This document shows, piece by piece, positions 1 through 64,000 of a stretch of DNA of 64,000 nucleotides (the first letter of the stretch is position 1; each line of letters begins with the position of its first letter). A program made the position numbers and the translations under genes. The notes under the pieces are model-generated. The model was not told the origin of the DNA. It saw nothing but the letters and a program-made list of their open reading frames with translations, and made no database searches. Where the stretch lies: IMG/VR virus record IMGVR_UViG_3300029641_000003, one strand, 5' to 3'. The stretch comes from a virus. Lineage: Duplodnaviria > Heunggongvirae > Uroviricota > Caudoviricetes.

Positions 1-1049
1 TGCAATGCTGCCAGTTCGAGTCCGTGTTCACGGCTCAGGTCAGATGCAGCCATAACCGTATGTTCGGATGCGATCACGTACTCCGACGGGCGCAGGGCGT
101 AATTGCGCATGGACTGGTTAATGACAGGTATCAGGTTCGGATTGCGTTCAATGTTGATTTCAACCTGAACAGCGATTTCTGTGCCTTCTGCTGGTGCTTC
201 ATTAAAGGTGATATCGATAACGCCGGTATCGTATCGAACCTTTGCCGTCACAGAGAAAGAGTTGCCGTTGACGTCTTTGTCGTTGAAATACAGGTTGCCG
301 TCACCATCATCTACTTTGGACGGTTTGCGGTTAATCAGCAGTTTGTTGTAGCCCTGGCGCAGTGGGCAGGCCTGGCCTTCGAAGTTCTGGATATCAAACT
401 GGAAGGTGGTTTTGCTGCCATCGCCTTTTTCGGTCAGGATGTACAGGCGTTTCATCTGCGAATACACTCCAGCAGACTGCATGTTCAGTTCCTCGCCCTG
501 CTCGAATGTACCGAATTTTGTACCAGCAACGTTGGTCAGCTCGTAAATATTGGTTTCATCACGATCACAAGGGATAAACGTACATGCGTCGCTGGTGGCT
601 GCGCCGAGAGAAGCAGGCAGGATCAGTGCGGCATATTGTGCAACCTTCATTACACCATCGGAGGTGCGCATGTCCTTGGCTACTGATTCAAACATGGCTT
701 TGCCAGCGCCTTCATGCGTCTCTTTAGCGGACTCCATCATCAGGCGCTCAAGTGCTACATGGGCGTTGGCTAATACATCGCTTGCCGGATAATGCCCATA
801 CTGGCGTTTGTATTCATGAATAGACATGGCCCAGCTACCAATGATCTGGCGAGCTGCTTCTGGTTCAACGCCTTCAAACATAGGCTCTTTCTGGATAGCT
901 TTTTCCAGGTTAGCCATCATCACTTCGTTGTCGGCAATCATGTTACCGGCAGCATCAGTGGTTGGATCGACGGTCATAGCCATGACGCTTGCCGCCCGAT
1001 TCATAATCTCGCGCTCGCGCTTACGAGCTGGCTCAATGTTCTTGTTCAC
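1..1049 (-). CDS. hypothetical protein, 3' end lies beyond window start (possible virion or early protein)
   Basis: Continuous minus-strand frame with no stop from GTG at 1049 (AGGG 9 nt upstream) to position 1, normal amino-acid composition; absent from ORF track because it runs off the window; the plus-strand ORFs here are antisense to it. Confidence 0.5.
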   Translation of the reverse strand, partial: MNKNIEPARKREREIMNRAASVMAMTVDPTTDAAGNMIADNEVMMANLEKAIQKEPMFEGVEPEAARQIIGSWAMSIHEYKRQYGHYPASDVLANAHVALERLMMESAKETHEGAGKAMFESVAKDMRTSDGVMKVAQYAALILPASLGAATSDACTFIPCDRDETNIYELTNVAGTKFGTFEQGEELNMQSAGVYSQMKRLYILTEKGDGSKTTFQFDIQNFEGQACPLRQGYNKLLINRKPSKVDDGDGNLYFNDKDVNGNSFSVTAKVRYDTGVIDITFNEAPAEGTEIAVQVEINIERNPNLIPVINQSMRNYALRPSEYVIASEHTVMAASDLSREHGLELAAL

Positions 1050-1129
1050 GGTTAAACCCTAAATTCGGGCGCGGCGTGAAGATTCTTTTGACGAGGTGAC
1101 AATACTCACTTTGTTATTTAGTCAATAGC

Positions 1130-1193
1130 ATTAGAAAAATAATTTTCTTTAACAAAATCGTCATGTTGTGTTTTAATCTTAATTTTCTAACAC
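1130..1193. promoter_or_regulatory. operator-like half-sites ATTAGAAAAAT and ATTTTCTAACAC in divergent intergenic region
   Basis: Members of the TGTTAGAAAAT motif family, in inverted orientation, in AT-rich spacer between two divergent genes. Confidence 0.4.
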
Positions 1194-1208
1194 ATAACAT
1201 TAGAACAA

Positions 1209-1601
1209 ATGGCGTACAAGATCTTCGTTTCATACAAAAATGGTGCTAAAAGCCATTCTCTGAACACAAGCAGCAGATGCCTTGTAGAAGCTCAACTGTC
1301 ATCAATTCTTACCGAAAGAGATATTCTTTCCCTGGCTGAACGAATCGTGATTCTGCATTCAGGAAAGGCTATTCTTGATGTTCCCGCGCTTACCTCGCCT
1401 TCTGACGTTTTGGCATCTGTTAAGTGGCCTCAAATGGGCACACCTGTAAGAGTGGAAGATCCTGTAACGACCACTCTTTATATGCCGAAGTCAGTAAGGG
1501 ATTGGCTTGCTGCGGTTGGTAATGGGAAGGTCAGCGCGGGGCTTCGGAAGCTGGTTGAAATGGCTGATATTCCGGAGCTGAAAAATGCATGGAGACAGTG
1601 A
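1209..1601 (+). CDS. hypothetical protein (130 aa)
   Basis: ATG-initiated ORF downstream of operator-like sites; no recognised domain. Confidence 0.4.
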   Translation: MAYKIFVSYKNGAKSHSLNTSSRCLVEAQLSSILTERDILSLAERIVILHSGKAILDVPALTSPSDVLASVKWPQMGTPVRVEDPVTTTLYMPKSVRDWLAAVGNGKVSAGLRKLVEMADIPELKNAWRQ

Positions 1602-1659
1602 GTATAGGAAACATGAGTAACGCGAACCCATCGAAAACACAATATCGTTTAATGCTGGC

Positions 1660-3050
1660 TATCCCTCTATCGTTGATGATTGTTTTCAGCAAACAACCGC
1701 CTTTCCTCCGCGCCCAATGCGGGCTGGAAGGAAAGGCGGAAAAGCCCACAAGGCTTTAAAAAAATCATTACGGTGTTAGCATAAAAAACCTGTATCAATG
1801 AGCCGTGACTATGTTAAGAGCAACAAAAGTACGCATCTATCCAACCACTGAACAGGCTGAGTATCTCAATGCTCAGTTCGGTGCAGTGCGTTTTGCGTAC
1901 AACAAAGCTCTTCACATCAAAAAACACGCTTACCAGCGACACGGAGTGAATTTAAGTCCGCGTAAAGATTTAAAGCCGTTGTTGTCTGTGGCGAAGAAGT
2001 CCCGCAGATATGCCTGGCTTAAAGAATTTGATTCAATGGCATTGCAACAGGCGGTAATCAATCTTGATGTGGCGTTTTCCAACTTTTTTAATCCGAAGCT
2101 GAAAGCGCGGTTCCCGACGTTTAAACGTAAACATGGGAAGCAATCGAGCTACCATTGTGTCGGGATTAAAGTACTGGAGAATGCCATCAAAATTCCTAAG
2201 CTGGCACCGATAGAAGCGCGTATACACCGTGTAATGACGGGAAAAGTGACGAGCATAACAATCACTCGCAGTGCCACCGGGAAATACTACGCATCCATCC
2301 TTTGTGAAGACGGTATTCCCACACCAGCGAAACCTGCGTATCTGGAGGAAGAAAAGATTACTGGTGTGGATATGGGACTTGAGCACTATGCCATCACTTC
2401 TGATGCTGTAAAAGTTCCGAATCCTCGCCATCTCATCAATGCCAGCCGTAATCTGCGACGCAAACAAAAAACGCTATCCCGCAAACAAAAGGGAAGCGCG
2501 AACCGTAAAAAGGCCAGAATCCGTCTTGCGGCCTTACACGAACGGGTGGCGAATGCCCGTGCTGATTTTCAACACAAGCTCTCTCGTACAATTGTTGACG
2601 AAAACCAAGCGGTAATTGTGGAGACGCTGAAAACAGCCAACATGATGAAAAGCCACAATCTGGCAAGAGCGATAGGTGATGCTGGCTGGCACAGCTTCAT
2701 CACAAAGCTGGAGTACAAGGCAGCGACAAAAGGCGTTCACCTGGTAAAACTCGACCAGTGGTTTGCCAGTTCGAAAACGTGCCATTGTTGTGGTTACAAA
2801 ATGCCGGAAATGCCACTTCATAAACGCATCTGGCGATGCCCTGAGTGTGGAGCAGAGCACGACCGCGATATCAATGCGGCACTCAACATCCGGCAAAAAG
2901 GAATACTGGAACTAAAGGCGGCGGGACTCGTCGTCTCTGCCCATGGAGGCCAGCGTAAATCCGTCGCACAGACGGTTGCGGCCTGAGAAGTGGGAATCCT
3001 CGTCCGACCGGGCGGGGAGCAGTCACGAGCCTTGATCCCCCTTCCCTTCC
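1660..3050 (+). mobile_element. IS200/IS605-family insertion element carrying tnpB only (IS1341-like); ends approximate
   Basis: Subterminal hairpin CCGCCTTTCCT...AGGAAAGGCGG at 1696-1738 upstream of tnpB; no tnpA seen; structured sequence after tnpB stop. Confidence 0.5.
1805..2986 (+). CDS. tnpB: TnpB (IS200/IS605 OrfB, RuvC-like nuclease with C-terminal zinc finger)
   Basis: 393 aa; N-terminal RIYPTTEQAEYLNAQFGAVRFAYNKAL typical of OrfB_IS605; C-terminal CHCCGYKMP...CPECGAEHDRDINAALNI zinc ribbon. Confidence 0.85.
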   Translation: MTMLRATKVRIYPTTEQAEYLNAQFGAVRFAYNKALHIKKHAYQRHGVNLSPRKDLKPLLSVAKKSRRYAWLKEFDSMALQQAVINLDVAFSNFFNPKLKARFPTFKRKHGKQSSYHCVGIKVLENAIKIPKLAPIEARIHRVMTGKVTSITITRSATGKYYASILCEDGIPTPAKPAYLEEEKITGVDMGLEHYAITSDAVKVPNPRHLINASRNLRRKQKTLSRKQKGSANRKKARIRLAALHERVANARADFQHKLSRTIVDENQAVIVETLKTANMMKSHNLARAIGDAGWHSFITKLEYKAATKGVHLVKLDQWFASSKTCHCCGYKMPEMPLHKRIWRCPECGAEHDRDINAALNIRQKGILELKAAGLVVSAHGGQRKSVAQTVAA

Positions 3051-3322
3051 CAAATCTCCCTGTTTCTTTGGTTATTCAGTGCGTTTCTTTGGTTGCATTC
3101 ATCGATAGTGCTGAATAACTGTTCAGTGTATGCCGGATACTTGTTTAACAGCACAGGCGTGTCCTCTGGCACTATGCAAGGGGTATAATCAATCAGATTT
3201 CCCTGCGGTTTGCTGGTGGCTTCTACGGTAATTTGCATTGGCACGCTGATTGATTTCTTTTGCCCGTTCCCGCTGCATCCTGATAACGTCATCAGGCACA
3301 CGCACATCATTAACCCCGGCAT
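3023..3322 (-). CDS. o-spanin (Rz1-like lipoprotein) embedded out of frame in i-spanin gene
   Basis: Internal start gives MPGLMMCVCLMTLSGC with lipobox LSGC; lies inside 3189-3647 in another frame, the classic Rz/Rz1 arrangement. Confidence 0.55.
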   Translation of the reverse strand: MPGLMMCVCLMTLSGCSGNGQKKSISVPMQITVEATSKPQGNLIDYTPCIVPEDTPVLLNKYPAYTEQLFSTIDECNQRNALNNQRNREIWEGKGDQGS

Positions 3323-3647
3323 TGCGTAACGCAGTTTCAAGACGATTGATTTCATTCTGGCTTTCCTCCCGTTGTTTGATCAGGCTGGTATTCAGTTCTG
3401 CTGTTTTGCGCTGGTACTCCTTCTCCAGTGTTTTAATTCTTTCGTTTTCAGCCATCATGGCAGATCGCGATTTTTCACTTAACTGCAATGCGGTAGAAAG
3501 CGTGTTGTTCTCGCTTTCAAGTTGTGATTTTGAGTCTTCCAGGGAACGGATATACCTGATGTGATCGATAACTGCCGCCGTAGTACGGTAAATTCCATAA
3601 ATGGCTAAAAGCGCAACTACTATCAAAATTATCTTTTTCAAAACCAT
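3189..3647 (-). CDS. i-spanin (Rz-like): N-terminal transmembrane helix plus coiled coil
   Basis: Start taken at MVLKKIILIVVALLAIYGIY (TM helix) followed by charged coiled-coil region; overlaps o-spanin ORF. Confidence 0.55.
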   Translation of the reverse strand: MVLKKIILIVVALLAIYGIYRTTAAVIDHIRYIRSLEDSKSQLESENNTLSTALQLSEKSRSAMMAENERIKTLEKEYQRKTAELNTSLIKQREESQNEINRLETALRNAGVNDVRVPDDVIRMQRERAKEINQRANANYRRSHQQTAGKSD

Positions 3648-3718
3648 CCTCTTCAGATTTTTTTGTTGGTGTGATATGTGTACCAATTTGTAACCATTTA
3701 TGGGCTTAAATGGTGTGG

Positions 3719-4513
3719 TTATGGTTCCTTTTTAGTGTTGCTTTGGAGCGCATCGATTACACCTTGTGGCATGATCAAACTGATTGCGGGACTCATTACT
3801 TCATCGCCCAGTAGAGAACCGGTTAACGTAATAGCTACAGCATTCTCCAGTCCCTGTTTGGCTTTTCCGGTAGAGTCCTTAACTTGCTGTGCAAGTGTTG
3901 AGAGACTACTGCTCGTGTTGTTTATTGCATTTATTTGTTCTGTTGCTGCTTCCACAGCGTCTTTTAGTGCTTTGATCTCTTCTTCTGTTAGTGCTGGTTG
4001 CTGTGTTGTTCCGGTGGAACTTCCGTTGCCTGAAGCCTCCCCGCTTGACGCCTGAACTTTTGCATTTATAGCGGTCATGGCTGAAGTGATTGGCTCCAGT
4101 TCAAATGCTGCCAACGCGTCAATAAGCGATTGCGGATGCAGGGTATCTCCCATAACTGTTACGAGAGCAAATTCTGGCGCAGGAGATAACTCATTACCTT
4201 TGACGTAACATTCCCAGCCAATTTTCATCTGAAGTAATTCAGTTGGCGAAGCATACGGAGACAGCGAGTCGGCTAAATTGGTTGCTTCTGCACTGACAGT
4301 TTTCAGTTGTTCTGAAAAGACAGAAAGCTGATTGACCCATGAAACCACCGACGCCGGGTATGCTTTATCCTTCAGGATAAGAGCCTGGATATTCTCTTCC
4401 AGAGAACTGGCATTGGATGACGCTGTTTTACTTAGCGTGATAGATGCAGGCGTAGTTGTACCTGATGCATTTAGAATTTTGAATGCGTTAACTTCAGCGA
4501 TTGAATCAAGCAT
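3719..4513 (-). CDS. hypothetical Ala/Ser/Thr-rich protein (264 aa)
   Basis: Start overlaps stop of upstream PAAR gene (ATGA), so co-transcribed; no recognised motif. Confidence 0.45.
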   Translation of the reverse strand: MLDSIAEVNAFKILNASGTTTPASITLSKTASSNASSLEENIQALILKDKAYPASVVSWVNQLSVFSEQLKTVSAEATNLADSLSPYASPTELLQMKIGWECYVKGNELSPAPEFALVTVMGDTLHPQSLIDALAAFELEPITSAMTAINAKVQASSGEASGNGSSTGTTQQPALTEEEIKALKDAVEAATEQINAINNTSSSLSTLAQQVKDSTGKAKQGLENAVAITLTGSLLGDEVMSPAISLIMPQGVIDALQSNTKKEP

Positions 4514-4797
4514 TATGACACCTGAAAAATTGCCTCACCATTGGCGATGACTGAGCCACAAGAAAGGGGATCTCCCACACAAACAACTCCTTTCCCGCCT
4601 ATTGCAAACCATGAGCGCGTCGATACGGCTGATCCGGGGTGCGCGCTATTTCCGTCTGTATGGCTGGGGAACGCTCCCCCATCTACAACTACTGGCTTTC
4701 CATTTACGGTAAACCAGGAAACTGTTTCTGCTACAGGTCGCGGAGGGAATCCTCCATGACCAGAACAAACTGTGTCACTGGTCGCTATTGCACTCAT
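4513..4797 (-). CDS. PAAR-domain spike-tip protein
   Basis: 94 aa with PAAR-like repeats: DTVCSGHGG, VNGKPVVVDGG, AIGGKGVVCVGDPLSCGS. Confidence 0.6.
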   Translation of the reverse strand: MSAIATSDTVCSGHGGFPPRPVAETVSWFTVNGKPVVVDGGAFPSHTDGNSAHPGSAVSTRSWFAIGGKGVVCVGDPLSCGSVIANGEAIFQVS

Positions 4798-4859
4798 CTA
4801 ACACCTCCTTTTTCTTAAATCTTCTCCACTTTGTGATTTTCACTCTTCAGATTTCTTAC

Positions 4860-4965
4860 TTCTCATATTTGTCTCTGATTTGTCTCAAAAGGGTATCATG
4901 GGTACATCATGTATCATCTAAGTCTCTTTTGTGTCTCTTTTACGTCTCTAGTTTGATGCTTTTTA
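4860..4965. repeat. parC-like centromere iterons upstream of parM
   Basis: TGTCTC-containing units at about 11-bp spacing (TTGTCTCTGATTTGTCTCA; AAGTCTCTTTTGTGTCTCTTTTACGTCTCT), resembling R1 parC organisation. Confidence 0.45.
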
Positions 4966-5046
4966 CGCTATCTAACTTCTGGTCTTATTTTGTTTTCTCA
5001 TATAAAATTCAATTCTTTCTCAAATGTGTCTCAGAAGTGGAGCAAT

Positions 5047-6006
5047 ATGATGCGCATTTTTATCGACGATGGTTCTACCAATATCAAAATGCTGTGGGAA
5101 CAAGACGGGGAAACTCGAACCCATATCTGTCCGAACAGTTTTAAACGTGGATGGTCCGCCACATTTGGCGCAGGAAAGCCGTTTAACTACATCATTGATG
5201 ACGAAAAATATTCATATGACTTGATTTCGCCGGATGTGCTGCCGACGAATAATGTGGAATGGCAATACAGCCCGCTTAATGTGCTTGCTGTTCATCATGC
5301 CCTGCTTACAAGTGGCATTGAGCCTCAAGAAGTGGAAATAGTTGTCACGTTGCCACTGGCAGAGTTTTATGACGACGACGCACAATACAACATGAAAAAT
5401 ATTGAGCGGAAAAAGGCCAGCCTGATGCGACCAGTCACCCTTAACAAAGGTCAGGTTTTTACTATCAAAAAAGTGACTGTGCGCCCGGAGTCAATACCCG
5501 CAGGGATCGGTCTGTGCGACAGCCTTGTGCCAGCGCATTCTGTGCTTATTGTTGATCTTGGTGGGACTACTCTGGATGTGTCGATGGTCGCCGGGCAAAT
5601 GACCGCCGTTTCTCGCGTATTTGGCGATTCTAATCTCGGCGTTTCGCTGGTAACTAAAGAGGTCAGACAGGCACTTGCAAAAGCGAATACCGAAACCTCT
5701 AATTATAATGTCGATCAATTAATCATTAATCGTGATGATGAGGATTATTTGACCGACAATATTAACGATCCGTCTGCTATTGATGATGTTAAGAAAGCCA
5801 TTTCGTCAAGCATAGAACGACTCCGTACACGCGTACTGGATGTGATCAGTGATTTCAAAGGATACACGCATGTTATGGTCATTGGTGGCGGCGCGCCGCT
5901 TGTTGCTGATGCTATCCGTGAGCAGGTAAACATTCGTGACGATAGGTTTTTTGTTGCTGATGATCCACAACTTGCTCTTGTCTATGGTCTAAAATCTATC
6001 GGTTGA
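5047..6006 (+). CDS. parM: ParM/StbA actin-like plasmid segregation ATPase
   Basis: Start MMRIFIDDGSTNIK with GGAG upstream; recalled R1 ParM similarity along the length (SPNSFKR, WQYSPLNVLAVHHALLTSG, NIERKKA, GYTHVMVIGGGA). Confidence 0.85.
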   Translation: MMRIFIDDGSTNIKMLWEQDGETRTHICPNSFKRGWSATFGAGKPFNYIIDDEKYSYDLISPDVLPTNNVEWQYSPLNVLAVHHALLTSGIEPQEVEIVVTLPLAEFYDDDAQYNMKNIERKKASLMRPVTLNKGQVFTIKKVTVRPESIPAGIGLCDSLVPAHSVLIVDLGGTTLDVSMVAGQMTAVSRVFGDSNLGVSLVTKEVRQALAKANTETSNYNVDQLIINRDDEDYLTDNINDPSAIDDVKKAISSSIERLRTRVLDVISDFKGYTHVMVIGGGAPLVADAIREQVNIRDDRFFVADDPQLALVYGLKSIG

Positions 6007-6016
6007 TGAGGTTGCC

Positions 6017-6382
6017 ATGTCTCAGGAACGTCGAAAAGTATTGTTTTATCTTCGTCCTGGTCTTAACGCCAGTGAGCAATATGCTGATGCAAAACTTGAG
6101 GGCCATCCATTAAGAGATCGCAATGATATGGCGCGCACAGCGATGCTTGCAGGTATCGCTCTTGGCGAGGTTGATAGCAGATTACCTCCCATGTTGGCAT
6201 CGCTTTTATCCGGTGATAATAGCCCTGAAGTGATCAGAAAAATGCTGGTTTCATTTCTTGAAATTTCGCCTGAAGTTCGGGAAAACCCTGAAGGAAACCC
6301 CTCTGCCTCAGCGGATGTTAAAAAACCTGGCGTTTCGAAAAGCCGCTCTGCACAGAATTTGGCAAACTCACTCCCTGATTAA
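6017..6382 (+). CDS. parR: ParR/StbB-like centromere-binding adaptor
   Basis: 121-aa ORF immediately after parM; N-terminal RKVLFYLRPGLNASEQ...RTAMLAGIALG resembles R1 ParR. Confidence 0.6.
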   Translation: MSQERRKVLFYLRPGLNASEQYADAKLEGHPLRDRNDMARTAMLAGIALGEVDSRLPPMLASLLSGDNSPEVIRKMLVSFLEISPEVRENPEGNPSASADVKKPGVSKSRSAQNLANSLPD

Positions 6383-6399
6383 CAAATCTACATCTTCAA

Positions 6400-6424
6400 A
6401 GGCTGCAATTTGCAGCCTTTTTTA
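6400..6424 (+). terminator. intrinsic terminator after parR
   Basis: AGGCTGCA-ATT-TGCAGCCT hairpin followed by TTTTT. Confidence 0.6.
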
Positions 6425-6439
6425 TACTGTTATGGTTCT

Positions 6440-6660
6440 AATTTGGTGCTCTTTTAGTACCAAAATGGTGTTGTTGTGGTGCTGTTTTGTGTCTGGTTCC
6501 ACTTTGAGGCTGATTTCGTGTTAAACAGGATGCAACAGAGGGCAAATTTCGAGTGTTTAGTGTTATACTTTTGCAAAGCATAGTGACTCCACTATAGAGC
6601 CAAAACCGCATCAATAAGGCTTCTGTTTGGAACCATTTTGATACCAAAATAACACCGAGG
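6440..6660. repeat. centromere-like repeat cluster upstream of parA
   Basis: TTTTAGTACCAAAATGGTGTTGTT and GGTTCCA...TTTGAGGCT motifs, repeated again downstream of parG at 7595-7665. Confidence 0.4.
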
Positions 6661-6667
6661 GACGGAT

Positions 6668-7309
6668 ATGATTATATTGGTAGCCAGCCAAAAAGGTGGC
6701 TGTGGCAAATCAACCACCAGCGTAAACATTTGTGCGGAGCTTGCCCGCGCAAATAAGGACGTAGTTCTACTTGATGCAGATAAGCAAGGAACATCTGCCC
6801 GTTGGGCATCGGACCGTAATGCGGCAGAGGTTTCTCCAGTAATTCATTGCGTCCAGAAGTTTGGGAATATTCGTGAAACACTTCTTGATCTGGACAAGCG
6901 TTATGAATTTGTGGTTGTTGATACCGCTGGTCGTGATAGCAAAGAGATGCGCACCGGTATTACTGCGGCGGATGTTTTGCTTGTTCCATTCAGGCCATCT
7001 CAGCCAGATTTAGACACGCTGGCGCATTTTGTTGAAGTCTTTGAAGAGGCTTTGGATCTGATGCCTAATCCTAGCATTAAGGCGTGCGCAGTTTTAACAA
7101 TGGCCCCATCCAATCCGGTTGTGAATGAAGCCAATGAGGCCAAAGAGTACCTGGCTGAATATCCGCAACTGAAGTTGCTGAAAACCATCATTCGCGATCG
7201 CAAGGTTTACCGCGATTGTATGGCTGAAGGGAAGGGCGTTGTTGAGATGGACAACGGGAAAGCTAAAGGTGAAATCCAGATGTTGGTTAAGGAGTTATTA
7301 AGTGATTAA
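6668..7309 (+). CDS. parA: ParA/ParF-type small Walker ATPase (type Ib partition)
   Basis: 213 aa; deviant Walker A SQKGGCGKST at N-terminus, VVVDTAGR Walker B region. Confidence 0.85.
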   Translation: MIILVASQKGGCGKSTTSVNICAELARANKDVVLLDADKQGTSARWASDRNAAEVSPVIHCVQKFGNIRETLLDLDKRYEFVVVDTAGRDSKEMRTGITAADVLLVPFRPSQPDLDTLAHFVEVFEEALDLMPNPSIKACAVLTMAPSNPVVNEANEAKEYLAEYPQLKLLKTIIRDRKVYRDCMAEGKGVVEMDNGKAKGEIQMLVKELLSD

Positions 7310-7589
7310 GCCTCGTAAATCGGTAAAAGCCCCCGAAGTAAAAGACCTCGATCTTGAACGCCGAATTGAGGCTTTTGCCAGCAAAGCTGATTTGGTGCCG
7401 GGTGAGCAACCAGAAGACAACAAAGTGCTCGATAAGGACGCCCCACGTGATTTTAAATCCATTCGTGTTGGCTTCAATGAATACGAGTACCAGGTACTTG
7501 ATGCGTTAAGCAAAAAGCATAATCGCAGCAAATTGAATATGATCCGCCATGCTATCCTCATGCTTGCAGAGTCTGAGGATACAAAATGA
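7302..7589 (+). CDS. ParG-like ribbon-helix-helix centromere-binding protein
   Basis: 95-aa ORF with GTG start overlapping parA stop; C-terminal RHH-like segment IRVGFNEYEYQVLDALSKK...MIRHAILMLAE. Confidence 0.5.
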   Translation: MIKPRKSVKAPEVKDLDLERRIEAFASKADLVPGEQPEDNKVLDKDAPRDFKSIRVGFNEYEYQVLDALSKKHNRSKLNMIRHAILMLAESEDTK

Positions 7590-7594
7590 CGCTG

Positions 7595-7665
7595 GAATGA
7601 CACCGTTTTGGTTCCATGTGTTATTTTGAGGCTACTTTGATTCCTTTTTAGTACCAGAATGGTGT
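7595..7665. repeat. second copy of centromere-like repeats flanking parA-parG
   Basis: GGTTCCATGTGTTATTTTGAGGCT and TTTTAGTACCAGAATGGTGTTGTT match motifs at 6440-6660. Confidence 0.4.
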
Positions 7666-7700
7666 TGTTAGTGTACCGTAACGGTGCTTGTTTGATGTTA

Positions 7701-7724
7701 TAAAAGCCCCATATGGGGCTTTTC
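7701..7724. terminator. bidirectional intrinsic terminator between convergent par and methyltransferase operons
   Basis: AAAA-AGCCCC-ATAT-GGGGCT-TTTT palindrome flanked by A-run and T-run. Confidence 0.55.
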
Positions 7725-8759
7725 TTAATTAAGTGTGGCTATAATGTCGTTAGCTATCATTCGCGTTGATGCTTTACAGGATACAGAGCGACGGGATGGC
7801 ATAGGATACACCTTGAAGCCATTGCCAACGTAAAGTTCGCGAATGTTAGGCGCACCACTGTTTGTTATCACAATTTTCGCTCCGCGTCTGTGGGCATCCA
7901 CCAGCAGTGACACCAGCCGTTGTTGATCTTCAAACCTAAAGCTATGCCCTGAGTAATTTGTAAATCCGGTAGTGTCGGGCAATGGTTCATAGGGGGGATC
8001 GCAGAAAATCACATCATCATTCCCGGCAGCCTCAATTACACCAGCAAAATCGCCGGACACAAATTCCGAATACTTTGAAATATCGTCAGCCAGGAACGCC
8101 TCCATTTCCGCGAGAGGGAAGTGGGGTGATTTCTGCTTTCCATATCCGACGTTGAACTCTCCTTTACGGTTATAGCGAGTGACGCCATTAAAACAATGAC
8201 GATTGAGATACAGGAACGCCGCTGCATGGTGAAGGGAATCATAAGCACCATTGTTGAATGCATTGCGAACATTCAAAAATGCATCAGCAGAGTTGTAATC
8301 CTGAAAAAAACGATATGCCAGTGTGATAAGAGAATGCCCTTCACGCTGCAATGTCTGATAGAAGTTAATCAGGTCATTATTGATATCGTTCAGCAGGTTG
8401 CTTTTAAATCCGGCATTAGTGAAAACAGCGCCACCTCCAACGAAAGGTTCTATCAACCGTTTTCCGTGGGGCAGGTGTTCGAAGATAATGGGCAGTGCAG
8501 AAAATTTGCCGCCGACCCACTTAAAGACTGGGCGATCAAATTCGTCCTCCGAGCGAATACGTCGCATATGGCTGATAGTGGCTTCCGCCGCAGGACGATG
8601 ATTGTCGCTATAAGAAATAAATTTAGCACCAATATCAGCCACGGATTCCCTCCTTATTTGCTTCAAATACAGCTCTTGCAAAACCGTAAGGTGTCGCGCT
8701 ACGAAAATTCGCTCTTTCAGGCCCTGGCGGTGCCTTGTGTATTCGGTTATCTGGATCAC
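7725..8759 (-). CDS. Dam-like N6-adenine DNA methyltransferase (start uncertain, possibly ATG at 8567)
   Basis: KWVGGKF, FVGGGAV (SAM motif), NRHCFNGVTRYN, DPPY catalytic motif; recalled E. coli Dam similarity begins at about residue 75 of the ORF. Confidence 0.8.
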   Translation of the reverse strand: MIQITEYTRHRQGLKERIFVARHLTVLQELYLKQIRRESVADIGAKFISYSDNHRPAAEATISHMRRIRSEDEFDRPVFKWVGGKFSALPIIFEHLPHGKRLIEPFVGGGAVFTNAGFKSNLLNDINNDLINFYQTLQREGHSLITLAYRFFQDYNSADAFLNVRNAFNNGAYDSLHHAAAFLYLNRHCFNGVTRYNRKGEFNVGYGKQKSPHFPLAEMEAFLADDISKYSEFVSGDFAGVIEAAGNDDVIFCDPPYEPLPDTTGFTNYSGHSFRFEDQQRLVSLLVDAHRRGAKIVITNSGAPNIRELYVGNGFKVYPMPSRRSVSCKASTRMIANDIIATLN

Positions 8760-9441
8760 CTAACGACTTGTCGATTCGCGGAGTTGGCATGATGAATCCT
8801 TGCCCGCTCCACAGGCATGTTTTTTTGGTGTAATTGTCTTCCTTGCAATATGCAGTGAAGTGATAAGGATGGAATATGTGATCAGGTTTACGCCAGAATG
8901 TCGATATTTGGCTGACCGGGTTTTCAATCATGTACGGGCAACCAATCATCTTTGCAATGTCGTAACACTGCCAGACAACCTGCATTGCTTTGAACTGGAA
9001 AACCGGATCTTTTTTTGCTTTATCTGCGAACCAGCGTGCGCCAGATACAGCCAGGTCAGTACATGGAGGGAAACCGGCTAAAAATACAACTCTGTGCAAA
9101 TTTTTCCGAAGGAAATTGTAGACCTCATCACTGTCAATAATTGCGCTGATACGTGTGAGTACAGCACCTGACTCCATCAATTGGCTGCCGGACTCCTGGT
9201 GTTGCGGATCGACAATGACTGCATCAATGCCGTGTTCCAGCCAGGGGGAAACCATATTCCCTGTATAATCACAAAGACTCACCGCCAGCGGTCGGTTATT
9301 AATGCTCTGCTTCACCGCCAATGGCCTCCACCAGCGAGCTAAACATCGCGGATAATTCGCTTGTGAACAGAATGAAGTCAGCATCAAATCGCTGGGCAAC
9401 ATCTTCACGGTCGATGTCATCGTTCTGGTCATAGAGATCAT
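8635..9441 (-). CDS. divergent C5-cytosine methyltransferase-like protein
   Basis: Motif IV-like GFPPCTDLAVSG and motif VI-like ENP; motif I degenerate (LCDYTGNM); overlaps the Dam-like ORF by 125 nt and rdgC by 143 nt in other frames. Confidence 0.4.
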   Translation of the reverse strand: MISMTRTMTSTVKMLPSDLMLTSFCSQANYPRCLARWWRPLAVKQSINNRPLAVSLCDYTGNMVSPWLEHGIDAVIVDPQHQESGSQLMESGAVLTRISAIIDSDEVYNFLRKNLHRVVFLAGFPPCTDLAVSGARWFADKAKKDPVFQFKAMQVVWQCYDIAKMIGCPYMIENPVSQISTFWRKPDHIFHPYHFTAYCKEDNYTKKTCLWSGQGFIMPTPRIDKSLGDPDNRIHKAPPGPERANFRSATPYGFARAVFEANKEGIRG

Positions 9442-10213
9442 CGCAAAACGTCAGTGCTTTGATGCTCATGTCATCGTTTAACCTGAAGGTCGCGCGGTCC
9501 TGCCAGTTGATTGCAACCGTTGTTGCAACTTTTCCGGCTTCAATATGAGTCATTATTTCCTCTGACTGTAGGTCTACTTTCTTGCAACGAACTGCGCCGC
9601 CGTCATCGAACAGAGATTTCAATATGGCTTCTTCGCCTGCTTTAAAGCCTTGAGGAAATGTTGACTTGAACCATTCGGTCATAGTCATTTCGAGCGGTTC
9701 TATCGGCGTGAATGGAATCACTGGCAGGCTGCCAAGTGATTTACGTAAGAGCGCCAGCATTTCTTCTGCTTTTCTGGCGCTGGAAGCTTCTACGAAGACC
9801 AGATAGTTGTCGCGATCAATAAGGATTCGCGACAATGATTTGCGAGTGAATGCGCGAGGCAACAAAGAGTGGAGAACTTCATCCTTCAGGGTGTTTTTTT
9901 CCGACTTCTTCAGCTTACGAGATTGCTCATTTTCGAGCTTTTCCACTTTTTTCTGCACTTCCTCCTTAATGACATGAGAGGGCAGGAGCTTAATTTCTCG
10001 CTGTTGCTGGAGAAGTAGAAAACCGTGGTATTCATGGATCAGGTTGTCAGCCAGCACCGGCACCCATCCGACTTTTGCCATTTCTTGTGATGCGCATGGA
10101 GTGAATGTGAATTGGCTTAAGGCATCACTAACGGTGGTTGAGTCCAGTTTTATTTCGCGGGCAAGGCGATAGACGTATATGTTTTTAAAGGCGACTAATC
10201 TCATGTTTCGCAA
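9299..10213 (-). CDS. rdgC: RdgC recombination-associated protein (ATG probably at 10204)
   Basis: FTPC, KDEVLHSLLPRAF, ALLRKSLGSLPV, DIDREDVAQRFDADFIL, GGEA match recalled E. coli RdgC along the full length. Confidence 0.85.
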   Translation of the reverse strand: MRNMRLVAFKNIYVYRLAREIKLDSTTVSDALSQFTFTPCASQEMAKVGWVPVLADNLIHEYHGFLLLQQQREIKLLPSHVIKEEVQKKVEKLENEQSRKLKKSEKNTLKDEVLHSLLPRAFTRKSLSRILIDRDNYLVFVEASSARKAEEMLALLRKSLGSLPVIPFTPIEPLEMTMTEWFKSTFPQGFKAGEEAILKSLFDDGGAVRCKKVDLQSEEIMTHIEAGKVATTVAINWQDRATFRLNDDMSIKALTFCDDLYDQNDDIDREDVAQRFDADFILFTSELSAMFSSLVEAIGGEAEH

Positions 10214-10216
10214 AAT

Positions 10217-10250
10217 TGTGTTAGAAAATAAAACTCAATTATCTAACACA
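10217..10250. promoter_or_regulatory. operator: inverted pair TGTGTTAGA(N16)TCTAACACA
   Basis: 9-bp perfect inverted repeat of the dispersed TGTGTTAGAAAAT motif, just upstream of the rdgC start. Confidence 0.5.
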
Positions 10251-10263
10251 GTTTTGCATTTTG

Positions 10264-10941
10264 CTATCCCTTCACAAAGGAGAAATTGCTCGCTGTTGCT
10301 TTTAGCGCGCCACCAGCTTTCAGGGCTATATCACCATCAGCGGCGACGGTTACATTGCTGCCTTTTACATTAACGTCTCCATCTGAGGATACATTGGTTT
10401 TGCTGCTTGATTTGACGTTAACCTCACCTCCAGCATTAAGCACTATATTCGCCGGGCCGATTATGTAAATCTGGCCGGATTCGTTCATCCCTATCCTTGA
10501 TCCTGCGGCGGTGTTTGCTATTTCATAGCCACCGCCAGCCGTTCTGACCTCAAGGATATTGTTTCGGTGAATAACAAAATCTTCAGTCGCCGAAAACTGG
10601 GGGCGGGCAGGAGCACCATCAACTTCTTCTGGTGACCATCCACTTCCTTGTCCGGAGGCTTCCGGAGGCACATTTGGTACGCCTCCTGGGGCATCCTGCG
10701 CCGCGCCAACGATTAAAGGTCGGCGCGTGTCTATCCTGCCTTTAGCATCCAGATAAGGAAATTCGACCCAGACTAAATCGCCGCTGACTGTAGGTGTAAA
10801 GGCGTTACCGATAGGCATTTGATACTCTGCCCATGGGAGGTCTTCATCCGGTACACCGTTCCAGTCAGGCAGTATGCGGACCTGCGCTCGCATAAGTCCG
10901 GCAGGGTGTTTGGTCCCTACGATTTGCGCTCTGCGTTTCAC
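10264..10941 (-). CDS. baseplate central spike protein (gpV/gp5-like)
   Basis: 225 aa; N-terminal OB-like region then Gly-rich beta-helix-like repeats (NVKSSSKTNVSSDGDVNVKGSNVTVAADGDIALKAGG); first gene of a 4-gene overlapping cluster. Confidence 0.5.
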   Translation of the reverse strand: MKRRAQIVGTKHPAGLMRAQVRILPDWNGVPDEDLPWAEYQMPIGNAFTPTVSGDLVWVEFPYLDAKGRIDTRRPLIVGAAQDAPGGVPNVPPEASGQGSGWSPEEVDGAPARPQFSATEDFVIHRNNILEVRTAGGGYEIANTAAGSRIGMNESGQIYIIGPANIVLNAGGEVNVKSSSKTNVSSDGDVNVKGSNVTVAADGDIALKAGGALKATASNFSFVKG

Positions 10942-11918
10942 TGGTTGGGTACTCCTAATATTATTCGTGTTGTATAGCCGATCCGGTCCTCAAAATGGGC
11001 TACGTTTTTCACCAACAGCTTACGAGGCAACGATTCGTCCAGCTTATTTTCCTGGTCGTAACGATACACGAGGATCTCAATAACCATTCCCGGCGTGATG
11101 TCGGGATTACCCGCGACCTCAATATCCATTTTGGGTACGAGCGACAATTGCATATTGCGCAGAGTTTCCATATCCGGATCGGATATATAGCGTATTGGAA
11201 GTGAGCTATCGCCATATTCGACATAGCCTTCAGTCATTGAATAGCCGGTAAATCGATACTGAGTATTTGCCGTAACGGCATACTCTTGCTGTATAAGCCT
11301 CATTTTTGAAATCGTGTATTCCGCCCTGGGGTTGTTCCCTTCATAGGTGAATGATGGTTTAGCTTTCATAAGGTCAGCTAATGTATAAAAGTTAAACTGA
11401 CCACGGCAGGCCCAGCATAAAGCGCCTTTGTCGCGGGCCATTTCAGATAGCATTTTGGAGGGTTTTTCCCCGGCGGAAAGATGGTACGTACAGCTTCGTT
11501 TCAATGCGCTGGAGGCGATTTTCAGTGTACCGGTATACGTCTTGAAAATGGTATCAGGCGTTTTATTTGTATGCAGGTTAGCCCGTATAGCGGGGATCTT
11601 AAATATCCGAACGTCTTCACTGACTGCAATGACCGTGATGACATCACCAGCCAGCACCGCAGATGTTACGAAAAAAGTTGTTTTAAACGTGCCTGAATTG
11701 CCTTGTGGATCTCCCATCTCTGCAACCAGTGATGCGCCGTATTTTGTTTTCCATTCATCAATTATGGTGCCGGTAATATCGTGAATTTCCAGTTTCAGCA
11801 ATGGTGCACGCAGGTTTGCCTTTTCCACATATATGGCAGTGAATATCCACTCCCTGGGTACTTTGTTTTCGTTGATGGTAACGGACTGTAGAAAGTATTG
11901 CTGTAGCTCCTGGGACAT
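10938..11918 (-). CDS. baseplate structural protein (by context)
   Basis: 326-aa ORF translationally coupled within the baseplate cluster. Confidence 0.4.
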   Translation of the reverse strand: MSQELQQYFLQSVTINENKVPREWIFTAIYVEKANLRAPLLKLEIHDITGTIIDEWKTKYGASLVAEMGDPQGNSGTFKTTFFVTSAVLAGDVITVIAVSEDVRIFKIPAIRANLHTNKTPDTIFKTYTGTLKIASSALKRSCTYHLSAGEKPSKMLSEMARDKGALCWACRGQFNFYTLADLMKAKPSFTYEGNNPRAEYTISKMRLIQQEYAVTANTQYRFTGYSMTEGYVEYGDSSLPIRYISDPDMETLRNMQLSLVPKMDIEVAGNPDITPGMVIEILVYRYDQENKLDESLPRKLLVKNVAHFEDRIGYTTRIILGVPNQ

Positions 11919-11921
11919 GGC

Positions 11922-12689
11922 TTACCCCATTCTCAGAGAGGTTTCAGTGATAATTCGTTTCGCGTCCAGCTCCCAGGCCGTGATCACGTCTGCTATAACA
12001 CTAATTGCCGTTTGTGCAGCATAAATACGCTCTTCCCCAATTGGGGCTGAAACATCAGTAAAACTGATATCTTTAGCATCCTGAATCGCGCAAATTAGCG
12101 GAACGGGTACTCGTACCAGCGGGGTTGTTGCTTCAAACTGCGTTCCTGCCATCAAGCGAAGACGTGCTCCTAGCGAATTACACATCAGACTCATGGTCGC
12201 CTTATCCGTCGCCATTAACGTAACGTCATACGTCAGATTTGCTTGGGTGTATTCCAGGGCTACTAAAGGCATACCGCTGCCAGGTTCGCAGAAGTGATCA
12301 CAGCTTTTGCGGTCTATCTGCTGGTCATTGTTGATATAGCTGATATCCATTGAGCGCGAGATATTAATCAGAGGGAGCGCATCGCGATTAATGTTCGGAT
12401 TCTCTGGCTTTCTCCCTTGCCCGGCATTAGCACGGCGAACCGCTTTAAGGAACTCGACCGCGTTATCAAAACGGGCAACATAAACACGCTCCGCTGGTGG
12501 GCGACTCAGGAATGATGCAAAGCGCCTTTCTTCTTTTGCTGGTTCCACCAGCGTTACGTCAGAAAAAATGTCGCTGATTAGCGTAGCAAAAGCGTTATCC
12601 ACTCTTTCCAGACCAGTTGTCTGGAATTTTCCAGTACGCGTTGTCTGCCACTCGCCAATGCGGGACAGGAGAGTTTTGTTGGATGTCAT
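11922..12689 (-). CDS. baseplate/tail structural protein (by context)
   Basis: 255-aa ORF coupled to its neighbours. Confidence 0.4.
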   Translation of the reverse strand: MTSNKTLLSRIGEWQTTRTGKFQTTGLERVDNAFATLISDIFSDVTLVEPAKEERRFASFLSRPPAERVYVARFDNAVEFLKAVRRANAGQGRKPENPNINRDALPLINISRSMDISYINNDQQIDRKSCDHFCEPGSGMPLVALEYTQANLTYDVTLMATDKATMSLMCNSLGARLRLMAGTQFEATTPLVRVPVPLICAIQDAKDISFTDVSAPIGEERIYAAQTAISVIADVITAWELDAKRIITETSLRMG

Positions 12690-13558
12690 TCGATCACTCC
12701 GTTTTGAGTGGTATCAAAGTTCCTGGCCGGGATGCAGTAATAAAGGGAGCCGACGTGTTGTGTTCCGTAGCTGAAGATTCGGTGCACGTACCACCAGCGG
12801 CGGGCGAGGCCATTCGCCATTTCTTCGTTCCATTCCAGGATTGAACCAACAGGTACGTTGTTTGCAGCAATACGCAGGATTAGCACTTCATCAGCAAGAC
12901 CATCCTGTTCTCCATCGGCATCAATGGCATGAAACGAATCCCTTCCGTCCGGGTTGTCCAGGACGTATACGATTTCCGGTTCCAGATAGGTAAGCTCACG
13001 CTGGTTGTTGTCCAGTTGCGTGAAAGACTCTTCACCTGTTTCATCGTTTACGACGCCATAGGTGCCATCAGCCGGGCGATATAAAAGCGCCTCGAATGCG
13101 TCAGGGCTTGATTCAATAATGAGCATCCAATCGGCGCGGATCTGGTCGTTGAACGCTTTGTGTCCGTTATATCGGGTTTTAAGCTTCTGGTTTGGTTCTC
13201 TGTTAGCGAGCGATGCCGGTAGGGGGGCGATGTCAGGTTCAATCACTTCCGTAACAGAGTCACCAGCATTATCAGGCCAATTATCATGGCGGCTATCAGC
13301 TTCGGTGGCCGCGTGTTCTTCCAGAATACTGAATGGCCCTGTACTGACCTTCCCATTTTCCGTTGTGCTTCCTTCATTCGCTTCAACCGTCGTTGTCTCT
13401 TCTCTCTGCGTGCTGTCATGTTCTGTTCCCTTTCTCATCAGGCTTGCATCATCAGCAAACCATTCATCAAAACGGCCCATAAGCGTCCTCAAAGGTCGAT
13501 TTATCAGGTATCGAGGGGCATTGTCAGGAGATTGTGATTTCAATTCATATCCCAGCAT
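12686..13558 (-). CDS. acidic baseplate/tail protein (by context)
   Basis: 290-aa Asp/Glu-rich ORF, first of the coupled cluster. Confidence 0.4.
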   Translation of the reverse strand: MLGYELKSQSPDNAPRYLINRPLRTLMGRFDEWFADDASLMRKGTEHDSTQREETTTVEANEGSTTENGKVSTGPFSILEEHAATEADSRHDNWPDNAGDSVTEVIEPDIAPLPASLANREPNQKLKTRYNGHKAFNDQIRADWMLIIESSPDAFEALLYRPADGTYGVVNDETGEESFTQLDNNQRELTYLEPEIVYVLDNPDGRDSFHAIDADGEQDGLADEVLILRIAANNVPVGSILEWNEEMANGLARRWWYVHRIFSYGTQHVGSLYYCIPARNFDTTQNGVIE

Positions 13559-13624
13559 GGGACTAAAGTGCTTTACATTGTCCCATATTGGGACTACTAT
13601 ACTTTCAGAGAGAAGGAATCTGTG

Positions 13625-13927
13625 ATGAAAATAATTTCGGTAAAAACACTAAGGGATTTCTGGGCGAAGAATCCCGATGCAGAACAGCCATTAAAGGCAT
13701 GGGTTGATGAAGCAACAAAGGCTGACTGGAAAAATCCGGCTGAGATCAAAGAACAGTACCGGACAGCCAGCATCCTTAAAAACAGGCGCGTGGTGTTCAA
13801 TATTAAGGGAAATGATTACAGGTTAATTGTCGCAATTGCTTATCAGCGAGGATGGATGTTCGTTAAGTTTATTGGAACACATAAGGAATACGATGCCATT
13901 GACGCGGATACAATAGAACTGGAGTAA
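13625..13927 (+). CDS. higB: HigB-like mRNA interferase toxin (RelE/ParE superfamily)
   Basis: Start MKIISVK after AAGGAA; KGNDYRLIVAIAYQRGWMFVKFIGTHKEYD resembles HigB; followed by HTH antitoxin. Confidence 0.7.
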   Translation: MKIISVKTLRDFWAKNPDAEQPLKAWVDEATKADWKNPAEIKEQYRTASILKNRRVVFNIKGNDYRLIVAIAYQRGWMFVKFIGTHKEYDAIDADTIELE

Positions 13928-13930
13928 ATC

Positions 13931-14290
13931 ATGAACATTAAACCTATCCGTACAGAACAAGATTATGAGGCCGCACTGCGTGCGGTCGAACCGATGTTCG
14001 ATAACGAACCGGAAATGAACACCCCGGAAGGTGATTTCTTTGAGGTCATGTGTCTTCTCATTGAGGAGTACGAGAAAAAACATTACCCAATTGAGCCACC
14101 ATCACCTATTGAGGCCATTAAATTCCGTATGGAACAGCAAGGGCTGACCGTGAAGGATCTGGAACCGGCGATTGGTAAGTCAAATCGTGTTTACGAAGTG
14201 CTAAATGGAACACGAAATTTAACGTTACCTATGATTCGTCGTTTACATTCCCAGTTTGGCATTCCTCTTGAAAGCCTGGTTGGTGTATGA
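13931..14290 (+). CDS. higA: HigA-like antitoxin (XRE-family HTH)
   Basis: 119 aa directly after toxin; C-terminal HTH LTVKDLEPAIGKSNRVYEVLNGTRNLTLPMIRRL. Confidence 0.7.
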   Translation: MNIKPIRTEQDYEAALRAVEPMFDNEPEMNTPEGDFFEVMCLLIEEYEKKHYPIEPPSPIEAIKFRMEQQGLTVKDLEPAIGKSNRVYEVLNGTRNLTLPMIRRLHSQFGIPLESLVGV

Positions 14291-14324
14291 GTTCGGCGGT
14301 CTGTATGACCGCCTTTGTTGTCAA

Positions 14325-15521
14325 TCAAGAACCTTTCTTCACGTACTCCATAAACATTTTTTCAGCTTGCCCAGGTGACGTTCCTGCCATGACCAGCGCA
14401 TCAATGAACGCCTGCTTCTTCAGTGCGAACTGATCGGCAAGGCGTTGCTGAAGCTCCTTGTTTTTCTGTTTCTCACGTTGCAAGGCTGCTTCTTTTGCTG
14501 CTGCCCGTTTTTTCTGTGCATCGGACAACTTTCTGGCCCTGGTCAGCTGGTCACGTAGCTTGTCAATCTTGCCGTTGTCCTTTGCCAGTTTTGTGCTTAA
14601 AGCGGCCTGGCGTTTCTGATAGAGCTTCCATTCACGTTTAGCTGCCTCAACATTCGTTTTGCTGCTACGGTTTCGATTGAACGCCTTCTCGTCTTCTTTT
14701 GTGAAGTGTTTTGTCGTGCGGCGGCGATCGTCACCAAAGGCAACTTGCGTTGCAGCTTTTTGCAGGGCGCGAGCAATACTCATCTGCCAACTGGCAGACT
14801 GTAGTCGTGTCATTGAGTGGATCACATGTTTACAGGCGACGCCTTGCAGCTTAGGGTTGCGAACTTTTGGATAGGCGTATTCTTTTGGCGGGGCCAGGGC
14901 AAAGTTACCCGCAGTGGCGATGTAGCGATACCAGTATTGATGGCGACCGCAGTCACAGTCGAAAGACACTCGCCCGGCACACAGTGATTTTGTGACTTTC
15001 AGGGCTGATTTGTCGTCTTCTGCGATGTCATCGACCATCTGATCCCATTCTTCAAAACGTACCCGGACAATGTGGTGCTGGTGAACGGATATATCGGACG
15101 CTTCCACGCGGATATTAATCACATTGTGACGAAGAGATACGGGCGTAGCTCTTTTGATACCAGAACCGTCGTCTACGGCGTTATTTGCTCGCTTAATATC
15201 GATAGCCTGGCTGGACGCTACCAGTTGTGCGTATGTAATGCCAGCCGTCTTGCTGTCATATTTTTCGCGTGCTTTGCTTCGCAGCTTTTCGAAGCCTTTC
15301 AGATCGTCACGCGTAAAGAACGTGCCACCTTTCTTTTTCCCCAGCTTAAGAATGTCTTCGGCTGATTTATTCCTAAGCCTGCCCGGCGTGAGTGTCCTGT
15401 GCGCCTGGCGGCGTTTGCGGTTTTGCTCTTTCCTGATGAGTTCAAATACGCGTGTGAAATCCTTAGAGGACAGACCGTCAGTGATATATCGCCCGTCCTG
15501 ATTTTTCAGGAAGTCAGGCAT
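14325..15521 (-). CDS. SWIM zinc-finger protein with Lys/Ala/Gln-rich coiled-coil C-terminus
   Basis: CDCGRHQ...(38 aa)...CKHV fits SWIM CxCxnCxH; C-terminal 120 aa predicted coiled coil; overlaps upstream gene by 8 nt. Confidence 0.5.
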   Translation of the reverse strand: MPDFLKNQDGRYITDGLSSKDFTRVFELIRKEQNRKRRQAHRTLTPGRLRNKSAEDILKLGKKKGGTFFTRDDLKGFEKLRSKAREKYDSKTAGITYAQLVASSQAIDIKRANNAVDDGSGIKRATPVSLRHNVINIRVEASDISVHQHHIVRVRFEEWDQMVDDIAEDDKSALKVTKSLCAGRVSFDCDCGRHQYWYRYIATAGNFALAPPKEYAYPKVRNPKLQGVACKHVIHSMTRLQSASWQMSIARALQKAATQVAFGDDRRRTTKHFTKEDEKAFNRNRSSKTNVEAAKREWKLYQKRQAALSTKLAKDNGKIDKLRDQLTRARKLSDAQKKRAAAKEAALQREKQKNKELQQRLADQFALKKQAFIDALVMAGTSPGQAEKMFMEYVKKGS

Positions 15522-15843
15522 TTTCTATCTCCGGTGCCGAGCCAGCGTAATCGCGAATCTTGTTTCTTAGCCATGCTGCGTCAGGAAGAGTTAACGTTGT
15601 CCCTACCGGCATTTCTTCCATTTCTGACTCATGGCCCACCAGCACGCGAAATACCCAGCGCAAATCAGCGTTGCCATAGGCGCGATAGGCCGCCAGGTCT
15701 GAGCGATAAACCTCATCAATTTTTATCGTGTACTGGAAATTATCGGAGTGATACTCCGATACCCGCTTGATCATCTCCTGATGGAATAGTGCGCGTAGCA
15801 CATCGTCTTCAATGCATCGATCGTCGAGTCTGCTGTAACTCAT
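15514..15843 (-). CDS. hypothetical protein (109 aa), first gene of the SWIM operon
   Basis: ATG ORF coupled to 14325-15521. Confidence 0.4.
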   Translation of the reverse strand: MSYSRLDDRCIEDDVLRALFHQEMIKRVSEYHSDNFQYTIKIDEVYRSDLAAYRAYGNADLRWVFRVLVGHESEMEEMPVGTTLTLPDAAWLRNKIRDYAGSAPEIENA

Positions 15844-15892
15844 AACAGTTCCTCACAGTCATAACCTGGGGGGAACTGTATGCAGGGTGTGA

Positions 15893-15930
15893 AATGCGAG
15901 AAAGCAGCGTCACCTTGCCTGGTGACGCTG
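15893..15930 (-). terminator. intrinsic terminator after toxin-antitoxin triple cassette
   Basis: CAGCGTCACC-TTGCCT-GGTGACGCTG hairpin followed on minus strand by CTTTCTC. Confidence 0.4.
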
Positions 15931-15935
15931 TGAAA

Positions 15936-16217
15936 TTATGCGTGTGAAAATAATGGACGGATGTTTGGGCGAGCGGTTTGCGAAGCAACCCAAAGCTCAT
16001 ACTGGGATTGCATACCGGTCCACATTTCGGCACTGGTTCCAAGAGCGGACTCCAGACGAAGTGCCATATCAGCGGAAATACCTGTTTTTTCGTTCAAAAT
16101 TCGGGAAAGTGCCGTGCGAGTAATGGCTAATGCAGCGGCGGTGTCTGTGACTGATATGTCTCCCAAATATTCACGAAGAACCGCGCCTGGATGCGGGGGA
16201 TTATGCATACGACTCAT
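15936..16217 (-). CDS. HigA/VapI-like HTH antidote protein
   Basis: [18 protein letters not shown]...[19 protein letters not shown] typical of HigA antidote proteins. Confidence 0.65.
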
Positions 16218-16513
16218 ATGTGGAAAGCAACCCGTTTACCGGTTGGCAATTCAACGTCCAGACTCAACTTTCCACCCATAGCCTCAACGTAACGTTTAAG
16301 CGTTGCTACTTTCAAGTCATTGCCTCGTTGTTCTAGTTTTGTGATGGCTGGTTGACTAATTCCCATCGCATCGGCAACTGTTTTTTGTGATAACTGAAGC
16401 TCCTCTCTCAACATCTGCAATCCGACTTCCAGAATCATTTCATCAGCCTGCTCTTTGATACGAGCTTGGCTTTCAGGGGATTGCGCAGCAATAACTTCTC
16501 TTAGAGTTCTCAT
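16214..16513 (-). CDS. XRE-family HTH antitoxin
   Basis: [22 protein letters not shown] helix-turn-helix; overlaps toxin stop by 1 nt and next gene by 4 nt. Confidence 0.6.
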
Positions 16514-16860
16514 TATTTTTTCTCAAGTTCTGCAAGATGGTTGGAAAATTCGTCGTCTGCAATCCGTATCATTCTTTCGTAGAACTTTTTATCGTTACTT
16601 TTATCTCCGGCGCACAGGATTATGGCTTGCCTTACCGGATCAAATGCGAAGAATGCTCTGATAGGGCGACCAGCGTACTGAATCCGTAACTCCTTCATGT
16701 TTTTATGGCGTGAGCCTTTAACTGTGTCGGCATATGGCCTTGATAATGAAGGGCCATATGTTTCCAGATTGATCAGGTCAACCAGGATTTTTTCTTTTAA
16801 TGCAGGTTCCTGTTCCTGGAACCATTCATCAAAAATTTTTCCAAAATAAATTTGCCACAT
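16513..16860 (-). CDS. RelE/ParE-superfamily toxin (phage Gp49-like)
   Basis: 115 aa; KELRIQYAGRPIRAFFAFDPVRQAIILCAGDKSNDKKFYE resembles Gp49/RelE toxins. Confidence 0.65.
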   Translation of the reverse strand: MWQIYFGKIFDEWFQEQEPALKEKILVDLINLETYGPSLSRPYADTVKGSRHKNMKELRIQYAGRPIRAFFAFDPVRQAIILCAGDKSNDKKFYERMIRIADDEFSNHLAELEKK

Positions 16861-16897
16861 AGTTATTCAAAATCCTTTTTAATAAACTACATGTTAT

Positions 16898-16930
16898 AAA
16901 CTACAGGTTATAGCATATAACCTGTAGTTT
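16898..16930. promoter_or_regulatory. 15-bp perfect inverted repeat (candidate toxin-antitoxin operator)
   Basis: AAACTACAGGTTATA-GCA-TATAACCTGTAGTTT located 38 bp upstream of toxin start. Confidence 0.5.
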
Positions 16931-16965
16931 ATATTTTCAAGACCGTTTTTTATTCGATTTAGCAT

Positions 16966-17619
16966 TTAAAGTATCACGGTATCCTCATCAACTTCTGTCC
17001 CTGCCAGTGACTTTGGCTGGGAGGCGGCTGCTTTAACCTTCTCATGCCCAATAATGGACAGGAACGAGGCCATTATCCCTGCTTTGTTTTCTTTCTCTAC
17101 CGCTCCTGTCATTTGTTTCAGGTAATCCGCGCTGGCAACATTGTGGTATACCGTTGCATAGCAGCACAGAATCATCAGGATGTGCTCTGGTCGGATATCT
17201 TGCCAGTTAACTCGATAAACCTCTTCACCGTTGCCGTTGTATTCGGTATCGACGATAGAGTCGGGGATCTCGAATGCCCCTTTGTTCTTGTCAGGCAGGG
17301 ATAGCAGTCTTTGTAGTTTCAGCTCTCGGTATCTCTCCATGCCGACAATGATCGCCGCTCTGCCGTCGGCGTGCCGTGTTTTTAATGTTACCTGGCTGGC
17401 ACCTGTACCGGCTGAAATGGTTGGCGTGATTTCGTCAACCAGCACCTTAAATTCGCTTTTACGCAGCTCGGCAATTGCTGGTGGAATTTTTCGTTTTTGT
17501 TCAATAGCAGATGCTGGGAGGGGCTTTACTTTGTCAATTACAAGCGCACCGTCTTTCAGGACTGCCGTAGCCATCAGCGGCTTGTTAGTCGAAAGGCTGA
17601 ATATTGCGATCTTTTGCAT
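16966..17619 (-). CDS. hypothetical protein (217 aa)
   Basis: ATG ORF with strong intrinsic terminator just upstream of its start. Confidence 0.45.
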   Translation of the reverse strand: MQKIAIFSLSTNKPLMATAVLKDGALVIDKVKPLPASAIEQKRKIPPAIAELRKSEFKVLVDEITPTISAGTGASQVTLKTRHADGRAAIIVGMERYRELKLQRLLSLPDKNKGAFEIPDSIVDTEYNGNGEEVYRVNWQDIRPEHILMILCCYATVYHNVASADYLKQMTGAVEKENKAGIMASFLSIIGHEKVKAAASQPKSLAGTEVDEDTVIL

Positions 17620-17643
17620 GGCTTTTGCTCCACGATAGCAGGC

Positions 17644-17670
17644 ACAAAAAAAGGCCGCACATGGCGGCCT
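17644..17670 (-). terminator. intrinsic terminator (minus-strand sense)
   Basis: GGCCGC-ACATG-GCGGCC hairpin followed on minus strand by a run of 7 T. Confidence 0.55.
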
Positions 17671-17884
17671 GCTTTGGCGTTATGACTCCCTACCGCGCAT
17701 CGGCTGAAAGTTAGTCGTCAAAAGAACCTTCAACGGGAGCCGTTTGCGCAATGGATTTTGTCCAGATTGTGATTTCCAGAATAGTGTCAACAATTTTTTT
17801 GAATTTTTTATTCGCGCTGAATTTGGCCTAAGTCATTTTGGCGTAGATGTTTGCTTTTGTAACATAAAACTTCAGTTTGTTTAC

Positions 17885-18505
17885 ATGAAGGATGGTTTTG
17901 TGAAGTTAAGGGTTTTGGGAGCAGTGCTCGCGGTTATATTGGGGGGAGTTTCTCTTAATGCTGCCTATGCAGGCGCGTTACCTGCAAAGTATGAGGCTGG
18001 ACTGAAGGTATTGCGGAACTATAAAACCGATAGACCTGATGAATTTATAGACTTTTGCGAAAAAGAAAATATCACGCTGCAACCGGTTGAACCGGGGTTT
18101 ACAGGGAAGGGCGATTTCTGTTTGTTTGCGTATTCAGCAGACCGATTAGACAAGGCTATACGCAAGGCTGGCTATTCCACCAAAGACACTATGACAGCGT
18201 TAAGTAAAAGCTGGATGCAGTTTCAAGTTTATAGCCGGGAAGGTATGGGGGAGCTGTTGCAGCCGTTGTATGCTCTAGCATTGGTGCCGGAAGGTCAGCA
18301 GTTTCTGATCAAGAAAGGGTTCATGAGGGAGGAAGATGTAGCTGGTTTCGATGCCATCGTTGCCTATGAAAAACAACTCAAGGAACAGCGCAATAAAAAA
18401 CCATCTGCCTCATGCGTGCAAAGCAAAACAGCAGAATACAGCGCAGTGGCTGGGCCTTTAGCCCCACAAATGGCAGAGCAATGGTGTAAACAATACGGGC
18501 AATAA
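17885..18505 (+). CDS. secreted hypothetical protein
   Basis: Start taken at MKDGFVKLRVLGAVLAVILGGVSLNAAYA (signal peptide). Confidence 0.5.
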   Translation: MKDGFVKLRVLGAVLAVILGGVSLNAAYAGALPAKYEAGLKVLRNYKTDRPDEFIDFCEKENITLQPVEPGFTGKGDFCLFAYSADRLDKAIRKAGYSTKDTMTALSKSWMQFQVYSREGMGELLQPLYALALVPEGQQFLIKKGFMREEDVAGFDAIVAYEKQLKEQRNKKPSASCVQSKTAEYSAVAGPLAPQMAEQWCKQYGQ

Positions 18506-18525
18506 GTTACACAGCGGAGGCAGAA

Positions 18526-18918
18526 TTGAAAAGATTAGCTATTGCTTTATTGGCAGCTTTCCCTTTGATCGCTCACGCCGGGAATTTACAAGTGAAGTGC
18601 GGTAGGTTTGATATAAAAATCTATCCGAACGCCATATTTCTGAATGGGAATAAGGTCGATAACGCGCACCGGAAAACTGAATCTGACGTAATGAGCTATG
18701 TGTTCCAGGAGTATGCCGAGATGGGGGGAACTTACACGTTGTACTCGCTGGATGTTCCTTCTCGCGGTGATATGACGTTATCTCATCAATGGCAGAACGC
18801 CGATGGCGAAGCTCTGCGCGAGGTTAAAACAGAAAAATGTGGCACTTTCCATTCTTTTAAAGGGAAAGCGCCCAATGTTAAATCTACGCTTGAAAAACAG
18901 CGTGCTGGTGAGCTTTAA
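18526..18918 (+). CDS. secreted hypothetical protein
   Basis: MKRLAIALLAAFPLIAHA signal peptide; 130 aa. Confidence 0.5.
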   Translation: MKRLAIALLAAFPLIAHAGNLQVKCGRFDIKIYPNAIFLNGNKVDNAHRKTESDVMSYVFQEYAEMGGTYTLYSLDVPSRGDMTLSHQWQNADGEALREVKTEKCGTFHSFKGKAPNVKSTLEKQRAGEL

Positions 18919-19253
18919 GCCCCTTTAATCACGGAGATTTCGTTTCCCGCACGATAGCGGCGGGGAACGGAACTCTCCATCAGGTCACGAATTACTCCCG
19001 CTTCACGCAGTTTCTCTGTCTCCCAGTATCTGTTTGTCACCAGGTCAAGGCTGGCAATGACTTTATGCCGGTCATTCGGCATTGCTTCTTTTTCAGCCAT
19101 TATCATCAGTGAGAACTCTTCATCCAGTAGAATTTGATACCAGACTTTTGACAGTTCCAACTCTCTAATGAGGGTGAAGCGCCGCTCAATTGTGGCGGAA
19201 GAATAAGTGAAATCAATTTTTTTCGTGGCATACATTTTGCTGTGTCCGGTCAC
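18915..19253 (-). CDS. hypothetical protein (112 aa)
   Basis: ATG ORF convergent with secreted-protein genes. Confidence 0.4.
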   Translation of the reverse strand: MTGHSKMYATKKIDFTYSSATIERRFTLIRELELSKVWYQILLDEEFSLMIMAEKEAMPNDRHKVIASLDLVTNRYWETEKLREAGVIRDLMESSVPRRYRAGNEISVIKGA

Positions 19254-19291
19254 TTAGTAGTTAAAGCCCCGGCATGACCGGGGCAAATCTA

Positions 19292-20233
19292 TTAACTAAC
19301 AATCCAGTCAGTCGCTGCTACATCTTCTGGCTGTAAATCAATCGCACAGATCTTGCCGTCGCGAATGGTGCGCCAGTTTTTCCGTGAGCCTCTTTCGGGC
19401 CATACCCAGACACTTTCAGGCCAGGATGCTCGACGGCATACGGTTGCATACCCTGTTTTAATCTTCTCTCTGGCGGTATGCAACGACAGGTTTGCCTTTG
19501 GACTTTCAGGCACAGGATGGTGAATGGCCTGAAATAGCCCCATCCTGGGATGATACCAGCGTTTGTTGCGTGGTTCAGCCTCCGACATAACCTGCTTAAA
19601 GGCTTTCCGGAAGGGGGCCAGGGCCACAATGGAACGTCGCGCAAGCAAACCATCGGGAGTTAAAAACTCATGCGTATCAGTGGGTATCCGGTAAGCGTTG
19701 ACCAGGTTACGGCATTTGGCTTCAGTCAGGCCGCATTTTGCCGCCAACTGGCGGTAGCCAATGTAGCCTTCCGGAATATTGCCTTTCTTTATTTGCTCGA
19801 CGGTTTCAGCGACTTTGGACACTTGTGCCGATACTTCGGCTACCTGGGCATTAACGGCGTTGATCCGGCGTTCATGCTCAAGATGCATTTGCGCCATTTC
19901 GGCCAGGATTTCGGCTTTTGATTTTAACGGTCCCCTGGCATTCTCCAGTTCGCGCCAGCGGTCCACCAGCCGGGCGGTGAATTCCGGAGAGAGCTGCGCG
20001 ACGACAATGATGCTGTCTCGTTTTCCTTGTTCTCCTTCAAAGATGTAAGCCTTGGAAAATCGACGAGGGCCAACTGATTGTTTATTTTCAATTTCCTCAA
20101 TTTGAGGAAATTGAATGACACCACCTTTAGTTAATACTTCAATGGTTCGCTTCACATTATCATGACGCTTACCTACCAGTTCCGCGATCTCAATGCTGGT
20201 CATTGTCGCTTTTTGAGAGATGGACAGATTCAT
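19292..20233 (-). CDS. antirepressor-like protein (Rha/Ant family), immI-like copy 1
   Basis: N-terminal TMTSIEIAELVGKRHDNVKRTIEVL Rha-type domain; start overlaps stop of upstream small gene (ATGA); paralog at 55936-56643. Confidence 0.6.
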   Translation of the reverse strand: MNLSISQKATMTSIEIAELVGKRHDNVKRTIEVLTKGGVIQFPQIEEIENKQSVGPRRFSKAYIFEGEQGKRDSIIVVAQLSPEFTARLVDRWRELENARGPLKSKAEILAEMAQMHLEHERRINAVNAQVAEVSAQVSKVAETVEQIKKGNIPEGYIGYRQLAAKCGLTEAKCRNLVNAYRIPTDTHEFLTPDGLLARRSIVALAPFRKAFKQVMSEAEPRNKRWYHPRMGLFQAIHHPVPESPKANLSLHTAREKIKTGYATVCRRASWPESVWVWPERGSRKNWRTIRDGKICAIDLQPEDVAATDWIVS

Positions 20234-20448
20234 CAGTGCACCTCCACGCAGTTCATTGGCAGATTCCAGTAATTGAGGATCTCCATCGCATCAAGAGTGA
20301 AGCGTGCGGCAAAAATGCAGGGGTCTTCGGGAAGGTATGAGCGCGCCTCTGCTTCGGTAGCAGCCATTACGCAGATATAGAGGTGTTTTTGGCAGGAATA
20401 GAAACGCCAGATAAATTCAGAATGAGTTGGGGTAGGGATAGTAGCCAT
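20233..20448 (-). CDS. Icd-like small protein, copy 1
   Basis: 71 aa with EFIWRF...AATEAEAR, motifs I recall from Icd-like proteins; AGGAGG RBS; paralog at 56643-56867. Confidence 0.5.
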   Translation of the reverse strand: MATIPTPTHSEFIWRFYSCQKHLYICVMAATEAEARSYLPEDPCIFAARFTLDAMEILNYWNLPMNCVEVH

Positions 20449-21249
20449 ATTGGCAGCCTCCTTTGACTAAGTTAAGGAGCTACCGCGTGAGGTTCCAATC
20501 TCAATGGCGGTAGCACTGACTGGGTTGGAACTACCGGCGTCAAAGGGAACCGGCCTGCCTTTCGGCAGCCCAGCCAGCACTACCATTGATCTCTGAGCTA
20601 AACGCTACGTATGGCTGTGCGATGGCATGACACAAAAAAAGACGCTTTCGGCGTCTGTGTCGCCTTTGACATTATCCGGGGTTCCAATCCCGGCACCCGT
20701 TTTTCTAAGGTGCCGTAGAAATATACCCCACGATAATGCCAGGGCGCAACAGTCAGTATTTTATGCTTTGGCAGATTTCTTTCGGGCTTGCTTGCAGGCG
20801 TAGGCCATTGCTTTAGCTTTCACTTCATCCAGCTTTCCGGTGATCACTTCTTTTCCGAGAGTGACAAACCAGTCATAGCAACCGCCAGTGATGTTCTGGA
20901 TTTGAAAGTTGAGATAGCGAACGGTCATTTTGACACCCCCAGCGCGAGTAAAGAATGCAGATTATCGCGTGAGTGGCGGACAACGAGTGATGGGAAAAGA
21001 CAGTAGCTGTTCATAGTGTAGTGACTCCTTGCTTTCGGAGCCGCCATCGACTGTTCCACGGTCTGGTGGCGGCGCAATAAAGGTTGGAACACCGTGAGTC
21101 AACGGGGGCTTTTCAGCCACCTATATTGCACCGCCATTGGTATGGCGGCGGCAATCATACGAAAAACCAAACGGTTTGTCTCAAAAAGTTGACCGGTGTA
21201 CCAATCGGTTGTGAATGTACAACGGCGAATTTCACAATTCAACTTAAAA
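20449..21249 (-). other. structured untranslated leader between operator and icd-like gene; candidate c4-like antisense RNA region
   Basis: About 800 bp with no credible ORF, several hairpins (GCTACCGC...GCGGTAGC; CTGCC-TTTC-GGCAG) and an internal intrinsic terminator (GACGCCGAAAGCGTC plus T7) at 20630-20665. Confidence 0.3.
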
Positions 21250-21260
21250 TGTTAGAAAAT
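21250..21260. promoter_or_regulatory. operator half-site TGTTAGAAAAT
   Basis: Exact core motif at the head of the immI-like leader. Confidence 0.4.
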
Positions 21261-21835
21261 TAATTTATTAATTCAGTCACCATCTGATACAACGTCATTT
21301 CATCAGCATTGTGCCGCCTGAAATCTGCTTTGCCGCCTATTTTTCCATCAGCATGAACAGGGACCAACCAAGGGTATTGCTCGCGGATCTCTGCTGGCGC
21401 TGCGTGTTGATGGTGCCATTTACACAAAGGGAGGACGTATTTATGCGCGTTCTCTGCTGTTCTCCCGAAGATGTGGTGCAGGGATACCACAGGGCTATGC
21501 TGTCCGTGCATATGGCAGGCAATGCAGGGGAGAGCACCGATGGCAGTTTGTATCCGGCGCTCATCTGCTGTGAGTGTTCTGCCTTTCAGGCCGCGTGACG
21601 CGCGAGTTTTTTTGACAGGAGCAGAAGCGGCCTTCTCTTTTCTTCGCTGTTCATATTGCTTCGCTTTTTCAATTTTCTTTTGCCGATATTCAGGCGATGC
21701 GGCTTTTTCTCGCGCACGCTGCTGCTGGCGTTGAGCTTGCTGAAGACGCTTTGCCCTTTGTTCCTCCCGCCATTTCGGATCAGCCAGTTTTTGCAGGGCT
21801 TTTTGTGTCTGTTTCTCCCAATAGCTTTGCTTCAT
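21260..21835 (-). CDS. ref: Ref-like HNH endonuclease (track ORF extends to TTG at 21877)
   Basis: LPCIACHMHGQHSPVVSLHHIFGRTAENAHKYVLPLCKWHHQ HNH motif; Lys/Arg/Gln-rich N-terminus; start taken at ATG 21835. Confidence 0.7.
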   Translation of the reverse strand: MKQSYWEKQTQKALQKLADPKWREEQRAKRLQQAQRQQQRAREKAASPEYRQKKIEKAKQYEQRRKEKAASAPVKKTRASRGLKGRTLTADERRIQTAIGALPCIACHMHGQHSPVVSLHHIFGRTAENAHKYVLPLCKWHHQHAAPAEIREQYPWLVPVHADGKIGGKADFRRHNADEMTLYQMVTELIN

Positions 21836-21879
21836 AGAAATACCCGGTTTGTCTACATCGCCGCTATGGTTGATCAAAA

Positions 21880-21913
21880 TGTGTTAGAAAATCAAAATTG
21901 ATTTTCTAACACA
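21880..21913. promoter_or_regulatory. 34-bp near-perfect palindromic operator TGTGTTAGAAAATCAA-AA-TTGATTTTCTAACACA
   Basis: 16-bp arms are exact reverse complements; sits between ref and a divergent plus-strand operon. Confidence 0.55.
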
Positions 21914-21952
21914 AAATGAAGATACTTTTTTCAGACGCTATATCAGGAGGTC

Positions 21953-22108
21953 ATGATGCTTGTCGCAATAAGTGCAATCCACCAGCAATCCGGTACAGAA
22001 ATTGGGTTGCTATATGCCCTGTTTTTCACTGTCCTGGCGTTGTTTGAGCTGGGCATTGAACTCTTTGCTCTCATCAACTTTTGCGTAACGTTCCTGGGGA
22101 AACTTTGA
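21953..22108 (+). CDS. small hydrophobic protein (51 aa)
   Basis: AGGAGG 6 nt upstream of ATG; stop overlaps next start (TGATG); below ORF-track length cutoff. Confidence 0.4.
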   Translation: MMLVAISAIHQQSGTEIGLLYALFFTVLALFELGIELFALINFCVTFLGKL

Positions 22109-22269
22109 TGTCAAAACGCATTATGAAAATTTACATCGCGGGTCCGATGACTGGTTATCCCGACTACAACCGCACAGCGTTTTTTTCGAAAGCAAAAGAG
22201 CTGATGGAGGAAGGGCATATTGTTCTGAATCCGGCGCTGTTACCTGCTGGCCTCTGCCAGAGCGAATAA
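22108..22269 (+). CDS. DUF4406-like protein, N-terminal half
   Basis: MSKRIMKIYIAGPMTGYPDYN Rossmann-like N-terminus; ends at TAA overlapping next ATG; domain appears to continue in next ORF. Confidence 0.45.
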   Translation: MSKRIMKIYIAGPMTGYPDYNRTAFFSKAKELMEEGHIVLNPALLPAGLCQSE

Positions 22270-22718
22270 TGGATATTTGCCTTGCAATGGTGCGTTCGGC
22301 TAATGCGGTCTATTTGCTCAAGGGGTGGGAGGAATCAGTTGGCGCTCGTGCAGAGCACGAGCTGGCTCAAAAGCTGGGGCTGAATGTAATTTATGAGTCA
22401 CCAACCAACATTGAATGCCAGGTTGCTCCGCATATTTACCGGGAACTGGTCAATGCACTGCGTGATATCGCTGCTGTATATCACGGCACAGAACAGCTTC
22501 GTGAGCGTTTAGCCCATACCATTTCCTATTACCTGTCTGCATCTCATGAGCACAAGCTCCGTCAGAAGGTAATGATCAAATTTATCATGAGGTTATCGAA
22601 ATCCCTGGCAAGCGCCGATCCAAAGAATCCATTACCGAAAGAGGCAATGAATTACCTGAAGTCCTGCAACGTTGTTTCTGAAGATGGCGTTCTTTTGGTT
22701 AGAAGGAGTTCTGCGTGA
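22269..22718 (+). CDS. DUF4406-like C-terminal half plus about 100-aa extension
   Basis: MDICLAMVRSANAVYLLKGWEESVGARAEHELAQKLGL matches the C-terminal part of the same domain family as I recall it, in a different frame from the previous ORF. Confidence 0.45.
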   Translation: MDICLAMVRSANAVYLLKGWEESVGARAEHELAQKLGLNVIYESPTNIECQVAPHIYRELVNALRDIAAVYHGTEQLRERLAHTISYYLSASHEHKLRQKVMIKFIMRLSKSLASADPKNPLPKEAMNYLKSCNVVSEDGVLLVRRSSA

Positions 22719-23032
22719 GCTGGCGGGGATGGGGAAGGGCAGAAATCATGATACTCCGCCAGTGCGCCGGGACTATGACAGTCGAGGGTATTGGGAGACT
22801 GATCGGGCGTACCGGTGGTGCTGTCAGGACTAAAGCGCGGCAACTGCGGATCAGCATGATTCTGAAAGGAGACTTTCACCAGTCAGCCAAATACCGGCAG
22901 AGCGATATAGAACTGGCGCGGCAGCTTCATCAGTGTGGTGTTCCCCGCCGTGAGATCGCAGAAAAACTCGAAATGCCCCTGGGAATGATTAATCAGTACG
23001 TTTATTTCGAAAGGAGAGTACATGAAGTCTGA
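22715..23032 (+). CDS. small DNA-binding protein with two HTH-like segments
   Basis: MTVEGIGRLIGRTGGAVRTKARQL and GVPRREIAEKLEMPLGMINQYV. Confidence 0.45.
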   Translation: MSWRGWGRAEIMILRQCAGTMTVEGIGRLIGRTGGAVRTKARQLRISMILKGDFHQSAKYRQSDIELARQLHQCGVPRREIAEKLEMPLGMINQYVYFERRVHEV

Positions 23033-23525
23033 AGGTTTAACGCCAGAGCAACTGGCGGAGCGTAACGCTGAGTATGTAACGGAAATTTCCCGACTTGAGA
23101 AAGAGCGCGCGGCGCTGGCGGCGGAGAATGCACTTGCTCGTAAAGCTGTTCAGGCATTCTGTGAGGTTGTTGGCGACAACACTGAGATTATCTCCGAGTT
23201 GGTTGGGCAAGATGACGTTCTGGTTATTTTGAAGGCCATGAAGGCAACAGGAAATATGTCAGCCACCGATGCTTTCCTGGCTGAAATACGTGCGGAGGCA
23301 CGCAACGAGGGGATTAACTACACCGCAAGCCGTCTTGCTGCTGCGTTCAATCACGGATTTATCAATAAGTCTTTGCGTGAAGTTTTCGACGTTACACGCA
23401 TGATTTTGTCAGCGAAAGAAGAGTTGGCTAATGAACCGCATCCGATTGATGGCCTGTCTGGTGAATATGCGGAGAAATCCCTTGAAGAATGGGCGGAACA
23501 GCTTCGTAAAGGAGTCATCCAGTGA
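23022..23525 (+). CDS. hypothetical protein (167 aa)
   Basis: Coupled ORF in long plus-strand accessory operon. Confidence 0.4.
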   Translation: MKSEGLTPEQLAERNAEYVTEISRLEKERAALAAENALARKAVQAFCEVVGDNTEIISELVGQDDVLVILKAMKATGNMSATDAFLAEIRAEARNEGINYTASRLAAAFNHGFINKSLREVFDVTRMILSAKEELANEPHPIDGLSGEYAEKSLEEWAEQLRKGVIQ

Positions 23526-24352
23526 GCAAGATTGACTATCAGGCACTGCGTGAGGCGGCAGAGCGTGCAATTCCGGCAATGGAACGCCTGTTAATGTTGC
23601 CAGTTGATGATGATCTGATAAGCGAGCAGGAACTTAAAGATAGCGGTGTTGATATTGATGCGCTCAACGCCTTCAAAATTCTGGCCGGACCAGAAACCGT
23701 GATGGCGCTACTGGATGAACGGGAAAGAAACCAGCAATACATCAAATCTCGCGACCAGGAGAACGAGGATATTGCGCTAACGGTAGGGAAGCTGTTAATC
23801 GAAAACGGTCAGCTTGTTGCCGATACGCTACGCCACTTAGCTGATAACGAAATCGACTCTGATTATTTTGCTATCACCTCAACTAATGAGAACGGTACTG
23901 AAATTGATCATGAGATGTCTATTACCGATTACGCACTGCAAGCTGCCGGAACTGTAGACGAATTGGTTGCGGCGCTGGAAGCCGCAAAATCAAAACTCAA
24001 CGAGCAGCGTGAGTATTACGAGGGCGTTATCTCGGATGGAAGTAAGCGCATTGCAGAACTGGAAGCACGGGAAATAAAACCAGCCAAAGGTGAAGTTCTG
24101 GTCGTTGTATCTGGTTTTACTGGTTGCGGAAAAAGCGCCATTGCCGGGGAAATAGAAATCGCGATGAAGGCTATTGGTGTACCGGTTCAGTGGACTAATG
24201 GCGATGCGGAAAAGCGCATGACAGGAGCTGACTGGCTGACAGCGATTGAGATGTACAAACCAACAGTGCGCATCGTGGAAGTTAATGTGCCACGCGCCCC
24301 TGGCATTCGCATCAAAGGAGACGCAGGAGAACAAAACGATGAAAAACCGTAA
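23522..24352 (+). CDS. hypothetical protein with C-terminal P-loop-like motif
   Basis: GFTGCGKS Walker-A-like motif near C-terminus; 276 aa. Confidence 0.45.
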   Translation: MSKIDYQALREAAERAIPAMERLLMLPVDDDLISEQELKDSGVDIDALNAFKILAGPETVMALLDERERNQQYIKSRDQENEDIALTVGKLLIENGQLVADTLRHLADNEIDSDYFAITSTNENGTEIDHEMSITDYALQAAGTVDELVAALEAAKSKLNEQREYYEGVISDGSKRIAELEAREIKPAKGEVLVVVSGFTGCGKSAIAGEIEIAMKAIGVPVQWTNGDAEKRMTGADWLTAIEMYKPTVRIVEVNVPRAPGIRIKGDAGEQNDEKP

Positions 24353-24578
24353 AGCAAAATTACTTCTTTTATCGCGTTCGACGGGGTACGAGAAGCTACC
24401 AATCAGCAATCACAAACGGGCGGTGATCGGCATGTTTGGTAGGGTGGTATTCGCATTTAACTATAAACCCACCGCGTCGCGGAACAGACGAGAGAAGGGG
24501 TACGCAGTGCGATGAAAAACCGTAAGGCAAAGATGCTGATAGCAAAGCCCGGGCAGCGTATCCGTATCTCAAATCGGC

Positions 24579-25160
24579 TTGTTATTTACTATAGATATCT
24601 GGGTTTTAGGGGGTGTTCCTCTATTCGTTTTTACGGTGTCTGGCGGAGCAGAAGCGCGGCGCAAAACCGCTGGAAAAACCACTTGCGCACTAAAGGAGAG
24701 TGAGGTGCCTACACTATTCAGGAAAAACTATCCGCGAAAGAGTAGAGCAATAGAATTGCTGTTTATCATTCTGTTTTTCGTGTTGCTGATACCAATAGCC
24801 TCAATATTAGTGACTGTTCTAATGGGGAGAGTATTTGAACCGTTAGTTGAACTGTATATCGATATAGTGTGGACCCCATTCAGGAAGCTACACAATAAAA
24901 TTAACCCACATAAGGAAACAGATATGGCAACTTTGACAAAAGAAGATCGTTTTACCAAAAAACAAATCGCCGAGGCAAAAATCCTCGATAACAACGGAAC
25001 CTACTTCATCAACGGCTCCATTCTTCCAGTTTATATCAATGAAGATGGAGACACTTACCTTATTGAAGAGTACGAAAAAGGCGAGCCGAGCGAACACCTC
25101 ATTAAAGATTTGTTCGCGGATGGCGTTATTGTTGCTGTTAATCCGATTGGCTACAACTAA
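24579..25160 (+). CDS. hypothetical protein (start uncertain: GTG about 24705 or ATG 24924)
   Basis: Frame contains a hydrophobic helix LLFIILFFVLLIPIASILVTVLM and C-terminal soluble domain. Confidence 0.35.
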   Translation: MLFTIDIWVLGGVPLFVFTVSGGAEARRKTAGKTTCALKESEVPTLFRKNYPRKSRAIELLFIILFFVLLIPIASILVTVLMGRVFEPLVELYIDIVWTPFRKLHNKINPHKETDMATLTKEDRFTKKQIAEAKILDNNGTYFINGSILPVYINEDGDTYLIEEYEKGEPSEHLIKDLFADGVIVAVNPIGYN

Positions 25161-25170
25161 AGCATAAATT

Positions 25171-25683
25171 ATGACCAGTATTACCAGAGAACAGGCCAAG
25201 AAAATTATTGAAGCTGCCGATGAGGTTATTAGTGCGCTTGCCGGAACTAACGAGGATGTTCACCCTGGTAGCGATAACATGCTACGTCTGTGGGATGACC
25301 TGAATGACCGTTACGCGCCGCCGGAAGTTGTGCGTGAGCTGGCGCGTATCGTGCTGGCATCGCTGGAAGCGGAGCCTGTAGCGTGGCGATATCGCTACGT
25401 GAAAAAAGGCGTTACGGACTCTCAGGGGGAGCCGTGGGTTGGTGACTGGAAATATGTACCGACAAAAGAGGATTGCAACGACAGGCCGAGCTATGAGATT
25501 CAGGCCTTATTCACTGCCCCGCCAGTCCCGGTGACATCAGAAGGACTGGTTAAAGCCGTGCGTTTCTATGAACAAGTTAAGCGTGAAAATCCGCCAGTCG
25601 AAACCGGAGCATGGAAAGACGCGGTTGACTGGGTGCTCAAAGAGGCCTGCCAGGTTGTAAACACTGGCATCAAAGGAGACTGA
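25171..25683 (+). CDS. hypothetical protein (170 aa)
   Basis: Shares ASLEAEPV motif with 25891-26856. Confidence 0.45.
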   Translation: MTSITREQAKKIIEAADEVISALAGTNEDVHPGSDNMLRLWDDLNDRYAPPEVVRELARIVLASLEAEPVAWRYRYVKKGVTDSQGEPWVGDWKYVPTKEDCNDRPSYEIQALFTAPPVPVTSEGLVKAVRFYEQVKRENPPVETGAWKDAVDWVLKEACQVVNTGIKGD

Positions 25684-25684
25684 T

Positions 25685-25894
25685 ATGGCTATTGCCGCAA
25701 GTTACACCATGCATCTCTATTGTGATTGCCTCCAGTGTACAGATGGCAAATATAAGTCGCCAGACTTCGGTGAGTATATCGGTACGTCATGGGCTGGCTG
25801 TGCAAAAGAGGCGCGCAAGGATGGCTGGCGAATAAGCAAAGACAAAACGCGTGCTTTTGCGCCCGGGCATAAAGTTTTGAGGATTAACAAATGA
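25685..25894 (+). CDS. small Cys-rich hypothetical protein
   Basis: 69 aa, CDCLQC...C motif, coupled to neighbours. Confidence 0.4.
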   Translation: MAIAASYTMHLYCDCLQCTDGKYKSPDFGEYIGTSWAGCAKEARKDGWRISKDKTRAFAPGHKVLRINK

Positions 25895-26856
25895 CCACTT
25901 TAACCGACAAAGAACTGATTAAAGAAATCAAAGAGCGCATAGGCAGTCTGGACGTGCGAGACAATATTGAGCGCCGTGCTTATGAAATTGCTCTGGCATC
26001 GCTGGAGGCAGAGCCTGTTCTGTATCAGTCCTGCACTCGCCCCACCTGGAATAGCGGTGTTCCGTGGACGGAATGGAAAGAACGAAGTCGTGAGTGCTAC
26101 GAAGACGATTTGCGCTTTACAGACACGCCTGACCATGCCGGTTGGATATACAAATGTCGAAAACTATATACCACTCCGCCAGCGCCGATAGCGTTAGAGG
26201 CCATTGAAAACGCAATTGAATACATCCGCAGTATCGCTTTTCACATCAATGAAGACGATTACCACGGCAAGCATATTGCGTATTTCATGCGACAAGCATT
26301 GGCCTGGCTGGAAGGGCATTCATGCAGCGACGACAGACTGGGTAAAGCCGAGAATCAAACAGTACACGGCAACCAGGCTGCCGAATCCAATCGCGGTAAT
26401 GAGTGGACCGGCAATCCTGATATTGATAACGCCATCATCATGCTCGATCGCATAGATACGCTGGAAAGTTGCGATGATGACCGTATTGAGGCGGTTAAGA
26501 CTGTTTTGCGTAGACTGGCAGGCAACTCTCCGGTAATTCCGGATGGTTTATCCACGGTATGCGCTGAGGCTTATCAGGTTGTAGGAGTTATGGCAGATGC
26601 GCTTGGTGTATTCGGTGATGCAGCAGTACAGAAAGTTCTGGATAACCTGTCACAGCAAAAACTTGTTCACAGAGATGTGCTGCCGTTCTCGCTTCCGGTA
26701 ACTCCGGATGGTTGGGTTATGGTTCCTAAACAGGTAACGCCGGAAATCAGCAACGCGATAAACGTTGTGGGTCAACGCTGTACATGCGGAAATTGCTCTC
26801 AGCGGTTGTGGGATTTATTACTCGACGCCACACAGCAAGGAGTTAACCGTGGCTAA
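25891..26856 (+). CDS. hypothetical protein (321 aa)
   Basis: Coupled ORF; shared N-terminal motif with 25171-25683. Confidence 0.45.
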   Translation: MTTLTDKELIKEIKERIGSLDVRDNIERRAYEIALASLEAEPVLYQSCTRPTWNSGVPWTEWKERSRECYEDDLRFTDTPDHAGWIYKCRKLYTTPPAPIALEAIENAIEYIRSIAFHINEDDYHGKHIAYFMRQALAWLEGHSCSDDRLGKAENQTVHGNQAAESNRGNEWTGNPDIDNAIIMLDRIDTLESCDDDRIEAVKTVLRRLAGNSPVIPDGLSTVCAEAYQVVGVMADALGVFGDAAVQKVLDNLSQQKLVHRDVLPFSLPVTPDGWVMVPKQVTPEISNAINVVGQRCTCGNCSQRLWDLLLDATQQGVNRG

Positions 26857-27032
26857 CCTGCAACTTATCCTCAAAGGTGAAAAGATTTGAGGATTCGCAT
26901 CATTAATAACACCGACAAACATCCGGATGATTATTTGGATTGCTCGTTAGCAGAGCGCGTGGAATTGATATAAGAGAATCTCCGCGCATCGGCAACACAC
27001 AGCTAAATATGTTCGCAATAAAGGGTAAATCA

Positions 27033-27434
27033 ATGGCTAAATTTCGGAGAACTATTATTTTTCTGGCAATGTTATCTGCCTGCCATTTATCACATGCATC
27101 GGTTATTGTTGCAACCGCCGCAACAACGGCAGCAATTAGCGCCTCAGCCGCAAGCGAGCAGGAGCAACGCACTGCAATCAATGCATCCGCAAATACTACC
27201 ACTGTAGCAGTCACGCAAGATAAGCCAAATATAGGCTTTGTTACTTGCGGAAAACGGTATGGAGAGACGGTCGGTTCTCTTGGTTGCGCAGTGTGGCATG
27301 ACGAACGAGCAGAAATTCCGTGGAAATCATGGCCTGGTTACATTCTTGGCGAAAAGATACCCACCAGCTATGAAGTAAATGCTATTTCGTTCGATCAATA
27401 TAACAGAGTCGCAACGGTCTACTTTTCTTATTAA
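27033..27434 (+). CDS. secreted hypothetical protein
   Basis: MAKFRRTIIFLAMLSACHLSHA signal peptide. Confidence 0.45.
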   Translation: MAKFRRTIIFLAMLSACHLSHASVIVATAATTAAISASAASEQEQRTAINASANTTTVAVTQDKPNIGFVTCGKRYGETVGSLGCAVWHDERAEIPWKSWPGYILGEKIPTSYEVNAISFDQYNRVATVYFSY

Positions 27435-27440
27435 CACGGA

Positions 27441-27740
27441 GTGATTATGTGGCGCGGTAATAATCATGGCAGAAGCCATATGATACTTACCGAATATAAG
27501 CTAGACCACAAAACCAATAAATCGCGCTCAGTATATTTGCTCCGGCACAATAGCCGCGTAAGGAATACCGTGCTGGAGCAAAATCTGACCGTTGAAATGG
27601 ATAATTTCGGGAATTTCAAGCCAACAATATCGCTTGATGATTTCCCTCGTGGTTTAAGCGAAAGAGAAGCAATGCTGAAGTTAGCAGAATGGCTACAAAG
27701 ATTGAGCATTGTTATTGAAGATAACTGGAGTCAACCATAA
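27441..27740 (+). CDS. hypothetical protein (99 aa)
   Basis: ATG ORF, stop overlaps next start (TAATG). Confidence 0.4.
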   Translation: MIMWRGNNHGRSHMILTEYKLDHKTNKSRSVYLLRHNSRVRNTVLEQNLTVEMDNFGNFKPTISLDDFPRGLSEREAMLKLAEWLQRLSIVIEDNWSQP

Positions 27741-27916
27741 TGAAAAACAGAAAGAAATTTTGGATTACTTTTTTGTTTGTATGCCTTTGCGGTTTATTTG
27801 TTTTATTAGCTGGTGGTGTTAAATGGGGTACGGTGGGGTGTGGTTTTTGGAGTGGGCTTACTCTTTTCGCAGCTTGGCTTATCGCCAACTTTGAGTCAGG
27901 CGGAGGGTATTGGTAA
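27740..27916 (+). CDS. small membrane protein (58 aa)
   Basis: MKNRKKFWITFLFVCLCGLFVLLAGG with two predicted transmembrane helices; below ORF-track cutoff. Confidence 0.3.
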   Translation: MKNRKKFWITFLFVCLCGLFVLLAGGVKWGTVGCGFWSGLTLFAAWLIANFESGGGYW

Positions 27917-27995
27917 GTGGTCTTATTCCCCACTTCATAACGGATATCACGCTCGTGATAACGGATATTCCAATTTTGATAACGGATAAGGCCAA

Positions 27996-28205
27996 ATGAA
28001 GCATTTTTTAAGGTTGGCATTTGTTCTGGCGCTATTTGCTCCTCAGGCTGCAATGGCTGGAGAACAGCAACATTGCACAAAAGAGAATGAACACCCTTTC
28101 ATCGTTATTCAATGTGATGACGGAACGGTGACAGTGGTTAATGTAAGAAATGACCGTGTAGCTGTATGCCGTAAAGGCGAACCATGCAAGGAAATAAAAC
28201 TATGA
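27996..28205 (+). CDS. small secreted Cys-containing protein
   Basis: MKHFLRLAFVLALFAPQAAMA signal peptide, four Cys in mature part. Confidence 0.45.
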   Translation: MKHFLRLAFVLALFAPQAAMAGEQQHCTKENEHPFIVIQCDDGTVTVVNVRNDRVAVCRKGEPCKEIKL

Positions 28206-28999
28206 CTAAAATCACTAAATTCCGCATATCAGAGATTATTGCACGCATCGAAATGTATGGACACGGCGCTGGATACACGGCAGATGAGGTATTGGAGCTT
28301 GCCCAAATAGCGTTAGCAACCTGCAAAGACGGTGAGAGTATAAAGCTGATTGACTTGTTGGTGCAGGAGCTGCCAAAGCGTGGAGGGTGGCCTGATGATA
28401 TGCTCGATTGTCGCATGGTTAGAGAGGACTGCTGTGAACCATCATATGGTTTCTTTGCTTTTGGCTCTGATCCAGCGAAAAGCCCGTGTGGGCGCAATTT
28501 TTGCCTTGAGGTCAGGCTTCCGATAAGTAACCTTTATCGCGAGGAATACACGGAAATAATTTCGCGCAAACAATACGAAGAGGCTCTTGAAGCATCCAAT
28601 AAGTTAAATTTTGAGCAATGGCTGGGGCAACAACACGAAAAAATCGACCTGGACTGCGGTTGTGTGTCTACTGAAACATTCATGCACTGGCTGCGGGTAG
28701 CCTATGAATCTGGCAACCGTCTGGATACTCATCCACAAGAGGTGCCGAAGCCAAGAGTAAGCACAACTCTGGAAAGGAGCTATCTTGAAACTGCATTAAA
28801 GATTAAGGCAGGCCATACGCTAGGCGTCATTGATGCCATGTTGGTTCATGAAATGGCGAAGGCTTTACTACCAGAAATTCCCGCGAATACGCCTACGCAA
28901 GTATTGGCGCTAATGAACAAACACAATCTGCCCAGGGAAGCATTCTGGTGCTTTGATCATGAACAGTGGAGATACTCATGCTATGAATGCCGGTATTAA
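28202..28999 (+). CDS. hypothetical protein
   Basis: Start MTKITKF overlaps previous stop (ATGA); last gene of the plus-strand accessory operon. Confidence 0.45.
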   Translation: MTKITKFRISEIIARIEMYGHGAGYTADEVLELAQIALATCKDGESIKLIDLLVQELPKRGGWPDDMLDCRMVREDCCEPSYGFFAFGSDPAKSPCGRNFCLEVRLPISNLYREEYTEIISRKQYEEALEASNKLNFEQWLGQQHEKIDLDCGCVSTETFMHWLRVAYESGNRLDTHPQEVPKPRVSTTLERSYLETALKIKAGHTLGVIDAMLVHEMAKALLPEIPANTPTQVLALMNKHNLPREAFWCFDHEQWRYSCYECRY

Positions 29000-29055
29000 T
29001 GATGACTGGTGATCTTGTAGTTCTGGCTACCCGCAGTACCCCTGGTTACTACAAA

Positions 29056-29406
29056 TCATTGTAGTGGGTGGCATTTAACGAAATCGATCACCCTATTCTG
29101 AACTTCGGAAAGAAGGTCTTTTTCACGCGCCAGGACGTCAGGATATTGACGTTCTGGCCTTACCAGATGCCGGAGCTTCCCATTAAGCAGAATGGCCTCA
29201 GAAAACACTTTTACGCTGTGCTTTATCCCCTCTGTTTCACTTTTCAGCGTCAAAATAAAGCGCAATTGCTTATTAGCCTGATTCAGATTCAATACACGAA
29301 TTTGCAGTTCGTCTATGCTGTTTCGCAATGGGATTGATGCCACCACACTGGTGCAGTCTCTGATTGTCTGAATTGAACGGCTAACATTGAGAACGTTATT
29401 GTGCAT
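29056..29406 (-). CDS. hypothetical protein, paralog of lxr-like gene
   Basis: Shares N..RS.QTIR...VV.S.P and F.VTxKS pattern with 29715-30065. Confidence 0.4.
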   Translation of the reverse strand: MHNNVLNVSRSIQTIRDCTSVVASIPLRNSIDELQIRVLNLNQANKQLRFILTLKSETEGIKHSVKVFSEAILLNGKLRHLVRPERQYPDVLAREKDLLSEVQNRVIDFVKCHPLQ

Positions 29407-29438
29407 GTGCCTGATCCACTAACTCCGGGAGGTTTCTT

Positions 29439-29690
29439 GTGTCAGATCGAAATATAGCAGCTAAAAGCCAGGAAGAGCGAGACAATGTGAACGTAGACCT
29501 TGCCGCCAGCGGCGTTGCTTACAAAGAACGGCTGAATATACCTGTGATTGCAGAGCAGGTGGCCCGTGAGCAACCGGAAAACCTGCGCGCCTATTTCATG
29601 GAACGGCTACGGCACTACCGGCAGTTAAGTCTCCAGTTGCCAAAAGGGAGCGATCCGGTGTATCAGAACGAGGATGCGCAAAAAAAATAA
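29439..29690 (+). CDS. hot: Hot, homolog of DNA polymerase III theta subunit
   Basis: [41 protein letters not shown] closely matches recalled HolE; GTG start after GGAGG. Confidence 0.75.
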
Positions 29691-29714
29691 CGGCAAGATG
29701 GGGGAGACTTAAAC

Positions 29715-30065
29715 ATGCTTAACTATCACGACAACACGCGTTCTATGCAGACAATCCGCACCAATACAGCGGTGGTCGATAGCTTTCCTGTACATACTCA
29801 AGGCCGTGAAGATACCGTGGAAGTGCGACGCATGTTGTGTCGCCGGTCACCAGGCCACCAGCACTTCATCGTAACGTTTAAAAGCGATGTAGAGCGCGCC
29901 GAGAAAATCTCTAACTCCACATCTCTGGTTAAGCCATTGGCGGAGGTTATTGTGCGCAACAATAAGGCGCGCTTTGTCCTTGAGGAGCATCATTCTGATT
30001 TTAATGAAAAAATCGAGTCAAGCATTTTGCAATATATGAATGGCAAGTTCACGCCACCAATGTGA
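29715..30065 (+). CDS. Lxr-like protein (by position between hot and humD)
   Basis: 116 aa, positional equivalent of P1 lxr; paralog on opposite strand at 29056-29406. Confidence 0.4.
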   Translation: MLNYHDNTRSMQTIRTNTAVVDSFPVHTQGREDTVEVRRMLCRRSPGHQHFIVTFKSDVERAEKISNSTSLVKPLAEVIVRNNKARFVLEEHHSDFNEKIESSILQYMNGKFTPPM

Positions 30066-30126
30066 TTAGCCCCCAGCGTGGCGCGCGTACAAACCCCGCT
30101 TTCACAAACTATGCCTTTTCAATGTA

Positions 30127-30146
30127 TACTGTATAAATAAACAGCA
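30127..30146. promoter_or_regulatory. LexA box upstream of humD
   Basis: TACTGTATAAATAAACAGCA fits CTGT-N8-ACAG SOS box consensus, 19 bp before humD start. Confidence 0.7.
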
Positions 30147-30164
30147 TCATTGAGGTAAAACGCT

Positions 30165-30554
30165 ATGGGCTTCCCTTCTCCTGCGGCGGATTATGCAGAG
30201 AGCCGTATTTCTCTTGATCAGCAACTAATCAGACATCCTTCTGCGACCTACTTCATGCGAGCGGCAGACAGTCATCACCGTGAGGGAATATTGCAAGGTG
30301 CTTTGCTGGTGGTTGATTCCTCACTTACTCCGGTTGATGGTTCACTGCTTATATGCGCTATGGAGGGTGAATATCGCATAAAGAGATACAGGAAGTATCC
30401 GCGCCAGCACCTGGAGGATTTAAGCACCGGGAAGAAAGAGGCGCTACCAGTGGATGACGATGGATACACGGGCAGTAATGCTGTTTTTGGTGTGATCACT
30501 CATGTCATCAATGATGCCCGAAGTGGGGAGTTTGATGATTGTCCGGTCATTTAA
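30165..30554 (+). CDS. humD: HumD, UmuD'-like protein
   Basis: FPSPAADYAESRISLDQQLIRHPSATYFMRA and downstream segments match recalled UmuD. Confidence 0.8.
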   Translation: MGFPSPAADYAESRISLDQQLIRHPSATYFMRAADSHHREGILQGALLVVDSSLTPVDGSLLICAMEGEYRIKRYRKYPRQHLEDLSTGKKEALPVDDDGYTGSNAVFGVITHVINDARSGEFDDCPVI

Positions 30555-30588
30555 GCTGCAAAGTGCTGGTGCTTTATGCCTGTGAAGT

Positions 30589-30617
30589 TTATAATTGTGT
30601 ACACATAACGAGTACAC
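30589..30617. promoter_or_regulatory. phd-doc promoter with palindromic Phd operator sites
   Basis: TATAAT at 30589-30594 followed by TGTGTACACA and GAGTACAC palindromes immediately upstream of phd. Confidence 0.55.
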
Positions 30618-30626
30618 GAGGTGTTT

Positions 30627-30848
30627 ATGCAATCCATTAACTTCCGTACCGCGCGTGGCAACCTTTCTGAAGTGCTCAACAATGTTGAAGCCGGGGAAGA
30701 GGTTGAAATCACCCGCAGAGGCCGTGAGCCAGCAGTAATTGTCAGCAAGGCTACTTTCGAAGCCTACAAAAAAGCGGCGCTGGATGCTGAATTTGCATCC
30801 CTGTTTGACACCCTGGACTCCACCAACAAGGAACTGGTTAACCGATAA
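30627..30848 (+). CDS. phd: Phd antitoxin
   Basis: [73 protein letters not shown] matches P1 Phd as recalled. Confidence 0.9.
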
Positions 30849-31228
30849 TGAGGCATATATCACCGGAAGAACTTATTGCGCTTCATGATGCGAATATAAA
30901 CCGCTACGGCGGCCTGCCGGGAATGTCTGATCCGGGCAGGGCAGAGGCCATTATCGGGAGAGTCCAGGCCAGAGTTGTGTACGAAGAGATCACCGACCTT
31001 TTCGAAGTCTCCGCCACCTACCTGGTGGCAACGGCGAGAGGGCATATATTCAATGATGCCAATAAGCGTACCGCGCTAAACAGTGCGCTGCTATTTCTAC
31101 GCCGTAACGGTATACAGGTATATGATTCTCCCGTGCTGGTGGAACTTGCGGTGGGGGCTGCAACTGGTGAAATCCCCGTATCTTCAGTAGCGGAAAAACT
31201 ACGTGAACTATATGGTTCCAATATTTGA
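30848..31228 (+). CDS. doc: Doc toxin (Fic-fold kinase)
   Basis: 126 aa, start overlaps phd stop; [19 protein letters not shown]ic-like motif. Confidence 0.9.
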
Positions 31229-31257
31229 AAAGAAGCCCGCTCAACCAGGCGGGCTTC
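31227..31257. terminator. hairpin terminator between convergent doc and terminase-paralog operon
   Basis: GAAGCCCGC-TCAACCAG-GCGGGCTTC, A-run on plus side gives U-run for minus-strand transcripts. Confidence 0.45.
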
Positions 31258-31263
31258 CTACTA

Positions 31264-32370
31264 TCACTCAATGATTTTTTCTGCTGTCAGCCAGCTAATT
31301 TCTTGCCTGTCTTTCGGCGGTTTTAGCATGTGGGCGTATTCAGCGACATTCTCCCACGGAATTGTTTTTGCCCACTCAACGATAGCATTGTGATCTGCAG
31401 TGAAGAGTGGAATGGTGTGCGATTTCAACCACTCTAATGTTGTAACGCCATGTTTTTTGGCGTGGTGCTGTGCATGATGCCGGGCTATCACTAGTAATGG
31501 CATTGTCCATTCACTACCATCATGCATCGTAAAGCGCATTGTTTTCGGCATATCTGATTCAAGAACAGCCTCCCGAATACCCGGGAACTCACCAAGAACC
31601 ATGCGACGGTAATCATCGCCGCTTTTACCACCATACATTTCTGCGATCCCATCAAGATAATCTTGAGTAAGCAGAGGTGATTCTTCTGCGTTCAGCTTGA
31701 TGGCAGTATAAATACCACATGGATTTTCTTCAGTTTTTGCACGACCATGATGGGAATCGTAAAAGTGTCCATGTTCCTCCTCTGGAGGAGCAGACGTCAA
31801 AAGTATACGTGAGTCGCCACTAACTAAAGATGCTCTTAACATCCCGAATAGCCGATAGCTTACCAGAGCCGCGTCCATAACAATGATCAAAAGATGTTCA
31901 GCATAATATCCGGCTACATCTTCCTCATAATTTAGGCGATATGGTTTAATTTCGCAGCCCCAAGATTTTTGGTAACGATGATTGAGGCCATTTTGGTCGA
32001 TTTGAAAATACTCTCCCAGTAATGGCGCTTTTGTATTAGCTTTCTCCCAATACATATTCATGAGTGAGAGAGTTACCATTCCATTACGCTCAAAGTCTGG
32101 AGCGACCATGACCGTTTTAGACTCAGGCATCAGGATCGTATAAAGGATACAAATGATAGCCATAGCAGACTTATGCCCTATCCCAGTCGGTGTGGTAACG
32201 CTGACTGCTGAACCTTTTTGTTGAATCGCCTCAACAATTAATTTTTGCTGGTGGGTTAACTTAACCCCCATCAACTCTTCTGCTGCTAATGCCCAGTCAT
32301 GGCTATATTTGCTTACCAGCTCTCTCCACTCTGGTAATTCGGTGATGTTTTTAGGCGTCAGCATCAGCAT
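31264..32370 (-). CDS. terminase large-subunit ATPase-domain paralog lacking nuclease domain
   Basis: Aligns by eye with N-terminal half of PacB (37719-39227): SVTTPTGIGHKS vs TVTSGHGTGKSS, LLTSAPPEEEHGHFYDSHHGRAKTEENP vs [27 protein letters not shown]; only 368 aa. Confidence 0.5.
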   Translation of the reverse strand: MLMLTPKNITELPEWRELVSKYSHDWALAAEELMGVKLTHQQKLIVEAIQQKGSAVSVTTPTGIGHKSAMAIICILYTILMPESKTVMVAPDFERNGMVTLSLMNMYWEKANTKAPLLGEYFQIDQNGLNHRYQKSWGCEIKPYRLNYEEDVAGYYAEHLLIIVMDAALVSYRLFGMLRASLVSGDSRILLTSAPPEEEHGHFYDSHHGRAKTEENPCGIYTAIKLNAEESPLLTQDYLDGIAEMYGGKSGDDYRRMVLGEFPGIREAVLESDMPKTMRFTMHDGSEWTMPLLVIARHHAQHHAKKHGVTTLEWLKSHTIPLFTADHNAIVEWAKTIPWENVAEYAHMLKPPKDRQEISWLTAEKIIE

Positions 32371-33157
32371 CCTCCGCTACCTCTGCTTCCACATCTGCCG
32401 CGACTTCATCGGACTGTTCTTCTTTGGCCTGTTCTGCAATCGCCGCACGGCATTTCGCCCTGGCTGTAGCGATAGCCTCAACTTTCACGTCATTAGGAAT
32501 ACTTGAGGTGACATACATATCCAGTTCTTCAGCACGGAATACTGTTTTGCCCAGGAATTCATCAAGCATCCAGGTTAAGGAAAAGTCGCAGGAAATCAGG
32601 TCTACTTCGCCTTCCGCGCCGTTTGGGAAATGGATAAATATCTGTTTGCCCAGGCCAAGCACGCGACAAGCAGCCATCATTACTGCAAGTTCCAGGTCTT
32701 TGTTTTCACCTGCTACTGGTTGATCCACACCAGTAATAGTGCCGTTCAAATGGATATTATATGGCTGATATTTAGAGATACGTTCTACACGCCATGTGCC
32801 GGTTAAGGTTCCCTGGCGGAAGATTATTGGCGTGACCGAAAGCGACAGCTCTCGAATGAGTTGTTGCGCTATGGCTGGGTCATACAGCGGATCTAACGCG
32901 ATGCATCCATAAGACTGCGCCAGTTCAAACAATTCTTCCTGTGTGCACTGAATGCCTCTTGCCGTAATAAAACGTCTGACTCCCGTTTTCCCATCACGCC
33001 AGATAGCAATGCCATTCTCACTATCTAACTCTTCGTCTAAGCCCAGGTATGTAAGGATGGTTCGCTCAATGGTGGCAAAGGGCAGGGACATATCATCGTT
33101 TACATCCACCAGCAGGCCATTACGCAGGCGATATTGAATGTTTTTGGTATTTTCCAC
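32351..33157 (-). CDS. hypothetical protein with acidic C-terminal tail
   Basis: 268 aa; overlaps next gene by 20 nt. Confidence 0.4.
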   Translation of the reverse strand: MENTKNIQYRLRNGLLVDVNDDMSLPFATIERTILTYLGLDEELDSENGIAIWRDGKTGVRRFITARGIQCTQEELFELAQSYGCIALDPLYDPAIAQQLIRELSLSVTPIIFRQGTLTGTWRVERISKYQPYNIHLNGTITGVDQPVAGENKDLELAVMMAACRVLGLGKQIFIHFPNGAEGEVDLISCDFSLTWMLDEFLGKTVFRAEELDMYVTSSIPNDVKVEAIATARAKCRAAIAEQAKEEQSDEVAADVEAEVAEDADADA

Positions 33158-33163
33158 GTTAAA

Positions 33164-33826
33164 TCACTCCACAACAAACCAGTCACAGGCCAGCAGGTCG
33201 CCAACTGAAGGCACCCACGGAACAACTACACCTTGTGCATTTTTTAAGGCGAAATAAGCACCATACGGAACGAGGTCGCCGGGGAAATATCCCTTAATGG
33301 CTTCCATTCGTGCCGGGTACTGTCCTTCAGGAACCAGCCAGCAGAATTGGTTTTCGCCGTTCCACCCACGTCGGGCAACTTTCTTGCCATCCTTCAGCCA
33401 CATCAGCGCGTCAGAAAAGTCGGCTGCTTCAAGGTCGATTTCTTCTTGTAGAGTAACGATACCGCCAGCAGAAATAGTTACGTCCCTGGCTGTAATGAAT
33501 GTCACCCCATTGTGACCTTCAATGCTGAGCGATACCCCATTTTCGGAGGCGTCGTTAACCCGGCTATAGCATTTTTCAAATGCTTTCTCTGGCACATAGA
33601 CCAGATAGCCATTTTCAGCAGTGACGAGATATCCTCCTATTTGCGGTCGGAATTTTTCCAAGAACACACCATCAACACGAAGCGTCATTCCTTTTGGCTC
33701 AACGACTTCGATACTGCCAAAAATGGGCGCATAAGCTTCGCCGACAATAACAATATCTTTGATTTTCGATGCCCGAATGATGCTGTGGCATTTGTATTTG
33801 GGGAACACCTGAAAAGTGCTGACCAT
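33164..33826 (-). CDS. two-domain protein with C-terminal DUF2829 (Tad2-like) domain
   Basis: C-terminal ALMWLKDGKKVARRGWNGENQF...VPWVPSVGDLLACDWFVV fits DUF2829 signature as recalled; N-terminal 130 aa unassigned. Confidence 0.5.
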   Translation of the reverse strand: MVSTFQVFPKYKCHSIIRASKIKDIVIVGEAYAPIFGSIEVVEPKGMTLRVDGVFLEKFRPQIGGYLVTAENGYLVYVPEKAFEKCYSRVNDASENGVSLSIEGHNGVTFITARDVTISAGGIVTLQEEIDLEAADFSDALMWLKDGKKVARRGWNGENQFCWLVPEGQYPARMEAIKGYFPGDLVPYGAYFALKNAQGVVVPWVPSVGDLLACDWFVVE

Positions 33827-33840
33827 AATCCTTCCTCTAC

Positions 33841-34335
33841 TTAAAACTTTGCGTACTGAAGCGGTGTACGCTTGATTTCAACGCGGCCTTCCGATGTGCT
33901 ACCAAAGCCACCAGCACCTCGCTCTGTTTCATCGAGTTCATCAACTTCTACCAGCGATACCGGTTCAACACGCTCAAAAATGCCTTGCATGACCGCCATT
34001 CCTGGCTTAAGGCAAACGCCTTCACCACCGGGATCTGTAATCAGTTTTGCCATGATTTCACCGCGATAATCGGAGTCGATAATTCCTACGCAGTTAGCCA
34101 GGCGCGTATGCTTTTTGCAGCCCAATCCGGAACGAGGATAAAGTTTCAGACACCAGCCAGGAGGGATCGCCATAGCGAGGCCGGTATGCACCCACCAGCT
34201 TGAGGAAATAGCGCCGTTGCTATCGATACCCGGCGTTATTTCAACAGCAACAAAATCCATCGCCGCCGATCCGGCGGTGGCGTAAACGGGGAGTTTTGCC
34301 GCCGGATGAAGGCGTTTCACTTTCACGTTAATCAT
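33841..34335 (-). CDS. dut: dUTPase
   Basis: AGSAAMDF, PRSGLG, GIIDSDYRGEI, GGFGSTS motifs of trimeric dUTPase. Confidence 0.85.
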   Translation of the reverse strand: MINVKVKRLHPAAKLPVYATAGSAAMDFVAVEITPGIDSNGAISSSWWVHTGLAMAIPPGWCLKLYPRSGLGCKKHTRLANCVGIIDSDYRGEIMAKLITDPGGEGVCLKPGMAVMQGIFERVEPVSLVEVDELDETERGAGGFGSTSEGRVEIKRTPLQYAKF

Positions 34336-34820
34336 TGCTTTTTAGCTCTCCGGGTAAATGTATAAATCCGGCGTTTGATATGCGGAGCGGTCGGAACGGA
34401 GACGCAGGTATTCTCGATAACACCTTGTTCCTCCAGCGATCGCACAGCACGCAAGAACTGTGATGCATCACCACCGCCAGACAGCCAGAATTTGCGGGCA
34501 TAGACGCTGCCATTACGGATAATTTCTGCGATCACCCGCGCTTGCGTCTGGCTTTCTCGATAGCCAAAGAGTTCTCTTGCCTCTCCTTGTGGGATAGCCA
34601 ACTGATAGCCTTTCCCGCTACGGTGACGAACAAAACCGTGAGCAATGAGGTTCTTCAGCTCATTTCTGGTGCGGATACACCCGTACTCAGGGAACTGTAT
34701 GTTGATATCACCAGGCTTATGCCATTCATCAGGACTATCAGCCAGGAGGGACAGAAGTTTCCCTGACAGCTCAGGATTAGTGGTTGGATAACAGTTCAGG
34801 GATGGGTAGTAAGTTTTCAT
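34332..34820 (-). CDS. hypothetical protein (162 aa)
   Basis: Coupled ORF in operon downstream of cre. Confidence 0.4.
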   Translation of the reverse strand: MKTYYPSLNCYPTTNPELSGKLLSLLADSPDEWHKPGDINIQFPEYGCIRTRNELKNLIAHGFVRHRSGKGYQLAIPQGEARELFGYRESQTQARVIAEIIRNGSVYARKFWLSGGGDASQFLRAVRSLEEQGVIENTCVSVPTAPHIKRRIYTFTRRAKKQ

Positions 34821-35161
34821 TTGCGCCCCCTTGCCGGATAGCGCCCGGCATTCGCATCAGGGGCAATGAAGCCGCTGGTGGGGCGAGTGAAAACATGGTT
34901 AATTTTCTCGGTCATAGCGCGATAATTTTCCTGATAGTGGGCCAGGAGTTTTTCAGCAGCAATGACGGTTACTTTCCGGACGTAGCGTTCAGCTTCCTCC
35001 AGATTTCGCCAGTTTTTTTCGAGGGTAAATACGGGAACGGCATCAAGTCCGGTCATAACACCGAACACCACGACCGCCTGGTCGCGCTTAACGCCCGCAG
35101 TGAAGGTTATGGTGTAACCGTCAACAGTGAAGCGTTTTGATTCCGTAATACGATTGTGCAA
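34817..35161 (-). CDS. hypothetical protein (114 aa)
   Basis: First gene of operon, behind operator half-site at 35219. Confidence 0.4.
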   Translation of the reverse strand: MHNRITESKRFTVDGYTITFTAGVKRDQAVVVFGVMTGLDAVPVFTLEKNWRNLEEAERYVRKVTVIAAEKLLAHYQENYRAMTEKINHVFTRPTSGFIAPDANAGRYPARGRK

Positions 35162-35218
35162 AGTACCCTCCGCAATAGGCGAGGGTACTTTACATTAAAA
35201 TGCACTGTCTAAAAAGAT

Positions 35219-35229
35219 TGTTAGAAAAT
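35219..35229. promoter_or_regulatory. operator half-site TGTTAGAAAAT
   Basis: Exact core motif between cre stop and start of downstream operon. Confidence 0.4.
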
Positions 35230-35233
35230 TAAT

Positions 35234-36262
35234 TTATGAATCCATCAGGCGACTATTTGCACCAACGGATGCCCCGCTACGGCGCAAATATCGCATAAGT
35301 GTTTCGGGCTTTTTCCATGTGCCTTCCTGCATGATCTCGACCATTGACACCTGTTTCTCAGCCATATCAATTGCCGCACCAACACGCGCACTATGGCCTG
35401 TCCACGTCCGGTATCTTCCTTTGTTCGGCGTGGCATCTCGTTTGTTCAGCAACCCCCAGGCATCGCTGAATATTTTCTCCATTGCAGGTGCAGTAAGGGG
35501 CGTTGTCGTGATTCTGGCCTTATTACTGCGGTGTATTGGCGGGAATAGCACCGCGTCCGGATGTTCTCGAAGTCCGGACACCTCCAGCCAGTCGTTCAGT
35601 ACGGCGGTAGTGTAACGAGAAAGCACCTTATCAAGTCCGGCGGCGGTCGTGATGGTCTTCGTGTGTGAAATATGCAGCGTTACAGTGTCACCTGTTTGGT
35701 CCAGATCTCCGACGCGGATGCGCGAGATTTCTGACATACGCATCAGGGTATTGTATGCCACGAAGAGAAACGCCCGATTGCGCAGGTCCACCAGCCGCTC
35801 GGAACGGGACAGCAACACGTCGAGCAATTTCAGATCATCCCACCGCAACGGTATAGCCTGGCCTGTTCGCTCGCCTTTTTCCGTTGCCGCTTCGCGCCGG
35901 ATGCGCCGCATGGCCAGAGACACACTTTTATCGTCCGACAGCGGCGGGAGGCCACATTGCGAAAGCAGCATGTTAAGCATGGCATAGTGCTTATCAATGG
36001 TGGTCGAAGCCAGATCGGCCTCATGCAACTGGAGAAGATACTCGCGGGCCATTTCCGGCGTAATCGGGAACCAGGGGCGCTGGCGCGAGTTACACCACCG
36101 CGCCCAGGAATGAAACACCAGACGGAGATCACGAAGTGTATTTGGGGCATAAGCTCCCTGGTCGTTCATGAACTGCATAAAGTTTTTTGCAGCTTCCTGG
36201 TATTCGGTGCCAATATCGCGCAGAAAACCACCAGAACCGCCGGAGATAACTAGTTCACCCAT
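35234..36262 (-). CDS. cre: Cre-like tyrosine site-specific recombinase
   Basis: 342 aa; aligns by eye with recalled P1 Cre along the length (WFPITPE, NTLMRMSEISRIRVGDL, HSARVGAAIDMA, MQEGTWKKPETLMRYLR) at roughly 40 percent identity. Confidence 0.85.
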   Translation of the reverse strand: MGELVISGGSGGFLRDIGTEYQEAAKNFMQFMNDQGAYAPNTLRDLRLVFHSWARWCNSRQRPWFPITPEMAREYLLQLHEADLASTTIDKHYAMLNMLLSQCGLPPLSDDKSVSLAMRRIRREAATEKGERTGQAIPLRWDDLKLLDVLLSRSERLVDLRNRAFLFVAYNTLMRMSEISRIRVGDLDQTGDTVTLHISHTKTITTAAGLDKVLSRYTTAVLNDWLEVSGLREHPDAVLFPPIHRSNKARITTTPLTAPAMEKIFSDAWGLLNKRDATPNKGRYRTWTGHSARVGAAIDMAEKQVSMVEIMQEGTWKKPETLMRYLRRSGASVGANSRLMDS

Positions 36263-36413
36263 GAAACTATTAAACCTCTATATACAGATAACGCTACGTG
36301 AAAAATAGAAAACTGACAGGGTAGTTATAAGTTAATTTTCAAAATTCAAGCCTTTGATTCGAGGCATGATTTTTCATCCTTGTCAATACTGCCTGTTTAC
36401 TGGTGATTATAGC

Positions 36414-36447
36414 CTAACTTTAAATAATGCCAATTATTTAAAGTTAG
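36414..36447. other. lox-like recombination site (34 bp)
   Basis: CTAACTTTAAATA-ATGCCAAT-TATTTAAAGTTAG: perfect 13-bp inverted arms, 8-bp asymmetric spacer, 150 bp upstream of cre; 9 of 13 arm positions equal to loxP. Confidence 0.65.
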
Positions 36448-36530
36448 AAATCGGGGCTTTTTTCCCAAAAAAAACACCGACCAGATCACTTCGCAAATCC
36501 GTCAGCCATGCGGTAGCCGCTCCTGGTTAC

Positions 36531-36626
36531 ATTTTCTAATAGGAACAATCAAAAAAAAGCGGTTTTATCCTTTACTCACCTTGTTATTCAGCATAAATTT
36601 GTCACAGGACTTTTATGTTAGAAAAC
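36531..36626. promoter_or_regulatory. operator pair flanking promoter of the c1-position gene
   Basis: ATTTTCTAATA (36531-36541) and TGTTAGAAAAC (36616-36626) in inverted orientation. Confidence 0.45.
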
Positions 36627-36643
36627 TAAATCGAGTAGGAATA

Positions 36644-37681
36644 ATGAGTAAGAAGTCGATCGAGAATGAGTACAAACGGTTCCTGCAAACCGCTGAACGG
36701 TGGAAAGAGCTGGTGGTCGCAAACTCTGTTTTCCATGATACCAGTTATGTTGGCGAGGAATTTCGCCATGTTGCATTAACACATGATCCGGCTGTATTAG
36801 AAGAAGCTGAAAAATGCATAGCCGAATGGAAAGCCTTTGTTGATCTGTGTCGCAAGGATGATGACAAAGCCTCAAACATTGTTGAGTCGGTTTATTTACC
36901 GATCCCATTCATTGTTGAGGATACTAATCAGAGTACGCATATCGTTATGCAAAGCGCAACCACAACGAGAACATTTACGCGCGAAGACCTGTTGAAAAAA
37001 TACGATAAAACTATAAAGAAAAGCATGAAAAACAGGATATTTTCACAGGTTGTCGGTGCGCTTGAAGAAGAACGCAGATTCTTCGCCGCTGAACGTGAGG
37101 GCGAGGTATACCGCGCAAGAAAAGAAGGTTATACCGATGTGGTGATTACCACCAATATCGAGGGCAACAATGGACTTTCACGCTTCAGAGTGGGTACGCA
37201 CGGTGCGCTGATCTTTGCCAGAAAAGCAAACACAGAGATTCCCGTTGTTAACAACGTTGGTGAGCGCCGCACCCTTACCATTTACACTGGCATTAAACCG
37301 CTTCCGTGCGGACTTCTCGGCGAATTTGACCTTTATCGGGTTCGTGATCTGGAAAAGCAGCAGCCAAGCTATGTCGTGAAGTCATATATCCTGAGAAACA
37401 TTGATATCCGCAATCAGAGTTTAAAAAACAAATCAGATAAAATGCTGGCCGAAGCCGATCCAGCCATACACCAGATCGTTAGCCGGAAAATTCAAGAGGC
37501 TAAAGATGCAATGGCAAGGCTGGATAAAATGGACCTGGAACTACTGGAAGTTATGATTGCCTCCGGCGATGACCTGACAGGCATCCGCCTTACTGAAGCC
37601 AGGAAAAAATACGGTAAAAGCGTTGAAGAACGCTATGGGTACACATTCACACAAACGATGTACGCGGCAAAACTCTGGTAA
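36644..37681 (+). CDS. candidate primary repressor (occupies the c1 position between lox and pacB)
   Basis: 345 aa, AGGA RBS; convergent with pacB and divergent from cre as c1 is in P1; homology to C1 not verified. Confidence 0.35.
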   Translation: MSKKSIENEYKRFLQTAERWKELVVANSVFHDTSYVGEEFRHVALTHDPAVLEEAEKCIAEWKAFVDLCRKDDDKASNIVESVYLPIPFIVEDTNQSTHIVMQSATTTRTFTREDLLKKYDKTIKKSMKNRIFSQVVGALEEERRFFAAEREGEVYRARKEGYTDVVITTNIEGNNGLSRFRVGTHGALIFARKANTEIPVVNNVGERRTLTIYTGIKPLPCGLLGEFDLYRVRDLEKQQPSYVVKSYILRNIDIRNQSLKNKSDKMLAEADPAIHQIVSRKIQEAKDAMARLDKMDLELLEVMIASGDDLTGIRLTEARKKYGKSVEERYGYTFTQTMYAAKLW

Positions 37682-37697
37682 TCGCAAACCACCCACA

Positions 37698-37721
37698 AGC
37701 CCCGAATCGCCGGGGCTTTTA
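37698..37721 (+). terminator. intrinsic terminator after c1-position gene
   Basis: AGCCCCG-AATCGC-CGGGGCT followed by TTTT. Confidence 0.55.
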
Positions 37722-39227
37722 AATGTCAATATCAGGAATATCCACTTCTGCCAACACCTGATCGCGGAATGTTGCGAGTTCTGCGCCAATGTCTTCATTA
37801 GCAGGCACGTAATCCACCAGCATAGTGAAGCAGTAGGTATCCCATCTGTCCGGCGACTTGATGTTTAACTTCTGCCGCATGTGCTCCTTGCGCATCATCG
37901 CTACCTTCCCTTCTTCGTTAAGCATATACGGGATTTTTGATGCCTGATCTGCGGTTTTGGGGTCACTATCGATACGCATACGCCCGGATTTAATGGCATC
38001 CCCTGCCATAATATTGGCGTAAGCACGCTGATTGACAAAGCGTTCTCTGTCTCTTAGCGCAAACATAGGCTTACCCCAACGGATGCGAACGGGATTAGCA
38101 CCACGGCGGACAAGCTGCGCACACGTATCTGAACCAAAGCCATCAGCATCCACAGCAATGGTGATGTTCGGGTATTTATCAGGAGTGCATTCGTTATAGA
38201 TAAAGTCGGCAAAAGCCAACGGGTCCATAGTGCCTGGCATCTCCAGTATCTTAAAGTTCACAACGCGTCGTTTCTCACGATAACCGGATACTTTGCATAT
38301 ATTGAGCACCGATTTGTCGCGACCATTACCGACGTCAGCGGTCGCTACCCAGCCCCAATCTTTCTCCAGCAACACTTTACGCCGTGCGGCGCGGTCGCAC
38401 TCATCACGACCAAGCAAATACCCGTTAATTGCACGCGGGAACTGGCCCAGCACCTTAACCATGTACTCCAGCGAATCCCTGCCGCCGTACTCAAGCAATT
38501 TCTCACGAATAAAGCTCGGTTCAACGAATGGTGATTCTTCAGAGTTAAGGACTATTGCCGTCCAGACACCTTCCGGATTGCCTTCTGCCTTTGCCCTTGA
38601 ATGGTGAGATTCATAAAAGTAACCGCTTGGACGCGTAGGCTGGGAAAGCATGAGCATACGGTTATCTTTCTGCGTTAACGCCCCCGTCATGACGTTAATC
38701 GCCTTATCGGATATGCCCGATGCTTCATCAAGGATTAGCAGTAAATGCTCCGCGTGCTCCCCCGCCAGTGCCTCTTCGTTACCGAGTCGATAACCTTTAC
38801 AGAGCACTTCCCATATCCCTTTACGGGAACGCTCATAAAACATGGTGTCAGACAGGACAAAATAGGTCTGTAACCAGCCGTGGCGCTTAACAGCATTCGC
38901 CCAAAACTGTTTCACGTATTTGAATACGCCTGTTTTTACCTGGCCTATTTTGTTCGCAACAATAATGACGCGGGCGTCGGGGAACAGGATCATAAAAATT
39001 AGTAGCAACATCGCGGTAAGGGACGACTTACCCGTTCCGTGTCCGGACGTAACGGTCGTCCTGCTCCCCGTCTCCTGCACTGACTGAATGATCTGCTGCT
39101 GCTGGTGGGAGGGGAACATCCCAAAAATATCGACAACCGCCTGGGTAAAGTTGTATCGATACCTGATAACCATATCGCGCCAACGTGGATCACTGGTGAC
39201 GCACTTAATCTTACGACCACCAGCCAT
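37719..39227 (-). CDS. pacB: PacB terminase large subunit
   Basis: 502 aa; Walker A GHGTGKSS, LLLILDEASGI Walker B, C-terminal nuclease-like region with acidic residues. Confidence 0.85.
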   Translation of the reverse strand: MAGGRKIKCVTSDPRWRDMVIRYRYNFTQAVVDIFGMFPSHQQQQIIQSVQETGSRTTVTSGHGTGKSSLTAMLLLIFMILFPDARVIIVANKIGQVKTGVFKYVKQFWANAVKRHGWLQTYFVLSDTMFYERSRKGIWEVLCKGYRLGNEEALAGEHAEHLLLILDEASGISDKAINVMTGALTQKDNRMLMLSQPTRPSGYFYESHHSRAKAEGNPEGVWTAIVLNSEESPFVEPSFIREKLLEYGGRDSLEYMVKVLGQFPRAINGYLLGRDECDRAARRKVLLEKDWGWVATADVGNGRDKSVLNICKVSGYREKRRVVNFKILEMPGTMDPLAFADFIYNECTPDKYPNITIAVDADGFGSDTCAQLVRRGANPVRIRWGKPMFALRDRERFVNQRAYANIMAGDAIKSGRMRIDSDPKTADQASKIPYMLNEEGKVAMMRKEHMRQKLNIKSPDRWDTYCFTMLVDYVPANEDIGAELATFRDQVLAEVDIPDIDI

Positions 39228-40591
39228 TAGTCATCCTCCGGCTGGTCTATCGCAATCTCGTCATCTACAGCATCAAAACCGGTATCCCCCGCGTCATAAT
39301 CACCGTAGATATCAGCCGTGGCGGAAGGGTCTATATTCAGGTCTTCATCATTGGCCTCAAATTCACCGGCTTTACGTTCTCCGTTCCGGTCGTAATCCCC
39401 CATCCCAAGCCTATCAACGATTTTCGCTACTTCAGCCCGGCGTTGTGCAAGCCATTGTGGGAGTCCAGCTTGTTGCTCGGCAAACTGCTTCGCCTCTTTA
39501 TCCAGTTGCTCATCATCAACATCGTTAACGTCAGAAACCGGAGGCTCCAGAAGTGAGATCGCTTTTGCCGCTCGTGCCGCCAGGATAGCCGGGACACTGA
39601 CGCCCTGCCGCTCGATATATTCAGCAACACCTATATCATCCAGCTCCTCGCGCTCACGCATACGTATAGCGGCGGCGATAACTCTGGCGGCGCGTGCGTC
39701 AGCGCCAATGCGATACTCAATCTCCTTGCCACGCTGCTCGGCTTGTAGGCGGGCAATCGCCAGTTTTTCTCTGGCCTCAGCCTCCCTGAATGCCTGCTGA
39801 CGCGCGCCCTGCGCAAGTTTTTCATCCCCCTGGCGTAGCTTCTGCTCGTTCTGATAGATGGCTGCCAGCCTGGTGATAAAGTCATTCATGTAGTAGGCAG
39901 CATCGCTGATCAGTCCGAGAAGACGTTGCCCTGGATGCATCCCCTCTGGCTGTGTATCACCGAGGGCATCAATCTCTTCCTGTAGTCGCTCCGCTTCCTG
40001 GTCAACGATAGCCTGATACTGAATTGCTCGTTCCTGCGCCATCTGTATCGCAAGTCGTAAATGTTCAGTCGCGCCGTTCTTCATCATCTCGCGGGCGACG
40101 TTGGTGGCAGGCAAAGTGGCGCTTTGAGCTGATGAATCAGGGATCATTTGCAATGATCCCTTGTTTCGTTGGGCTTTTTCGCTGCTTTTAGGGATCATTT
40201 CTCCCATTTCATCACAAAATGATCCCTTTACATCCTTGTGTATCTTGTTGTTATTATTTGGCTTTTCTTTGTGATCCGCATTTTGTTTTTGCGGCATGGC
40301 GCGGAACCGTCCACCAGCTAACGGTTTGTCAGTTTTTGTAAATTCTGTGCTTTTATCAGCCTTTTTTTGCTCTTTTTTTGAGCCGGTGGCGCTGCTTTTT
40401 GCGCGCTGTTTTGTACTTTTCCCGGCAGCCTTAGCTTTCGCCTTAACCTCATTTTTTTTCATATTGAGATGCTTTCTGGCGGTGTTAAAGCTGAGGTCAT
40501 GCTGCTCGCAATATTCTTTTATGGTGATCCCGGTTTCTTCTCTTAACTCCAGGAACTTAGCTCGATGCGCTTCCCAGTTAATTAACGTCAT
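39227..40591 (-). CDS. pacA: PacA terminase small subunit
   Basis: N-terminal HTH (ITIKEYCEQHDLSFNTARKHL), start overlaps lpa-like stop, stop overlaps pacB start; pac-like GATC cluster inside 5' third. Confidence 0.7.
   Translation of the reverse strand: MTLINWEAHRAKFLELREETGITIKEYCEQHDLSFNTARKHLNMKKNEVKAKAKAAGKSTKQRAKSSATGSKKEQKKADKSTEFTKTDKPLAGGRFRAMPQKQNADHKEKPNNNNKIHKDVKGSFCDEMGEMIPKSSEKAQRNKGSLQMIPDSSAQSATLPATNVAREMMKNGATEHLRLAIQMAQERAIQYQAIVDQEAERLQEEIDALGDTQPEGMHPGQRLLGLISDAAYYMNDFITRLAAIYQNEQKLRQGDEKLAQGARQQAFREAEAREKLAIARLQAEQRGKEIEYRIGADARAARVIAAAIRMREREELDDIGVAEYIERQGVSVPAILAARAAKAISLLEPPVSDVNDVDDEQLDKEAKQFAEQQAGLPQWLAQRRAEVAKIVDRLGMGDYDRNGERKAGEFEANDEDLNIDPSATADIYGDYDAGDTGFDAVDDEIAIDQPEDD
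40139..40226. other. candidate pac packaging site with four GATC heptamers
   Basis: GGGATCATT-TGC-AATGATCCC palindrome (40140-40160) and GGGATCATTT...AAATGATCCC (40190-40227), two pairs flanking a 30-bp core inside pacA. Confidence 0.5.
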
Positions 40592-40980
40592 AGGGAAGCC
40601 TCACGTTTTTTCACAGCGGCGTTCCATAGCTGGTTAGTCATCGCCACCAACTGACGCTGCTCCTTTCGTAATTGAGCTTCTATCTTTCGGTTGGTGTTTT
40701 TCACCAACAGCCGACCGAATTCAGGAGTGCGCCCGCGCACCTTGAACTGGTATCCATTCAGGCCATGTAACCAATATTTCCGGGGGTATACGCGGTCGTC
40801 TATTTCGCAAATGGCACGACTGGAACGAACAAAAAAACGTATGATGTTATTTACGTTTACGCGCGACACATGAAGGTGAGGATATTGTGCTTTTGCACGG
40901 CTGGTGATTTCGGTGACCGTCAGATAGCAGTCAGCCCTGATCATGATATCCGCTATTTCGGCGCTACTGATTTGCTCCAT
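40588..40980 (-). CDS. Lpa-like late promoter activator (by position upstream of pacA)
   Basis: 130-aa ORF overlapping pacA start; operator pair 70 bp upstream. Confidence 0.4.
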   Translation of the reverse strand: MEQISSAEIADIMIRADCYLTVTEITSRAKAQYPHLHVSRVNVNNIIRFFVRSSRAICEIDDRVYPRKYWLHGLNGYQFKVRGRTPEFGRLLVKNTNRKIEAQLRKEQRQLVAMTNQLWNAAVKKREASL

Positions 40981-41047
40981 TTATCCCCCGGATAGAAAAA
41001 GACCGAGGGGATGATAATCAGCTTGTTAATACTGAGAAGACTGTCAA

Positions 41048-41078
41048 AAACATGATGTATTAGAAAATTAATATTAAT
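41048..41078. promoter_or_regulatory. operator pair TATTAGAAAAT ... AATTTACTAACAC
   Basis: Inverted motif-family half-sites upstream of lpa-like gene. Confidence 0.45.
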
Positions 41079-41087
41079 TTACTAACA

Positions 41088-41471
41088 CTACCAGCGGGAT
41101 AAACGAACAACATGCTTAACTTTTGCCTCCCACTTCCCTTTATGTTTGTTGATCACCGCCTGGGCCATCTTCAGACTGGCTTCAAAATCGGCTTTTCGAC
41201 CACTATTACCCACCAGCAACGCTCCGTCTATTTCAGGTAAGCATAAGTAATCCTGCTCGACGGTAAGCGGCATTGATGATGTAACCTGGCAGGCTTTCCA
41301 TCTGAAGCGTATGCGCACACTCCTGACTGACATCACGACATAACCTGATATTGTGCTCTTGTGTCCGGCGTCTGTGCGTGTAGCCTTGCATGATGTTATC
41401 TTGCAGGTGATAATGTCCCAACCAATGTGCATCGCATCCTCAATGCGTAATTTAGTAGCCTCGTACATCAA
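41088..41471 (-). CDS. hypothetical protein (127 aa)
   Basis: ATG ORF overlapping next gene by 4 nt. Confidence 0.4.
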   Translation of the reverse strand: MMYEATKLRIEDAMHIGWDIITCKITSCKATRTDAGHKSTISGYVVMSVRSVRIRFRWKACQVTSSMPLTVEQDYLCLPEIDGALLVGNSGRKADFEASLKMAQAVINKHKGKWEAKVKHVVRLSRW

Positions 41472-42043
41472 AAAACCTCCCAGTCAGTAGCGATAATATC
41501 AACACCAGTTGCAAACCAGTCTGTCTGTGCCTGTAAATCCCCATTCATCATTACCAGGCGAGGCATAACCATCACATCACAACCTTCAACAATATCGAAT
41601 GCCTCTTCCGGCAGGAATTCGACGAGCTTTTCTTTGCTGCCAACACTGCCACGGAGCATCGATATATAGCTCCCTTTAGGCCATGATGTTCGCCGGGCAT
41701 CAAGCCCCTTCATCATCCAGTAAAAGGCCGATGAGAACGGGATGTTCTTTTTGGCGATGAGCACGTTATTCGCTTCTGTGTACTTCAGGAACTTAATTAA
41801 CCTTACCATTGACTCGGATAACGCAATGTACGGCTCATGATTGATTGCTGACACGCTTACGCCGTGCAGTCCAACACTTACCACAGTCATATCACCGTTC
41901 TGTGCGGTTTCGATGTTGACGCCTTTACGAACTAACGCTGCATAAAGCTCCTCGCGCTTTTGCGTCCAGCATTCTCGTCGCCCTATAAAGTCACTCAAAA
42001 CGAGATCATCTTCTGAATACGCGTTATCGTTCGCCGTTAACAT
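41468..42043 (-). CDS. hypothetical protein (191 aa)
   Basis: ATG ORF; no recognised motif. Confidence 0.4.
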   Translation of the reverse strand: MLTANDNAYSEDDLVLSDFIGRRECWTQKREELYAALVRKGVNIETAQNGDMTVVSVGLHGVSVSAINHEPYIALSESMVRLIKFLKYTEANNVLIAKKNIPFSSAFYWMMKGLDARRTSWPKGSYISMLRGSVGSKEKLVEFLPEEAFDIVEGCDVMVMPRLVMMNGDLQAQTDWFATGVDIIATDWEVF

Positions 42044-42497
42044 AACGTCTCCTTTTTTACACGCGCGACTATCCCCCGGCTGAACCGGTAGTGACGTCGT
42101 AACTTCGTATTAATTAAGGGTTACAGCCTGAGCGGCTATATGATGAATTGAAAGGAGTTGTGGCGGTGGTGCCTCCACCTGCCAGGTTAGCCACGCCCGG
42201 CGACGACACTTATCAGAACGTAGTGAATGAAAATGGCTTCGTCACGAGCGCATAGCCGCAATTACCACAACGGAGAAGGCGCTCGTATTAATTAAACACC
42301 TTTTCCTGTTGTACGCCGTGCTATTCCGGCTGTCACACCGAATCGCCAGGATGGTGAGTCCCTGAGTCCGCTATCCCTCCAACGGTGACTTGCACATTCC
42401 GGCTACCTGGTGTGCCCATGCAGTGTTAGTAAGGCACCTAACAGCTACACCAGACCGCTAACGACGCATGTGCCATACGCCGTGTTACAACCAAATG

Positions 42498-42573
42498 TGG
42501 TGGCCCCTACCGGACTTGAACCGGTGACCGTGCGATTATGAGTCGCCCGCTCTAACCACTGAGCTAAAGGGCC
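42498..42573 (-). tRNA. tRNA-Ile (anticodon CAU, ileX-like)
   Basis: 76 nt GGCCCTTTAGCTCAGTGGTTAGAGCGGGCGACTCATAATCGC...GGTTCAAGTCCGGTAGGGGCCACCA; cloverleaf with CAU anticodon and encoded CCA; near-identical to E. coli ileX as recalled. Confidence 0.8.
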
Positions 42574-42710
42574 AGATTACTGTTAATTACGCTTACGCTT
42601 TTTGCCAGAACCGCGTAAGGCTTTTGCCGCTTGCTCTACCCCGTATGCAACCACCAGCAGAAACAATAATGTCCACTCCGGGTTTTTATCGGCAAACGCC
42701 CAAAAATTCA

Positions 42711-42944
42711 TCACTTACAGCCACCTTGCATTTCCTCGGATAATTCATTGACTTTAGTGCTCAATAAGTAATCAAAGTAAAGATAAAACACAAAAGTAAC
42801 GATAGTGCTTAAAGTGTCTGAAATTGCGTATTTCAGCTCAGGAAGCATGACAAAGCAGACAAATAGCGGAAGAAATAACTGCACTATGCACAGACTCTCC
42901 TTCCACAACCATCTATATCTGAAGTCTGACAACAAAAACTCCAT
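42711..42944 (-). CDS. small membrane protein (77 aa)
   Basis: Hydrophobic segments; stop overlaps start (TGATG) of a further 41-aa hydrophobic ORF at 42583-42711. Confidence 0.35.
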   Translation of the reverse strand: MEFLLSDFRYRWLWKESLCIVQLFLPLFVCFVMLPELKYAISDTLSTIVTFVFYLYFDYLLSTKVNELSEEMQGGCK

Positions 42945-43194
42945 TGCTTGAAACTTTATTAGATTGCGGTGCCTGGTGCCTCCAGGTGACGTTAACCAGT
43001 TAACAATTAACGCCGGGATGTTTGACTTAACTATTAAGGAAAATTGTTTTAACTGTTCCGCGTGCGCTTAGCCGCATTCACCGCAATGGTAAGAGCATTT
43101 GGCTGGCTGGGCGGCGATGACGCCTGTACGCATTTGGTGATCCGGTTCTGCTTCCGGCATTCGCTTAATTAGCCAAATACTCTTAACGTTGCGC

Positions 43195-43281
43195 TGGCGG
43201 AGAGTAATGGAATCGAACCATCATCGCTTGCGCAATGGGACGGTTTTCAAGACCGCTTGAGCACCATGCTCCCTACTCTCC
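43195..43281 (-). tRNA. tRNA-like gene, type II (long variable arm), possible tRNA-Ser(UGA)
   Basis: GGAGAGT/ACTCTCC 7-bp acceptor stem, discriminator G plus CCA, T-arm GATGG-TTCGATT-CCATT, anticodon loop CTTGAAA; D-arm atypical. Confidence 0.4.
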
Positions 43282-43529
43282 AGTGATTGTGGTGGTCGGT
43301 ACTGATCTCCGACTGCGCCTCTTTTTTTCATAGCCCATAAGGCCGGTCAGTGCGCTTGATGACTGAGGCATCGATATTTACTACGCCGCCTCGTTGCCAT
43401 AGGGCGGACTTGCGCGCCAGCAACGCGCATTCACCACAACGGAAAGAGCATTTATGGCTCGCATCGCGGGAAGCGGGAAAAAACCCACGGTAGAGAGTCG
43501 AACTCTACAAATGCTCTTACCTGTTGTGT

Positions 43530-43605
43530 TGGTGCCGGTTAACGGACTCGAACCGCTGACATCCTGCTTACAAGGCAGGCGCTCTACCAACTGAGCTAAA
43601 CCGGC
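43530..43605 (-). tRNA. tRNA-Thr (anticodon UGU)
   Basis: GCCGGTTTAGCTCAGTTGGTAGAGC...CTTGTAA...GGTTCGAGTCCGTTAACCGGCACCA canonical cloverleaf. Confidence 0.85.
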
Positions 43606-43607
43606 AT

Positions 43608-43682
43608 TGGCGATGGTGGATGGATTCGAACCACCGACCAGTTGGTTAACAGCCAACTGCTCTACCACTGAGCTACACCATC
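43608..43682 (-). tRNA. tRNA-Asn (anticodon GUU)
   Basis: GATGGTGTAGCTCAGTGGTAGAGC...CTGTTAA...GGTTCGAATCCATCCACCATCGCCA; 2 nt from tRNA-Thr. Confidence 0.85.
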
Positions 43683-44995
43683 ACTTGCCGGGTACGTCTC
43701 CGGCGAGGGCTTCCACCTCCGTATGCTTTTCGGCGCACCGCGCCCTGGCTGCAATTCGGTAACAGGGGATGCACAACCCTGGCTTCCAGCGTGATTAGCG
43801 CCTTCAGCATGACGGGATATACCCGTTACAAGACATTATTCCAGAAAGCCATTAACCAATGGCTGTTACGCGGAAAGGACGTAACAGGTAAGGGCGCTGA
43901 CCAGAAAGACCTGACCCTTCTCATTCATCTGGTTAATCACACCAGCGCCCTTGCCTGTTATGCCTCCCCGTTCCCTAATACACAGACGGGGACACTCTGC
44001 GGTCGATTTTTTGACGGGGGACGACTCATACCCCGTGGTGTCAGGCTTCTTAGGCCGCTACCATCATCAGATCATCGTTTGCATTTACTTTAATGGTCGG
44101 GTTCTAAACCGCCGCAAAGTCGCTAACCATGACGAAAACACTGAAAAAACACCCACCCGAAGGTGGGCAAATATCCCACTCGCGGTATTGCCACTTAGGC
44201 GTATGGTCAACCTGGCAACTCGGTGTCCTCAACGGGGAAGGAATAACCCCGCCATACTTACCGCCGCGCCTGTCGCGGTTATCGCTACGTATCAACATAA
44301 AAGCCGACTGCCTGAGCAAGATTCACTTTCAAAGGCCCGCAGAAAGGAATCCATAGTCGGCTTTTATCTTGAAGCGGCTCTCTCTCCGCCCGTCACCGCT
44401 CTGTCTCGGTTGTCACGTTTGCCACGCCAGCCGTAACGAGGTTTAAAGTCTTTGCACGTTTCCATCACTCGACTGCCGTCTGTGGCTGTTCGTTGCAGCG
44501 GGGGTGCCTCCCCCTGGGGATATCCCCGGCCTTACCCCATTCTTTCAAGACACAATGCAAGGCCACATCCGCATAGGTGCATTACCGCAACGTTAAGGAG
44601 ACTCAGAGTCAGCAAAATAAGAGGAAAACCCAACTCTGCGCCTCCTTAACGTTGAGGATGTGCACTGATGATGACCCGATGCAGCCTGGCCCACTTAACA
44701 TACTCACTGCCAGATCATCATCAATGAACACCATAAAAAGACCTTCCGTGGCTCAAGTCACTGTCGTTTACTCCGTAAAATGCTCTCGCTGAAACCACTT
44801 TACGCACTAAACCTGCCGGGCATGTATTTGCACGGTGCCGGAGCTTTCCCTTACCTTAAAATTTACTTTCTAACACTTAAATTTGTTTGATGCTGGTGGG
44901 GAAAGACAATGAAGTGACTATCAAACCCGCAAGCGACATGGGAAGCTCCCCACCAGCACGAAAAATTCTATGTTAAGTTAACCCCATAATCAATA

Positions 44996-45027
44996 TGTTA
45001 GAAAAACAATTTTAATTTTCTAACATA
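44996..45027. promoter_or_regulatory. operator: inverted pair ATGTTAGAAAA(N10)TTTTCTAACAT
   Basis: 11-bp perfect inverted repeat; another half-site TTTCTAACAC at 44867-44876. Confidence 0.5.
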
Positions 45028-46236
45028 TTATTTCCCGTAAAGATTTTCAACTCCACCGTTCTTCTTATCCCACTCGTTCGCCCATACCCGGCAAGCATCA
45101 ATTATTTCCTGACGGCGATCGCCCTGCATGAACGGAATGCTTTCATGAAAGCTGCTTGGAATGCAGGCCACACTGAACACTGTATCAAACTCAGTCTGCT
45201 TGATTGCCTCCAACGTCTCTGGACGCATTTTCAATTCGTCGATCGGTGCATCCTTAGAGTCCATAATCCGGCGATGCAAGCGTGGAAAATCCGTTTCAAG
45301 GTACGCCATAATTTTATCTGCCAGGCATTCGTCTATGTCGGTATTCCAGTCAGTTTCGAAGCCAGGAATTCGGTAGTAAAGCGGCGTTCCCCATACTGAC
45401 GGGATCACATCCATCGTCAGCAGGCGGCTGGTTCTGATTTGCTGATGGTAATTTGCCGTCAGCAACGCTTCGCCACGTTGCCCAGTCTCCGCGACCAGAC
45501 CATGCGGAAACTCATGGATATAGGCAATAGCTTCTCTTCCGTCATACATTAGCGGGAATGTCTCTGGCCTTTGCCCCATGCCACAGGCGCGATTCAGATC
45601 ATGACCAAGCTCTGAGCACTCTCGTTTCAATGTTTCAATAATGCTCTGCGCCGCTGCTAACTTTTTACGCAGTGTGACGAGTTCGCCTTGATACTCAACG
45701 CATTGCTGATTTAGCTTGGTTAAACGCTCTTTTAGTTCCCGACGCTCTCTTTTCAGCGTGCGGTTATCTTTCTCCGCAACATCCAGTCGTTTTGTCAGGC
45801 TTGGCGGATAGTCTTTTTTGTAACGACTCAAATCGACTTCAGCAGATTTGCGCAGTGTATTTGCCTGCTCAAGACGCGCCTCCAGATTGCCGATCTCATT
45901 ACGCATATTCGCGGCAAATTGATTAACTGCATCCCCCAGGCTTTCAACTGTCGCTGATACACCAGTGACTTGAGAAAAACGGATCAAGCCATCATTAACG
46001 GCTTGCTGATATTCCTCAAACTGATCCACCAGCTTATTGTAATCAACTGCCCCATCATCAAGGAGCTGGTTGATTTCCGCCACCAGGTTATCTGTAGTGG
46101 CAATGACGCTCTCATGCAGTCGCTTTGACAGGTCATCGCCCGGATTTCGTTTCTGTATAAGCGCGATTTGTGTCCGCAGCGTTTCAATTGCGGTTGAGAT
46201 GATCTCCAGGCTTGATGATTCTACTTGCTGACTCAT
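45028..46236 (-). CDS. hypothetical protein, N-terminal coiled coil plus C-terminal globular domain (402 aa)
   Basis: Single gene bracketed by operator sites and an intrinsic terminator upstream. Confidence 0.5.
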   Translation of the reverse strand: MSQQVESSSLEIISTAIETLRTQIALIQKRNPGDDLSKRLHESVIATTDNLVAEINQLLDDGAVDYNKLVDQFEEYQQAVNDGLIRFSQVTGVSATVESLGDAVNQFAANMRNEIGNLEARLEQANTLRKSAEVDLSRYKKDYPPSLTKRLDVAEKDNRTLKRERRELKERLTKLNQQCVEYQGELVTLRKKLAAAQSIIETLKRECSELGHDLNRACGMGQRPETFPLMYDGREAIAYIHEFPHGLVAETGQRGEALLTANYHQQIRTSRLLTMDVIPSVWGTPLYYRIPGFETDWNTDIDECLADKIMAYLETDFPRLHRRIMDSKDAPIDELKMRPETLEAIKQTEFDTVFSVACIPSSFHESIPFMQGDRRQEIIDACRVWANEWDKKNGGVENLYGK

Positions 46237-46260
46237 GTTTGTTCCCTTTCTTGAAATTAG

Positions 46261-46270
46261 TTTTCTAACA
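46261..46270. promoter_or_regulatory. operator half-site TTTTCTAACA
   Basis: 25 bp upstream of start of 45028-46236. Confidence 0.4.
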
Positions 46271-46311
46271 TATTTTATTAGTATGCAATTTCAATAAAAA
46301 GACTCAGGCAA

Positions 46312-46335
46312 CAAAAAACCCGCCAACTGGCGGGT
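46312..46335 (-). terminator. intrinsic terminator ending the darB operon
   Basis: CCCGCC-AACT-GGCGGG hairpin followed on minus strand by a run of 6 T. Confidence 0.55.
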
Positions 46336-46345
46336 TTATGACCGT

Positions 46346-46672
46346 TTAGACGTGTTGGAGTAGCATGTATGCCATATAAATCAAAGCTATCAGTACGACA
46401 ACTACCTCTGAAATTCTAAACGCGCGCTTTACTATCTGCCGCTCACCGTGGGGTATACCATCCGAGTATTCCTGATCCGTCATTTTCCCCAGCCAGCTTA
46501 CCGATAACAGAGCTGCATTCTCACTCATATCAAGTTCACTTACGGCCTCTCGTATAAGTGGAGCGGTTACTTTCCTGGAAGCAACTTTCATGGTTATGCT
46601 TCTGGTTCTTCCGGCGTCATCAGCAAACGTCAGATTTACGTGGTGTTTTCTGCTCAATGAACAAACTCCCAA
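46346..46672 (-). CDS. hypothetical protein with C-terminal membrane anchor
   Basis: 108 aa ending VVVVLIALIYMAYMLL. Confidence 0.4.
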   Translation of the reverse strand: MGVCSLSRKHHVNLTFADDAGRTRSITMKVASRKVTAPLIREAVSELDMSENAALLSVSWLGKMTDQEYSDGIPHGERQIVKRAFRISEVVVVLIALIYMAYMLLQHV

Positions 46673-46854
46673 TCATTGGCTTTCGCGCTTTCCGGGGTAA
46701 TGCATACCTTGTCGCCGGTAACTATGTTTCGGGCTTCTAATGCCCCATCATCCATCTTTTTAAGCTCTATACAGAAAGAATGAGGCCATGAGCAGCGACG
46801 AGCAACAACGTTAGCACCGGCAGGGATAAGTTCAGCCACGTTAAGTAAACGCAA
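46654..46854 (-). CDS. small hypothetical protein (66 aa)
   Basis: ATG ORF overlapping neighbour by 19 nt. Confidence 0.3.
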   Translation of the reverse strand: MRLLNVAELIPAGANVVARRCSWPHSFCIELKKMDDGALEARNIVTGDKVCITPESAKANDWEFVH

Positions 46855-46868
46855 AACGATTTCTCCGT

Positions 46869-47315
46869 TTAATCAAGATTTACATATTCCGTGATAGCTT
46901 TTATGGCTTCATCGGCACTGCGCGCCTCAAAGCAGTAATAGCCTGCTTCCGTGAGGCGAGTCATCCAGACGAGCTGTTCGGGAGTCAGACGGTTTCTCCC
47001 GTGCTTCATCTCAATGCGCATTCCGTGATACCCACCACGAGCAAGGTCAATAGAAAGGTCCGGATAGCCCTTCTTCTGACCTTCTGCCACCATCTTAATG
47101 GCTGTCCTTTTGCCTCTCAGGCCGCCGTTCGGTGTTGAGTGTGTGTGCTCATACACGTATCGCATGTTGCGATACAGCCAATCCAGAACGCGAACCTGTT
47201 CGTAATGTTCGTAATTCCGTTTTAATAAGTCAGGTTTTCTTTCTAACTCTCTCAGTGCAGCAGCGTGCGGGGATATTTCAGAATACGCACTATGATGCCT
47301 GCGTCTTCGCATCAA
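46869..47315 (-). CDS. VRR-NUC domain nuclease (start uncertain)
   Basis: GYPDLSIDL...RIEMKHG fits PD-(D/E)xK core of VRR-NUC. Confidence 0.55.
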   Translation of the reverse strand: MMRRRRHHSAYSEISPHAAALRELERKPDLLKRNYEHYEQVRVLDWLYRNMRYVYEHTHSTPNGGLRGKRTAIKMVAEGQKKGYPDLSIDLARGGYHGMRIEMKHGRNRLTPEQLVWMTRLTEAGYYCFEARSADEAIKAITEYVNLD

Positions 47316-47316
47316 A

Positions 47317-47327
47317 TTTCTAACACA
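47317..47327. promoter_or_regulatory. operator half-site TTTCTAACACA
   Basis: Motif-family member abutting the VRR-NUC ORF start. Confidence 0.4.
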
Positions 47328-47501
47328 AACCTCCTTAATTCATAATCACGATAATAACAAGAGCGTTAGTTTTATCAAAACCGGGGGGAATACTACTAAA
47401 GAGATAGGTGGATGCAACAGGTCGGATTTGTTTTTAGAGCAAATGGTGATAAGGGTCAACAAGCCGGGTAAATTGTATGTCATTTACCCAACTTGTTATT
47501 T

Positions 47502-47762
47502 TTAATGGTTTATTTTATCCGGTTCGTTAATTTCCGTAACCGCCTTGTCGATAGCGATCATCCATCCTTCATAGGATAAATCATCAACAAGCCCCACCAG
47601 CTTATCGTCAGTGTGCGGAAAATAAATCCATCCCCATTTCGAAGGGTTTTCTATATGCCGCAGGGTAAATACCCGCTTATAACGGTGGTATTCAAGGGCG
47701 TATCCCTTCCCTTGTGAGTACGCTTTTAAGTCGTCGATCGTAAACCTACGATTCTTTCGCAT
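47502..47762 (-). CDS. hypothetical protein (86 aa)
   Basis: ATG ORF in darB operon. Confidence 0.4.
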   Translation of the reverse strand: MRKNRRFTIDDLKAYSQGKGYALEYHRYKRVFTLRHIENPSKWGWIYFPHTDDKLVGLVDDLSYEGWMIAIDKAVTEINEPDKINH

Positions 47763-47764
47763 GG

Positions 47765-48199
47765 CTACCCCACGATTCGATATTTCTCTATAGACTCGTC
47801 GTAACTTGTGTATACGTATGGCTCTGTATCATCAGCATAAGGCGCGACTTCCAGAGCATGAACGGGATTGTATACCGCGTCATTTTCCAGGCGATCGCTC
47901 GAATACAGATGCCCGGCTAAAACCGTAAGCGCCGGGCGACTCATTTTGTAGATCTCTGCCACATCACTATCTACAACTTGTCCAAATGATATGTCGCCGC
48001 GCTCCAGCAATAACGTTTTAAGCGCAGGCCACCACGGCCCATAAAGGTGATAAAGCTGTGGATCTCTTTTCAGCCTTTCCACCATGCCATCCAGATATGC
48101 ATCCAGAAACGCCTCTTCACTCCTGCCATTGAGCGCCTGCGGCAAAATGTCCTCAAGGTAGGATTCCGTCGGTTTTACAGTGTCAATTAATGTCGTCAT
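47765..48199 (-). CDS. hypothetical protein (144 aa)
   Basis: ATG ORF immediately downstream of darB. Confidence 0.4.
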   Translation of the reverse strand: MTTLIDTVKPTESYLEDILPQALNGRSEEAFLDAYLDGMVERLKRDPQLYHLYGPWWPALKTLLLERGDISFGQVVDSDVAEIYKMSRPALTVLAGHLYSSDRLENDAVYNPVHALEVAPYADDTEPYVYTSYDESIEKYRIVG

Positions 48200-48235
48200 T
48201 CAAATTCGGCCCCGGATGGGGCCGCTCCTTATCTG

Positions 48236-51200
48236 TTAGGCCGCATCGGCGATTATTTTACGCAGTTCATCTACCGAGTAACGCGTAGATACCATCCATG
48301 CCGGACGGTCAAAGTTCACATCAGCAACCGGGTTTGCTTCAAAATTCCAGAAACGCCCGCCAATCTTCTTAATCGCGTCTTTGGCGTTTCGTATTGTCGA
48401 GGAACCAGGTTGGTCGGCAATGAGATAAACCGCGCCAACGTCCTCGCTGACGCTCCACCAGCGCCCGCGAACACGCGCCTTAGCGCGAATCGGCTTATCA
48501 TTAACCACAATGATATAGTCATCATTCGCCGCTTCATCAGCTCTGGCTTCAGCCACTGCCGCCTGCTCTTCTCTTTTGCTTTCAGCCTGTTCAAGCCTTT
48601 CCGCGATCTCTGATTCGGTGGCCCCGCCGTTTTTCAGCGATACATAGTCTTGCCACGTAGCTGATTTGAGCGCATCCGGCAACTCATTCACATAGTCACC
48701 GTCTTTCAACTCACGGGCGCGGCGGGTAGCCATTTCTACCAGGCGATTAACAGAAACAGCATCAGCAAAATCGTCCTTACTAATTTTTTCATCAAATGCA
48801 TTGATGACAGCCCCCACCTTAATCCACTGTGCTGCCGGTGATTCCAGGGGGTTATCAGCCTGGACTATGGCGAGTTTCGCTCCATCTACCCCATTATTCG
48901 CCAGCTGTTCCAGTGCCGCCCATCCATCTGCATCACTGAGTGATTTATATTGCTCAAACAATGCATCGCGCCAGGCCACCAGCGCAGAACGTGTTTTTTC
49001 GATCTTCGTCTTAATTTTCGCGATCTTGACCTGATTAAACATCCGTTCAATATCATCGATATTGCTAAAGGCTTTCATCCTGCCCTGGAATAAACGGTAT
49101 GCCAGCACGGTCCTCCAGAATGATTCCAGACCTTCTCCGGACGGTTTGCGGAACAAGCTAAGAATATCTTCAGAAGTGACTTTATTAAGCGAACGACCTG
49201 ACAGACCACGCCCAGCCATCCAGTTTTCGAACTCCTGGGCAACATCATCCATCGTTGCCTGTGCGCCCCATGCCTGCATTCCCTGGATGTAATCATACCC
49301 ATACAATGCCTGGAGGAATCCCTCACCGTCCACGATATTCAGCGGGTTATCACTGGCTTGTATTTTTGCCACTTCACGCTTCAGCGCCTCATCGTTGCCA
49401 TCTGGATATATCCATCGTTCAGGTGCTATATCCGATGCTCGCCCGATTTTTTGGCCTATCACGCCATCATAGGCCGATGACAGCGCGATCTGACCATCAT
49501 CTGTGCGATATGCCCAGTATTTAATAGCTGACCCACCGCCCCATGCATTACCAGGTTTACCAGCAATAACATTCATTACCCCATTGCGAATAGCATCATA
49601 GAACTGATCGCGAGTAAGTATTGTTGATAGCTGGTGGCACTGAACACCACGCGCAGCCGTTGCGCGCGATTCAGCTACCCCCTCTTCAAAAGTTACCGCT
49701 TCAATCACAGAGTCAAACGGCAATGTAACGATTGACCCCGGTGATCGAGCGTAACGACTTGCTCTATCCAGCCAGGCGATACGGCAGAGGTATTGTGCTT
49801 TTTCACCGTCAATTTTTTCCACCCGGACAATCGCTGTTGTTTCGCGATCATCAATGACTGCACGGTAATAACTACCTTTATGCAACAGGATATTCTTGTC
49901 AGTGCGCATATATTCCTGTGGGTTCTGAATAACATCGATACTGATATCCAGCACACCAGACTTAATAGCGCGCTCCACATCACCACGAGAGCGTTTCATT
50001 ATGGTATCCGCGTCTTTTGCCCTGGTGATCGCAAACCGCAGCACCCGCGCACGTTTTCTGTAGCTACTCAACTGCTCAAGCGCGAATTTTTGCCCATTCC
50101 TGTTCGTACCCGCTTTTATCAGGTCGTCAAGATTTCGCTGGTAATACTCTATCTGTTCCATCGCGCTTTTCAGTTCTGTCTCCATCATGCCGATATCTTT
50201 TCCAGCGGCGTTTGCCGCTTTCAGGTAGATATCGAGAGCATTGTTGGCCTCGCGCTGTGCTTTCAGTTTCAGACGTTCTTCACGCTCTTGCGCCTGGCGA
50301 GCCATGATTGCGCGGCGTTCTTCCGGGTTTGCCGCCAGCATAATGGCGCGTTCATCAGCATCATCCGCATCACCATTGGCGATCTCTGACATGTCGGAGG
50401 TCATCACCATCTTGATCCAGTCTTTCTTACGTTTCAGCGTATCCAGACGGAAGTCGTCGAATGTGCCTTTGCCACAATAGTAGTGAACATTGACCTTCTC
50501 TTGCGGTGAACCTACGCGCGCACCGCGCCCATTTCGTTGGTCGATACTGGCTGGTGTCCAGGGTAGTGTCAGGTGGTGGATATCGGTTGTCCCGATATGC
50601 AGGTTAATACCTACTTCAGCCTTCTTGTTACAGATAATGATGCGCGTGCGCCCTTCGTTATAGTCGGCGGCAATGCCTTCCATACCCTCAAGGCCAGCAT
50701 CATTTTTAGCTGAGAGATAATCCTCATATTGGGCAAGTTTGCTGTAGTAGGTTTCCCATGCCCCTTCTTTGTATTCACCGTTTTTATTCGGAGTAGGTTC
50801 AGTCGGCTTATTCACCTTCTTCAGCTTGATGCCGCCAGCCTGGCTAACGGTCGTCGCATTGATAATGCCTATCTCCTGCTCCGGCATTTGCAGTGCACTG
50901 GCGATAATACGGCGCAGCTTCTGGTGCTGGGCTTTTTCATCAATGAAGACAATTTGTTTACCGTTCTTCAGACCTTCACGAAGGTTTTCGATCAGCGCGG
51001 CATACTTCGGCGGGATGGGGTGTGATACCTGCTGCAGATCAATCCCGGCGGCAGCAATGGCCTTCAGTATTTCAGCTTCCAGTTCAATGCTGGCGCGTAT
51101 TTCAACATGCACCGGATGTTCACTAAAGGTGGTCTTCACTACCTTGCTGGTACGTGTATTGACCAGTCCACCAGCGCCGTCTTCTTCGACCTCGTCTGCA

Positions 51201-54200
51201 TCATCTGCCACTTTACCGCCAGCTACTTTTGGCAGGGCATCAGCAATAGCTTTTACCTTGTCTGCAAGCTCAACGGGGAACTGGAATGTAATCGCACTGG
51301 CATACAGATCCGGATCTATAGCAACCTTATCCATGTCGCGGATGATGGAGAAGATGAAATCATCCGGTTTTTCGTTTGTGATATGCCCGTTTTCATCAAC
51401 CGTCAGCGCATCTTTACTACTTAACTCCTGTGCACGCTTACGAAGTTCTTCATAAGCAGCCTCCTGCTCCCCTGTCATCGGGATCTGCAAGGTATTCTCG
51501 ACAATATCAGGGATTTTAACCGTCGCCCCGACGTCCGCAGCAGTCTTCAGAGTAGTCCAGCGATGGAAAATACCACGCAGGCCATCAAGGTTCTGGAAGC
51601 CAACCAGCCCCTGCTTCTCTTCCACTTCCCCGGAAATTTTCTGGACCTGAACTGTGGCTGTTTTACCAAACACACGAACGAAATCATCAGGCGTAATGAT
51701 GCCCATGCGCATCCACTCTTCCTGCGGAATGACAGTAGACAGCATGTTGAAGGCATCAATCGGACTGTTCACCAGCGGTGTTGCCGTCAGCATGACTACA
51801 CCACGCCCGTTGTTGCGTTTCATCATGTACGCAGCTTTTACAGCCATGTCGCGGGCCATCTTGGATACTGCCGGGTTAGGCAAATATGCCAGTTGTCCCG
51901 CTTCACGCCCGGCATTAAAGGAGTTGCGGTAGTTATGCCCCTCGTCGGCAATCACGCTATCGAAGTTCATATCCTCAAAGTACGGGATATTCTGCTTCTT
52001 CGTTGTACCGGTATTCGCGGCCTGATCCTTAATCTTGTTCTTCTTCTGCGCATCACGGTGTTTACCAGACGCCAGGTCAAGACGCCCCATTTCCACAGCA
52101 TTAAAGACAGCTTGCTGTGAGTTCTCCTCGATGGTTTTTTCTCGTAGCGGGATAGACGCGAATTGTTCTTTTGTCATGATGACCGTTCGCCAATTTGACG
52201 ACGGGATCATGTTCATGCGCTGAACGATAACGGCGCTGGCGGACTCTTTCACAACATTTCTGGTAAGAGGCTGCCCGTTACTGTCGAGGCGGGGTTCGCC
52301 ATTTTCATCAAGCACCGGCGCGGTCAGAATATTGCCGTCTTCATCACGAACCTCATCCAGACCGATAAACATCATATTGGCGAAGGCATCAGCACTGTAG
52401 AAGCTCTGTGCCTCGTGATACCAGTTCTGATAAACCGCCTTCGGAACAACAATACACGTGCGTTTAGTGCGACCTGTTTCGAAGTTATACGCCTCAAGCG
52501 CAAGCGCAGTCGTGGTTTTACCCAGCCCGGTACCAAATCCCATGATGCCGCGCCCATCTTCTGACAAGCGACGAACTTCTTCATTCTGATAAGTCAGAGG
52601 AATGCGCTTTCCACTAATCCCTTCCAGGCCAAGCGGTGCGTTAGAGTGCGTAAACGGAATGAAGCCATTGAATGCGTCGTTATAGTCACGGGCTATCTGA
52701 TCCGCCTGCGGGTGGGTGCGTAACCAGTCGTTAAAACTAACTTCCAGTTGAGCAATTTTATCCAGGTACTCGTTAGCGTTCTGCCCACGCGGTTTAACAC
52801 CGTTCAGGTAGTTTTCTAACTGGTTCAGGAAGCCGTCTTTATTGTTGGCCTTCTTGAACTCATTCCCGTTTTTGCCGTTTACGGTTCGTAGTTGATAGCC
52901 GGTAAATACCCCGTCCTTACCTTCGTAATCGTCCGGAGATACCAGAATGCCATCGACGACCTTCAGATCAGGTTCAGTGTACTTAAACTCGTCATAGCCC
53001 TGCTCTGCCAGGAACTCTTTTATCAAGCGGCGATCCAGCCAGCGGGCGTTCAGATTAACGGTGACTTTATTTAGTGGCGTGAAAATGCGTTTCTCTTCGA
53101 TTTTCGCCAACTGACGCTCAAAGTTCGCTTTCTGCTCACCTGTTGACGCATCACGCCAACCCACCAGCAATGTTGTTTTGGTTGCAATATCGCCGCTGGT
53201 GGCGCGGTCCATCGGCAGCAGGCAGCCATACCCATCAATAGCGATATCATCAAATTTCGCCAGGTATTCAAGGGCCGCGTCGTCGTCCTCTGGCAGTTCA
53301 CCAGCAAACGCCTCACGAAAGTCGCCCAGCGTTATAGGATTAAGGGCTACATCACTGAAAAGATGTGCTATCACTTGTTCAGGACGTGTAAAGTCAATAC
53401 CGGCAGCACCATCCGTTACATCAAGTCGCCCTGCCAGAAGGTCAGAAGTGGAACCATCCTGTTTCACATTGCCAGTGAACGTCATCCAGTTTTTAGCGCC
53501 AGCTTCTGCAAGCCCATTCAGCTTAATCGCGTGCGGTGGTCCATACTTCGCAACTTCTGCTGCCGCCAGGCGGGATGCATCTGCCAGTTTGTCATCAACG
53601 TTCACCCCCAGGTTACGCAAATCAAGTGCCTTGTTGATCAACTGCCCTATCAACGCACCGCGCATAACGCGCTCCCTGTCTTTTTCTCGCTGTTTGCCAG
53701 CAAAGCGAATCATTGCTGCCACTTCATCACTGACAACCGATGGATAGTCGGACGCGATCGCCGATATCTGGTCCCATGACAAAGCCAGAATCCCGTTTGT
53801 TGACTGGAACGCGATCTGCAGATCGCCAAACGTCGAAACACCATATCGACTTACATCAAGCGCGGAGGATTTGGTTGTCGTGTCCTTAACCCATTTCAGA
53901 CCATCAAACTCATGCCAGATACCGCCTACAAGGCGTTTATCGCCCACTTTCGCGCCCTGCCATGCCTGAGTAGTTACGCCGAGCAAATCCCAATTGATGC
54001 GACTATCAAAGCGACGAGATAGCGCGGTTTTCATCGACTCATTGGATACACGACCGTCTTTTTTCACCACCAGGGTATTGCGGAAGCTGGTGCGTTCCAT
54101 GTCGCCGTAAACAAATCGCTTCCCTTCGGTTGTAAACCATTTCCCTTTGAGGAAGGTATCCCAAAGGACGTTTGCCGATTTGAGCGTTGCATCATCCGTG

Positions 54201-55084
54201 TCGGGGATCATCTCCAGGAAGGTTTCCGGGTGTTTACGCAATACCCATACGTCCACCACCGTATCTGTACCGGATTCGCTGAACGTACCAGAAGGCATAC
54301 GATGCGCGCCCAAAAATTCCGCTTTACGGCTGACTTTATCGCGCAATTTTTTGTATTTCGTACCATCGGTCATGCCATTCGGCACCACCAATACAATTAG
54401 TCCACCAGGCTTAACCTTGTCGATTGTGCGCAGCACAAAGTAATTGCCAACGTTCTTCTCGTTTGCATATGCCGGATCAAGCCCGGCGACACCGGAACGC
54501 CCTTCACCAAACGGTACGTTACCAACAGCGTGATCATACATTGCGTCTTTCGCCGCCAGCGCCTCAAACGCCCCGATATTCACATCGTCTTCCGGGTGCA
54601 AAAGCTGGTTTATTCGACCGGAAATCGGAGACAGTTCGGCGCTGGTCATTATCATGCCCTGCCGTTTTGTCTCCTGGAAAATACCTGTGCCCGCTGATGG
54701 TTCCAGTACGTGCCCGCCATCAATACCGTAGTCAGCAAACAGATCCCATATACCTTCAGCCATAAACTGTGGCGTGTAGTATTCGTATTGGCTGCCCTCA
54801 CCATCTGTCAGGCCGCCTTCACCGGTATACCCGGCAAGAATCTGACGTTGTTCGTCAGTTAATTTCGCCCCATCGAAGCCGGGCGGAAGGGAATTAAGAA
54901 GATTTACTGCGGCGTTGTTTGCTGCCCGGCGTGTTTTCTGAATACTGACGCCATCGACTTTCTTAACGCCAAAGGTCACTACAGCTCGCGGTTTATGCAA
55001 CCGACTAACAATTTCAATCAGCGCCCCAATGCTGGTGGCCTGGCTAATTGAATCAATTATTTTGTCCAAAGGAAGCCCCCTCAA
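48236..55084 (-). CDS. darB: DarB-like antirestriction protein (N6-adenine methyltransferase plus SF2 helicase, 2282 aa)
   Basis: Single 6.8-kb frame; SAM motif VLEPSAGTG in N-terminal region; helicase Walker A GFGTGLGKTT and DEGH box (SVIADEGHNYRNS); size matches P1 DarB. Confidence 0.85.
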   Translation of the reverse strand: MRGLPLDKIIDSISQATSIGALIEIVSRLHKPRAVVTFGVKKVDGVSIQKTRRAANNAAVNLLNSLPPGFDGAKLTDEQRQILAGYTGEGGLTDGEGSQYEYYTPQFMAEGIWDLFADYGIDGGHVLEPSAGTGIFQETKRQGMIMTSAELSPISGRINQLLHPEDDVNIGAFEALAAKDAMYDHAVGNVPFGEGRSGVAGLDPAYANEKNVGNYFVLRTIDKVKPGGLIVLVVPNGMTDGTKYKKLRDKVSRKAEFLGAHRMPSGTFSESGTDTVVDVWVLRKHPETFLEMIPDTDDATLKSANVLWDTFLKGKWFTTEGKRFVYGDMERTSFRNTLVVKKDGRVSNESMKTALSRRFDSRINWDLLGVTTQAWQGAKVGDKRLVGGIWHEFDGLKWVKDTTTKSSALDVSRYGVSTFGDLQIAFQSTNGILALSWDQISAIASDYPSVVSDEVAAMIRFAGKQREKDRERVMRGALIGQLINKALDLRNLGVNVDDKLADASRLAAAEVAKYGPPHAIKLNGLAEAGAKNWMTFTGNVKQDGSTSDLLAGRLDVTDGAAGIDFTRPEQVIAHLFSDVALNPITLGDFREAFAGELPEDDDAALEYLAKFDDIAIDGYGCLLPMDRATSGDIATKTTLLVGWRDASTGEQKANFERQLAKIEEKRIFTPLNKVTVNLNARWLDRRLIKEFLAEQGYDEFKYTEPDLKVVDGILVSPDDYEGKDGVFTGYQLRTVNGKNGNEFKKANNKDGFLNQLENYLNGVKPRGQNANEYLDKIAQLEVSFNDWLRTHPQADQIARDYNDAFNGFIPFTHSNAPLGLEGISGKRIPLTYQNEEVRRLSEDGRGIMGFGTGLGKTTTALALEAYNFETGRTKRTCIVVPKAVYQNWYHEAQSFYSADAFANMMFIGLDEVRDEDGNILTAPVLDENGEPRLDSNGQPLTRNVVKESASAVIVQRMNMIPSSNWRTVIMTKEQFASIPLREKTIEENSQQAVFNAVEMGRLDLASGKHRDAQKKNKIKDQAANTGTTKKQNIPYFEDMNFDSVIADEGHNYRNSFNAGREAGQLAYLPNPAVSKMARDMAVKAAYMMKRNNGRGVVMLTATPLVNSPIDAFNMLSTVIPQEEWMRMGIITPDDFVRVFGKTATVQVQKISGEVEEKQGLVGFQNLDGLRGIFHRWTTLKTAADVGATVKIPDIVENTLQIPMTGEQEAAYEELRKRAQELSSKDALTVDENGHITNEKPDDFIFSIIRDMDKVAIDPDLYASAITFQFPVELADKVKAIADALPKVAGGKVADDADEVEEDGAGGLVNTRTSKVVKTTFSEHPVHVEIRASIELEAEILKAIAAAGIDLQQVSHPIPPKYAALIENLREGLKNGKQIVFIDEKAQHQKLRRIIASALQMPEQEIGIINATTVSQAGGIKLKKVNKPTEPTPNKNGEYKEGAWETYYSKLAQYEDYLSAKNDAGLEGMEGIAADYNEGRTRIIICNKKAEVGINLHIGTTDIHHLTLPWTPASIDQRNGRGARVGSPQEKVNVHYYCGKGTFDDFRLDTLKRKKDWIKMVMTSDMSEIANGDADDADERAIMLAANPEERRAIMARQAQEREERLKLKAQREANNALDIYLKAANAAGKDIGMMETELKSAMEQIEYYQRNLDDLIKAGTNRNGQKFALEQLSSYRKRARVLRFAITRAKDADTIMKRSRGDVERAIKSGVLDISIDVIQNPQEYMRTDKNILLHKGSYYRAVIDDRETTAIVRVEKIDGEKAQYLCRIAWLDRASRYARSPGSIVTLPFDSVIEAVTFEEGVAESRATAARGVQCHQLSTILTRDQFYDAIRNGVMNVIAGKPGNAWGGGSAIKYWAYRTDDGQIALSSAYDGVIGQKIGRASDIAPERWIYPDGNDEALKREVAKIQASDNPLNIVDGEGFLQALYGYDYIQGMQAWGAQATMDDVAQEFENWMAGRGLSGRSLNKVTSEDILSLFRKPSGEGLESFWRTVLAYRLFQGRMKAFSNIDDIERMFNQVKIAKIKTKIEKTRSALVAWRDALFEQYKSLSDADGWAALEQLANNGVDGAKLAIVQADNPLESPAAQWIKVGAVINAFDEKISKDDFADAVSVNRLVEMATRRARELKDGDYVNELPDALKSATWQDYVSLKNGGATESEIAERLEQAESKREEQAAVAEARADEAANDDYIIVVNDKPIRAKARVRGRWWSVSEDVGAVYLIADQPGSSTIRNAKDAIKKIGGRFWNFEANPVADVNFDRPAWMVSTRYSVDELRKIIADAA

Positions 55085-55221
55085 AACCGTTAAATCCGCC
55101 TTAAGCGGTTCGGTTTGAGAGGGTATGGAGAATGTTATTTTCAGGGATGAACGACACTACCGTCAAAATCACATACTCACCATAGTTTGCCTACTTATTA
55201 ACCCATGAGCGGGAGAAATAT

Positions 55222-55707
55222 ATGGCAAACATTGAACCTCGCTGGCTTATTGAGGCCCGTAAAAATATTGGAGTCACCGAAATAAAAGGAGCGAAACACA
55301 ATCCAGAGATCGTTCAGTTCTGGCGGGATATTAAGCGCAGCGGAATTAAAGACGACGAAACGCCGTGGTGCGCTGCATTTGTTGGTGCAATGCTGGAACG
55401 TGTAGGTATCCGCTCAACAAGATTTGAGTCGGCAAAATCCTATCTGGATTGGGGCGAGAAATTAGATACACCGGCATACGGATGTATCGTTGTATTTACC
55501 CGCGTAGGCGGTGGGCACGTAGGCTTCGTTGTCGGACACCGCGCCAATGGCGATCTGCTTGTCTTGGGTGGGAACCAGGGGGATGCTGTTAATATTCGCG
55601 CATTCCCAACATCAAGAGTGTCTGGCTATCGCTGGCCTGCTGGCGAACCACGCAATACAGCTCTGTTACCAGTCGGAGACGCAGCAACCTCAACTAATGA
55701 GGCATAA
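55222..55707 (+). CDS. CHAP/NlpC-P60-like cysteine peptidase domain protein
   Basis: Candidate catalytic Cys in ETPWCAAFVG and His in GGGHVGFVVGH. Confidence 0.5.
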   Translation: MANIEPRWLIEARKNIGVTEIKGAKHNPEIVQFWRDIKRSGIKDDETPWCAAFVGAMLERVGIRSTRFESAKSYLDWGEKLDTPAYGCIVVFTRVGGGHVGFVVGHRANGDLLVLGGNQGDAVNIRAFPTSRVSGYRWPAGEPRNTALLPVGDAATSTNEA

Positions 55708-55731
55708 AAAAGCCCCGGCCAAGCCGGGGCA
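55704..55731 (-). terminator. intrinsic terminator after immI-like copy 2
   Basis: GCCCCGGC-CAA-GCCGGGGC hairpin followed on minus strand by a run of 6 T. Confidence 0.5.
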
Positions 55732-55738
55732 TCACACT

Positions 55739-55951
55739 TCAAGTTACGATCCAATCATTACCGACTGCATCCGCCGTCGATAAATCGACTTCCCGGATCT
55801 GGTATCCATTAATACAAAACCATCCAGTAGTAGAGCTATTATCAGGCCAGACCCATACACCAACACTCCATGCTTTACGGCGGCACACTTCAGCCTGTCC
55901 TTCCCTGATTTTTTTTACCGCCTGCATGATGTCCATCACTCGCCTCCCCAA
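55739..55951 (-). pseudogene. C-terminal segment of Ant-like protein in shifted frame
   Basis: Product aligns with the C-terminal tail of the copy-1 Ant (CRRKAWSVGVWVWPD vs CRRASWPESVWVWPE; DWIVT vs DWIVS) but is in another frame from 55936-56643. Confidence 0.4.
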
Positions 55952-56643
55952 CCGATTACCTGGAATTGCCCCATCCTTGGGTGATACCAGCGTTTTCCTC
56001 GGTGTTCAGCCTCCGACATCATCAGGGTAAAGGCATTCATGAAGGGAGATAAGGCCACAATAGTACGACGCGACAATACCCCCTCTGGCGTCAAAAACTC
56101 ATGCGTATCTGTGGGGATCCGGTAAGCGTTGACCAGGTTACGGCATTTGGCTTCAGTCAGGCCGCATTTCGCCGCCAGTTGGCGGTAGCCAATGTAGCCT
56201 TCTGGTATGTTGCCTTTCTTGATCTGCTCGACGGTTTCAGCGACCTGGCTAACCTTTGACTCAACAGCATGAAGCCGCTTTTGCTGCTGAACTGCATTCG
56301 CAGCCATTGCAGCGATCATCTCTATTTCGGTCAACGGCTGGCGTACTTGTTCTTCCAGTTCGCGCCAGCGGTCCACCAGCCGGGCGGTGAATTCGGGAGA
56401 GAGCTGCGCAACGACAATAATGCTGTCTCGTTTGCCTTGCTCGCCTTCGAAGACGTAAGCCTCAACGCCACGACGCAATCCTAAGTTATTGATTTTTTCG
56501 AAAACAGCCATTGGCGGTTTTCGGATAATGCTTCGAGCAACCATACGCTCAATACTACGTTTAACGTCAGAGTGTTGACTTCCCACCAGCTCCGCAATCT
56601 CAATGCTGGTCATTGATAGTTTTTCGAGAATGCAGATATCCAT
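55936..56643 (-). CDS. antirepressor-like protein (Rha/Ant family), immI-like copy 2, C-terminally truncated by frameshift
   Basis: Paralog of 19292-20233 with identical central block (VFEGEQGKRDSIIVVAQLSPEFTARLVDRWRELE); ends early at GWGGE. Confidence 0.6.
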   Translation of the reverse strand: MDICILEKLSMTSIEIAELVGSQHSDVKRSIERMVARSIIRKPPMAVFEKINNLGLRRGVEAYVFEGEQGKRDSIIVVAQLSPEFTARLVDRWRELEEQVRQPLTEIEMIAAMAANAVQQQKRLHAVESKVSQVAETVEQIKKGNIPEGYIGYRQLAAKCGLTEAKCRNLVNAYRIPTDTHEFLTPEGVLSRRTIVALSPFMNAFTLMMSEAEHRGKRWYHPRMGQFQVIGWGGE

Positions 56644-56867
56644 CAGTGAGCCTCCGCAATGCCGGGATTGGTAATATTGCGATACCAGGGATTAGTGTTT
56701 GGTTGTGGGGAAGTAGAGAAACGACCAGTGAGAACGCCATACTGATCAGGGATCAGAGAACGGGCTTCTTTTTCAGTTGCGGCAATTGCGAAGTGATCAC
56801 AATGTTTTTGCAGGGAGTGGAAACGCCAGATGAATTCTGGGCGTGAGCAATGATTGGCATTAACCAT
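56643..56867 (-). CDS. Icd-like small protein, copy 2
   Basis: EFIWRFHSLQKH...AATEKEARS, paralog of 20233-20448; start of ant overlaps its stop. Confidence 0.5.
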   Translation of the reverse strand: MVNANHCSRPEFIWRFHSLQKHCDHFAIAATEKEARSLIPDQYGVLTGRFSTSPQPNTNPWYRNITNPGIAEAH

Positions 56868-57196
56868 AGTTACGGCCTCGTAAGTTGATAAACAACCTGC
56901 GACCCGCTGTCAAACAGGTGGCAGGACGTGACAGGGTTGACAGACTGGCACTTACGAAACCAGCAGGCCGAAGCCTCCCCATCACGCCCCACCATAATTC
57001 GGGCGTAACGTGGTTTTACGGACACAAAAATACCGCAATATCGGAAATGTGCGGTTGTCCGCGTAAGTATTCAGGCTGTCAAACCTGGTCGCAGAATTTG
57101 CTACGACGGCATGAATATAAGCCTGAACATTAGAAAGATCAACAGAATTTTTATCAAATGCTGTTTTTTAGTGACAATGTAAATCATACATTCTTG
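56868..57196 (-). other. structured untranslated leader, copy 2 (candidate c4-like RNA region)
   Basis: No ORF; hairpin CCGCA...TGCGG followed by U-run ending TTTTTGTGTC, the same tail as in copy 1. Confidence 0.3.
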
Positions 57197-57226
57197 ATTA
57201 GAAACATCAATTTAATTTTCTAACAT
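57197..57226. promoter_or_regulatory. operator pair ATTAGAAACAT ... TTTTCTAACAT
   Basis: Inverted motif-family half-sites at head of immI-like copy 2. Confidence 0.45.
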
Positions 57227-57282
57227 AGATTTTCGAGCGATGAAATTCCCGCCGCACGGTTATTGTACAGTCAATCGCAACA

Positions 57283-58242
57283 TCATCCCCGAAAGCCCTC
57301 CGGAATTGACCAGTCTTCCCGGTCAAATTCAGACCGATAGCCACGCTGTATCATCAGGTCAAATGCTTCATTGATGGTTGCACATCCCTGGGAACCAGAA
57401 TAATCCATAGAGAAATCCAGGGCGCTGGATCGTTTGGGCTTATTCACTGTGGTAGCACTACGTAACCATGCAAATTTTTTTGCCAGTTTTTCAGCGGTAC
57501 GATACAGAGCCTGCCGTTTTGCGTACCCCTCGTCTGAACGACGCTTTGCAGCTCTCGCTTTTGCTGCCGCCAGGCAGTGGTTGGTATGTTCTTCCCTGAT
57601 TACTGTTTTTTTATCCAGCAAGCCATTATCCGCTTGAGAACTATCTGCTGGTGAAGCCTTTGGCTGAACCGCGCATGATCTTTCTCTTCTTTTGGCTATA
57701 GAGTGACTCTTATTTTCTATTGGCTGTTCATTTTGAACATGGGGGGGCTTGTTCAATTTGAACAGGGGGTTCCCAGTTTCAAAAAAATAACGAACCTTTG
57801 AAATCAACTGCTTAACCAGTTTTGTGGCGTTGGCAAATTTGATGCCCTGCTTACTCCCTATCTCCATTGCTACATGAATGAAGTGGAGAAATTGTGTTGT
57901 AAACCGGTACACGTTACACACCTGAGCATTGTTATTCGCTACCTGATGCTGCTTAACAAGCATTCCGCACTTCGTCGCTTCGGCAAATGCCCGGCGCACA
58001 GTAGAAATACTGCGTCCTGTAATCTCGGACATATCCGCATATGAGCGACGGATCATGTATTCATCGGTAGCTCCTGCCAGGTTGGCGAACTCGGCAATAA
58101 TGGCGCTATGTGAAGGGGAAAGAAAACCGCTATGACGAGCAAAAAAACTCAACTGATGACCTTTGATTTTTTTGTGGTATTCAGTGTTGTTTTTATACTC
58201 AGAAGTGTTGAAAGTAACTGAAACTGAATTTAAAATACTCAC
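57283..58242 (-). CDS. putative replication/regulatory protein with HTH (RepL-like by position)
   Basis: 319 aa; HTH MSEITGRSISTVRRAFAEATKCGML; operator 170 bp upstream; adjacent to immI-like module as kilA-repL is in P1. Confidence 0.3.
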   Translation of the reverse strand: MSILNSVSVTFNTSEYKNNTEYHKKIKGHQLSFFARHSGFLSPSHSAIIAEFANLAGATDEYMIRRSYADMSEITGRSISTVRRAFAEATKCGMLVKQHQVANNNAQVCNVYRFTTQFLHFIHVAMEIGSKQGIKFANATKLVKQLISKVRYFFETGNPLFKLNKPPHVQNEQPIENKSHSIAKRRERSCAVQPKASPADSSQADNGLLDKKTVIREEHTNHCLAAAKARAAKRRSDEGYAKRQALYRTAEKLAKKFAWLRSATTVNKPKRSSALDFSMDYSGSQGCATINEAFDLMIQRGYRSEFDREDWSIPEGFRG

Positions 58243-58412
58243 CAGATAGTTCCGTGAAAAATCTATCTACCGTATAAATCTATGCCAGTGGATTTATACA
58301 CCCAAAAGCCGCTACTCAGCGGCTTTTGCTTTTTTTGGCAGTCGCTACCGGAGCAGTGACCGCGATCCTACTCGATCACGTGCCGTCGGATCAACAGTGT
58401 ATAAAAACACAC

Positions 58413-58425
58413 TGTGTTAGAAAAT
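58413..58425. promoter_or_regulatory. operator half-site TGTGTTAGAAAAT
   Basis: Exact 13-bp motif between pro-like stop and RepL-like start. Confidence 0.45.
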
Positions 58426-58441
58426 TAAGCTATCTTTTAGC

Positions 58442-59440
58442 TCACATCCTCTTAGACACAAAGATCAGCGGAGTCACCGTCTTGTTCTCTTTCACCGGTA
58501 TTTCTTGTTGTTTATTGGCTGATATTGGCAGACCATAAGTGGCATTAGCCCCCAGGGATTCAAGCATCGCTGCAACAATGCGTGCATCATCCTCTGACTG
58601 CATACGGCAGAGCGCCCGGCGCTGTTCTGTGCTGATAAAAACAGGCATTTCCTGGATAGCATCACGCAAAATACGGCGGCATTTCTTCGCGTTCTCCCCC
58701 TGGCTTTCCATCATCGCGGCCTGGTCGCGTAGTTTGTCGCGAAGCTGCATATTTTCCACTTCAAGATGTATCAGTTCCGACTCCAGAACTTCACGTTGTG
58801 CTGATTCGAGTATGGCTTGCTGACTCTTCATTGCTGAAAAGTGGTGAACCAGATCCGTAGCAGCATTATCGGTAAAACCTTGTTCGATAAGTGCCGCATG
58901 AATCGCCGCGTCGCGTTCTTCTGCTGATTCAAGCATCAGGCTTTTCTTGTCGAGGCTGATATAGTTAGGCACAGTTACGTAATCAAAACCGTGAAAAGAC
59001 TTTACCAGGGATACAGAGTAATCTGGACCAGATGTAGCCCATGACCAACCACCTGCGCCAGAATTAATCATACCCTGAACAATACGTCCGGTGTCCGTAT
59101 CCAGTATTTCCTGTGTATGGGTAACAATGCCGTTGTCGTCAATTGAAATGTCGATAGTCCTGTTTGACGGCACGTTCTCCAATACAACAGGCTTCCCATC
59201 TACCATCACAACAGAGACTTCCGGCAAGTCCAGGCTTTTCGTTTTGTTATAGTGCATCGCCCGGCGACCATGACCGTAATAACCATACATCTCACCCAGT
59301 GCGATACGCTCTTTTGTTTCTGGCGAGTTGAATGTGTCTCGTACCGACTGGATAACGTAATTGCGATTGTTCTGAGGTGTGTGTTTGCGGATTTTCTCTA
59401 CCAGGGAGAAGCGATCCGTAACGGTATTCAGTGATTGCAT
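58442..59440 (-). CDS. hypothetical morphogenesis protein (possible prohead protease/scaffold by position)
   Basis: 332-aa ORF directly downstream of portal-like gene. Confidence 0.35.
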   Translation of the reverse strand: MQSLNTVTDRFSLVEKIRKHTPQNNRNYVIQSVRDTFNSPETKERIALGEMYGYYGHGRRAMHYNKTKSLDLPEVSVVMVDGKPVVLENVPSNRTIDISIDDNGIVTHTQEILDTDTGRIVQGMINSGAGGWSWATSGPDYSVSLVKSFHGFDYVTVPNYISLDKKSLMLESAEERDAAIHAALIEQGFTDNAATDLVHHFSAMKSQQAILESAQREVLESELIHLEVENMQLRDKLRDQAAMMESQGENAKKCRRILRDAIQEMPVFISTEQRRALCRMQSEDDARIVAAMLESLGANATYGLPISANKQQEIPVKENKTVTPLIFVSKRM

Positions 59441-59453
59441 TATTTCCCTCCGG

Positions 59454-61139
59454 TTAATTATTGCTCATCACAAATTTTGCAAAGTTGATTAATTGTTCTT
59501 GCGTCCAGTTTTCCGGATCGTCACCGGACGACAACGGCGCGGATTCGTACATACCATGCTCGTTGTTTTGCTCTGATTCATTCGCCTTAAACTCTTTGAT
59601 CATTACGTTGAGAGTGTCATCGTCGATACGAAGCTGTTCGGTGAACAGATAACGCATAAACGCGTCGCTACCCGCCAGTTTCGGGTTGTTCTGGATCTGG
59701 TCCATTATTTGCGAGATGACAGCTACGAAGTTGGCGCGCGCATCCAGCTCTCGGTTTTCCTCTTCCTGGATAGCTGTATTCATTGAGTTGAATTGCACGT
59801 CATAAGGACGGTTTTTTTCGGTGTAAACCTTCCCGTATTTATAAGCGAGGTGAATGTCATGAAGCCGATAAATAGTCCGCTGGGCGGCCTGTCTGATCCA
59901 GTTCGCGCGTAATGCGGCCTGGATAGCTGTTTGCTGCCAACCGCCTTCTCCAAGTCCACCACTCATCTGATCAGCCCAGCCAAGCATTGTTGCGTCAATA
60001 CCGAGGCTTGCCGCGAGCTGTCGGAGATGAAACATAACGTCTTCGATACCACTGATATCTGCGGGTATAGATTGCGTATCAATGGTGATCCCGTTCTTCC
60101 CATCCCCCATGACGGGTATCAGATGGTTAAGTACAGATGGGAGAGCATTAGAATTAATCGACCGTTGCGCTACGAGGTCGCTATGACGCTTCAGTGCCTG
60201 GCTGACCCCGCGCGTATAATTCGCCGCGTTTACCGGATCTATCGTGTTCGTTGTGAGTGCAATCAGGCGATCAATTTTTGCAGCGTTGTTTCGCGTTGCT
60301 TTCAGCGCAGCAAGCGCGGCACATAAATTCAGGTAGGGTTCATAACTGTATTCAAGAAACGACGTACCGTAGTTCTGCGTCTCCATTAACGGCTTGTCCT
60401 GCTGTTCACTAAGCAAGGAATAGCCTTTAGTGCCGTAAGTTACTGGCATTACTTTATGCTGAGGCGTCCAGTACGGGTTTTTCATGGAAACCAGATTCCA
60501 CGGTTCGGTTATAACTCTGCGCAAAGTATGCGTATCCAGAATGTAATCACCGCTGAATCCGACAAGTTGGCTACCGCGATAAAACTCCTGAACGAAATGA
60601 GGGAGCGTGTAATAGCTCGACTCAATTCCAGTTATCCCCTTCCCTTGCTCTGCATATGGACGGATATACGACACACCGAAAATAGCCATGATCATGGCCC
60701 ACGATGGAAGGCCATCATTAATCATTGAGCTTAAATCAGCGGTCAATTCCTCACATCGACTTACAGCCTCCTTATCCGCCCCATTTTTCGGCGCGAGAAT
60801 AAATGCGAGGCCTGTTTTTTTTGATGGAGCCAGAGAATGCGCAATGTGAATGTTTAATGCTGTGGAGATAGTCGGACTTTTCGCCATCGTCTCCAGTATG
60901 TTGTATTTTTGCAGGCGGTCACTCGGTAATTCTGCCGATATAGATACTGTATCCGCCGCGCTTGTCATGCCATCGCTATTGCTCCCCAGGATGCCAGGAC
61001 GCAAGGCGGACAGGCCAGAACGAGCAACGACGCTATGCCCGCTCGCAAATACGACCGGATCGGCAGGCGTAACATCACCACCGCTGAAGGCTTTCTTCAA
61101 TGCCGACAGAAAGCCCTTGTTTTTGTCTTTCGTTGCCAT
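59454..61139 (-). CDS. portal-like protein
   Basis: 561 aa, size and position typical of a portal (prt) gene; no motif verification possible. Confidence 0.4.
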   Translation of the reverse strand: MATKDKNKGFLSALKKAFSGGDVTPADPVVFASGHSVVARSGLSALRPGILGSNSDGMTSAADTVSISAELPSDRLQKYNILETMAKSPTISTALNIHIAHSLAPSKKTGLAFILAPKNGADKEAVSRCEELTADLSSMINDGLPSWAMIMAIFGVSYIRPYAEQGKGITGIESSYYTLPHFVQEFYRGSQLVGFSGDYILDTHTLRRVITEPWNLVSMKNPYWTPQHKVMPVTYGTKGYSLLSEQQDKPLMETQNYGTSFLEYSYEPYLNLCAALAALKATRNNAAKIDRLIALTTNTIDPVNAANYTRGVSQALKRHSDLVAQRSINSNALPSVLNHLIPVMGDGKNGITIDTQSIPADISGIEDVMFHLRQLAASLGIDATMLGWADQMSGGLGEGGWQQTAIQAALRANWIRQAAQRTIYRLHDIHLAYKYGKVYTEKNRPYDVQFNSMNTAIQEEENRELDARANFVAVISQIMDQIQNNPKLAGSDAFMRYLFTEQLRIDDDTLNVMIKEFKANESEQNNEHGMYESAPLSSGDDPENWTQEQLINFAKFVMSNN

Positions 61140-61371
61140 GATTCACCGCAAAAGGTTTCCGATTTCGTGGCAGCTTATCCAGTGTGTGATTTCATCAGTA
61201 ATTTTTCGTTGTTTTCACTATTTGCTGATGTTTTTTCATATGCGGAAATGCTTTTCCAAAAACGCAACCACTAAACAAAGAAGTTATGTTTATAAACATT
61301 TTTGTTGTGTTTTATATCTTTTGTGTTATTATCCTTGTCGCCCATGATGGATAAATTGCATAAGGAAACTT

Positions 61372-61554
61372 GTGAAGTATTCAGAGTTCAAACGCTGGTT
61401 AATCCAGCAAGGGGCAGAGTTCAGGAAAGCGCCAGGTGGCGGCAGTCATCAGAAAGTGAACCTGAACGGAAAGCGGTCGGTTTTCCCGGACCACGGTTCA
61501 AAGGAAATGCCTGAACCGCTACGCAAGAAAATAATGAAGGACCTGGGGCTTTAA
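61372..61554 (+). CDS. hicA: HicA mRNA interferase toxin
   Basis: 60 aa, GTG start after AAGGAA; FRKAPGGGSHQK...FPDHGSKEMPEPLRKKIMKDLGL fits HicA. Confidence 0.7.
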   Translation: MKYSEFKRWLIQQGAEFRKAPGGGSHQKVNLNGKRSVFPDHGSKEMPEPLRKKIMKDLGL

Positions 61555-61584
61555 GCCCCAGCCTTTTTCACTAGGAGCTTCTCT

Positions 61585-62016
61585 ATGTTTAACTATCCGG
61601 TAAAACTGGAGCGCGACGACAAAACCGGCGCGTATGTCGTATCATGCCGCGACCTACCATTGTTTAATTCCGTGGGTGACTCAGTTGAAGAAGCGTTGCT
61701 TGAGGCTGGTTATGGATTGGTCGCAGCGGTTGCGATTGAGATTGAAGAACGCCGACCTGTTCCCACTGGTAGCGAGCCAAAAGAAGGTGAGTACGTTGTC
61801 TCTTTGCCAGTGCTACCAGCAATGAAGGCTGCACTCCACAACGCGATGATAGAAACCGGCACACGCAAAGCAGAGTTGGCGCGCAAACTCGGCAAAAATG
61901 GAACACAGATTGATCGGCTTCTCGACGTCGAACATTCATCGAAAGTTGAAACTGTCGAGCTGGCACTGCATCAACTGAATAAAAATATCGCCGTATCTGT
62001 CACACCAATGCGGTGA
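61585..62016 (+). CDS. hicB: HicB antitoxin
   Basis: 143 aa; N-terminal MFNYPVKLERDDKTGAYVVSCRDLP HicB fold, C-terminal HTH-like TRKAELARKLGKNGTQIDRLL. Confidence 0.7.
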   Translation: MFNYPVKLERDDKTGAYVVSCRDLPLFNSVGDSVEEALLEAGYGLVAAVAIEIEERRPVPTGSEPKEGEYVVSLPVLPAMKAALHNAMIETGTRKAELARKLGKNGTQIDRLLDVEHSSKVETVELALHQLNKNIAVSVTPMR

Positions 62017-62128
62017 CTGCTCCCCGCCCTGGCTGGGCGAGGATTTACGGGGTATTTGTTAAAAACGCTCTATTCAAAGAAGAAATACCGAATCCCCCGG
62101 AGGTTATCCGGGGTGTCCGGTCGCCAGG

Positions 62129-63514
62129 TCAGGTTTCCAGCCCAAAATCGCTTTGTTCTGTTTTGGCTTCGAACATCGTGAAGTTAAGCCCTTTCCCCTC
62201 TCCATGTTCCAGTTCAATCTCATTAGAAACAGCGGTCAAAATACTACGTAGATCAACATCTCCACCGCCGAACATATCGCCCAACGCCTGCTGTTTATGA
62301 ATCAGTTCGTCGTTGATTTTTTGTGCCATTTTTTTGAATGCAGCCCCCATGCGCTTCGCGCTTCGATTATTTGCCACGATGAATAGCGCCAACGCCTCAG
62401 CTTCCGGCGTGCTATCACCGAAGAGTCCGCGCTGGGCTATCACCTCTTCCACTGCCTGACCGTTGTCTTTGGCTTCACGAACAAGGTTAATCGCGTCCTG
62501 GAGTGCTGCTATAGCCTGTTTATCCAGACCGTTCACCTGCTCTATACCATCAACCAGACCAGTTACAGCATCATGATGTGCATCGCCAGAAATCGACTGC
62601 ATTTGCGCAAAGTCACTGGCTGCTGTATTAAGCGCGGTCAGGATATTGCGCATTTCCGGATCCGGTTCTTCCGCCACAAGCCGAACAAGTCGCTCATCCT
62701 TATAGGCTTTGGCAAAAATCGCATTCTGAATGCGATCGATAAGCTGTTTCGTTGGACGTCCATCGGCTGTAAGCAAACCTGCCGTCGCGGTATCGCCTAT
62801 TTCGTGCAAAAACGCACGAATAAACGCATCATTGGACCGCGCCAGTAGATTTCCATCATCTGAAGGATTAAATAGCGCCATGACGCTCTCAGTGAGAAAT
62901 TGCGCATCCGCATACGCTTTCTCACTTGCAGCCATCTCTTGCAGATCGCTGATGTTTGAGTCGCGTGCAAATTGAGCACGATCAACGTCAGTGAGGCGCT
63001 CGCGAACCAGTACAGGCATCACCATTGCCCTGACGTCTTCGGGATTAAGGCCAAACTCTTTAGCGTGATCGATAAGATATTGTCGGTAATCTTCAGCCTG
63101 CCCTTGTTCATAAGCACGCCAGATTCCCATGCTTCGACCATTACCAGACTCAACGACATTATCCGGACCAACAATCGGGGAACCATGACTACTCATACCC
63201 GAATCAGTGAGTTGTGCCGGGCGTAAATTGGCGGCGATACGGTTAACCTGGAGCTTGCTTGACAGTCGGGTGCGATCGCGAGGCTGGAGTTCCTCCGGAA
63301 ATGACGGATTTATACTTCCGTCCAGGTTGTTAGAAATGATGAGCTTTTTGGCATCAATAACCTTGAACGCTGTTTTAACTTCGTCGCCTTTGCTGGTGAC
63401 GACATAGCTGCTACGCCCCAACTTCGTCTCTTGCTTTTCAAGAGATGACACCACAGCGATAACCCCCTCAATGTTCGCTGCGGCCAAAAGTGCTGATGTT
63501 ACGTTTTGAGTCAC
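62129..63514 (-). CDS. hypothetical protein (461 aa), possibly virion-associated
   Basis: Long ATG ORF convergent with hicAB; acidic, helix-rich. Confidence 0.45.
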   Translation of the reverse strand: MTQNVTSALLAAANIEGVIAVVSSLEKQETKLGRSSYVVTSKGDEVKTAFKVIDAKKLIISNNLDGSINPSFPEELQPRDRTRLSSKLQVNRIAANLRPAQLTDSGMSSHGSPIVGPDNVVESGNGRSMGIWRAYEQGQAEDYRQYLIDHAKEFGLNPEDVRAMVMPVLVRERLTDVDRAQFARDSNISDLQEMAASEKAYADAQFLTESVMALFNPSDDGNLLARSNDAFIRAFLHEIGDTATAGLLTADGRPTKQLIDRIQNAIFAKAYKDERLVRLVAEEPDPEMRNILTALNTAASDFAQMQSISGDAHHDAVTGLVDGIEQVNGLDKQAIAALQDAINLVREAKDNGQAVEEVIAQRGLFGDSTPEAEALALFIVANNRSAKRMGAAFKKMAQKINDELIHKQQALGDMFGGGDVDLRSILTAVSNEIELEHGEGKGLNFTMFEAKTEQSDFGLET

Positions 63515-63605
63515 AATTAACCACCTTTCTGTAAAAAAGGCAGTGTAAAAAGTGTGTTATTTCGGTGACTATTTTAAGAAGAAAGGGGCATTCTGCCCCT
63601 TTCTT

Positions 63606-63977
63606 TCACGCTGCATACCCGTTAGCTGAAACCCAGTTTACGGTCTGTTCTTTGGCCTGGTCGAGTGTCAAAAATTCACCAATATATTGAGATATGCCTC
63701 TCAAAGCATCGATGAACTCCATTTGTGATGATTTAGTAAATGCACCACTAAGGAAGTCAGCAACAATTTTAGGCGTTTCTTGTGCCGCCGGTTGCACTTC
63801 CTCTTCTTGCTGTTGTGCTGGATTATTCGATGAACCAAGCCCCAGCTTCATCATCACTTCAACTATCCGCACGCCAATAGTGACACGTTGTACCGCAGTC
63901 GCGCTTTTTTGCGCTGACATCAGCTCAGACAGTTCTTTGCCTAAGCTAAGGCGCTCCGTTACTGATATTTTCACCAC
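63606..63977 (-). CDS. hypothetical protein (123 aa)
   Basis: ATG ORF followed by hairpin AAAGGGGCA-TTC-TGCCCCTTT at 63582-63602. Confidence 0.4.
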   Translation of the reverse strand: MVKISVTERLSLGKELSELMSAQKSATAVQRVTIGVRIVEVMMKLGLGSSNNPAQQQEEEVQPAAQETPKIVADFLSGAFTKSSQMEFIDALRGISQYIGEFLTLDQAKEQTVNWVSANGYAA

Positions 63978-64000
63978 ACGCCCCCTTGTTGTATCTCTGC

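What the first reader, a model, noticed from the sequence alone, without database searches (positions are those of the whole stretch)
43683..44866. 1.1-kb ORF-free, hairpin-rich region next to the tRNA genes
In an otherwise gene-dense phage genome this stretch has no credible ORF on either strand; the track ORFs here are low-complexity and lack ribosome-binding sites. It contains many GC-rich stem-loops, for example CCCACC-CGAA-GGTGGG, GGGGATATCCCC, CGTTAAGGAG...CTCCTTAACG and AAAAGCCGACT...AGTCGGCTTTT. It could encode a large structured non-coding RNA, or be a decayed remnant of genes found here in P1 relatives.
Basis: seen in the sequence. Interest (0 to 1): 0.5.

Follow-up and report, generated by a model that had tools for sequence, protein, structure and literature searches.

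The report
Phage tmRNA-like RNA targeting host tmRNA
The gene-free stretch is the untranslated leader of a phage tRNA operon, and it holds an unannotated RNA that looks like the message half of the bacterial ribosome-rescue RNA (tmRNA), has no tRNA half, and begins with a stretch complementary to the host's own tmRNA, which suggests that many enterobacterial phages tamper with host ribosome rescue.

Summary
Window 43683-44866 has no conserved ORF and is more structured than chance. All flanking tRNAs are on the minus strand, so this stretch is the 5' leader of a tRNA operon, the D6-lineage counterpart of the P1 Pban-trnA-trnT-ban leader. It is not one large RNA and not gene debris. It is a chain of separate modules.

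The key module (43961-44141, minus strand) is a tmRNA-like RNA. It has an invariant U(-5)A(-4) resume signal, a 10-codon tag frame (ANDDLMMVAA plus UAA) and two pseudoknots supported by covariation. It has no tRNA-like domain. Homologs lie unannotated in more than 235 phage records from unrelated families (P1-like, lambdoid, T1-like, G7C-like, Ackermannviridae, Chaseviridae). Across them the tag frame shows codon-position selection and no premature stop.

The conserved 47-nt 5' domain is the reverse complement of host tmRNA nt ~56-107 (pseudoknot 1, resume codon, tag codons 1-6). This was the best antisense match in 1.8 Mb of enterobacterial sequence.

My best reading, which is inferred and not shown, is that the RNA docks on host tmRNA and either replaces or blocks its template. 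Neither Rfam 15, the tmRNA-database paper I read, nor the searched literature describes it.

The parts
44965..44993 (-). Sigma-70-like promoter of the leader (-35 TTGATT at 44988-44993, 17-nt spacer, -10 TAGAAT at 44965-44970).
   Evidence: 9 of 12 matches. The position corresponds to P1ban, which lies upstream of the homologous leader in P1. Promoter activity was not tested.
44992..45029 (.). Perfect 14-bp inverted repeat AATATGTTAGAAAA / TTTTCTAACATATT that overlaps the -35 box. A third TGTTAGAAA motif lies at 44867-44877. This is a candidate repressor operator.
   Evidence: Read directly, and conserved in D6-like plasmids. The operator role is inferred by analogy with the C1 operator Op72 that overlaps P1ban in P1.
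44891..44959 (-). Long hairpin at the 5' end of the transcript (GCUGGUGGGGA...UCCCCACCAGC).
   Evidence: 11 pairs kept in all 7 sequences; pair 32/89 is CG, UA or GC. Two pairs change on both sides between the window and D6.
44589..44727 (-). Two long hairpins (44663-44727 and 44589-44654). The second buries an AAGGAGG motif.
   Evidence: Pairing is kept in seven D6-lineage sequences with compensatory changes (for example CAACG/CGUUG becomes CAACA/UGUUG).
44484..44592 (-). Nearly invariant ~110-nt core containing the GGGGAUAUCCCC and GGGGGAGGCACCCCC hairpins. Function unknown.
   Evidence: About 100% identical in 7 plasmids whose flanks are 60-83% identical. Found only on D6-like plasmids, in 99 E. 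coli genomes, and unannotated. No Rfam hit.
44299..44365 (-). Hairpin AAAAGCCGACU...AGUCGGCUUUU followed by a U-rich tail.
   Evidence: Conserved in D6-like plasmids.
44182..44278 (-). The 'dicF-like' piece, shared at 90-92% identity with lambdoid prophages, where it lies downstream of the cI-type repressor gene.
   Evidence: (4002 of 5426 E. coli genomes). P1 annotates the homologous stretch as a 'dicF-like region'. The Rfam search returned no DicF match at E<=1.
44150..44169 (-). Intrinsic-terminator-like hairpin UGCCCACC-UUCG-GGUGGGUG followed by UUUUUU.
   Evidence: Also present in P1.
44095..44141 (-). 5' domain of the tmRNA-like element, antisense to host tmRNA nt ~56-107 (GUGUUUUCGUC AUG GUUAGCGAC UUUGCGGC GGUUUAGAACCCGACC).
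   Evidence: antisense alignment score 22.5 against sense score 9.25; null mean 10.2, sd 1.6.
44083..44094 (-). 12-nt linker AUUAAAGUAAAU ending in the invariant UAAAU. U(-5) and A(-4) correspond to U85 and A86 of E. coli tmRNA.
   Evidence: No indels in this stretch in 56 representatives. U85/A86 and the 11-nt linker in E. coli are described in PMC2481249.
44050..44082 (-). Tag reading frame GCA AAC GAU GAU CUG AUG AUG GUA GCG GCC UAA, encoding ANDDLMMVAA plus stop.
   Evidence: 35 nucleotide variants, none with a premature stop; variation by codon position 6.12/3.93/9.30.
44036..44063 (-). Helix enclosing the end of the tag frame and the stop codon, comparable to tmRNA helix 5.
   Evidence: helix 1 (pair 103/126: GC in 31 sequences, AU in 25).
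44002..44035 (-). H-type pseudoknot (stem 1 CGGGG/CCCCG; stem 2 is the loop GUCG pairing with CGAC).
   Evidence: helices 2 and 3 (99.6% and 95.4% of cells paired; 7 of 9 pairs change on both sides).
43966..43999 (-). Second H-type pseudoknot (stem 1 CAGA/UCUG; stem 2 CCCCG/CGGGG).
   Evidence: four complementary stem-1 variants and nine complementary stem-2 variants in 55 sequences. Type-A variants were read.
43882..43959 (-). 'Cassette hairpin' AACAGGCAAGGGCGCUG...CAGCGCCCUUACCUGUU, a stem conserved in sequence that brackets inserts in many phages.
   Evidence: The same module occurs in the lambda late leader.
43683..43881 (-). Remaining leader, specific to the P1 lineage, running into tRNA-Asn (43608-43682) and tRNA-Thr (43530-43605).
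   Evidence: (20 records, all P1/D6-like).

Best explanation
The stretch is the untranslated 5' leader of a minus-strand, probably repressor-controlled tRNA operon. It is the D6-lineage counterpart of the P1 Pban-trnA-trnT-tci-ban operon and is built from separate RNA modules.

The functional core is window 43961-44141, a tmRNA-like RNA that has no tRNA-like domain. It consists of:
(i) a 47-nt 5' domain that is the reverse complement of host tmRNA nt ~56-107 (3' part of pseudoknot 1, the A-rich linker, the resume codon and tag codons 1-6);
(ii) a 12-nt linker carrying the U(-5)A(-4) frame-setting signal;
(iii) a 10-codon degradation-tag-like frame (ANDDLMMVAA) whose stop codon sits in a hairpin;
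(iv) two H-type pseudoknots.

Proposed mechanism: during lytic growth the RNA anneals to host tmRNA, unfolding its pseudoknot 1 and masking its template. It then presents its own resume codon 12 nt beyond the intermolecular helix. The host's resume codon lies 11 nt beyond pseudoknot 1. Ribosomes rescued by host Ala-tmRNA-SmpB would then add the phage-specified tag. At the least, host tagging would be blocked.

Shown here: the anatomy, covariation, codon-level selection, absence of a tRNA-like domain, and the complementarity with its specificity.
Inferred: annealing in vivo, translation of the phage tag through the host's tRNA-like domain, and any benefit to the phage.
For: Kinship with tmRNA. 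The resume context UAAAU|GCAAACGA and a 10-codon AN(D/E)...A(A/V)A frame occur in all 127 loci examined, with 17 distinct peptides. Weak but consistent Rfam hits to tmRNA_permuted and to alpha/beta tmRNA fall on the same element in five unrelated phages (24-33 bits, gathering score 47).

Selection on the tag peptide. Variation is highest at codon position 3 and lowest at position 2. None of 35 nucleotide variants has a premature stop, while 34/35 and 27/35 have stops in the other two frames. ANDDVVLMAA is encoded by 10 different nucleotide versions.

Structure. In the helix-5-like stem and pseudoknot, 94.9% of cells are paired against 81.4% in shuffles (0/500 reach it), with 123 double-change cells against 43.7; slid controls give 30-56%. 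The second pseudoknot has 4 and 9 mutually complementary stem variants.

No tRNA-like domain. ARAGORN calls no tmRNA. The complete 46.7-kb genome of T1-like phage C1 has no tRNA or tmRNA call and no tRNA-like-domain hit in Rfam. Nor does the whole window. In C1 a TTGACA-17-TAGATT promoter sits about 10 nt upstream of the element.

Antisense domain. Perfect complements of 8-11 nt to E. coli ssrA nt 96-106 occur in 52 of 56 representatives, plus GCGAC against nt 87-91 and up to 14 nt against nt 68-81, all in antiparallel-consistent order. Predicted duplexes are -40 to -48 kcal/mol, with z = -3.9 to -5.8 for the window and three other phage domains (C1, L105, PD38). The predicted dimer is 9-12 kcal/mol more stable than the two monomers. 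In a Watson-Crick-only gapped alignment against 0.92 Mb (both strands) of 120 genomes, ssrA windows score a median of 17-25 against a null of 10.2 +/- 1.65. For the window's version, 101 of 141 ssrA windows beat the best of 5898 other windows. The sense-orientation score is at background. The target is conserved across Enterobacterales and the match drops for divergent Yersinia and Haemophilus ssrA.

Precedent. Oligonucleotides complementary to the tmRNA sequence suppress tmRNA action in vitro (PMC3384345). U85, A86 and the 11-nt linker determine the reading frame, and pseudoknot 1 can be altered without loss of rescue (PMC2481249).
Against: There is no expression or binding data.

Each complementary patch taken alone is not significant genome-wide. 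On RNAduplex energy alone the window's GC-rich version is not better than the best chance windows (0/141).

The target is nearly invariant in the relevant hosts, so phage-host covariation could not be demonstrated. For phiEa2809 the duplex z-score is only -1.45.

In P1-like phages a terminator-like hairpin sits directly 5' of the element, so read-through or processing must be assumed.

A hybrid would carry the host's own downstream pseudoknots as well as the phage's. This is a steric problem that was not addressed here.

The 5' domain can also pair, more weakly, with the element's own resume region (-24 to -34 kcal/mol against -42 to -48 for the host).
Confidence: 0.5

Rival explanations
1. 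Pure antisense inhibitor. The RNA binds host tmRNA only to block or destroy it, for example by occluding the template or through RNase III cleavage of the ~50-bp duplex. On this reading the tag frame and pseudoknots serve only as a stable scaffold or as a mimic that binds tmRNA-associated proteins, and the tag is never translated.
For: The complementarity and its specificity are the same as for the best explanation. Antisense oligonucleotides complementary to the tmRNA sequence suppress tmRNA action (PMC3384345). This reading needs no unusual ribosome mechanics.
Against: The tag frame shows peptide-level selection: position-3 variation, synonymous versions, a fixed length of 10 codons, no premature stops, and a C-terminal A(A/V)A that is always kept. 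The U(-5)A(-4) signal and the 12-nt spacing are invariant. A scaffold would not need any of this.
Confidence: 0.2
2. A genuine phage tmRNA whose tRNA-like half is supplied by another phage RNA, as in two-piece tmRNA. Candidates for that partner are a neighbouring tRNA or one of the tRNA-like RNAs seen next to the element in some phages.
For: About 60% of loci have tRNA genes within 1 kb downstream. Lambdoid and T1-like relatives carry 115-134-nt tRNA-shaped RNAs next to the element, and one has a 20-bit Rfam tmRNA match in its tRNA-like part. Natural two-piece tmRNAs exist (Rfam RF04321 and related families).
Against: Phage C1 has the element with its own promoter but no tRNA, tmRNA or tRNA-like hit anywhere in its complete genome. 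The element has no acceptor 5' strand. The tRNA-shaped neighbours have U3-A70 rather than the G3-U70 alanine identity pair, and they are absent from the window and from P1.
Confidence: 0.1
3. One reading: either one large structured non-coding RNA spanning the whole 1.2 kb, or decayed remnants of protein genes present in P1 relatives.
For: Strong overall folding signal (z = -7.6). A PHROG family matches one plus-strand ORF.
Against: The segments have different phylogenetic distributions. An internal terminator-like hairpin separates them. P1 has the same non-coding leader rather than genes. The PHROG-matching frame is broken in relatives.
Confidence: 0.05
4. Inert recombination debris: a fragment of an ssrA-like gene carried along by the mobile 'cassette hairpin' and tRNA islands of phages, with no function of its own.
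For: The element always sits among sequence-conserved hairpin modules that seem to shuffle inserts between phages.
Against: It is maintained in at least six unrelated phage groups, with compensatory changes in two pseudoknots and a selected reading frame. It shares only a short stretch of similarity with host ssrA in the sense orientation. It has its own promoter in T1-like phages.
Confidence: 0.05

Closest known systems
tmRNA (SsrA; Rfam RF00023)
   Same: The resume codon GCA is preceded by U(-5)A(-4). The 10-codon tag AN(D/E)... ends in a hydrophobic residue plus A(A/V)A, as host ANDENYALAA does. The stop codon sits in a hairpin, and H-type pseudoknots follow the tag.
   Different: There is no acceptor stem, T arm, D-loop analogue or P2 helix, so it cannot be alanylated. 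Only two pseudoknots follow the tag. Where pseudoknot 1 would be, there is a domain antisense to the host's pseudoknot 1 and template. Rfam scores are below the gathering score and ARAGORN does not call it.
Two-piece (circularly permuted) tmRNA: coding piece plus acceptor piece (Rfam RF01849-51, RF04321)
   Same: The template lies on an RNA that is joined only by base pairing to the RNA carrying the tRNA-like domain. The best, though sub-threshold, Rfam hits are to these families, and the resume context (UAAAUGC.AACGA) is the same.
   Different: The natural pieces come from one gene and pair through the acceptor stem and P2. Here the presumed partner is the host's complete tmRNA, and pairing is antisense to its pseudoknot 1 and template.
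Phage-encoded tmRNAs (mycobacteriophages of the Bxz1 group, Bacillus phage G) and the domain-only molecule of mycobacteriophage DS6A (PMC4131195)
   Same: These are phage genes derived from tmRNA. DS6A shows that a partial tmRNA can be kept by a phage, and that paper proposes it inhibits host tmRNA.
   Different: Those are complete tmRNAs, or in DS6A little more than the tRNA-like domain. This element is the converse, the message half only, and it carries an antisense domain. The 2014 census listed no enterobacterial phage.
Synthetic anti-tmRNA (anti-ssrA) oligonucleotides used in cell-free translation (PMC3384345)
   Same: They are complementary to the tmRNA sequence, and they suppress tmRNA-mediated release of stalled ribosomes.
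   Different: They are artificial DNA oligonucleotides with no template of their own.
P1 ban-operon leader with its annotated 'dicF-like region' (NC_005856.1 68,791-68,892)
   Same: It is homologous at 87% identity over window 43683-44281, with the same order: leader, tRNA-Asn, tRNA-Thr. In P1 the tmRNA-like element lies at about 68,887-69,063.
   Different: P1 has the C1 operator and P1ban directly upstream, at the end of dmt. The window instead has a further ~700 nt of D6-lineage-specific hairpins and a different promoter and operator. P1's annotation does not recognise the tmRNA-like element.

Membership tests
tmRNA (RF00023 and the two-piece families) | tRNA-like domain: acceptor stem with a G3-U70 pair, a T arm and a CCA end | tested here: not met
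   ARAGORN finds no tmRNA. There is no T arm or acceptor within the element. There is no tRNA-like-domain hit in the whole window or in the complete genome of phage C1.
tmRNA (RF00023 and the two-piece families) | Resume codon preceded by the conserved U85/A86-type signal at a fixed distance from an upstream structure | tested here: met
   UAAAU|GCA is invariant and the 12-nt linker has no indels in 56 representatives. The reference for U85/A86 is PMC2481249.
tmRNA (RF00023 and the two-piece families) | Short tag reading frame ending in a hydrophobic residue plus Ala-Ala and a stop, under coding selection | tested here: met
   127 of 127 loci have 10 codons plus a stop; 126 end in A(A/V)A and one in AP. 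Codon-position pattern is 6.12/3.93/9.30.
tmRNA (RF00023 and the two-piece families) | Pseudoknots flanking the tag frame | tested here: inconclusive
   Two downstream pseudoknots are strongly supported. The upstream position has no pseudoknot but an antisense domain or stem-loop whose pairing register is ambiguous.
tmRNA (RF00023 and the two-piece families) | Score at or above the Rfam gathering score | tested here: not met
   24.1 bits in the window and 26-33.5 bits in relatives, against a gathering score of 47 for RF04321. RF00023 has no hit on the element.
tmRNA (RF00023 and the two-piece families) | Alanylation, SmpB binding and trans-translation activity | not testable with these tools
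   Needs biochemistry.
DicF sRNA (the name used in the P1 annotation) | Match to the DicF family model | tested here: not met
   The Rfam search of 42000-46000 at E<=1 returned no DicF match. The piece matches lambdoid prophage DNA downstream of cI-type repressor genes.
trans-acting antisense RNA against host tmRNA (proposed here) | Extended, specific complementarity to the target in conserved positions | tested here: met
   The variable-length loop of the phage domain lies between conserved complementary patches.
trans-acting antisense RNA against host tmRNA (proposed here) | Compensatory change between phage RNA and host target across hosts | tested here: inconclusive
   The target is nearly invariant in Enterobacterales. 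The Aeromonas phage pAh6-C has a changed middle patch (GCAAU), but no Aeromonas ssrA sequence was available.

The most novel reading that the evidence does not exclude
A phage RNA without a tRNA half reprograms the host's ribosome-rescue system. It anneals to host tmRNA, replaces the host template with its own, and so makes host Ala-tmRNA-SmpB append a phage-specified tag (AANDDLMMVAA and relatives) to proteins from stalled ribosomes. This would be a hybrid host-phage two-piece tmRNA, present in P1, lambdoid prophages, T1-like phages and others.
Probability: 0.3. Interest if true: 0.95.

Novelty: new variant of a known kind. Interest (0 to 1): 0.8.

Why it matters
tmRNA-SmpB is the main ribosome-rescue system of bacteria, and the textbook view is that its tRNA half and message half work as one unit. 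Here a conserved, apparently translated message half with no tRNA half, fused to a stretch antisense to the host's tmRNA, sits unannotated in phage P1, in lambdoid prophages of 137 of 5426 complete E. coli genomes, and in T1-like, G7C-like, Ackermannviridae and Chaseviridae phages.

If it acts as proposed, phages commonly rewrite or silence the degradation tag that the host adds to proteins from stalled ribosomes. That would be a new layer of phage-host conflict. It would also be a natural two-molecule tmRNA that could be used to probe how the template is loaded.

Even on the most cautious reading, this is a new, widespread phage RNA family that current tools (ARAGORN, Rfam 15, NCBI's PGAP annotation pipeline) miss. 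It also explains the long-standing 'empty' leader of the P1 ban/tRNA operon.

Tried and rejected
1. Rfam and ARAGORN gave nothing above threshold in the region.

2. I looked for a tRNA-like domain in cis. A scan for T arms within -900 to +1200 nt found only ordinary tRNAs, or nothing.

3. I considered the terminator hairpin CCCACC-UUCG-GGUGGG as a permuted acceptor stem. I rejected it because it has U3-A70, no discriminator or CCA, and is absent in other phages.

4. I considered the tRNA-shaped RNAs next to the element in lambdoid and T1-like phages as the acceptor piece. I rejected this as a general answer because they are absent from P1, the window and phage C1, and they have no G3-U70 pair.

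5. I tested sense homology of the 5' domain to tmRNA nt 13-36. The scores are at background (8-11 against 21-27 for antisense).

6. I considered an AUG-initiated small ORF (AUG CAA ACG...) overlapping the resume site. I rejected it because its length varies and the most variable positions would fall on its second codon position.

7. I checked the plus-strand ORFs, including the one matching phrog_27020, and rejected them because the frame is disrupted in relatives.

8. blastn-short of the 5' domain showed that single patches are not individually significant. The RNAduplex genome-wide null was not exceptional for the window's version. The Watson-Crick-only gapped score was decisive instead.

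9. I looked for phage-host covariation. A pattern scan for an element aimed at Yersinia-type ssrA gave only chance hits and ssrA itself. A scan for the ssrA sequence predicted for Aeromonas gave no hits. The phage-by-host score matrix was uninformative because the target is conserved.

10. Eight literature searches found no description of the element or of its tag peptides.

11. I did not resolve the function of the D6-specific hairpins or of the invariant core at 44484-44592.
Full report
**1. Observation**

The stretch 43683-44866 is as described. All four quoted hairpins are present.

On the minus strand the upstream part (44282-44980) folds far better than shuffled sequence: -262.6 against -222.0 +/- 5.3 kcal/mol, z = -7.6. 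The downstream part (43683-44281) is modestly better, z = -2.3.

None of the ORFs of 33-161 aa has a Pfam hit at or above the curated cut-off. The one PHROG match (phrog_27020, plus-strand ORF 43791-44093) is to a frame that is intact only in near-identical relatives. In P1 and two other relatives, at 87-90% nucleotide identity, it is interrupted by frameshifts and stops. The PHROG family therefore rests on spurious ORF calls. P1 and D6 annotate no gene here.

**2. Orientation and context**

The four tRNA genes (Met 42498-42573, Ser 43195-43281, Thr 43530-43605, Asn 43608-43682) are all on the minus strand, so the region lies upstream of them.

The window is a D6-type P1 relative. It is 90% identical to phage D6 across the finding, and 99.5-100% identical to E. 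coli plasmid NZ_CP085065.1.

The first ~600 nt (43683-44281) are 87% identical to P1 68,736-69,347. That stretch is the leader between the C1-controlled promoter P1ban (operator Op72) and trnA-trnT-tciABC-trnI-ban, and P1 annotates it only with a 'dicF-like region'.

In the window a sigma-70-like promoter (TTGATT-17-TAGAAT, 44993-44965) is overlapped by a perfect 14-bp palindrome (44992-45005 / 45016-45029), with a third copy of the TGTTAGAAA motif at 44867-44877. By analogy with Op72 I read this as the lineage's repressor operator. This is an inference.

**3. The region is modular**

- **Upstream half (44282-45030).** It occurs only in D6 and about 120 D6-like phage-plasmids of Escherichia, Salmonella and Shigella. 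It holds three long hairpins whose pairing is kept in seven diverged sequences, with some compensatory changes. It also holds a ~110-nt core (44484-44592) that is almost invariant while its flanks drop to 60-83% identity. I could not assign a function to this core.
- **The 'dicF-like' piece (44182-44278).** It is 90-92% identical to lambdoid prophages, where it lies downstream of the cI-type repressor gene. It is present in 4002 of 5426 complete E. coli genomes. The Rfam search returned no DicF match. It ends in a terminator-like hairpin at 44150-44169.
- **The last 270 nt (43683-43950).** These are specific to the P1 lineage. They begin with a 'cassette hairpin' whose stem sequence recurs around tRNAs and other inserts in P1-like, lambdoid and T1-like phages, including the lambda late leader.

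**4. The key module: a tmRNA-like element**

A ~200-nt piece (about 44141-43950, minus strand) has 70-85% nucleotide identity to 235 phage records from unrelated groups, almost always in unannotated gaps. The groups are P1-like, Ackermannviridae (phiEa2809, phiMAM1, Ag3), Gamaleyavirus/G7C-like (Bp4, ECBP1, PD38, KP8), Drexlerviridae/T1-like (C1, CS01, DS8) and Chaseviridae (pAh6-C).

The alignment shows the invariant string UAAAU-GCA-AAC-GA followed by a short frame ending in GCN-GCN-UAA. That is the resume-codon context and tag frame of a tmRNA. In the window it reads GCA AAC GAU GAU CUG AUG AUG GUA GCG GCC UAA, which encodes ANDDLMMVAA (44082-44050). The host tag is ANDENYALAA.

All 127 loci in hand have a 10-codon frame of this type, with 17 different peptides.

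Among 35 nucleotide variants none has a premature stop. Variation by codon position is 6.12 / 3.93 / 9.30. The other two frames contain stops in 34 and 27 of the 35 variants. ANDDVVLMAA is written in 10 different synonymous ways. The frame is therefore under selection as a peptide.

Downstream of the tag:
- A helix encloses the stop codon.
- Two H-type pseudoknots follow, supported by covariation. For the helix and the first pseudoknot, 94.9% of cells are paired against 81.4% in shuffles (0/500 reach it), with 123 double-change cells against 43.7 and slid controls of 30-56%.
- For the second pseudoknot there are four complementary versions of stem 1 and nine of stem 2.

Rfam gives weak but consistent hits to permuted, alpha and beta tmRNA models on the same element in the window and in four unrelated phages (24-33 bits, gathering score 47).

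The two nucleotides that set the frame in E. coli tmRNA, U85 and A86 (PMC2481249), correspond to the invariant U(-5) and A(-4) here. The 12-nt linker before the resume codon has no indel in 56 representatives.

**5. What is missing**

There is no tRNA-like domain. ARAGORN reports no tmRNA in the window or in any locus. A scan for T arms finds only ordinary tRNAs, or nothing at all in about a third of loci.

In T1-like phage C1 the element has its own TTGACA-17-TAGATT promoter ending about 10 nt before the conserved GAUAGUUUUCG. The complete 46.7-kb C1 genome contains no tRNA, no tmRNA and no tRNA-like-domain hit in Rfam. The 64-kb window has none either.

So the element cannot be an ordinary one-piece tmRNA. 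In at least some phages it also cannot have a phage-encoded partner.

**6. The 5' domain is antisense to host tmRNA**

The conserved 5' part of the element, in the window GUGUUUUCGUC-AUG-GUUAGCGAC-UUUGCGGC-GGUUUAGAACCCGACC (44141-44095), is the reverse complement of E. coli ssrA nt ~56-107. That host stretch covers the 3' half of pseudoknot 1, the A-rich linker, the resume codon and tag codons 1-6.

Perfect complements:
- (UA)GUUUUCGU(C) against nt 96-106, in 52 of 56 representatives.
- GCGAC against nt 87-91.
- UUUGCGGnUUUUUA against nt 68-81, up to 14 of 14.

These lie in the order expected for an antiparallel duplex.

Predicted energies and scores:
- The intermolecular duplex is -40 to -48 kcal/mol, with z = -3.9 to -5.8 for the window and three other phage domains (C1, L105, PD38). 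For phiEa2809 z is only -1.45.
- The heterodimer is predicted to be 9-12 kcal/mol more stable than the two monomers, and stronger than pairing of the domain with the element's own resume region.

As an empirical null I scanned 0.92 Mb (both strands) of 120 Enterobacterales, Pasteurellales and related genomes fetched around ssrA:
- With a Watson-Crick-only gapped alignment, ssrA windows score a median of 17-25 against 10.2 +/- 1.65 for 5898 other windows. Between 22 and 127 of the 141 ssrA windows beat the best other window; for the window's own version it is 101 of 141.
- In the sense orientation the scores are at background.

Less favourable results:
- Single patches are not individually significant.
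- On duplex energy alone the window's GC-rich version is not exceptional.

The target segment is nearly invariant across Enterobacterales. The match falls for the divergent Yersinia-type and Haemophilus ssrA. This fits the host range of the phages that carry the element, but it also means that phage-host covariation could not be shown.

**7. Mechanism**

The facts to reconcile are:
- a tag frame that behaves as translated;
- intact frame-setting nucleotides at fixed spacing;
- tmRNA-type pseudoknots;
- no tRNA-like domain;
- a 5' domain aimed at the host tmRNA's pseudoknot 1 and template.

The explanation I think most likely (confidence 0.5 for action through pairing with host tmRNA, about 0.3 for the full version) runs as follows. 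The RNA anneals to host tmRNA, and the resulting helix takes the place of pseudoknot 1. The phage strand leaves that helix next to host nt 56 and reaches its own resume codon 12 nt later. In the host, 11 nt separate pseudoknot 1 from the resume codon (PMC2481249). Host Ala-tmRNA-SmpB would then rescue the ribosome but read the phage template.

Supporting precedents:
- Natural two-piece tmRNAs show that the template and the tRNA-like domain can sit on separate, base-paired RNAs (established knowledge; Rfam RF04321 and related families).
- PMC2481249 states that the pseudoknot-1 structure can be altered without loss of rescue.
- Oligonucleotides complementary to the tmRNA sequence suppress tmRNA action in vitro (PMC3384345).

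The simpler rival, an antisense inhibitor only, explains the complementarity but not the selected tag frame. A phage-encoded partner is excluded at least for phage C1. Inert debris and a single giant RNA do not fit the conservation pattern.

Open problems:
- the terminator-like hairpin directly 5' of the element in P1-like phages;
- the bulk of a hybrid that would carry two sets of pseudoknots;
- the lack of any expression data.

**8. Comparison with what is known**

The element works like, and is evidently derived from, tmRNA. It fails the defining membership tests: it has no tRNA-like domain and scores below the Rfam threshold.

The 2014 census of tmRNA genes found phage copies only in mycobacteriophages and Bacillus phage G, plus a molecule in DS6A that is little more than the tRNA-like domain (PMC4131195). 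This element is the converse of DS6A.

Eight full-text searches, including one for the tag peptides themselves, found no description. NCBI's annotation pipeline leaves it unannotated in 137 E. coli chromosomes. In P1 itself it lies at about 68,887-69,063, partly under the 'dicF-like region' label. The searched library does not include most subscription journals, so prior description cannot be fully excluded.

**9. Verdict**

The region is an operon leader made of RNA modules, one of which is a widespread, previously unrecognised tmRNA-like RNA with a domain antisense to host tmRNA.

I rate it a new variant of a known kind. If template replacement is real, it is a categorically new mechanism. 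Interest 0.8.

Noticed in passing
window 20503-20590, 56914-56999, 21062-21141, 20635-20713, 57026-57120 (all minus strand): Two clear C4 antisense RNA genes (77.1 and 69.6 bits, gathering score 45) and a third weaker copy (42.3 bits). Each clear copy has an isrK-like RNA nearby, and a c4-a1b1 target element lies at 57068-57120. The window therefore carries two immI-type immunity loci.
   Followed up: no
window 42911-43106 (minus strand): Near-threshold match to sRNA family STnc100 (43.7 bits, gathering score 47). Part of this area is 98.5% identical over 65 nt to the lambda (imm434) late leader, so the tRNA island is a mosaic of lambdoid late-leader modules.
   Followed up: partly
window 43425-43520 (minus strand): A second 'cassette hairpin' (CACAACAGGUAAGAGCAUU...AAAUGCUCUUUCCGUUGUGG). 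Its loop holds a T-arm-like hairpin GUAGAG-UUCGACU-CUCUAC followed by a U run (43490-43508). It looks like a tRNA fragment or a tRNA-like processing signal.
   Followed up: partly
window 44484-44592 (minus strand): An almost invariant ~110-nt core inside otherwise diverging D6-lineage DNA. It is found only on D6-like plasmids, has no Rfam hit, and contains a fully conserved 16-codon frame MHLCGCGLALCLERMG with no evident ribosome-binding site. Function unknown.
   Followed up: partly
window 43791-44093 (plus strand): PHROG family phrog_27020 (E = 5e-47) matches an ORF that is disrupted in P1 and other relatives. The family appears to be built on ORF calls in non-coding DNA.
   Followed up: yes
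L105 ~8870-9008 (minus strand); also L109, L043, L064: In lambdoid and T1-like phages the element is followed by 115-134-nt tRNA-shaped RNAs. They have an 8-9-bp acceptor stem (GUUGUGG/CCACAAC), a D arm and a T arm, but no anticodon-type loop. ARAGORN does not call them. One gives a 20-bit match to the tRNA-like part of the tmRNA model.
   Followed up: partly
L375 545-720 (Aeromonas phage pAh6-C, NC_025459.1 ~31,785-31,960): A Chaseviridae phage of Aeromonas carries the element with tag ANDDLMLAAA. It keeps the first antisense patch (UAGUUUUCGUC) but has a different middle patch (GCAAU instead of GCGAC). This predicts AUUGC around the resume codon of the Aeromonas tmRNA.
   Followed up: partly
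window 43195-43281 (minus strand): The tRNA-Ser(UGA) gene scores 44.6 bits on the selenocysteine-tRNA model, just under its threshold of 47. The D6 annotation likewise notes an apparent UGA serine anticodon for which tRNAscan-SE called no amino acid.
   Followed up: no
window 44182-44278 (minus strand): The piece that P1 labels 'dicF-like' occurs in 4002 of 5426 complete E. coli genomes, downstream of cI-type repressor genes of lambdoid prophages, and is never annotated. Its position at the start of long operons, just before a terminator, would suit a cis-acting antitermination element, but this is speculation.
   Followed up: partly

What the first reader, a model, noticed from the sequence alone, without database searches (positions are those of the whole stretch)
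44996..46270. Single coiled-coil gene bracketed by operator sites and a terminator
The 402-aa gene has operator half-sites at both ends (44996-45027 and 46261-46270) and an intrinsic terminator just upstream (46312-46335), forming an insulated, repressor-controlled single-gene unit beside the ORF-free region. The product has an N-terminal coiled coil and an uncharacterised C-terminal domain. Its position and regulation resemble P1 accessory genes such as ban or ref, but the protein matches neither.
Basis: inference. Interest (0 to 1): 0.45.

Follow-up and report, generated by a model that had tools for sequence, protein, structure and literature searches.

The report
Repressor-controlled pmgS gene of a D6-like phage-plasmid
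The gene is this phage-plasmid's copy of the little-understood phage P1 gene pmgS; it appears to be switched off by the prophage repressor as in P1, and its product looks like a coiled-coil DNA-binding protein, not the capsid-assembly protein the databases call it.

Summary

The gene is not an orphan. It is the D6-lineage orthologue of phage P1 pmgS (PHROG 1660, E 4e-143; 94% identical to D6 orf9; 22% full-length identity to P1 PmgS).

The motif extends to RTGTTAGAAAAYTAA. It is strongly over-represented and confined to intergenic DNA. It sits where P1 has C1 operators: c1, lpa, both ends of ref, repL/icd-ant, pmgS, and the tRNA/ban-operon promoter. It is therefore very probably the D6-type C1 operator.

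The upstream copy overlaps the -10 of the pmgS promoter. The palindrome after the stop codon belongs to the next unit, a conserved promoter followed by a structured leader and tRNAs, like P1 Pban/Op72ab. It does not belong to pmgS, so "bracketed" is a coincidence of two adjacent units.

A confident AlphaFold2 model shows a long coiled coil, a family-specific alpha/beta domain, and a C-terminal domain resembling the RNA polymerase alpha C-terminal domain (alpha-CTD), which has a helix-hairpin-helix (HhH) fold. The "head morphogenesis/scaffold" labels are poorly supported: P1 ΔpmgS plaques normally, and in integrative relatives the gene lies in the cI-int region.

This is an ordinary member of a known but uncharacterised family.

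The parts
45028..46236 (-). pmgS-like CDS, 402 aa
   Evidence: ORF list. PHROG 1660 'PmgS-like', E 3.8e-143, residues 1-401 against profile 1-404/405. 94.3% aa identity to D6 orf9. Full-length 22% identity to P1 PmgS, E 2e-13.
45586..46218 (-). codons 7-217: four long helices (coiled-coil region)
   Evidence: AF2 model m7f70b1f629ac has helices 7-30, 35-91, 100-142 and 145-217. Database hits to this region are only compositional matches to coiled-coil families, all below their cut-offs.
45247..45561 (-). codons 226-330: family-specific alpha/beta domain, the most conserved part of the protein
   Evidence: Strands 226-231, 234-243, 264-269 and 274-280 plus helices 299-329, with pLDDT about 87-96. 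Dense invariant columns among close homologues. No PDB or Pfam match when this domain is searched alone.
45058..45222 (-). codons 339-393: alpha-CTD-like helix-hairpin-helix domain
46243..46247 (-). Shine-Dalgarno-like AGGGA, 6 nt before the ATG
   Evidence: Read from the sequence.
46257..46271 (-). monovalent operator-like site ATGTTAGAAAACTAA upstream of pmgS
   Evidence: Zero mismatches to the 15-mer. It lies inside a 29-nt block that is 100% conserved with D6 while the flanks diverge. Equivalent sites are present upstream of pmgS in L018 and L019, with a less clear half-site in L020.
46267..46294 (-). candidate sigma-70 promoter of pmgS: -35 TTGAAA (46294-46289), 16-nt spacer, -10 TATGTT (46272-46267); alternative -10 TAAAAT at 46277-46272
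   Evidence: Promoter scan, 9 of 12 matches. In relatives the aligned position holds TTTACA/TTTACT, 16 nt, TATAAT, flanked by half-sites. The -35 is not conserved in D6, so the exact promoter is inferred.
46316..46337 (-). intrinsic terminator ending the upstream pmgR-like unit
46346..46672 (-). pmgR-like ORF (108 aa as listed)
   Evidence: 28% identity to P1 PmgR, E 9e-8. The D6 annotation reads 'similar to P1 gene pmgR'.
44995..45026 (.). 32-bp palindrome made of two 15-mer sites (44995-45009 on +, 45012-45026 on -): the divalent operator of the next unit, starting 2 nt after the pmgS stop
   Evidence: The same 17-nt arm offset recurs at 10218/10235, 21881/21898 and 41057/41074. In relatives a site overlaps or immediately follows the pmgS stop codon. 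P1 has the divalent Obanab at the equivalent promoter.
44965..44993 (-). promoter-like TTGATT, 17 nt, TAGAAT directing transcription away from pmgS into the ORF-poor region and tRNAs
   Evidence: Promoter scan. Both hexamers are identical in D6. L018, L019 and L020 have TTGATT, 17 nt, TACAAT.
45022..45050 (-). second candidate promoter TTGAAA, 17 nt, TATGTT, with its -35 inside the last pmgS codons
   Evidence: Promoter scan. Its status is uncertain.
44890..44959 (-). conserved leader stem-loop of the downstream transcript
   Evidence: -30.2 kcal/mol, z = -3.8. Compensatory changes relative to D6. The same stem is seen in L018.
44862..44876 (-). third operator-like site, GTGTTAGAAAGTAAA, just after the leader stem-loop
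   Evidence: Conserved in D6 (L003 8913-8927) and in L018, L019 and L020.

Best explanation
Window 45028-46236 (-) encodes the D6-lineage orthologue of phage P1 PmgS. The window is a D6-like, P1-family plasmid prophage of Escherichia.

Transcription unit. The gene forms its own short unit. An intrinsic terminator (46316-46337) ends the upstream pmgM/pmgR transcript. A weak sigma-70-type promoter follows. Its -10 region and start site are covered by a 15-bp site, ATGTTAGAAAACTAA.

The motif. This site is one copy of a dispersed motif, RTGTTAGAAAAYTAA. The motif is the D6-type counterpart of the P1 C1 operator, and the C1-like repressor is encoded at about 36653-37681. In the lysogen the repressor is inferred to sit on the site and block RNA polymerase. 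After derepression or infection pmgS would be expressed as an early gene, as P1 pmgR-pmgS is from PpmgR/OpmgRa,b.

The downstream palindrome. The palindrome right after the stop codon is not part of this unit. It is the divalent operator of the next leftward promoter (TTGATT, 17 nt, TAGAAT). That promoter drives a conserved structured leader or non-coding region and the phage tRNA cluster, as P1 Pban/Op72ab does.

The protein. It has a roughly 210-residue coiled coil, a family-specific alpha/beta domain, and a C-terminal RNAP alpha-CTD-like helix-hairpin-helix domain. I infer that it is a dimeric, non-essential, DNA-associated accessory protein acting early. I infer that it is not a prohead scaffold.

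What is shown and what is inferred. Shown here: orthology, the sequence features and their conservation, and the predicted fold. Inferred: C1 binding, timing of expression, DNA binding, and biological role.
For: Orthology:
- PHROG 1660, E 3.8e-143, full length.
- 94% aa identity to D6 orf9.
- End-to-end alignment with P1 PmgS.
- Synteny darB-ulx-pmgM(VRR-NUC)-pmgR-pmgS in D6 and in five diverged P1-like contigs.

Operator identity:
- Over-representation: 12 exact 10-mers against 0.28 expected, and 24 against 6 for the 15-mer.
- All 17 sites with up to 2 mismatches are intergenic or at gene borders.
- The sites lie at c1 (36615), lpa (41057/41074), upstream of ref and at its 3' end (21881/21898, 21249), after repL/before icd-ant (57212), upstream of repL (58414), at pmgS (46257) and at the tRNA-unit promoter (44995/45012). 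P1 has Oc1ab and Olpa, Oref and Omat, Orlf, and OpmgRa/b and Obanab at matching positions.
- The same positions are occupied in D6. D6's 31.7-kb late-gene block (22.5-54.2 kb) has no site even at 3 mismatches.
- Four palindromic sites share an identical 17-nt arm offset.
- Three single sites (21249, 35218, 58414) point antisense into convergent gene ends. That suits an operator, not a promoter element.
- The window's C1 is a distant homologue of P1 C1 (21% identity, E 2e-7), so a diverged operator is expected.

Architecture:
- The layout terminator, half-site-flanked -10, pmgS, site at the stop codon, TTGATT-17-TAnAAT, stem-loop, second site is conserved in D6 and in L018-L020, whose PmgS is 46-55% identical.

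Protein:
- AF2 mean pLDDT 85.9.
- Profile hits to HhH domains.
- Pfam HHH_5 and RNA_pol_A_CTD in family members.

Not morphogenetic:
- An in-frame P1 ΔpmgS deletion was built. Only pmgA, B, C, G and R of 29 knockouts were defective (PMC9024508).
- CRISPRi scored pmgS as non-essential (PMC10695390).
- 'pmgS' is never mentioned in the main text of the P1 virion-proteome paper.
- In integrative relatives the gene lies beside a CI-type repressor, an AlpA-like gene, Dam and integrase, not in head modules.
Against: - No binding or expression data exist for this lineage, so the operator assignment rests on positional analogy with P1.
- The motif shares only a TCTAA core with the P1 operator ATTGCTCTAATAAATTT.
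- The pmgS promoter is weak. Its -35 is not conserved in D6, so read-through or an activator could contribute to expression.
- One site lies about 130 nt upstream of the major capsid gene 23 (1179-1193). P1 has a late promoter, not an operator, at that position.
- The window protein itself gets no direct Pfam HhH hit.
- By MAFFT, the canonical G-hydrophobic-G hairpin of the second HhH is replaced by F-M-Q(G) in the D6 branch, so DNA binding may be altered or lost.
- Foldseek E-values for the alpha-CTD similarity are not significant on the whole model.
- The D6 genome paper (Gilcrease & Casjens 2018) could not be read. It may contain evidence for the 'scaffold' label or a different operator definition.
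Confidence: 0.65

Rival explanations
1. PmgS is a prohead scaffolding or head-morphogenesis protein, as the D6 GenBank record and PHROGs label it. Under this reading the motif-bearing promoter simply provides expression before or during assembly.
For: - GenBank MF356679 calls D6 orf9 'putative prohead scaffolding protein', and PHROG 1660 is filed under 'head and packaging'.
- The protein is long, helical and coiled-coil rich, like many scaffolds.
- No separate scaffold has been identified in P1 (PMC9024508).
Against: - P1 ΔpmgS has no plaque defect.
- The P1 major capsid protein carries a cleaved 120-residue N-terminal segment, proposed to act as the scaffold.
- The gene is not next to the capsid, protease or portal genes, either here or in D6.
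- In P1 it is driven by a C1-controlled sigma-70 promoter, not a late promoter.
- In integrative relatives it lies in the cI-int region without pmgR.
- It carries an alpha-CTD-like HhH domain, which is not expected in a scaffold.
Confidence: 0.1
2. The motif is not a repressor operator. It is the recognition element of the late activator Lpa, a D6-type late-promoter box with TAAnnT one base downstream acting as the -10. pmgS would then be a late gene.
For: - In the RTGTTAGAAAA orientation most sites are followed after 1 nt by a TAAnnT hexamer. This resembles the P1 late-promoter layout of a box plus a -10 with no -35.
- One site lies upstream of the capsid gene 23.
- The -35 of the pmgS promoter is poor in D6.
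Against: - Sites sit upstream of c1, lpa, ref, repL and icd-ant, which are C1-controlled and not late in P1.
- No site lies upstream of the 26-25, 7-24-6-5, pro-prt or darB operons in the window, or anywhere in D6's 31.7-kb late block.
- Three sites point antisense into gene ends.
- Four sites are 32-bp palindromes.
- The P1 Lpa boxes (AAGTGACTT, ATGTGACTT, TAGTCATTT) are unrelated in sequence, although Lpa is 34% identical between the two phages.
Confidence: 0.1
3. PmgS-family proteins act in lysogeny or conflict functions such as superinfection exclusion, anti-defence or prophage DNA maintenance, not in lytic development. The operator-controlled promoter would give low-level or conditional expression.
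For: - In three integrative relatives the gene lies directly downstream of, and on the same strand as, a roughly 217-aa CI-type repressor, and is followed by an AlpA-like gene, a Dam methylase and integrase. This is the classic position of lysogeny-expressed accessory genes.
- In D6-like elements it lies between the Dar anti-restriction genes (darB, ulx) and a Tad2-like anti-Thoeris gene.
- It is dispensable for plaque formation in P1.
Against: - There is no match to any PADLOC defence model beyond coiled-coil noise.
- P1 knockouts including ΔpmgS showed no change in anti-restriction activity (PMC9024508).
- Co-transcription with cI is inferred from gene order only.
- In P1 and D6 the gene would be repressed in lysogens if the operator reading is right.
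Confidence: 0.15
4. The palindrome after the stop codon acts mainly as an RNA hairpin. It would serve as a 3' stabiliser or weak terminator of the pmgS mRNA and not as a protein-binding operator.
For: As RNA it forms a 15-bp stem, -13.6 kcal/mol, z = -5.1. It starts 2 nt after the stop codon.
Against: - The stem is A/U-rich and no U-tract follows it.
- In D6 the second arm is degenerate while the first arm and the downstream promoter are conserved.
- In L018-L020 only a single site, not a hairpin, is conserved at the stop codon.
- The same palindrome geometry recurs at three other promoter regions.
Confidence: 0.15

Closest known systems
Phage P1 pmgS (P1_gp093) and its operon pmgR-pmgS, controlled by C1 through OpmgRa/OpmgRb (former Op86a,b)
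   Same: - Orthologous protein with the same three-part layout.
- Adjacent to pmgR.
- Repressor-operator control at the promoter (for P1; here).
- Non-structural and non-essential in P1.
   Different: - Only 22% identical.
- Here pmgR and pmgS are separated by a terminator and pmgS has its own promoter with one strong site. In P1 the two genes are 1 nt apart and share PpmgR with two operators.
- The operator sequence differs: RTGTTAGAAAAYTAA against ATTGCTCTAATAAATTT, sharing only the TCTAA core.
Phage D6 orf9 (MF356679 / NC_050154), 'putative prohead scaffolding protein' / 'PmgS-like head morphogenesis'
   Same: - 94% aa identity.
- Same neighbours.
- Same operator block (29 nt identical), terminator and downstream promoter.
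   Different: - The DNA is about 87% identical in the gene.
- The second arm of the downstream palindrome is intact here and degenerate in D6.
- The -35 TTGAAA is present here but not in D6.
P1 ban-operon control region (P1ban/P2ban with divalent operator Obanab, former Op72ab), followed by the dicF-like region and tRNA-Asn/Thr
   Same: - Divalent palindromic operator overlapping tandem promoters.
- Followed by non-coding RNA-like sequence and then tRNA-Asn and tRNA-Thr on the same strand.
   Different: - No ban helicase or tci genes follow in the window.
- The leader is a 1.25-kb conserved ORF-poor region with no Rfam match.
- The palindrome is 32 bp, with arms 2 nt apart. In P1 it is 28 bp with overlapping 17-mers.
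P1 ref, flanked by Oref (upstream) and Omat (overlapping its stop codon)
   Same: It shows that a gene 'bracketed' by operators is simply two consecutive C1-controlled units. The window's own ref-like gene (21260-21877) has the same arrangement.
   Different: The protein is unrelated. Ref is a RecA-dependent nuclease.
C-terminal domain of the bacterial RNA polymerase alpha subunit (alpha-CTD; Pfam PF03118) and related (HhH)2 domains such as the RAD51 N-terminal domain and the NusA acidic repeats
   Same: - Profile similarity.
- Family members keep the LSxRxxNxL and K-G-h-G-x-K-T signatures.
- An Arg equivalent to alpha-CTD R265 is kept here as R338.
   Different: - Fused to a coiled coil and an unknown domain, and not part of RNA polymerase.
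- The G-h-G hairpin is not canonical in the D6 and P1 branches.
- The window protein alone gets no direct Pfam hit.

Membership tests
PmgS-like family (PHROG 1660; P1 gp093) | Full-length match to the family profile | tested here: met
   E 3.8e-143; residues 1-401 against profile positions 1-404 of 405.
PmgS-like family (PHROG 1660; P1 gp093) | End-to-end similarity to P1 PmgS with the same domain order (coiled coil, middle domain, C-terminal helical domain) | tested here: met
   BLASTP covers residues 2-395 against 7-415; 22% identity, E 2e-13. Alignment A4.
PmgS-like family (PHROG 1660; P1 gp093) | Position next to pmgR in P1-family genomes | tested here: met
   The upstream ORF 46346-46672 is a PmgR homologue. 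The same order is seen in D6 and in L015 and L018-L020.
Prohead scaffolding protein | Required for capsid assembly and plaque formation | not testable with these tools
   Literature on the P1 orthologue only. ΔpmgS was not among the five defective knockouts (PMC9024508), and CRISPRi scored it non-essential (PMC10695390). This speaks against the feature.
Prohead scaffolding protein | Gene located in the head module beside the protease, portal or major capsid genes | tested here: not met
   Neighbours are pmgR, pmgM, ulx, darB and tRNAs. pro-prt lie at 58442-61139 and gene 23 lies before about 1050.
Prohead scaffolding protein | Late (Lpa-dependent) expression | tested here: inconclusive
   No P1-type late box near the gene and no enrichment of that box in the window. 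The D6-type late box is unknown.
P1-type C1 operator | Match to the 17-bp P1 consensus ATTGCTCTAATAAATTT | tested here: not met
   Only the TCTAA core and A/T flanks are shared. The repressor is only 21% identical to P1 C1, so this would be a heterologous operator type.
P1-type C1 operator | Many dispersed copies confined to intergenic control regions, both single and palindromic (divalent) | tested here: met
   Searches give the counts. Searches give the positions. Four palindromes share the same geometry.
P1-type C1 operator | Located at the control regions of c1, lpa, ref/mat, repL, ant, pmgR-S and the ban/tRNA operon | tested here: met
   Window sites and D6 sites compared with the P1 annotation.
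P1-type C1 operator | Bound by the C1 repressor, with repression of the overlapping promoter | not testable with these tools
   Needs EMSA or footprinting and expression assays.
RNAP alpha-CTD-like (HhH)2 domain | Fold similarity of the C-terminal domain | tested here: met
   [not shown]
RNAP alpha-CTD-like (HhH)2 domain | Sequence-profile membership (Pfam PF03118 / PF14520) | tested here: inconclusive
   12 of 56 family members hit HHH_5 and 8 of 56 hit RNA_pol_A_CTD. The family profile hits the alpha-CTD at 1.3e-5. The window protein alone gives no hit.
RNAP alpha-CTD-like (HhH)2 domain | DNA-contact signature (Arg of LSxR, and the G-h-G-K-x-S/T hairpin) | tested here: inconclusive
   R338 is conserved. 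The hairpin reads F-M-Q-G-D-R-R instead of G-M-G-K-x-T.
DivIVA (label given by PGAP to some plasmid copies) | Pfam DivIVA match above the gathering score | tested here: not met
   18.9 bits against a cut-off of 28; a coiled-coil-only match. The label is seen.
Intrinsic (Rho-independent) terminator | G+C-rich stem-loop followed by a T-tract, at the end of a gene, and conserved | tested here: met
   Nine pairs (six G-C), 4-nt loop, then TTTTTTGTT, located 9 nt after the pmgR-like stop. Conserved in D6 and relatives.

The most novel reading that the evidence does not exclude
PmgS-family proteins may not be morphogenetic at all. They would form a small, phage-restricted family of dimeric coiled-coil proteins carrying an RNA polymerase alpha-CTD-like domain. 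The family comprises 86 clusters at 50% identity among 1.8 billion proteins. It is conserved from P1/D6 phage-plasmids to integrative Vibrio-type prophages, where the gene sits between the CI repressor and integrase. Such a protein could bind A/T-rich (UP-element-like) DNA, or act as a decoy for factors that dock on the alpha-CTD. Either way it would reprogramme host or phage transcription, or organise phage DNA, early after derepression.
Probability: 0.2. Interest if true: 0.6.

Novelty: new member of a known kind. Interest (0 to 1): 0.3.

Why it matters
The result is mostly a clarification.

- The gene is the pmgS orthologue of a common family of roughly 90-kb Escherichia/Salmonella/Shigella phage-plasmids. 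111 PLSDB plasmids carry the locus.
- Its 'operator bracket' is explained by two neighbouring repressor-controlled units, as in P1.

Two by-products are useful:
- A working definition of the D6-type operator, RTGTTAGAAAAYTAA, with single sites and 32-bp palindromes. It lets the immunity regulon of these widespread plasmid prophages be read from sequence.
- Evidence that the database labels 'head morphogenesis', 'scaffolding' and 'DivIVA' for PmgS are probably wrong. The family carries an alpha-CTD-like DNA-binding-type domain, which gives a testable lead for one of the many uncharacterised P1 'pmg' genes.

Tried and rejected
Searches on the protein that gave nothing beyond coiled-coil noise:
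- Pfam, NCBIfam and PADLOC on the window protein gave only sub-threshold coiled-coil matches: ATG17, ERM, DivIVA, SMC, Rad50, JetC, LmuB. I rejected these as compositional.
- The close-homologue profile against PDB gave nothing specific.

Structure work:
- The first AF2 run, with 10 close homologues, left residues 225-300 unmodelled (pLDDT 30-46). It was superseded by the 56-sequence run.
- Foldseek against PDB and BFVD gave no hit at E of 0.001 or better.
- The afdb50 library was unavailable.
- The middle domain searched alone against PDB sequences and Pfam gave nothing.

Motif and promoter questions:
- I first read the motif as an Lpa late-promoter box because of the TAAnnT that follows it. 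I rejected this after mapping the sites against the P1 operator positions and against D6's late block.
- A search for P1-type late boxes (AAGTNACTT plus a -10) in the window showed no enrichment, 16 found against 14 expected. The D6-type late promoter therefore remains undefined.

Other dead ends:
- tblastn against the phage collection did not recover P1 itself at E 1e-5. The P1 relationship had to be shown by direct pairwise comparison.
- The P1 genome paper (PMC523184) and the D6 genome paper (PMC5800970) are not held.
- A literature search for the motif sequence found nothing relevant.
- Rfam found no family in the region downstream of pmgS.
- The small genes next to PmgS in integrative relatives showed no PmgR homology.
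Full report
**1. What is in the sequence**

The minus strand of window 45028-46236 carries a 402-codon ORF with an ATG start and an AGGGA Shine-Dalgarno-like sequence 6 nt upstream.

This is not chance. The 10-mer core TGTTAGAAAA occurs 12 times in the 64-kb window against 0.28 expected. The extended 15-mer RTGTTAGAAAAYTAA occurs 24 times at up to 3 mismatches against 6.0 expected.

The terminator is also real. It reads AAACCCGCCAGTTGGCGGGTTT followed by a T-tract at 46316-46337 (-), 9 nt after the stop of the upstream ORF. Its folding energy is -18.6 kcal/mol, z = -3.3.

**2. Identity of the element and the gene**

The region is 87% identical in DNA to Escherichia phage D6, a P1-related plasmid prophage. 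Seven E. coli and E. marmotae plasmids of about 90 kb carry it at 99% or more, and 104 more Escherichia, Salmonella and Shigella plasmids carry it at 80-90%.

The protein matches PHROG 1660 'PmgS-like head morphogenesis' over its full length (E 3.8e-143). It is 94% identical to D6 orf9. It aligns end to end with P1 PmgS at 22% identity (E 2e-13).

The ORF just upstream (46346-46672) is a PmgR homologue. The order darB-ulx-(x)-pmgM(VRR-NUC)-pmgR-pmgS is shared with D6 and with diverged P1-like contigs.

The family is small. A profile search of 1.84 billion representative proteins found 86 at E of 0.001 or better, most of them 360-470 aa with the same layout.

**3. What the motif is**

I first suspected a late-promoter (Lpa) box, because a TAAnnT hexamer follows most copies. 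Mapping the sites changed that view.

All 17 sites with up to 2 mismatches lie in intergenic gaps or at gene borders. Their positions mirror the C1 operators annotated in the P1 RefSeq record:

| Window site | Position in the window | P1 counterpart |
|---|---|---|
| 36615 | about 25 nt before the c1 start | Oc1ab |
| 41057/41074 | upstream of lpa | Olpa |
| 21881/21898 | upstream of the ref-like gene | Oref |
| 21249 | at the 3' end of the ref-like gene | Omat |
| 57212 | after repL, before icd-ant | Orlf |
| 58414 | upstream of repL | not looked up |
| 46257 | upstream of pmgS | OpmgRa/b |
| 44995/45012 | at the promoter reading into the tRNAs | Obanab, before the dicF-like region and tRNA-Asn/Thr |

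D6 has sites at the same places. It has none, even at 3 mismatches, in its 31.7-kb block of late genes from pro to the capsid gene.

Four sites are 32-bp palindromes with an identical 17-nt arm offset. Three single sites point antisense into convergent gene ends, which is meaningless for a promoter element.

The P1 Lpa boxes (AAGTGACTT, ATGTGACTT, TAGTCATTT) are unrelated to the motif and are not enriched in the window.

The window's C1 is only 21% identical to P1 C1, so a diverged operator is expected. The two operators share little more than a TCTAA core.

I conclude, by positional analogy and not by direct test, that RTGTTAGAAAAYTAA is the D6-type C1 operator (about 0.75-0.8).

**4. Anatomy of the pmgS unit and of its neighbour**

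Upstream of pmgS, a 29-nt block on the minus strand, ACTAATAAAATATGTTAGAAAACTAATTT, is 100% conserved with D6 while the flanking sequence diverges.

In the window a TTGAAA, 16 nt, TATGTT promoter-like pair places the -10 and the start site under the operator. An alternative -10, TAAAAT, lies immediately 5' of the site.

In relatives whose PmgS is 46-52% identical (L018, L019), the same position holds a terminator followed by TTTACA/TTTACT, 16 nt, TATAAT. The -10 there is flanked by two half-sites, TTTCTAAT and T(n)GTTAGAAA. L020 (PmgS 55% identical) is similar but less clear.

The design 'terminator, operator-embedded promoter, pmgS' is therefore conserved. The exact promoter in the window/D6 branch remains uncertain, because the D6 -35 is poor.

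Downstream, relatives conserve the following elements:
- one site overlapping or directly following the pmgS stop codon;
- a TTGATT, 17 nt, TA(G/C)AAT promoter (44993-44965 here, with both hexamers identical in D6);
- a stem-loop with compensatory changes (44890-44959; -30.2 kcal/mol);
- a further site (44862-44876).

This promoter reads away from pmgS into a 1.25-kb ORF-poor region and then into tRNA-Asn, Thr, Ser and Met, all on the minus strand. The 'downstream operator' is therefore the control region of the next unit, the counterpart of P1 Pban/Op72ab.

pmgS is 'bracketed' only in the way P1 ref is bracketed by Oref and Omat. No terminator follows pmgS. The palindrome would form an A/U-rich hairpin without a U-tract, so read-through is likely.

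**5. The protein**

With a 56-sequence family alignment, AlphaFold2 gave a confident model (mean pLDDT 85.9). The model contains:
- four long helices spanning residues 7-217;
- a beta-rich domain at 226-280 followed by helices 299-329;
- a compact helical domain at 339-393.

Typical members keep the alpha-CTD-like LSxRxxNxL and K-G-h-G-x-K-T signatures. The window protein keeps the Arg (R338), but its hairpin is non-canonical, and it gets no direct Pfam hit on its own.

The middle domain is the most conserved part among close homologues. It has no detectable relative in PDB or Pfam.

**6. Function**

The morphogenesis and scaffold labels rest on weak ground:
- In P1 an in-frame ΔpmgS was made, and only pmgA, B, C, G and R of 29 knockouts were defective. 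The others also showed no change in anti-restriction activity (PMC9024508).
- A CRISPRi screen scored pmgS as non-essential (PMC10695390).
- The P1 virion-proteome paper never mentions PmgS in its main text, and it proposes that the capsid protein's own N-terminal segment is the scaffold.
- P1 transcribes pmgR-pmgS from a C1-controlled sigma-70 promoter.

In integrative relatives the PmgS-like gene lies in the immunity/early region. These relatives are a prophage on a 2.6-Mb chromosomal contig (L008), the metagenomic contigs L014, L016 and L017, and Vibrio phages 1F273_PE002 and douglas 12A4. In three of them the gene lies directly downstream of a roughly 217-aa CI-type HTH repressor. In L008 and L017 it is followed directly by an AlpA/Xis-like small gene. 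Dam-type methylases and the integrase lie close by, and no PmgR is present.

My best reading is an early, repressor-controlled, dispensable, dimeric DNA-associated accessory protein. The DNA-binding step is inferred from the fold only (about 0.45). A lysogeny or conflict role is a live alternative (0.15). A scaffold role is unlikely (0.1).

**7. Verdict**

The motif is an operator, and the gene is an insulated, repressor-controlled unit resembling P1 accessory genes.

This is a new member of a known, uncharacterised family with P1-like regulation, so its interest is modest. The alpha-CTD-like domain and the operator consensus are useful annotation leads. I could not check whether the D6 genome paper already reports them.

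Noticed in passing
window 43700-44960 (minus strand): An ORF-poor 1.25-kb stretch lies between the operator-controlled promoter (TTGATT, 17 nt, TAGAAT) and tRNA-Asn. It is much better conserved with D6 than the pmgS coding region: long runs are 98-100% identical against about 87% for pmgS. It has one indel of about 105 nt, a conserved 5' stem-loop with compensatory changes, and a terminator-like hairpin at 44169-44150. No Rfam family reaches threshold. A gene-free gap of 1.2-1.6 kb follows pmgS in all P1-like relatives examined. It looks like one or more large structured non-coding RNAs ahead of the phage tRNA cluster.
   Followed up: partly
window 41468-42043 (minus strand): A 191-aa ORF between lpa and the tRNA region carries a Tad2-like (Thoeris anti-defence 2) domain above Pfam's cut-off (40.2 bits against 25; E 5e-10). 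Homologues sit at the same position in other D6-like contigs. The D6 annotation calls it hypothetical (orf6).
   Followed up: partly
window 42498-43682; D6 record 7145-7850 (L001 6395-7100): ARAGORN and Rfam place all four tRNAs (Met, Ser-UGA, Thr, Asn) on the minus strand, co-oriented with pmgS and the upstream promoter. Both D6 records annotate the homologous Ser, Thr and Asn tRNAs on the opposite strand. The Ser tRNA scores just under the tRNA-Sec gathering score (44.6 against 47).
   Followed up: no
window 42911-43106 (minus strand): A near-threshold Rfam match to the gammaproteobacterial sRNA STnc100 (43.7 bits, gathering score 47, E 3e-7, full model length) lies between tRNA-Met and tRNA-Ser.
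   Followed up: no
window 41057-41088, 21881-21912, 10218-10249, 1128-1193, 47312-47326: Other members of the putative operator regulon:
- 32-bp palindromes upstream of lpa, between the ref-like gene and a divergent operon, and between gene 5 and hrdC;
- a cluster of full and degenerate half-sites between the capsid gene 23 and orf52;
- a 2-mismatch site lying between the RBS and the start codon of the pmgM-like VRR-NUC gene.
   Followed up: partly
L008 5060-9098; L017 3817-6580; L010 2680-6714; L009 5401-7163: In integrative prophages and Vibrio phages the PmgS-like gene belongs to a recurring set of neighbours: a CI-type repressor (about 217 aa), sometimes YfdP/YfdQ, PmgS-like, an AlpA/Xis-like gene of 74-78 aa and/or a Dam-type methyltransferase, with the integrase nearby. 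It faces a divergent early operon that carries Ref-like and VRR-NUC nucleases.
   Followed up: partly
window 42040-43200 compared with D6 5630-7145: The window appears to lack the D6 tciA and tciB genes at this position. It has a tRNA-Met (42498-42573) and a 77-aa ORF (42711-42944) instead.
   Followed up: no
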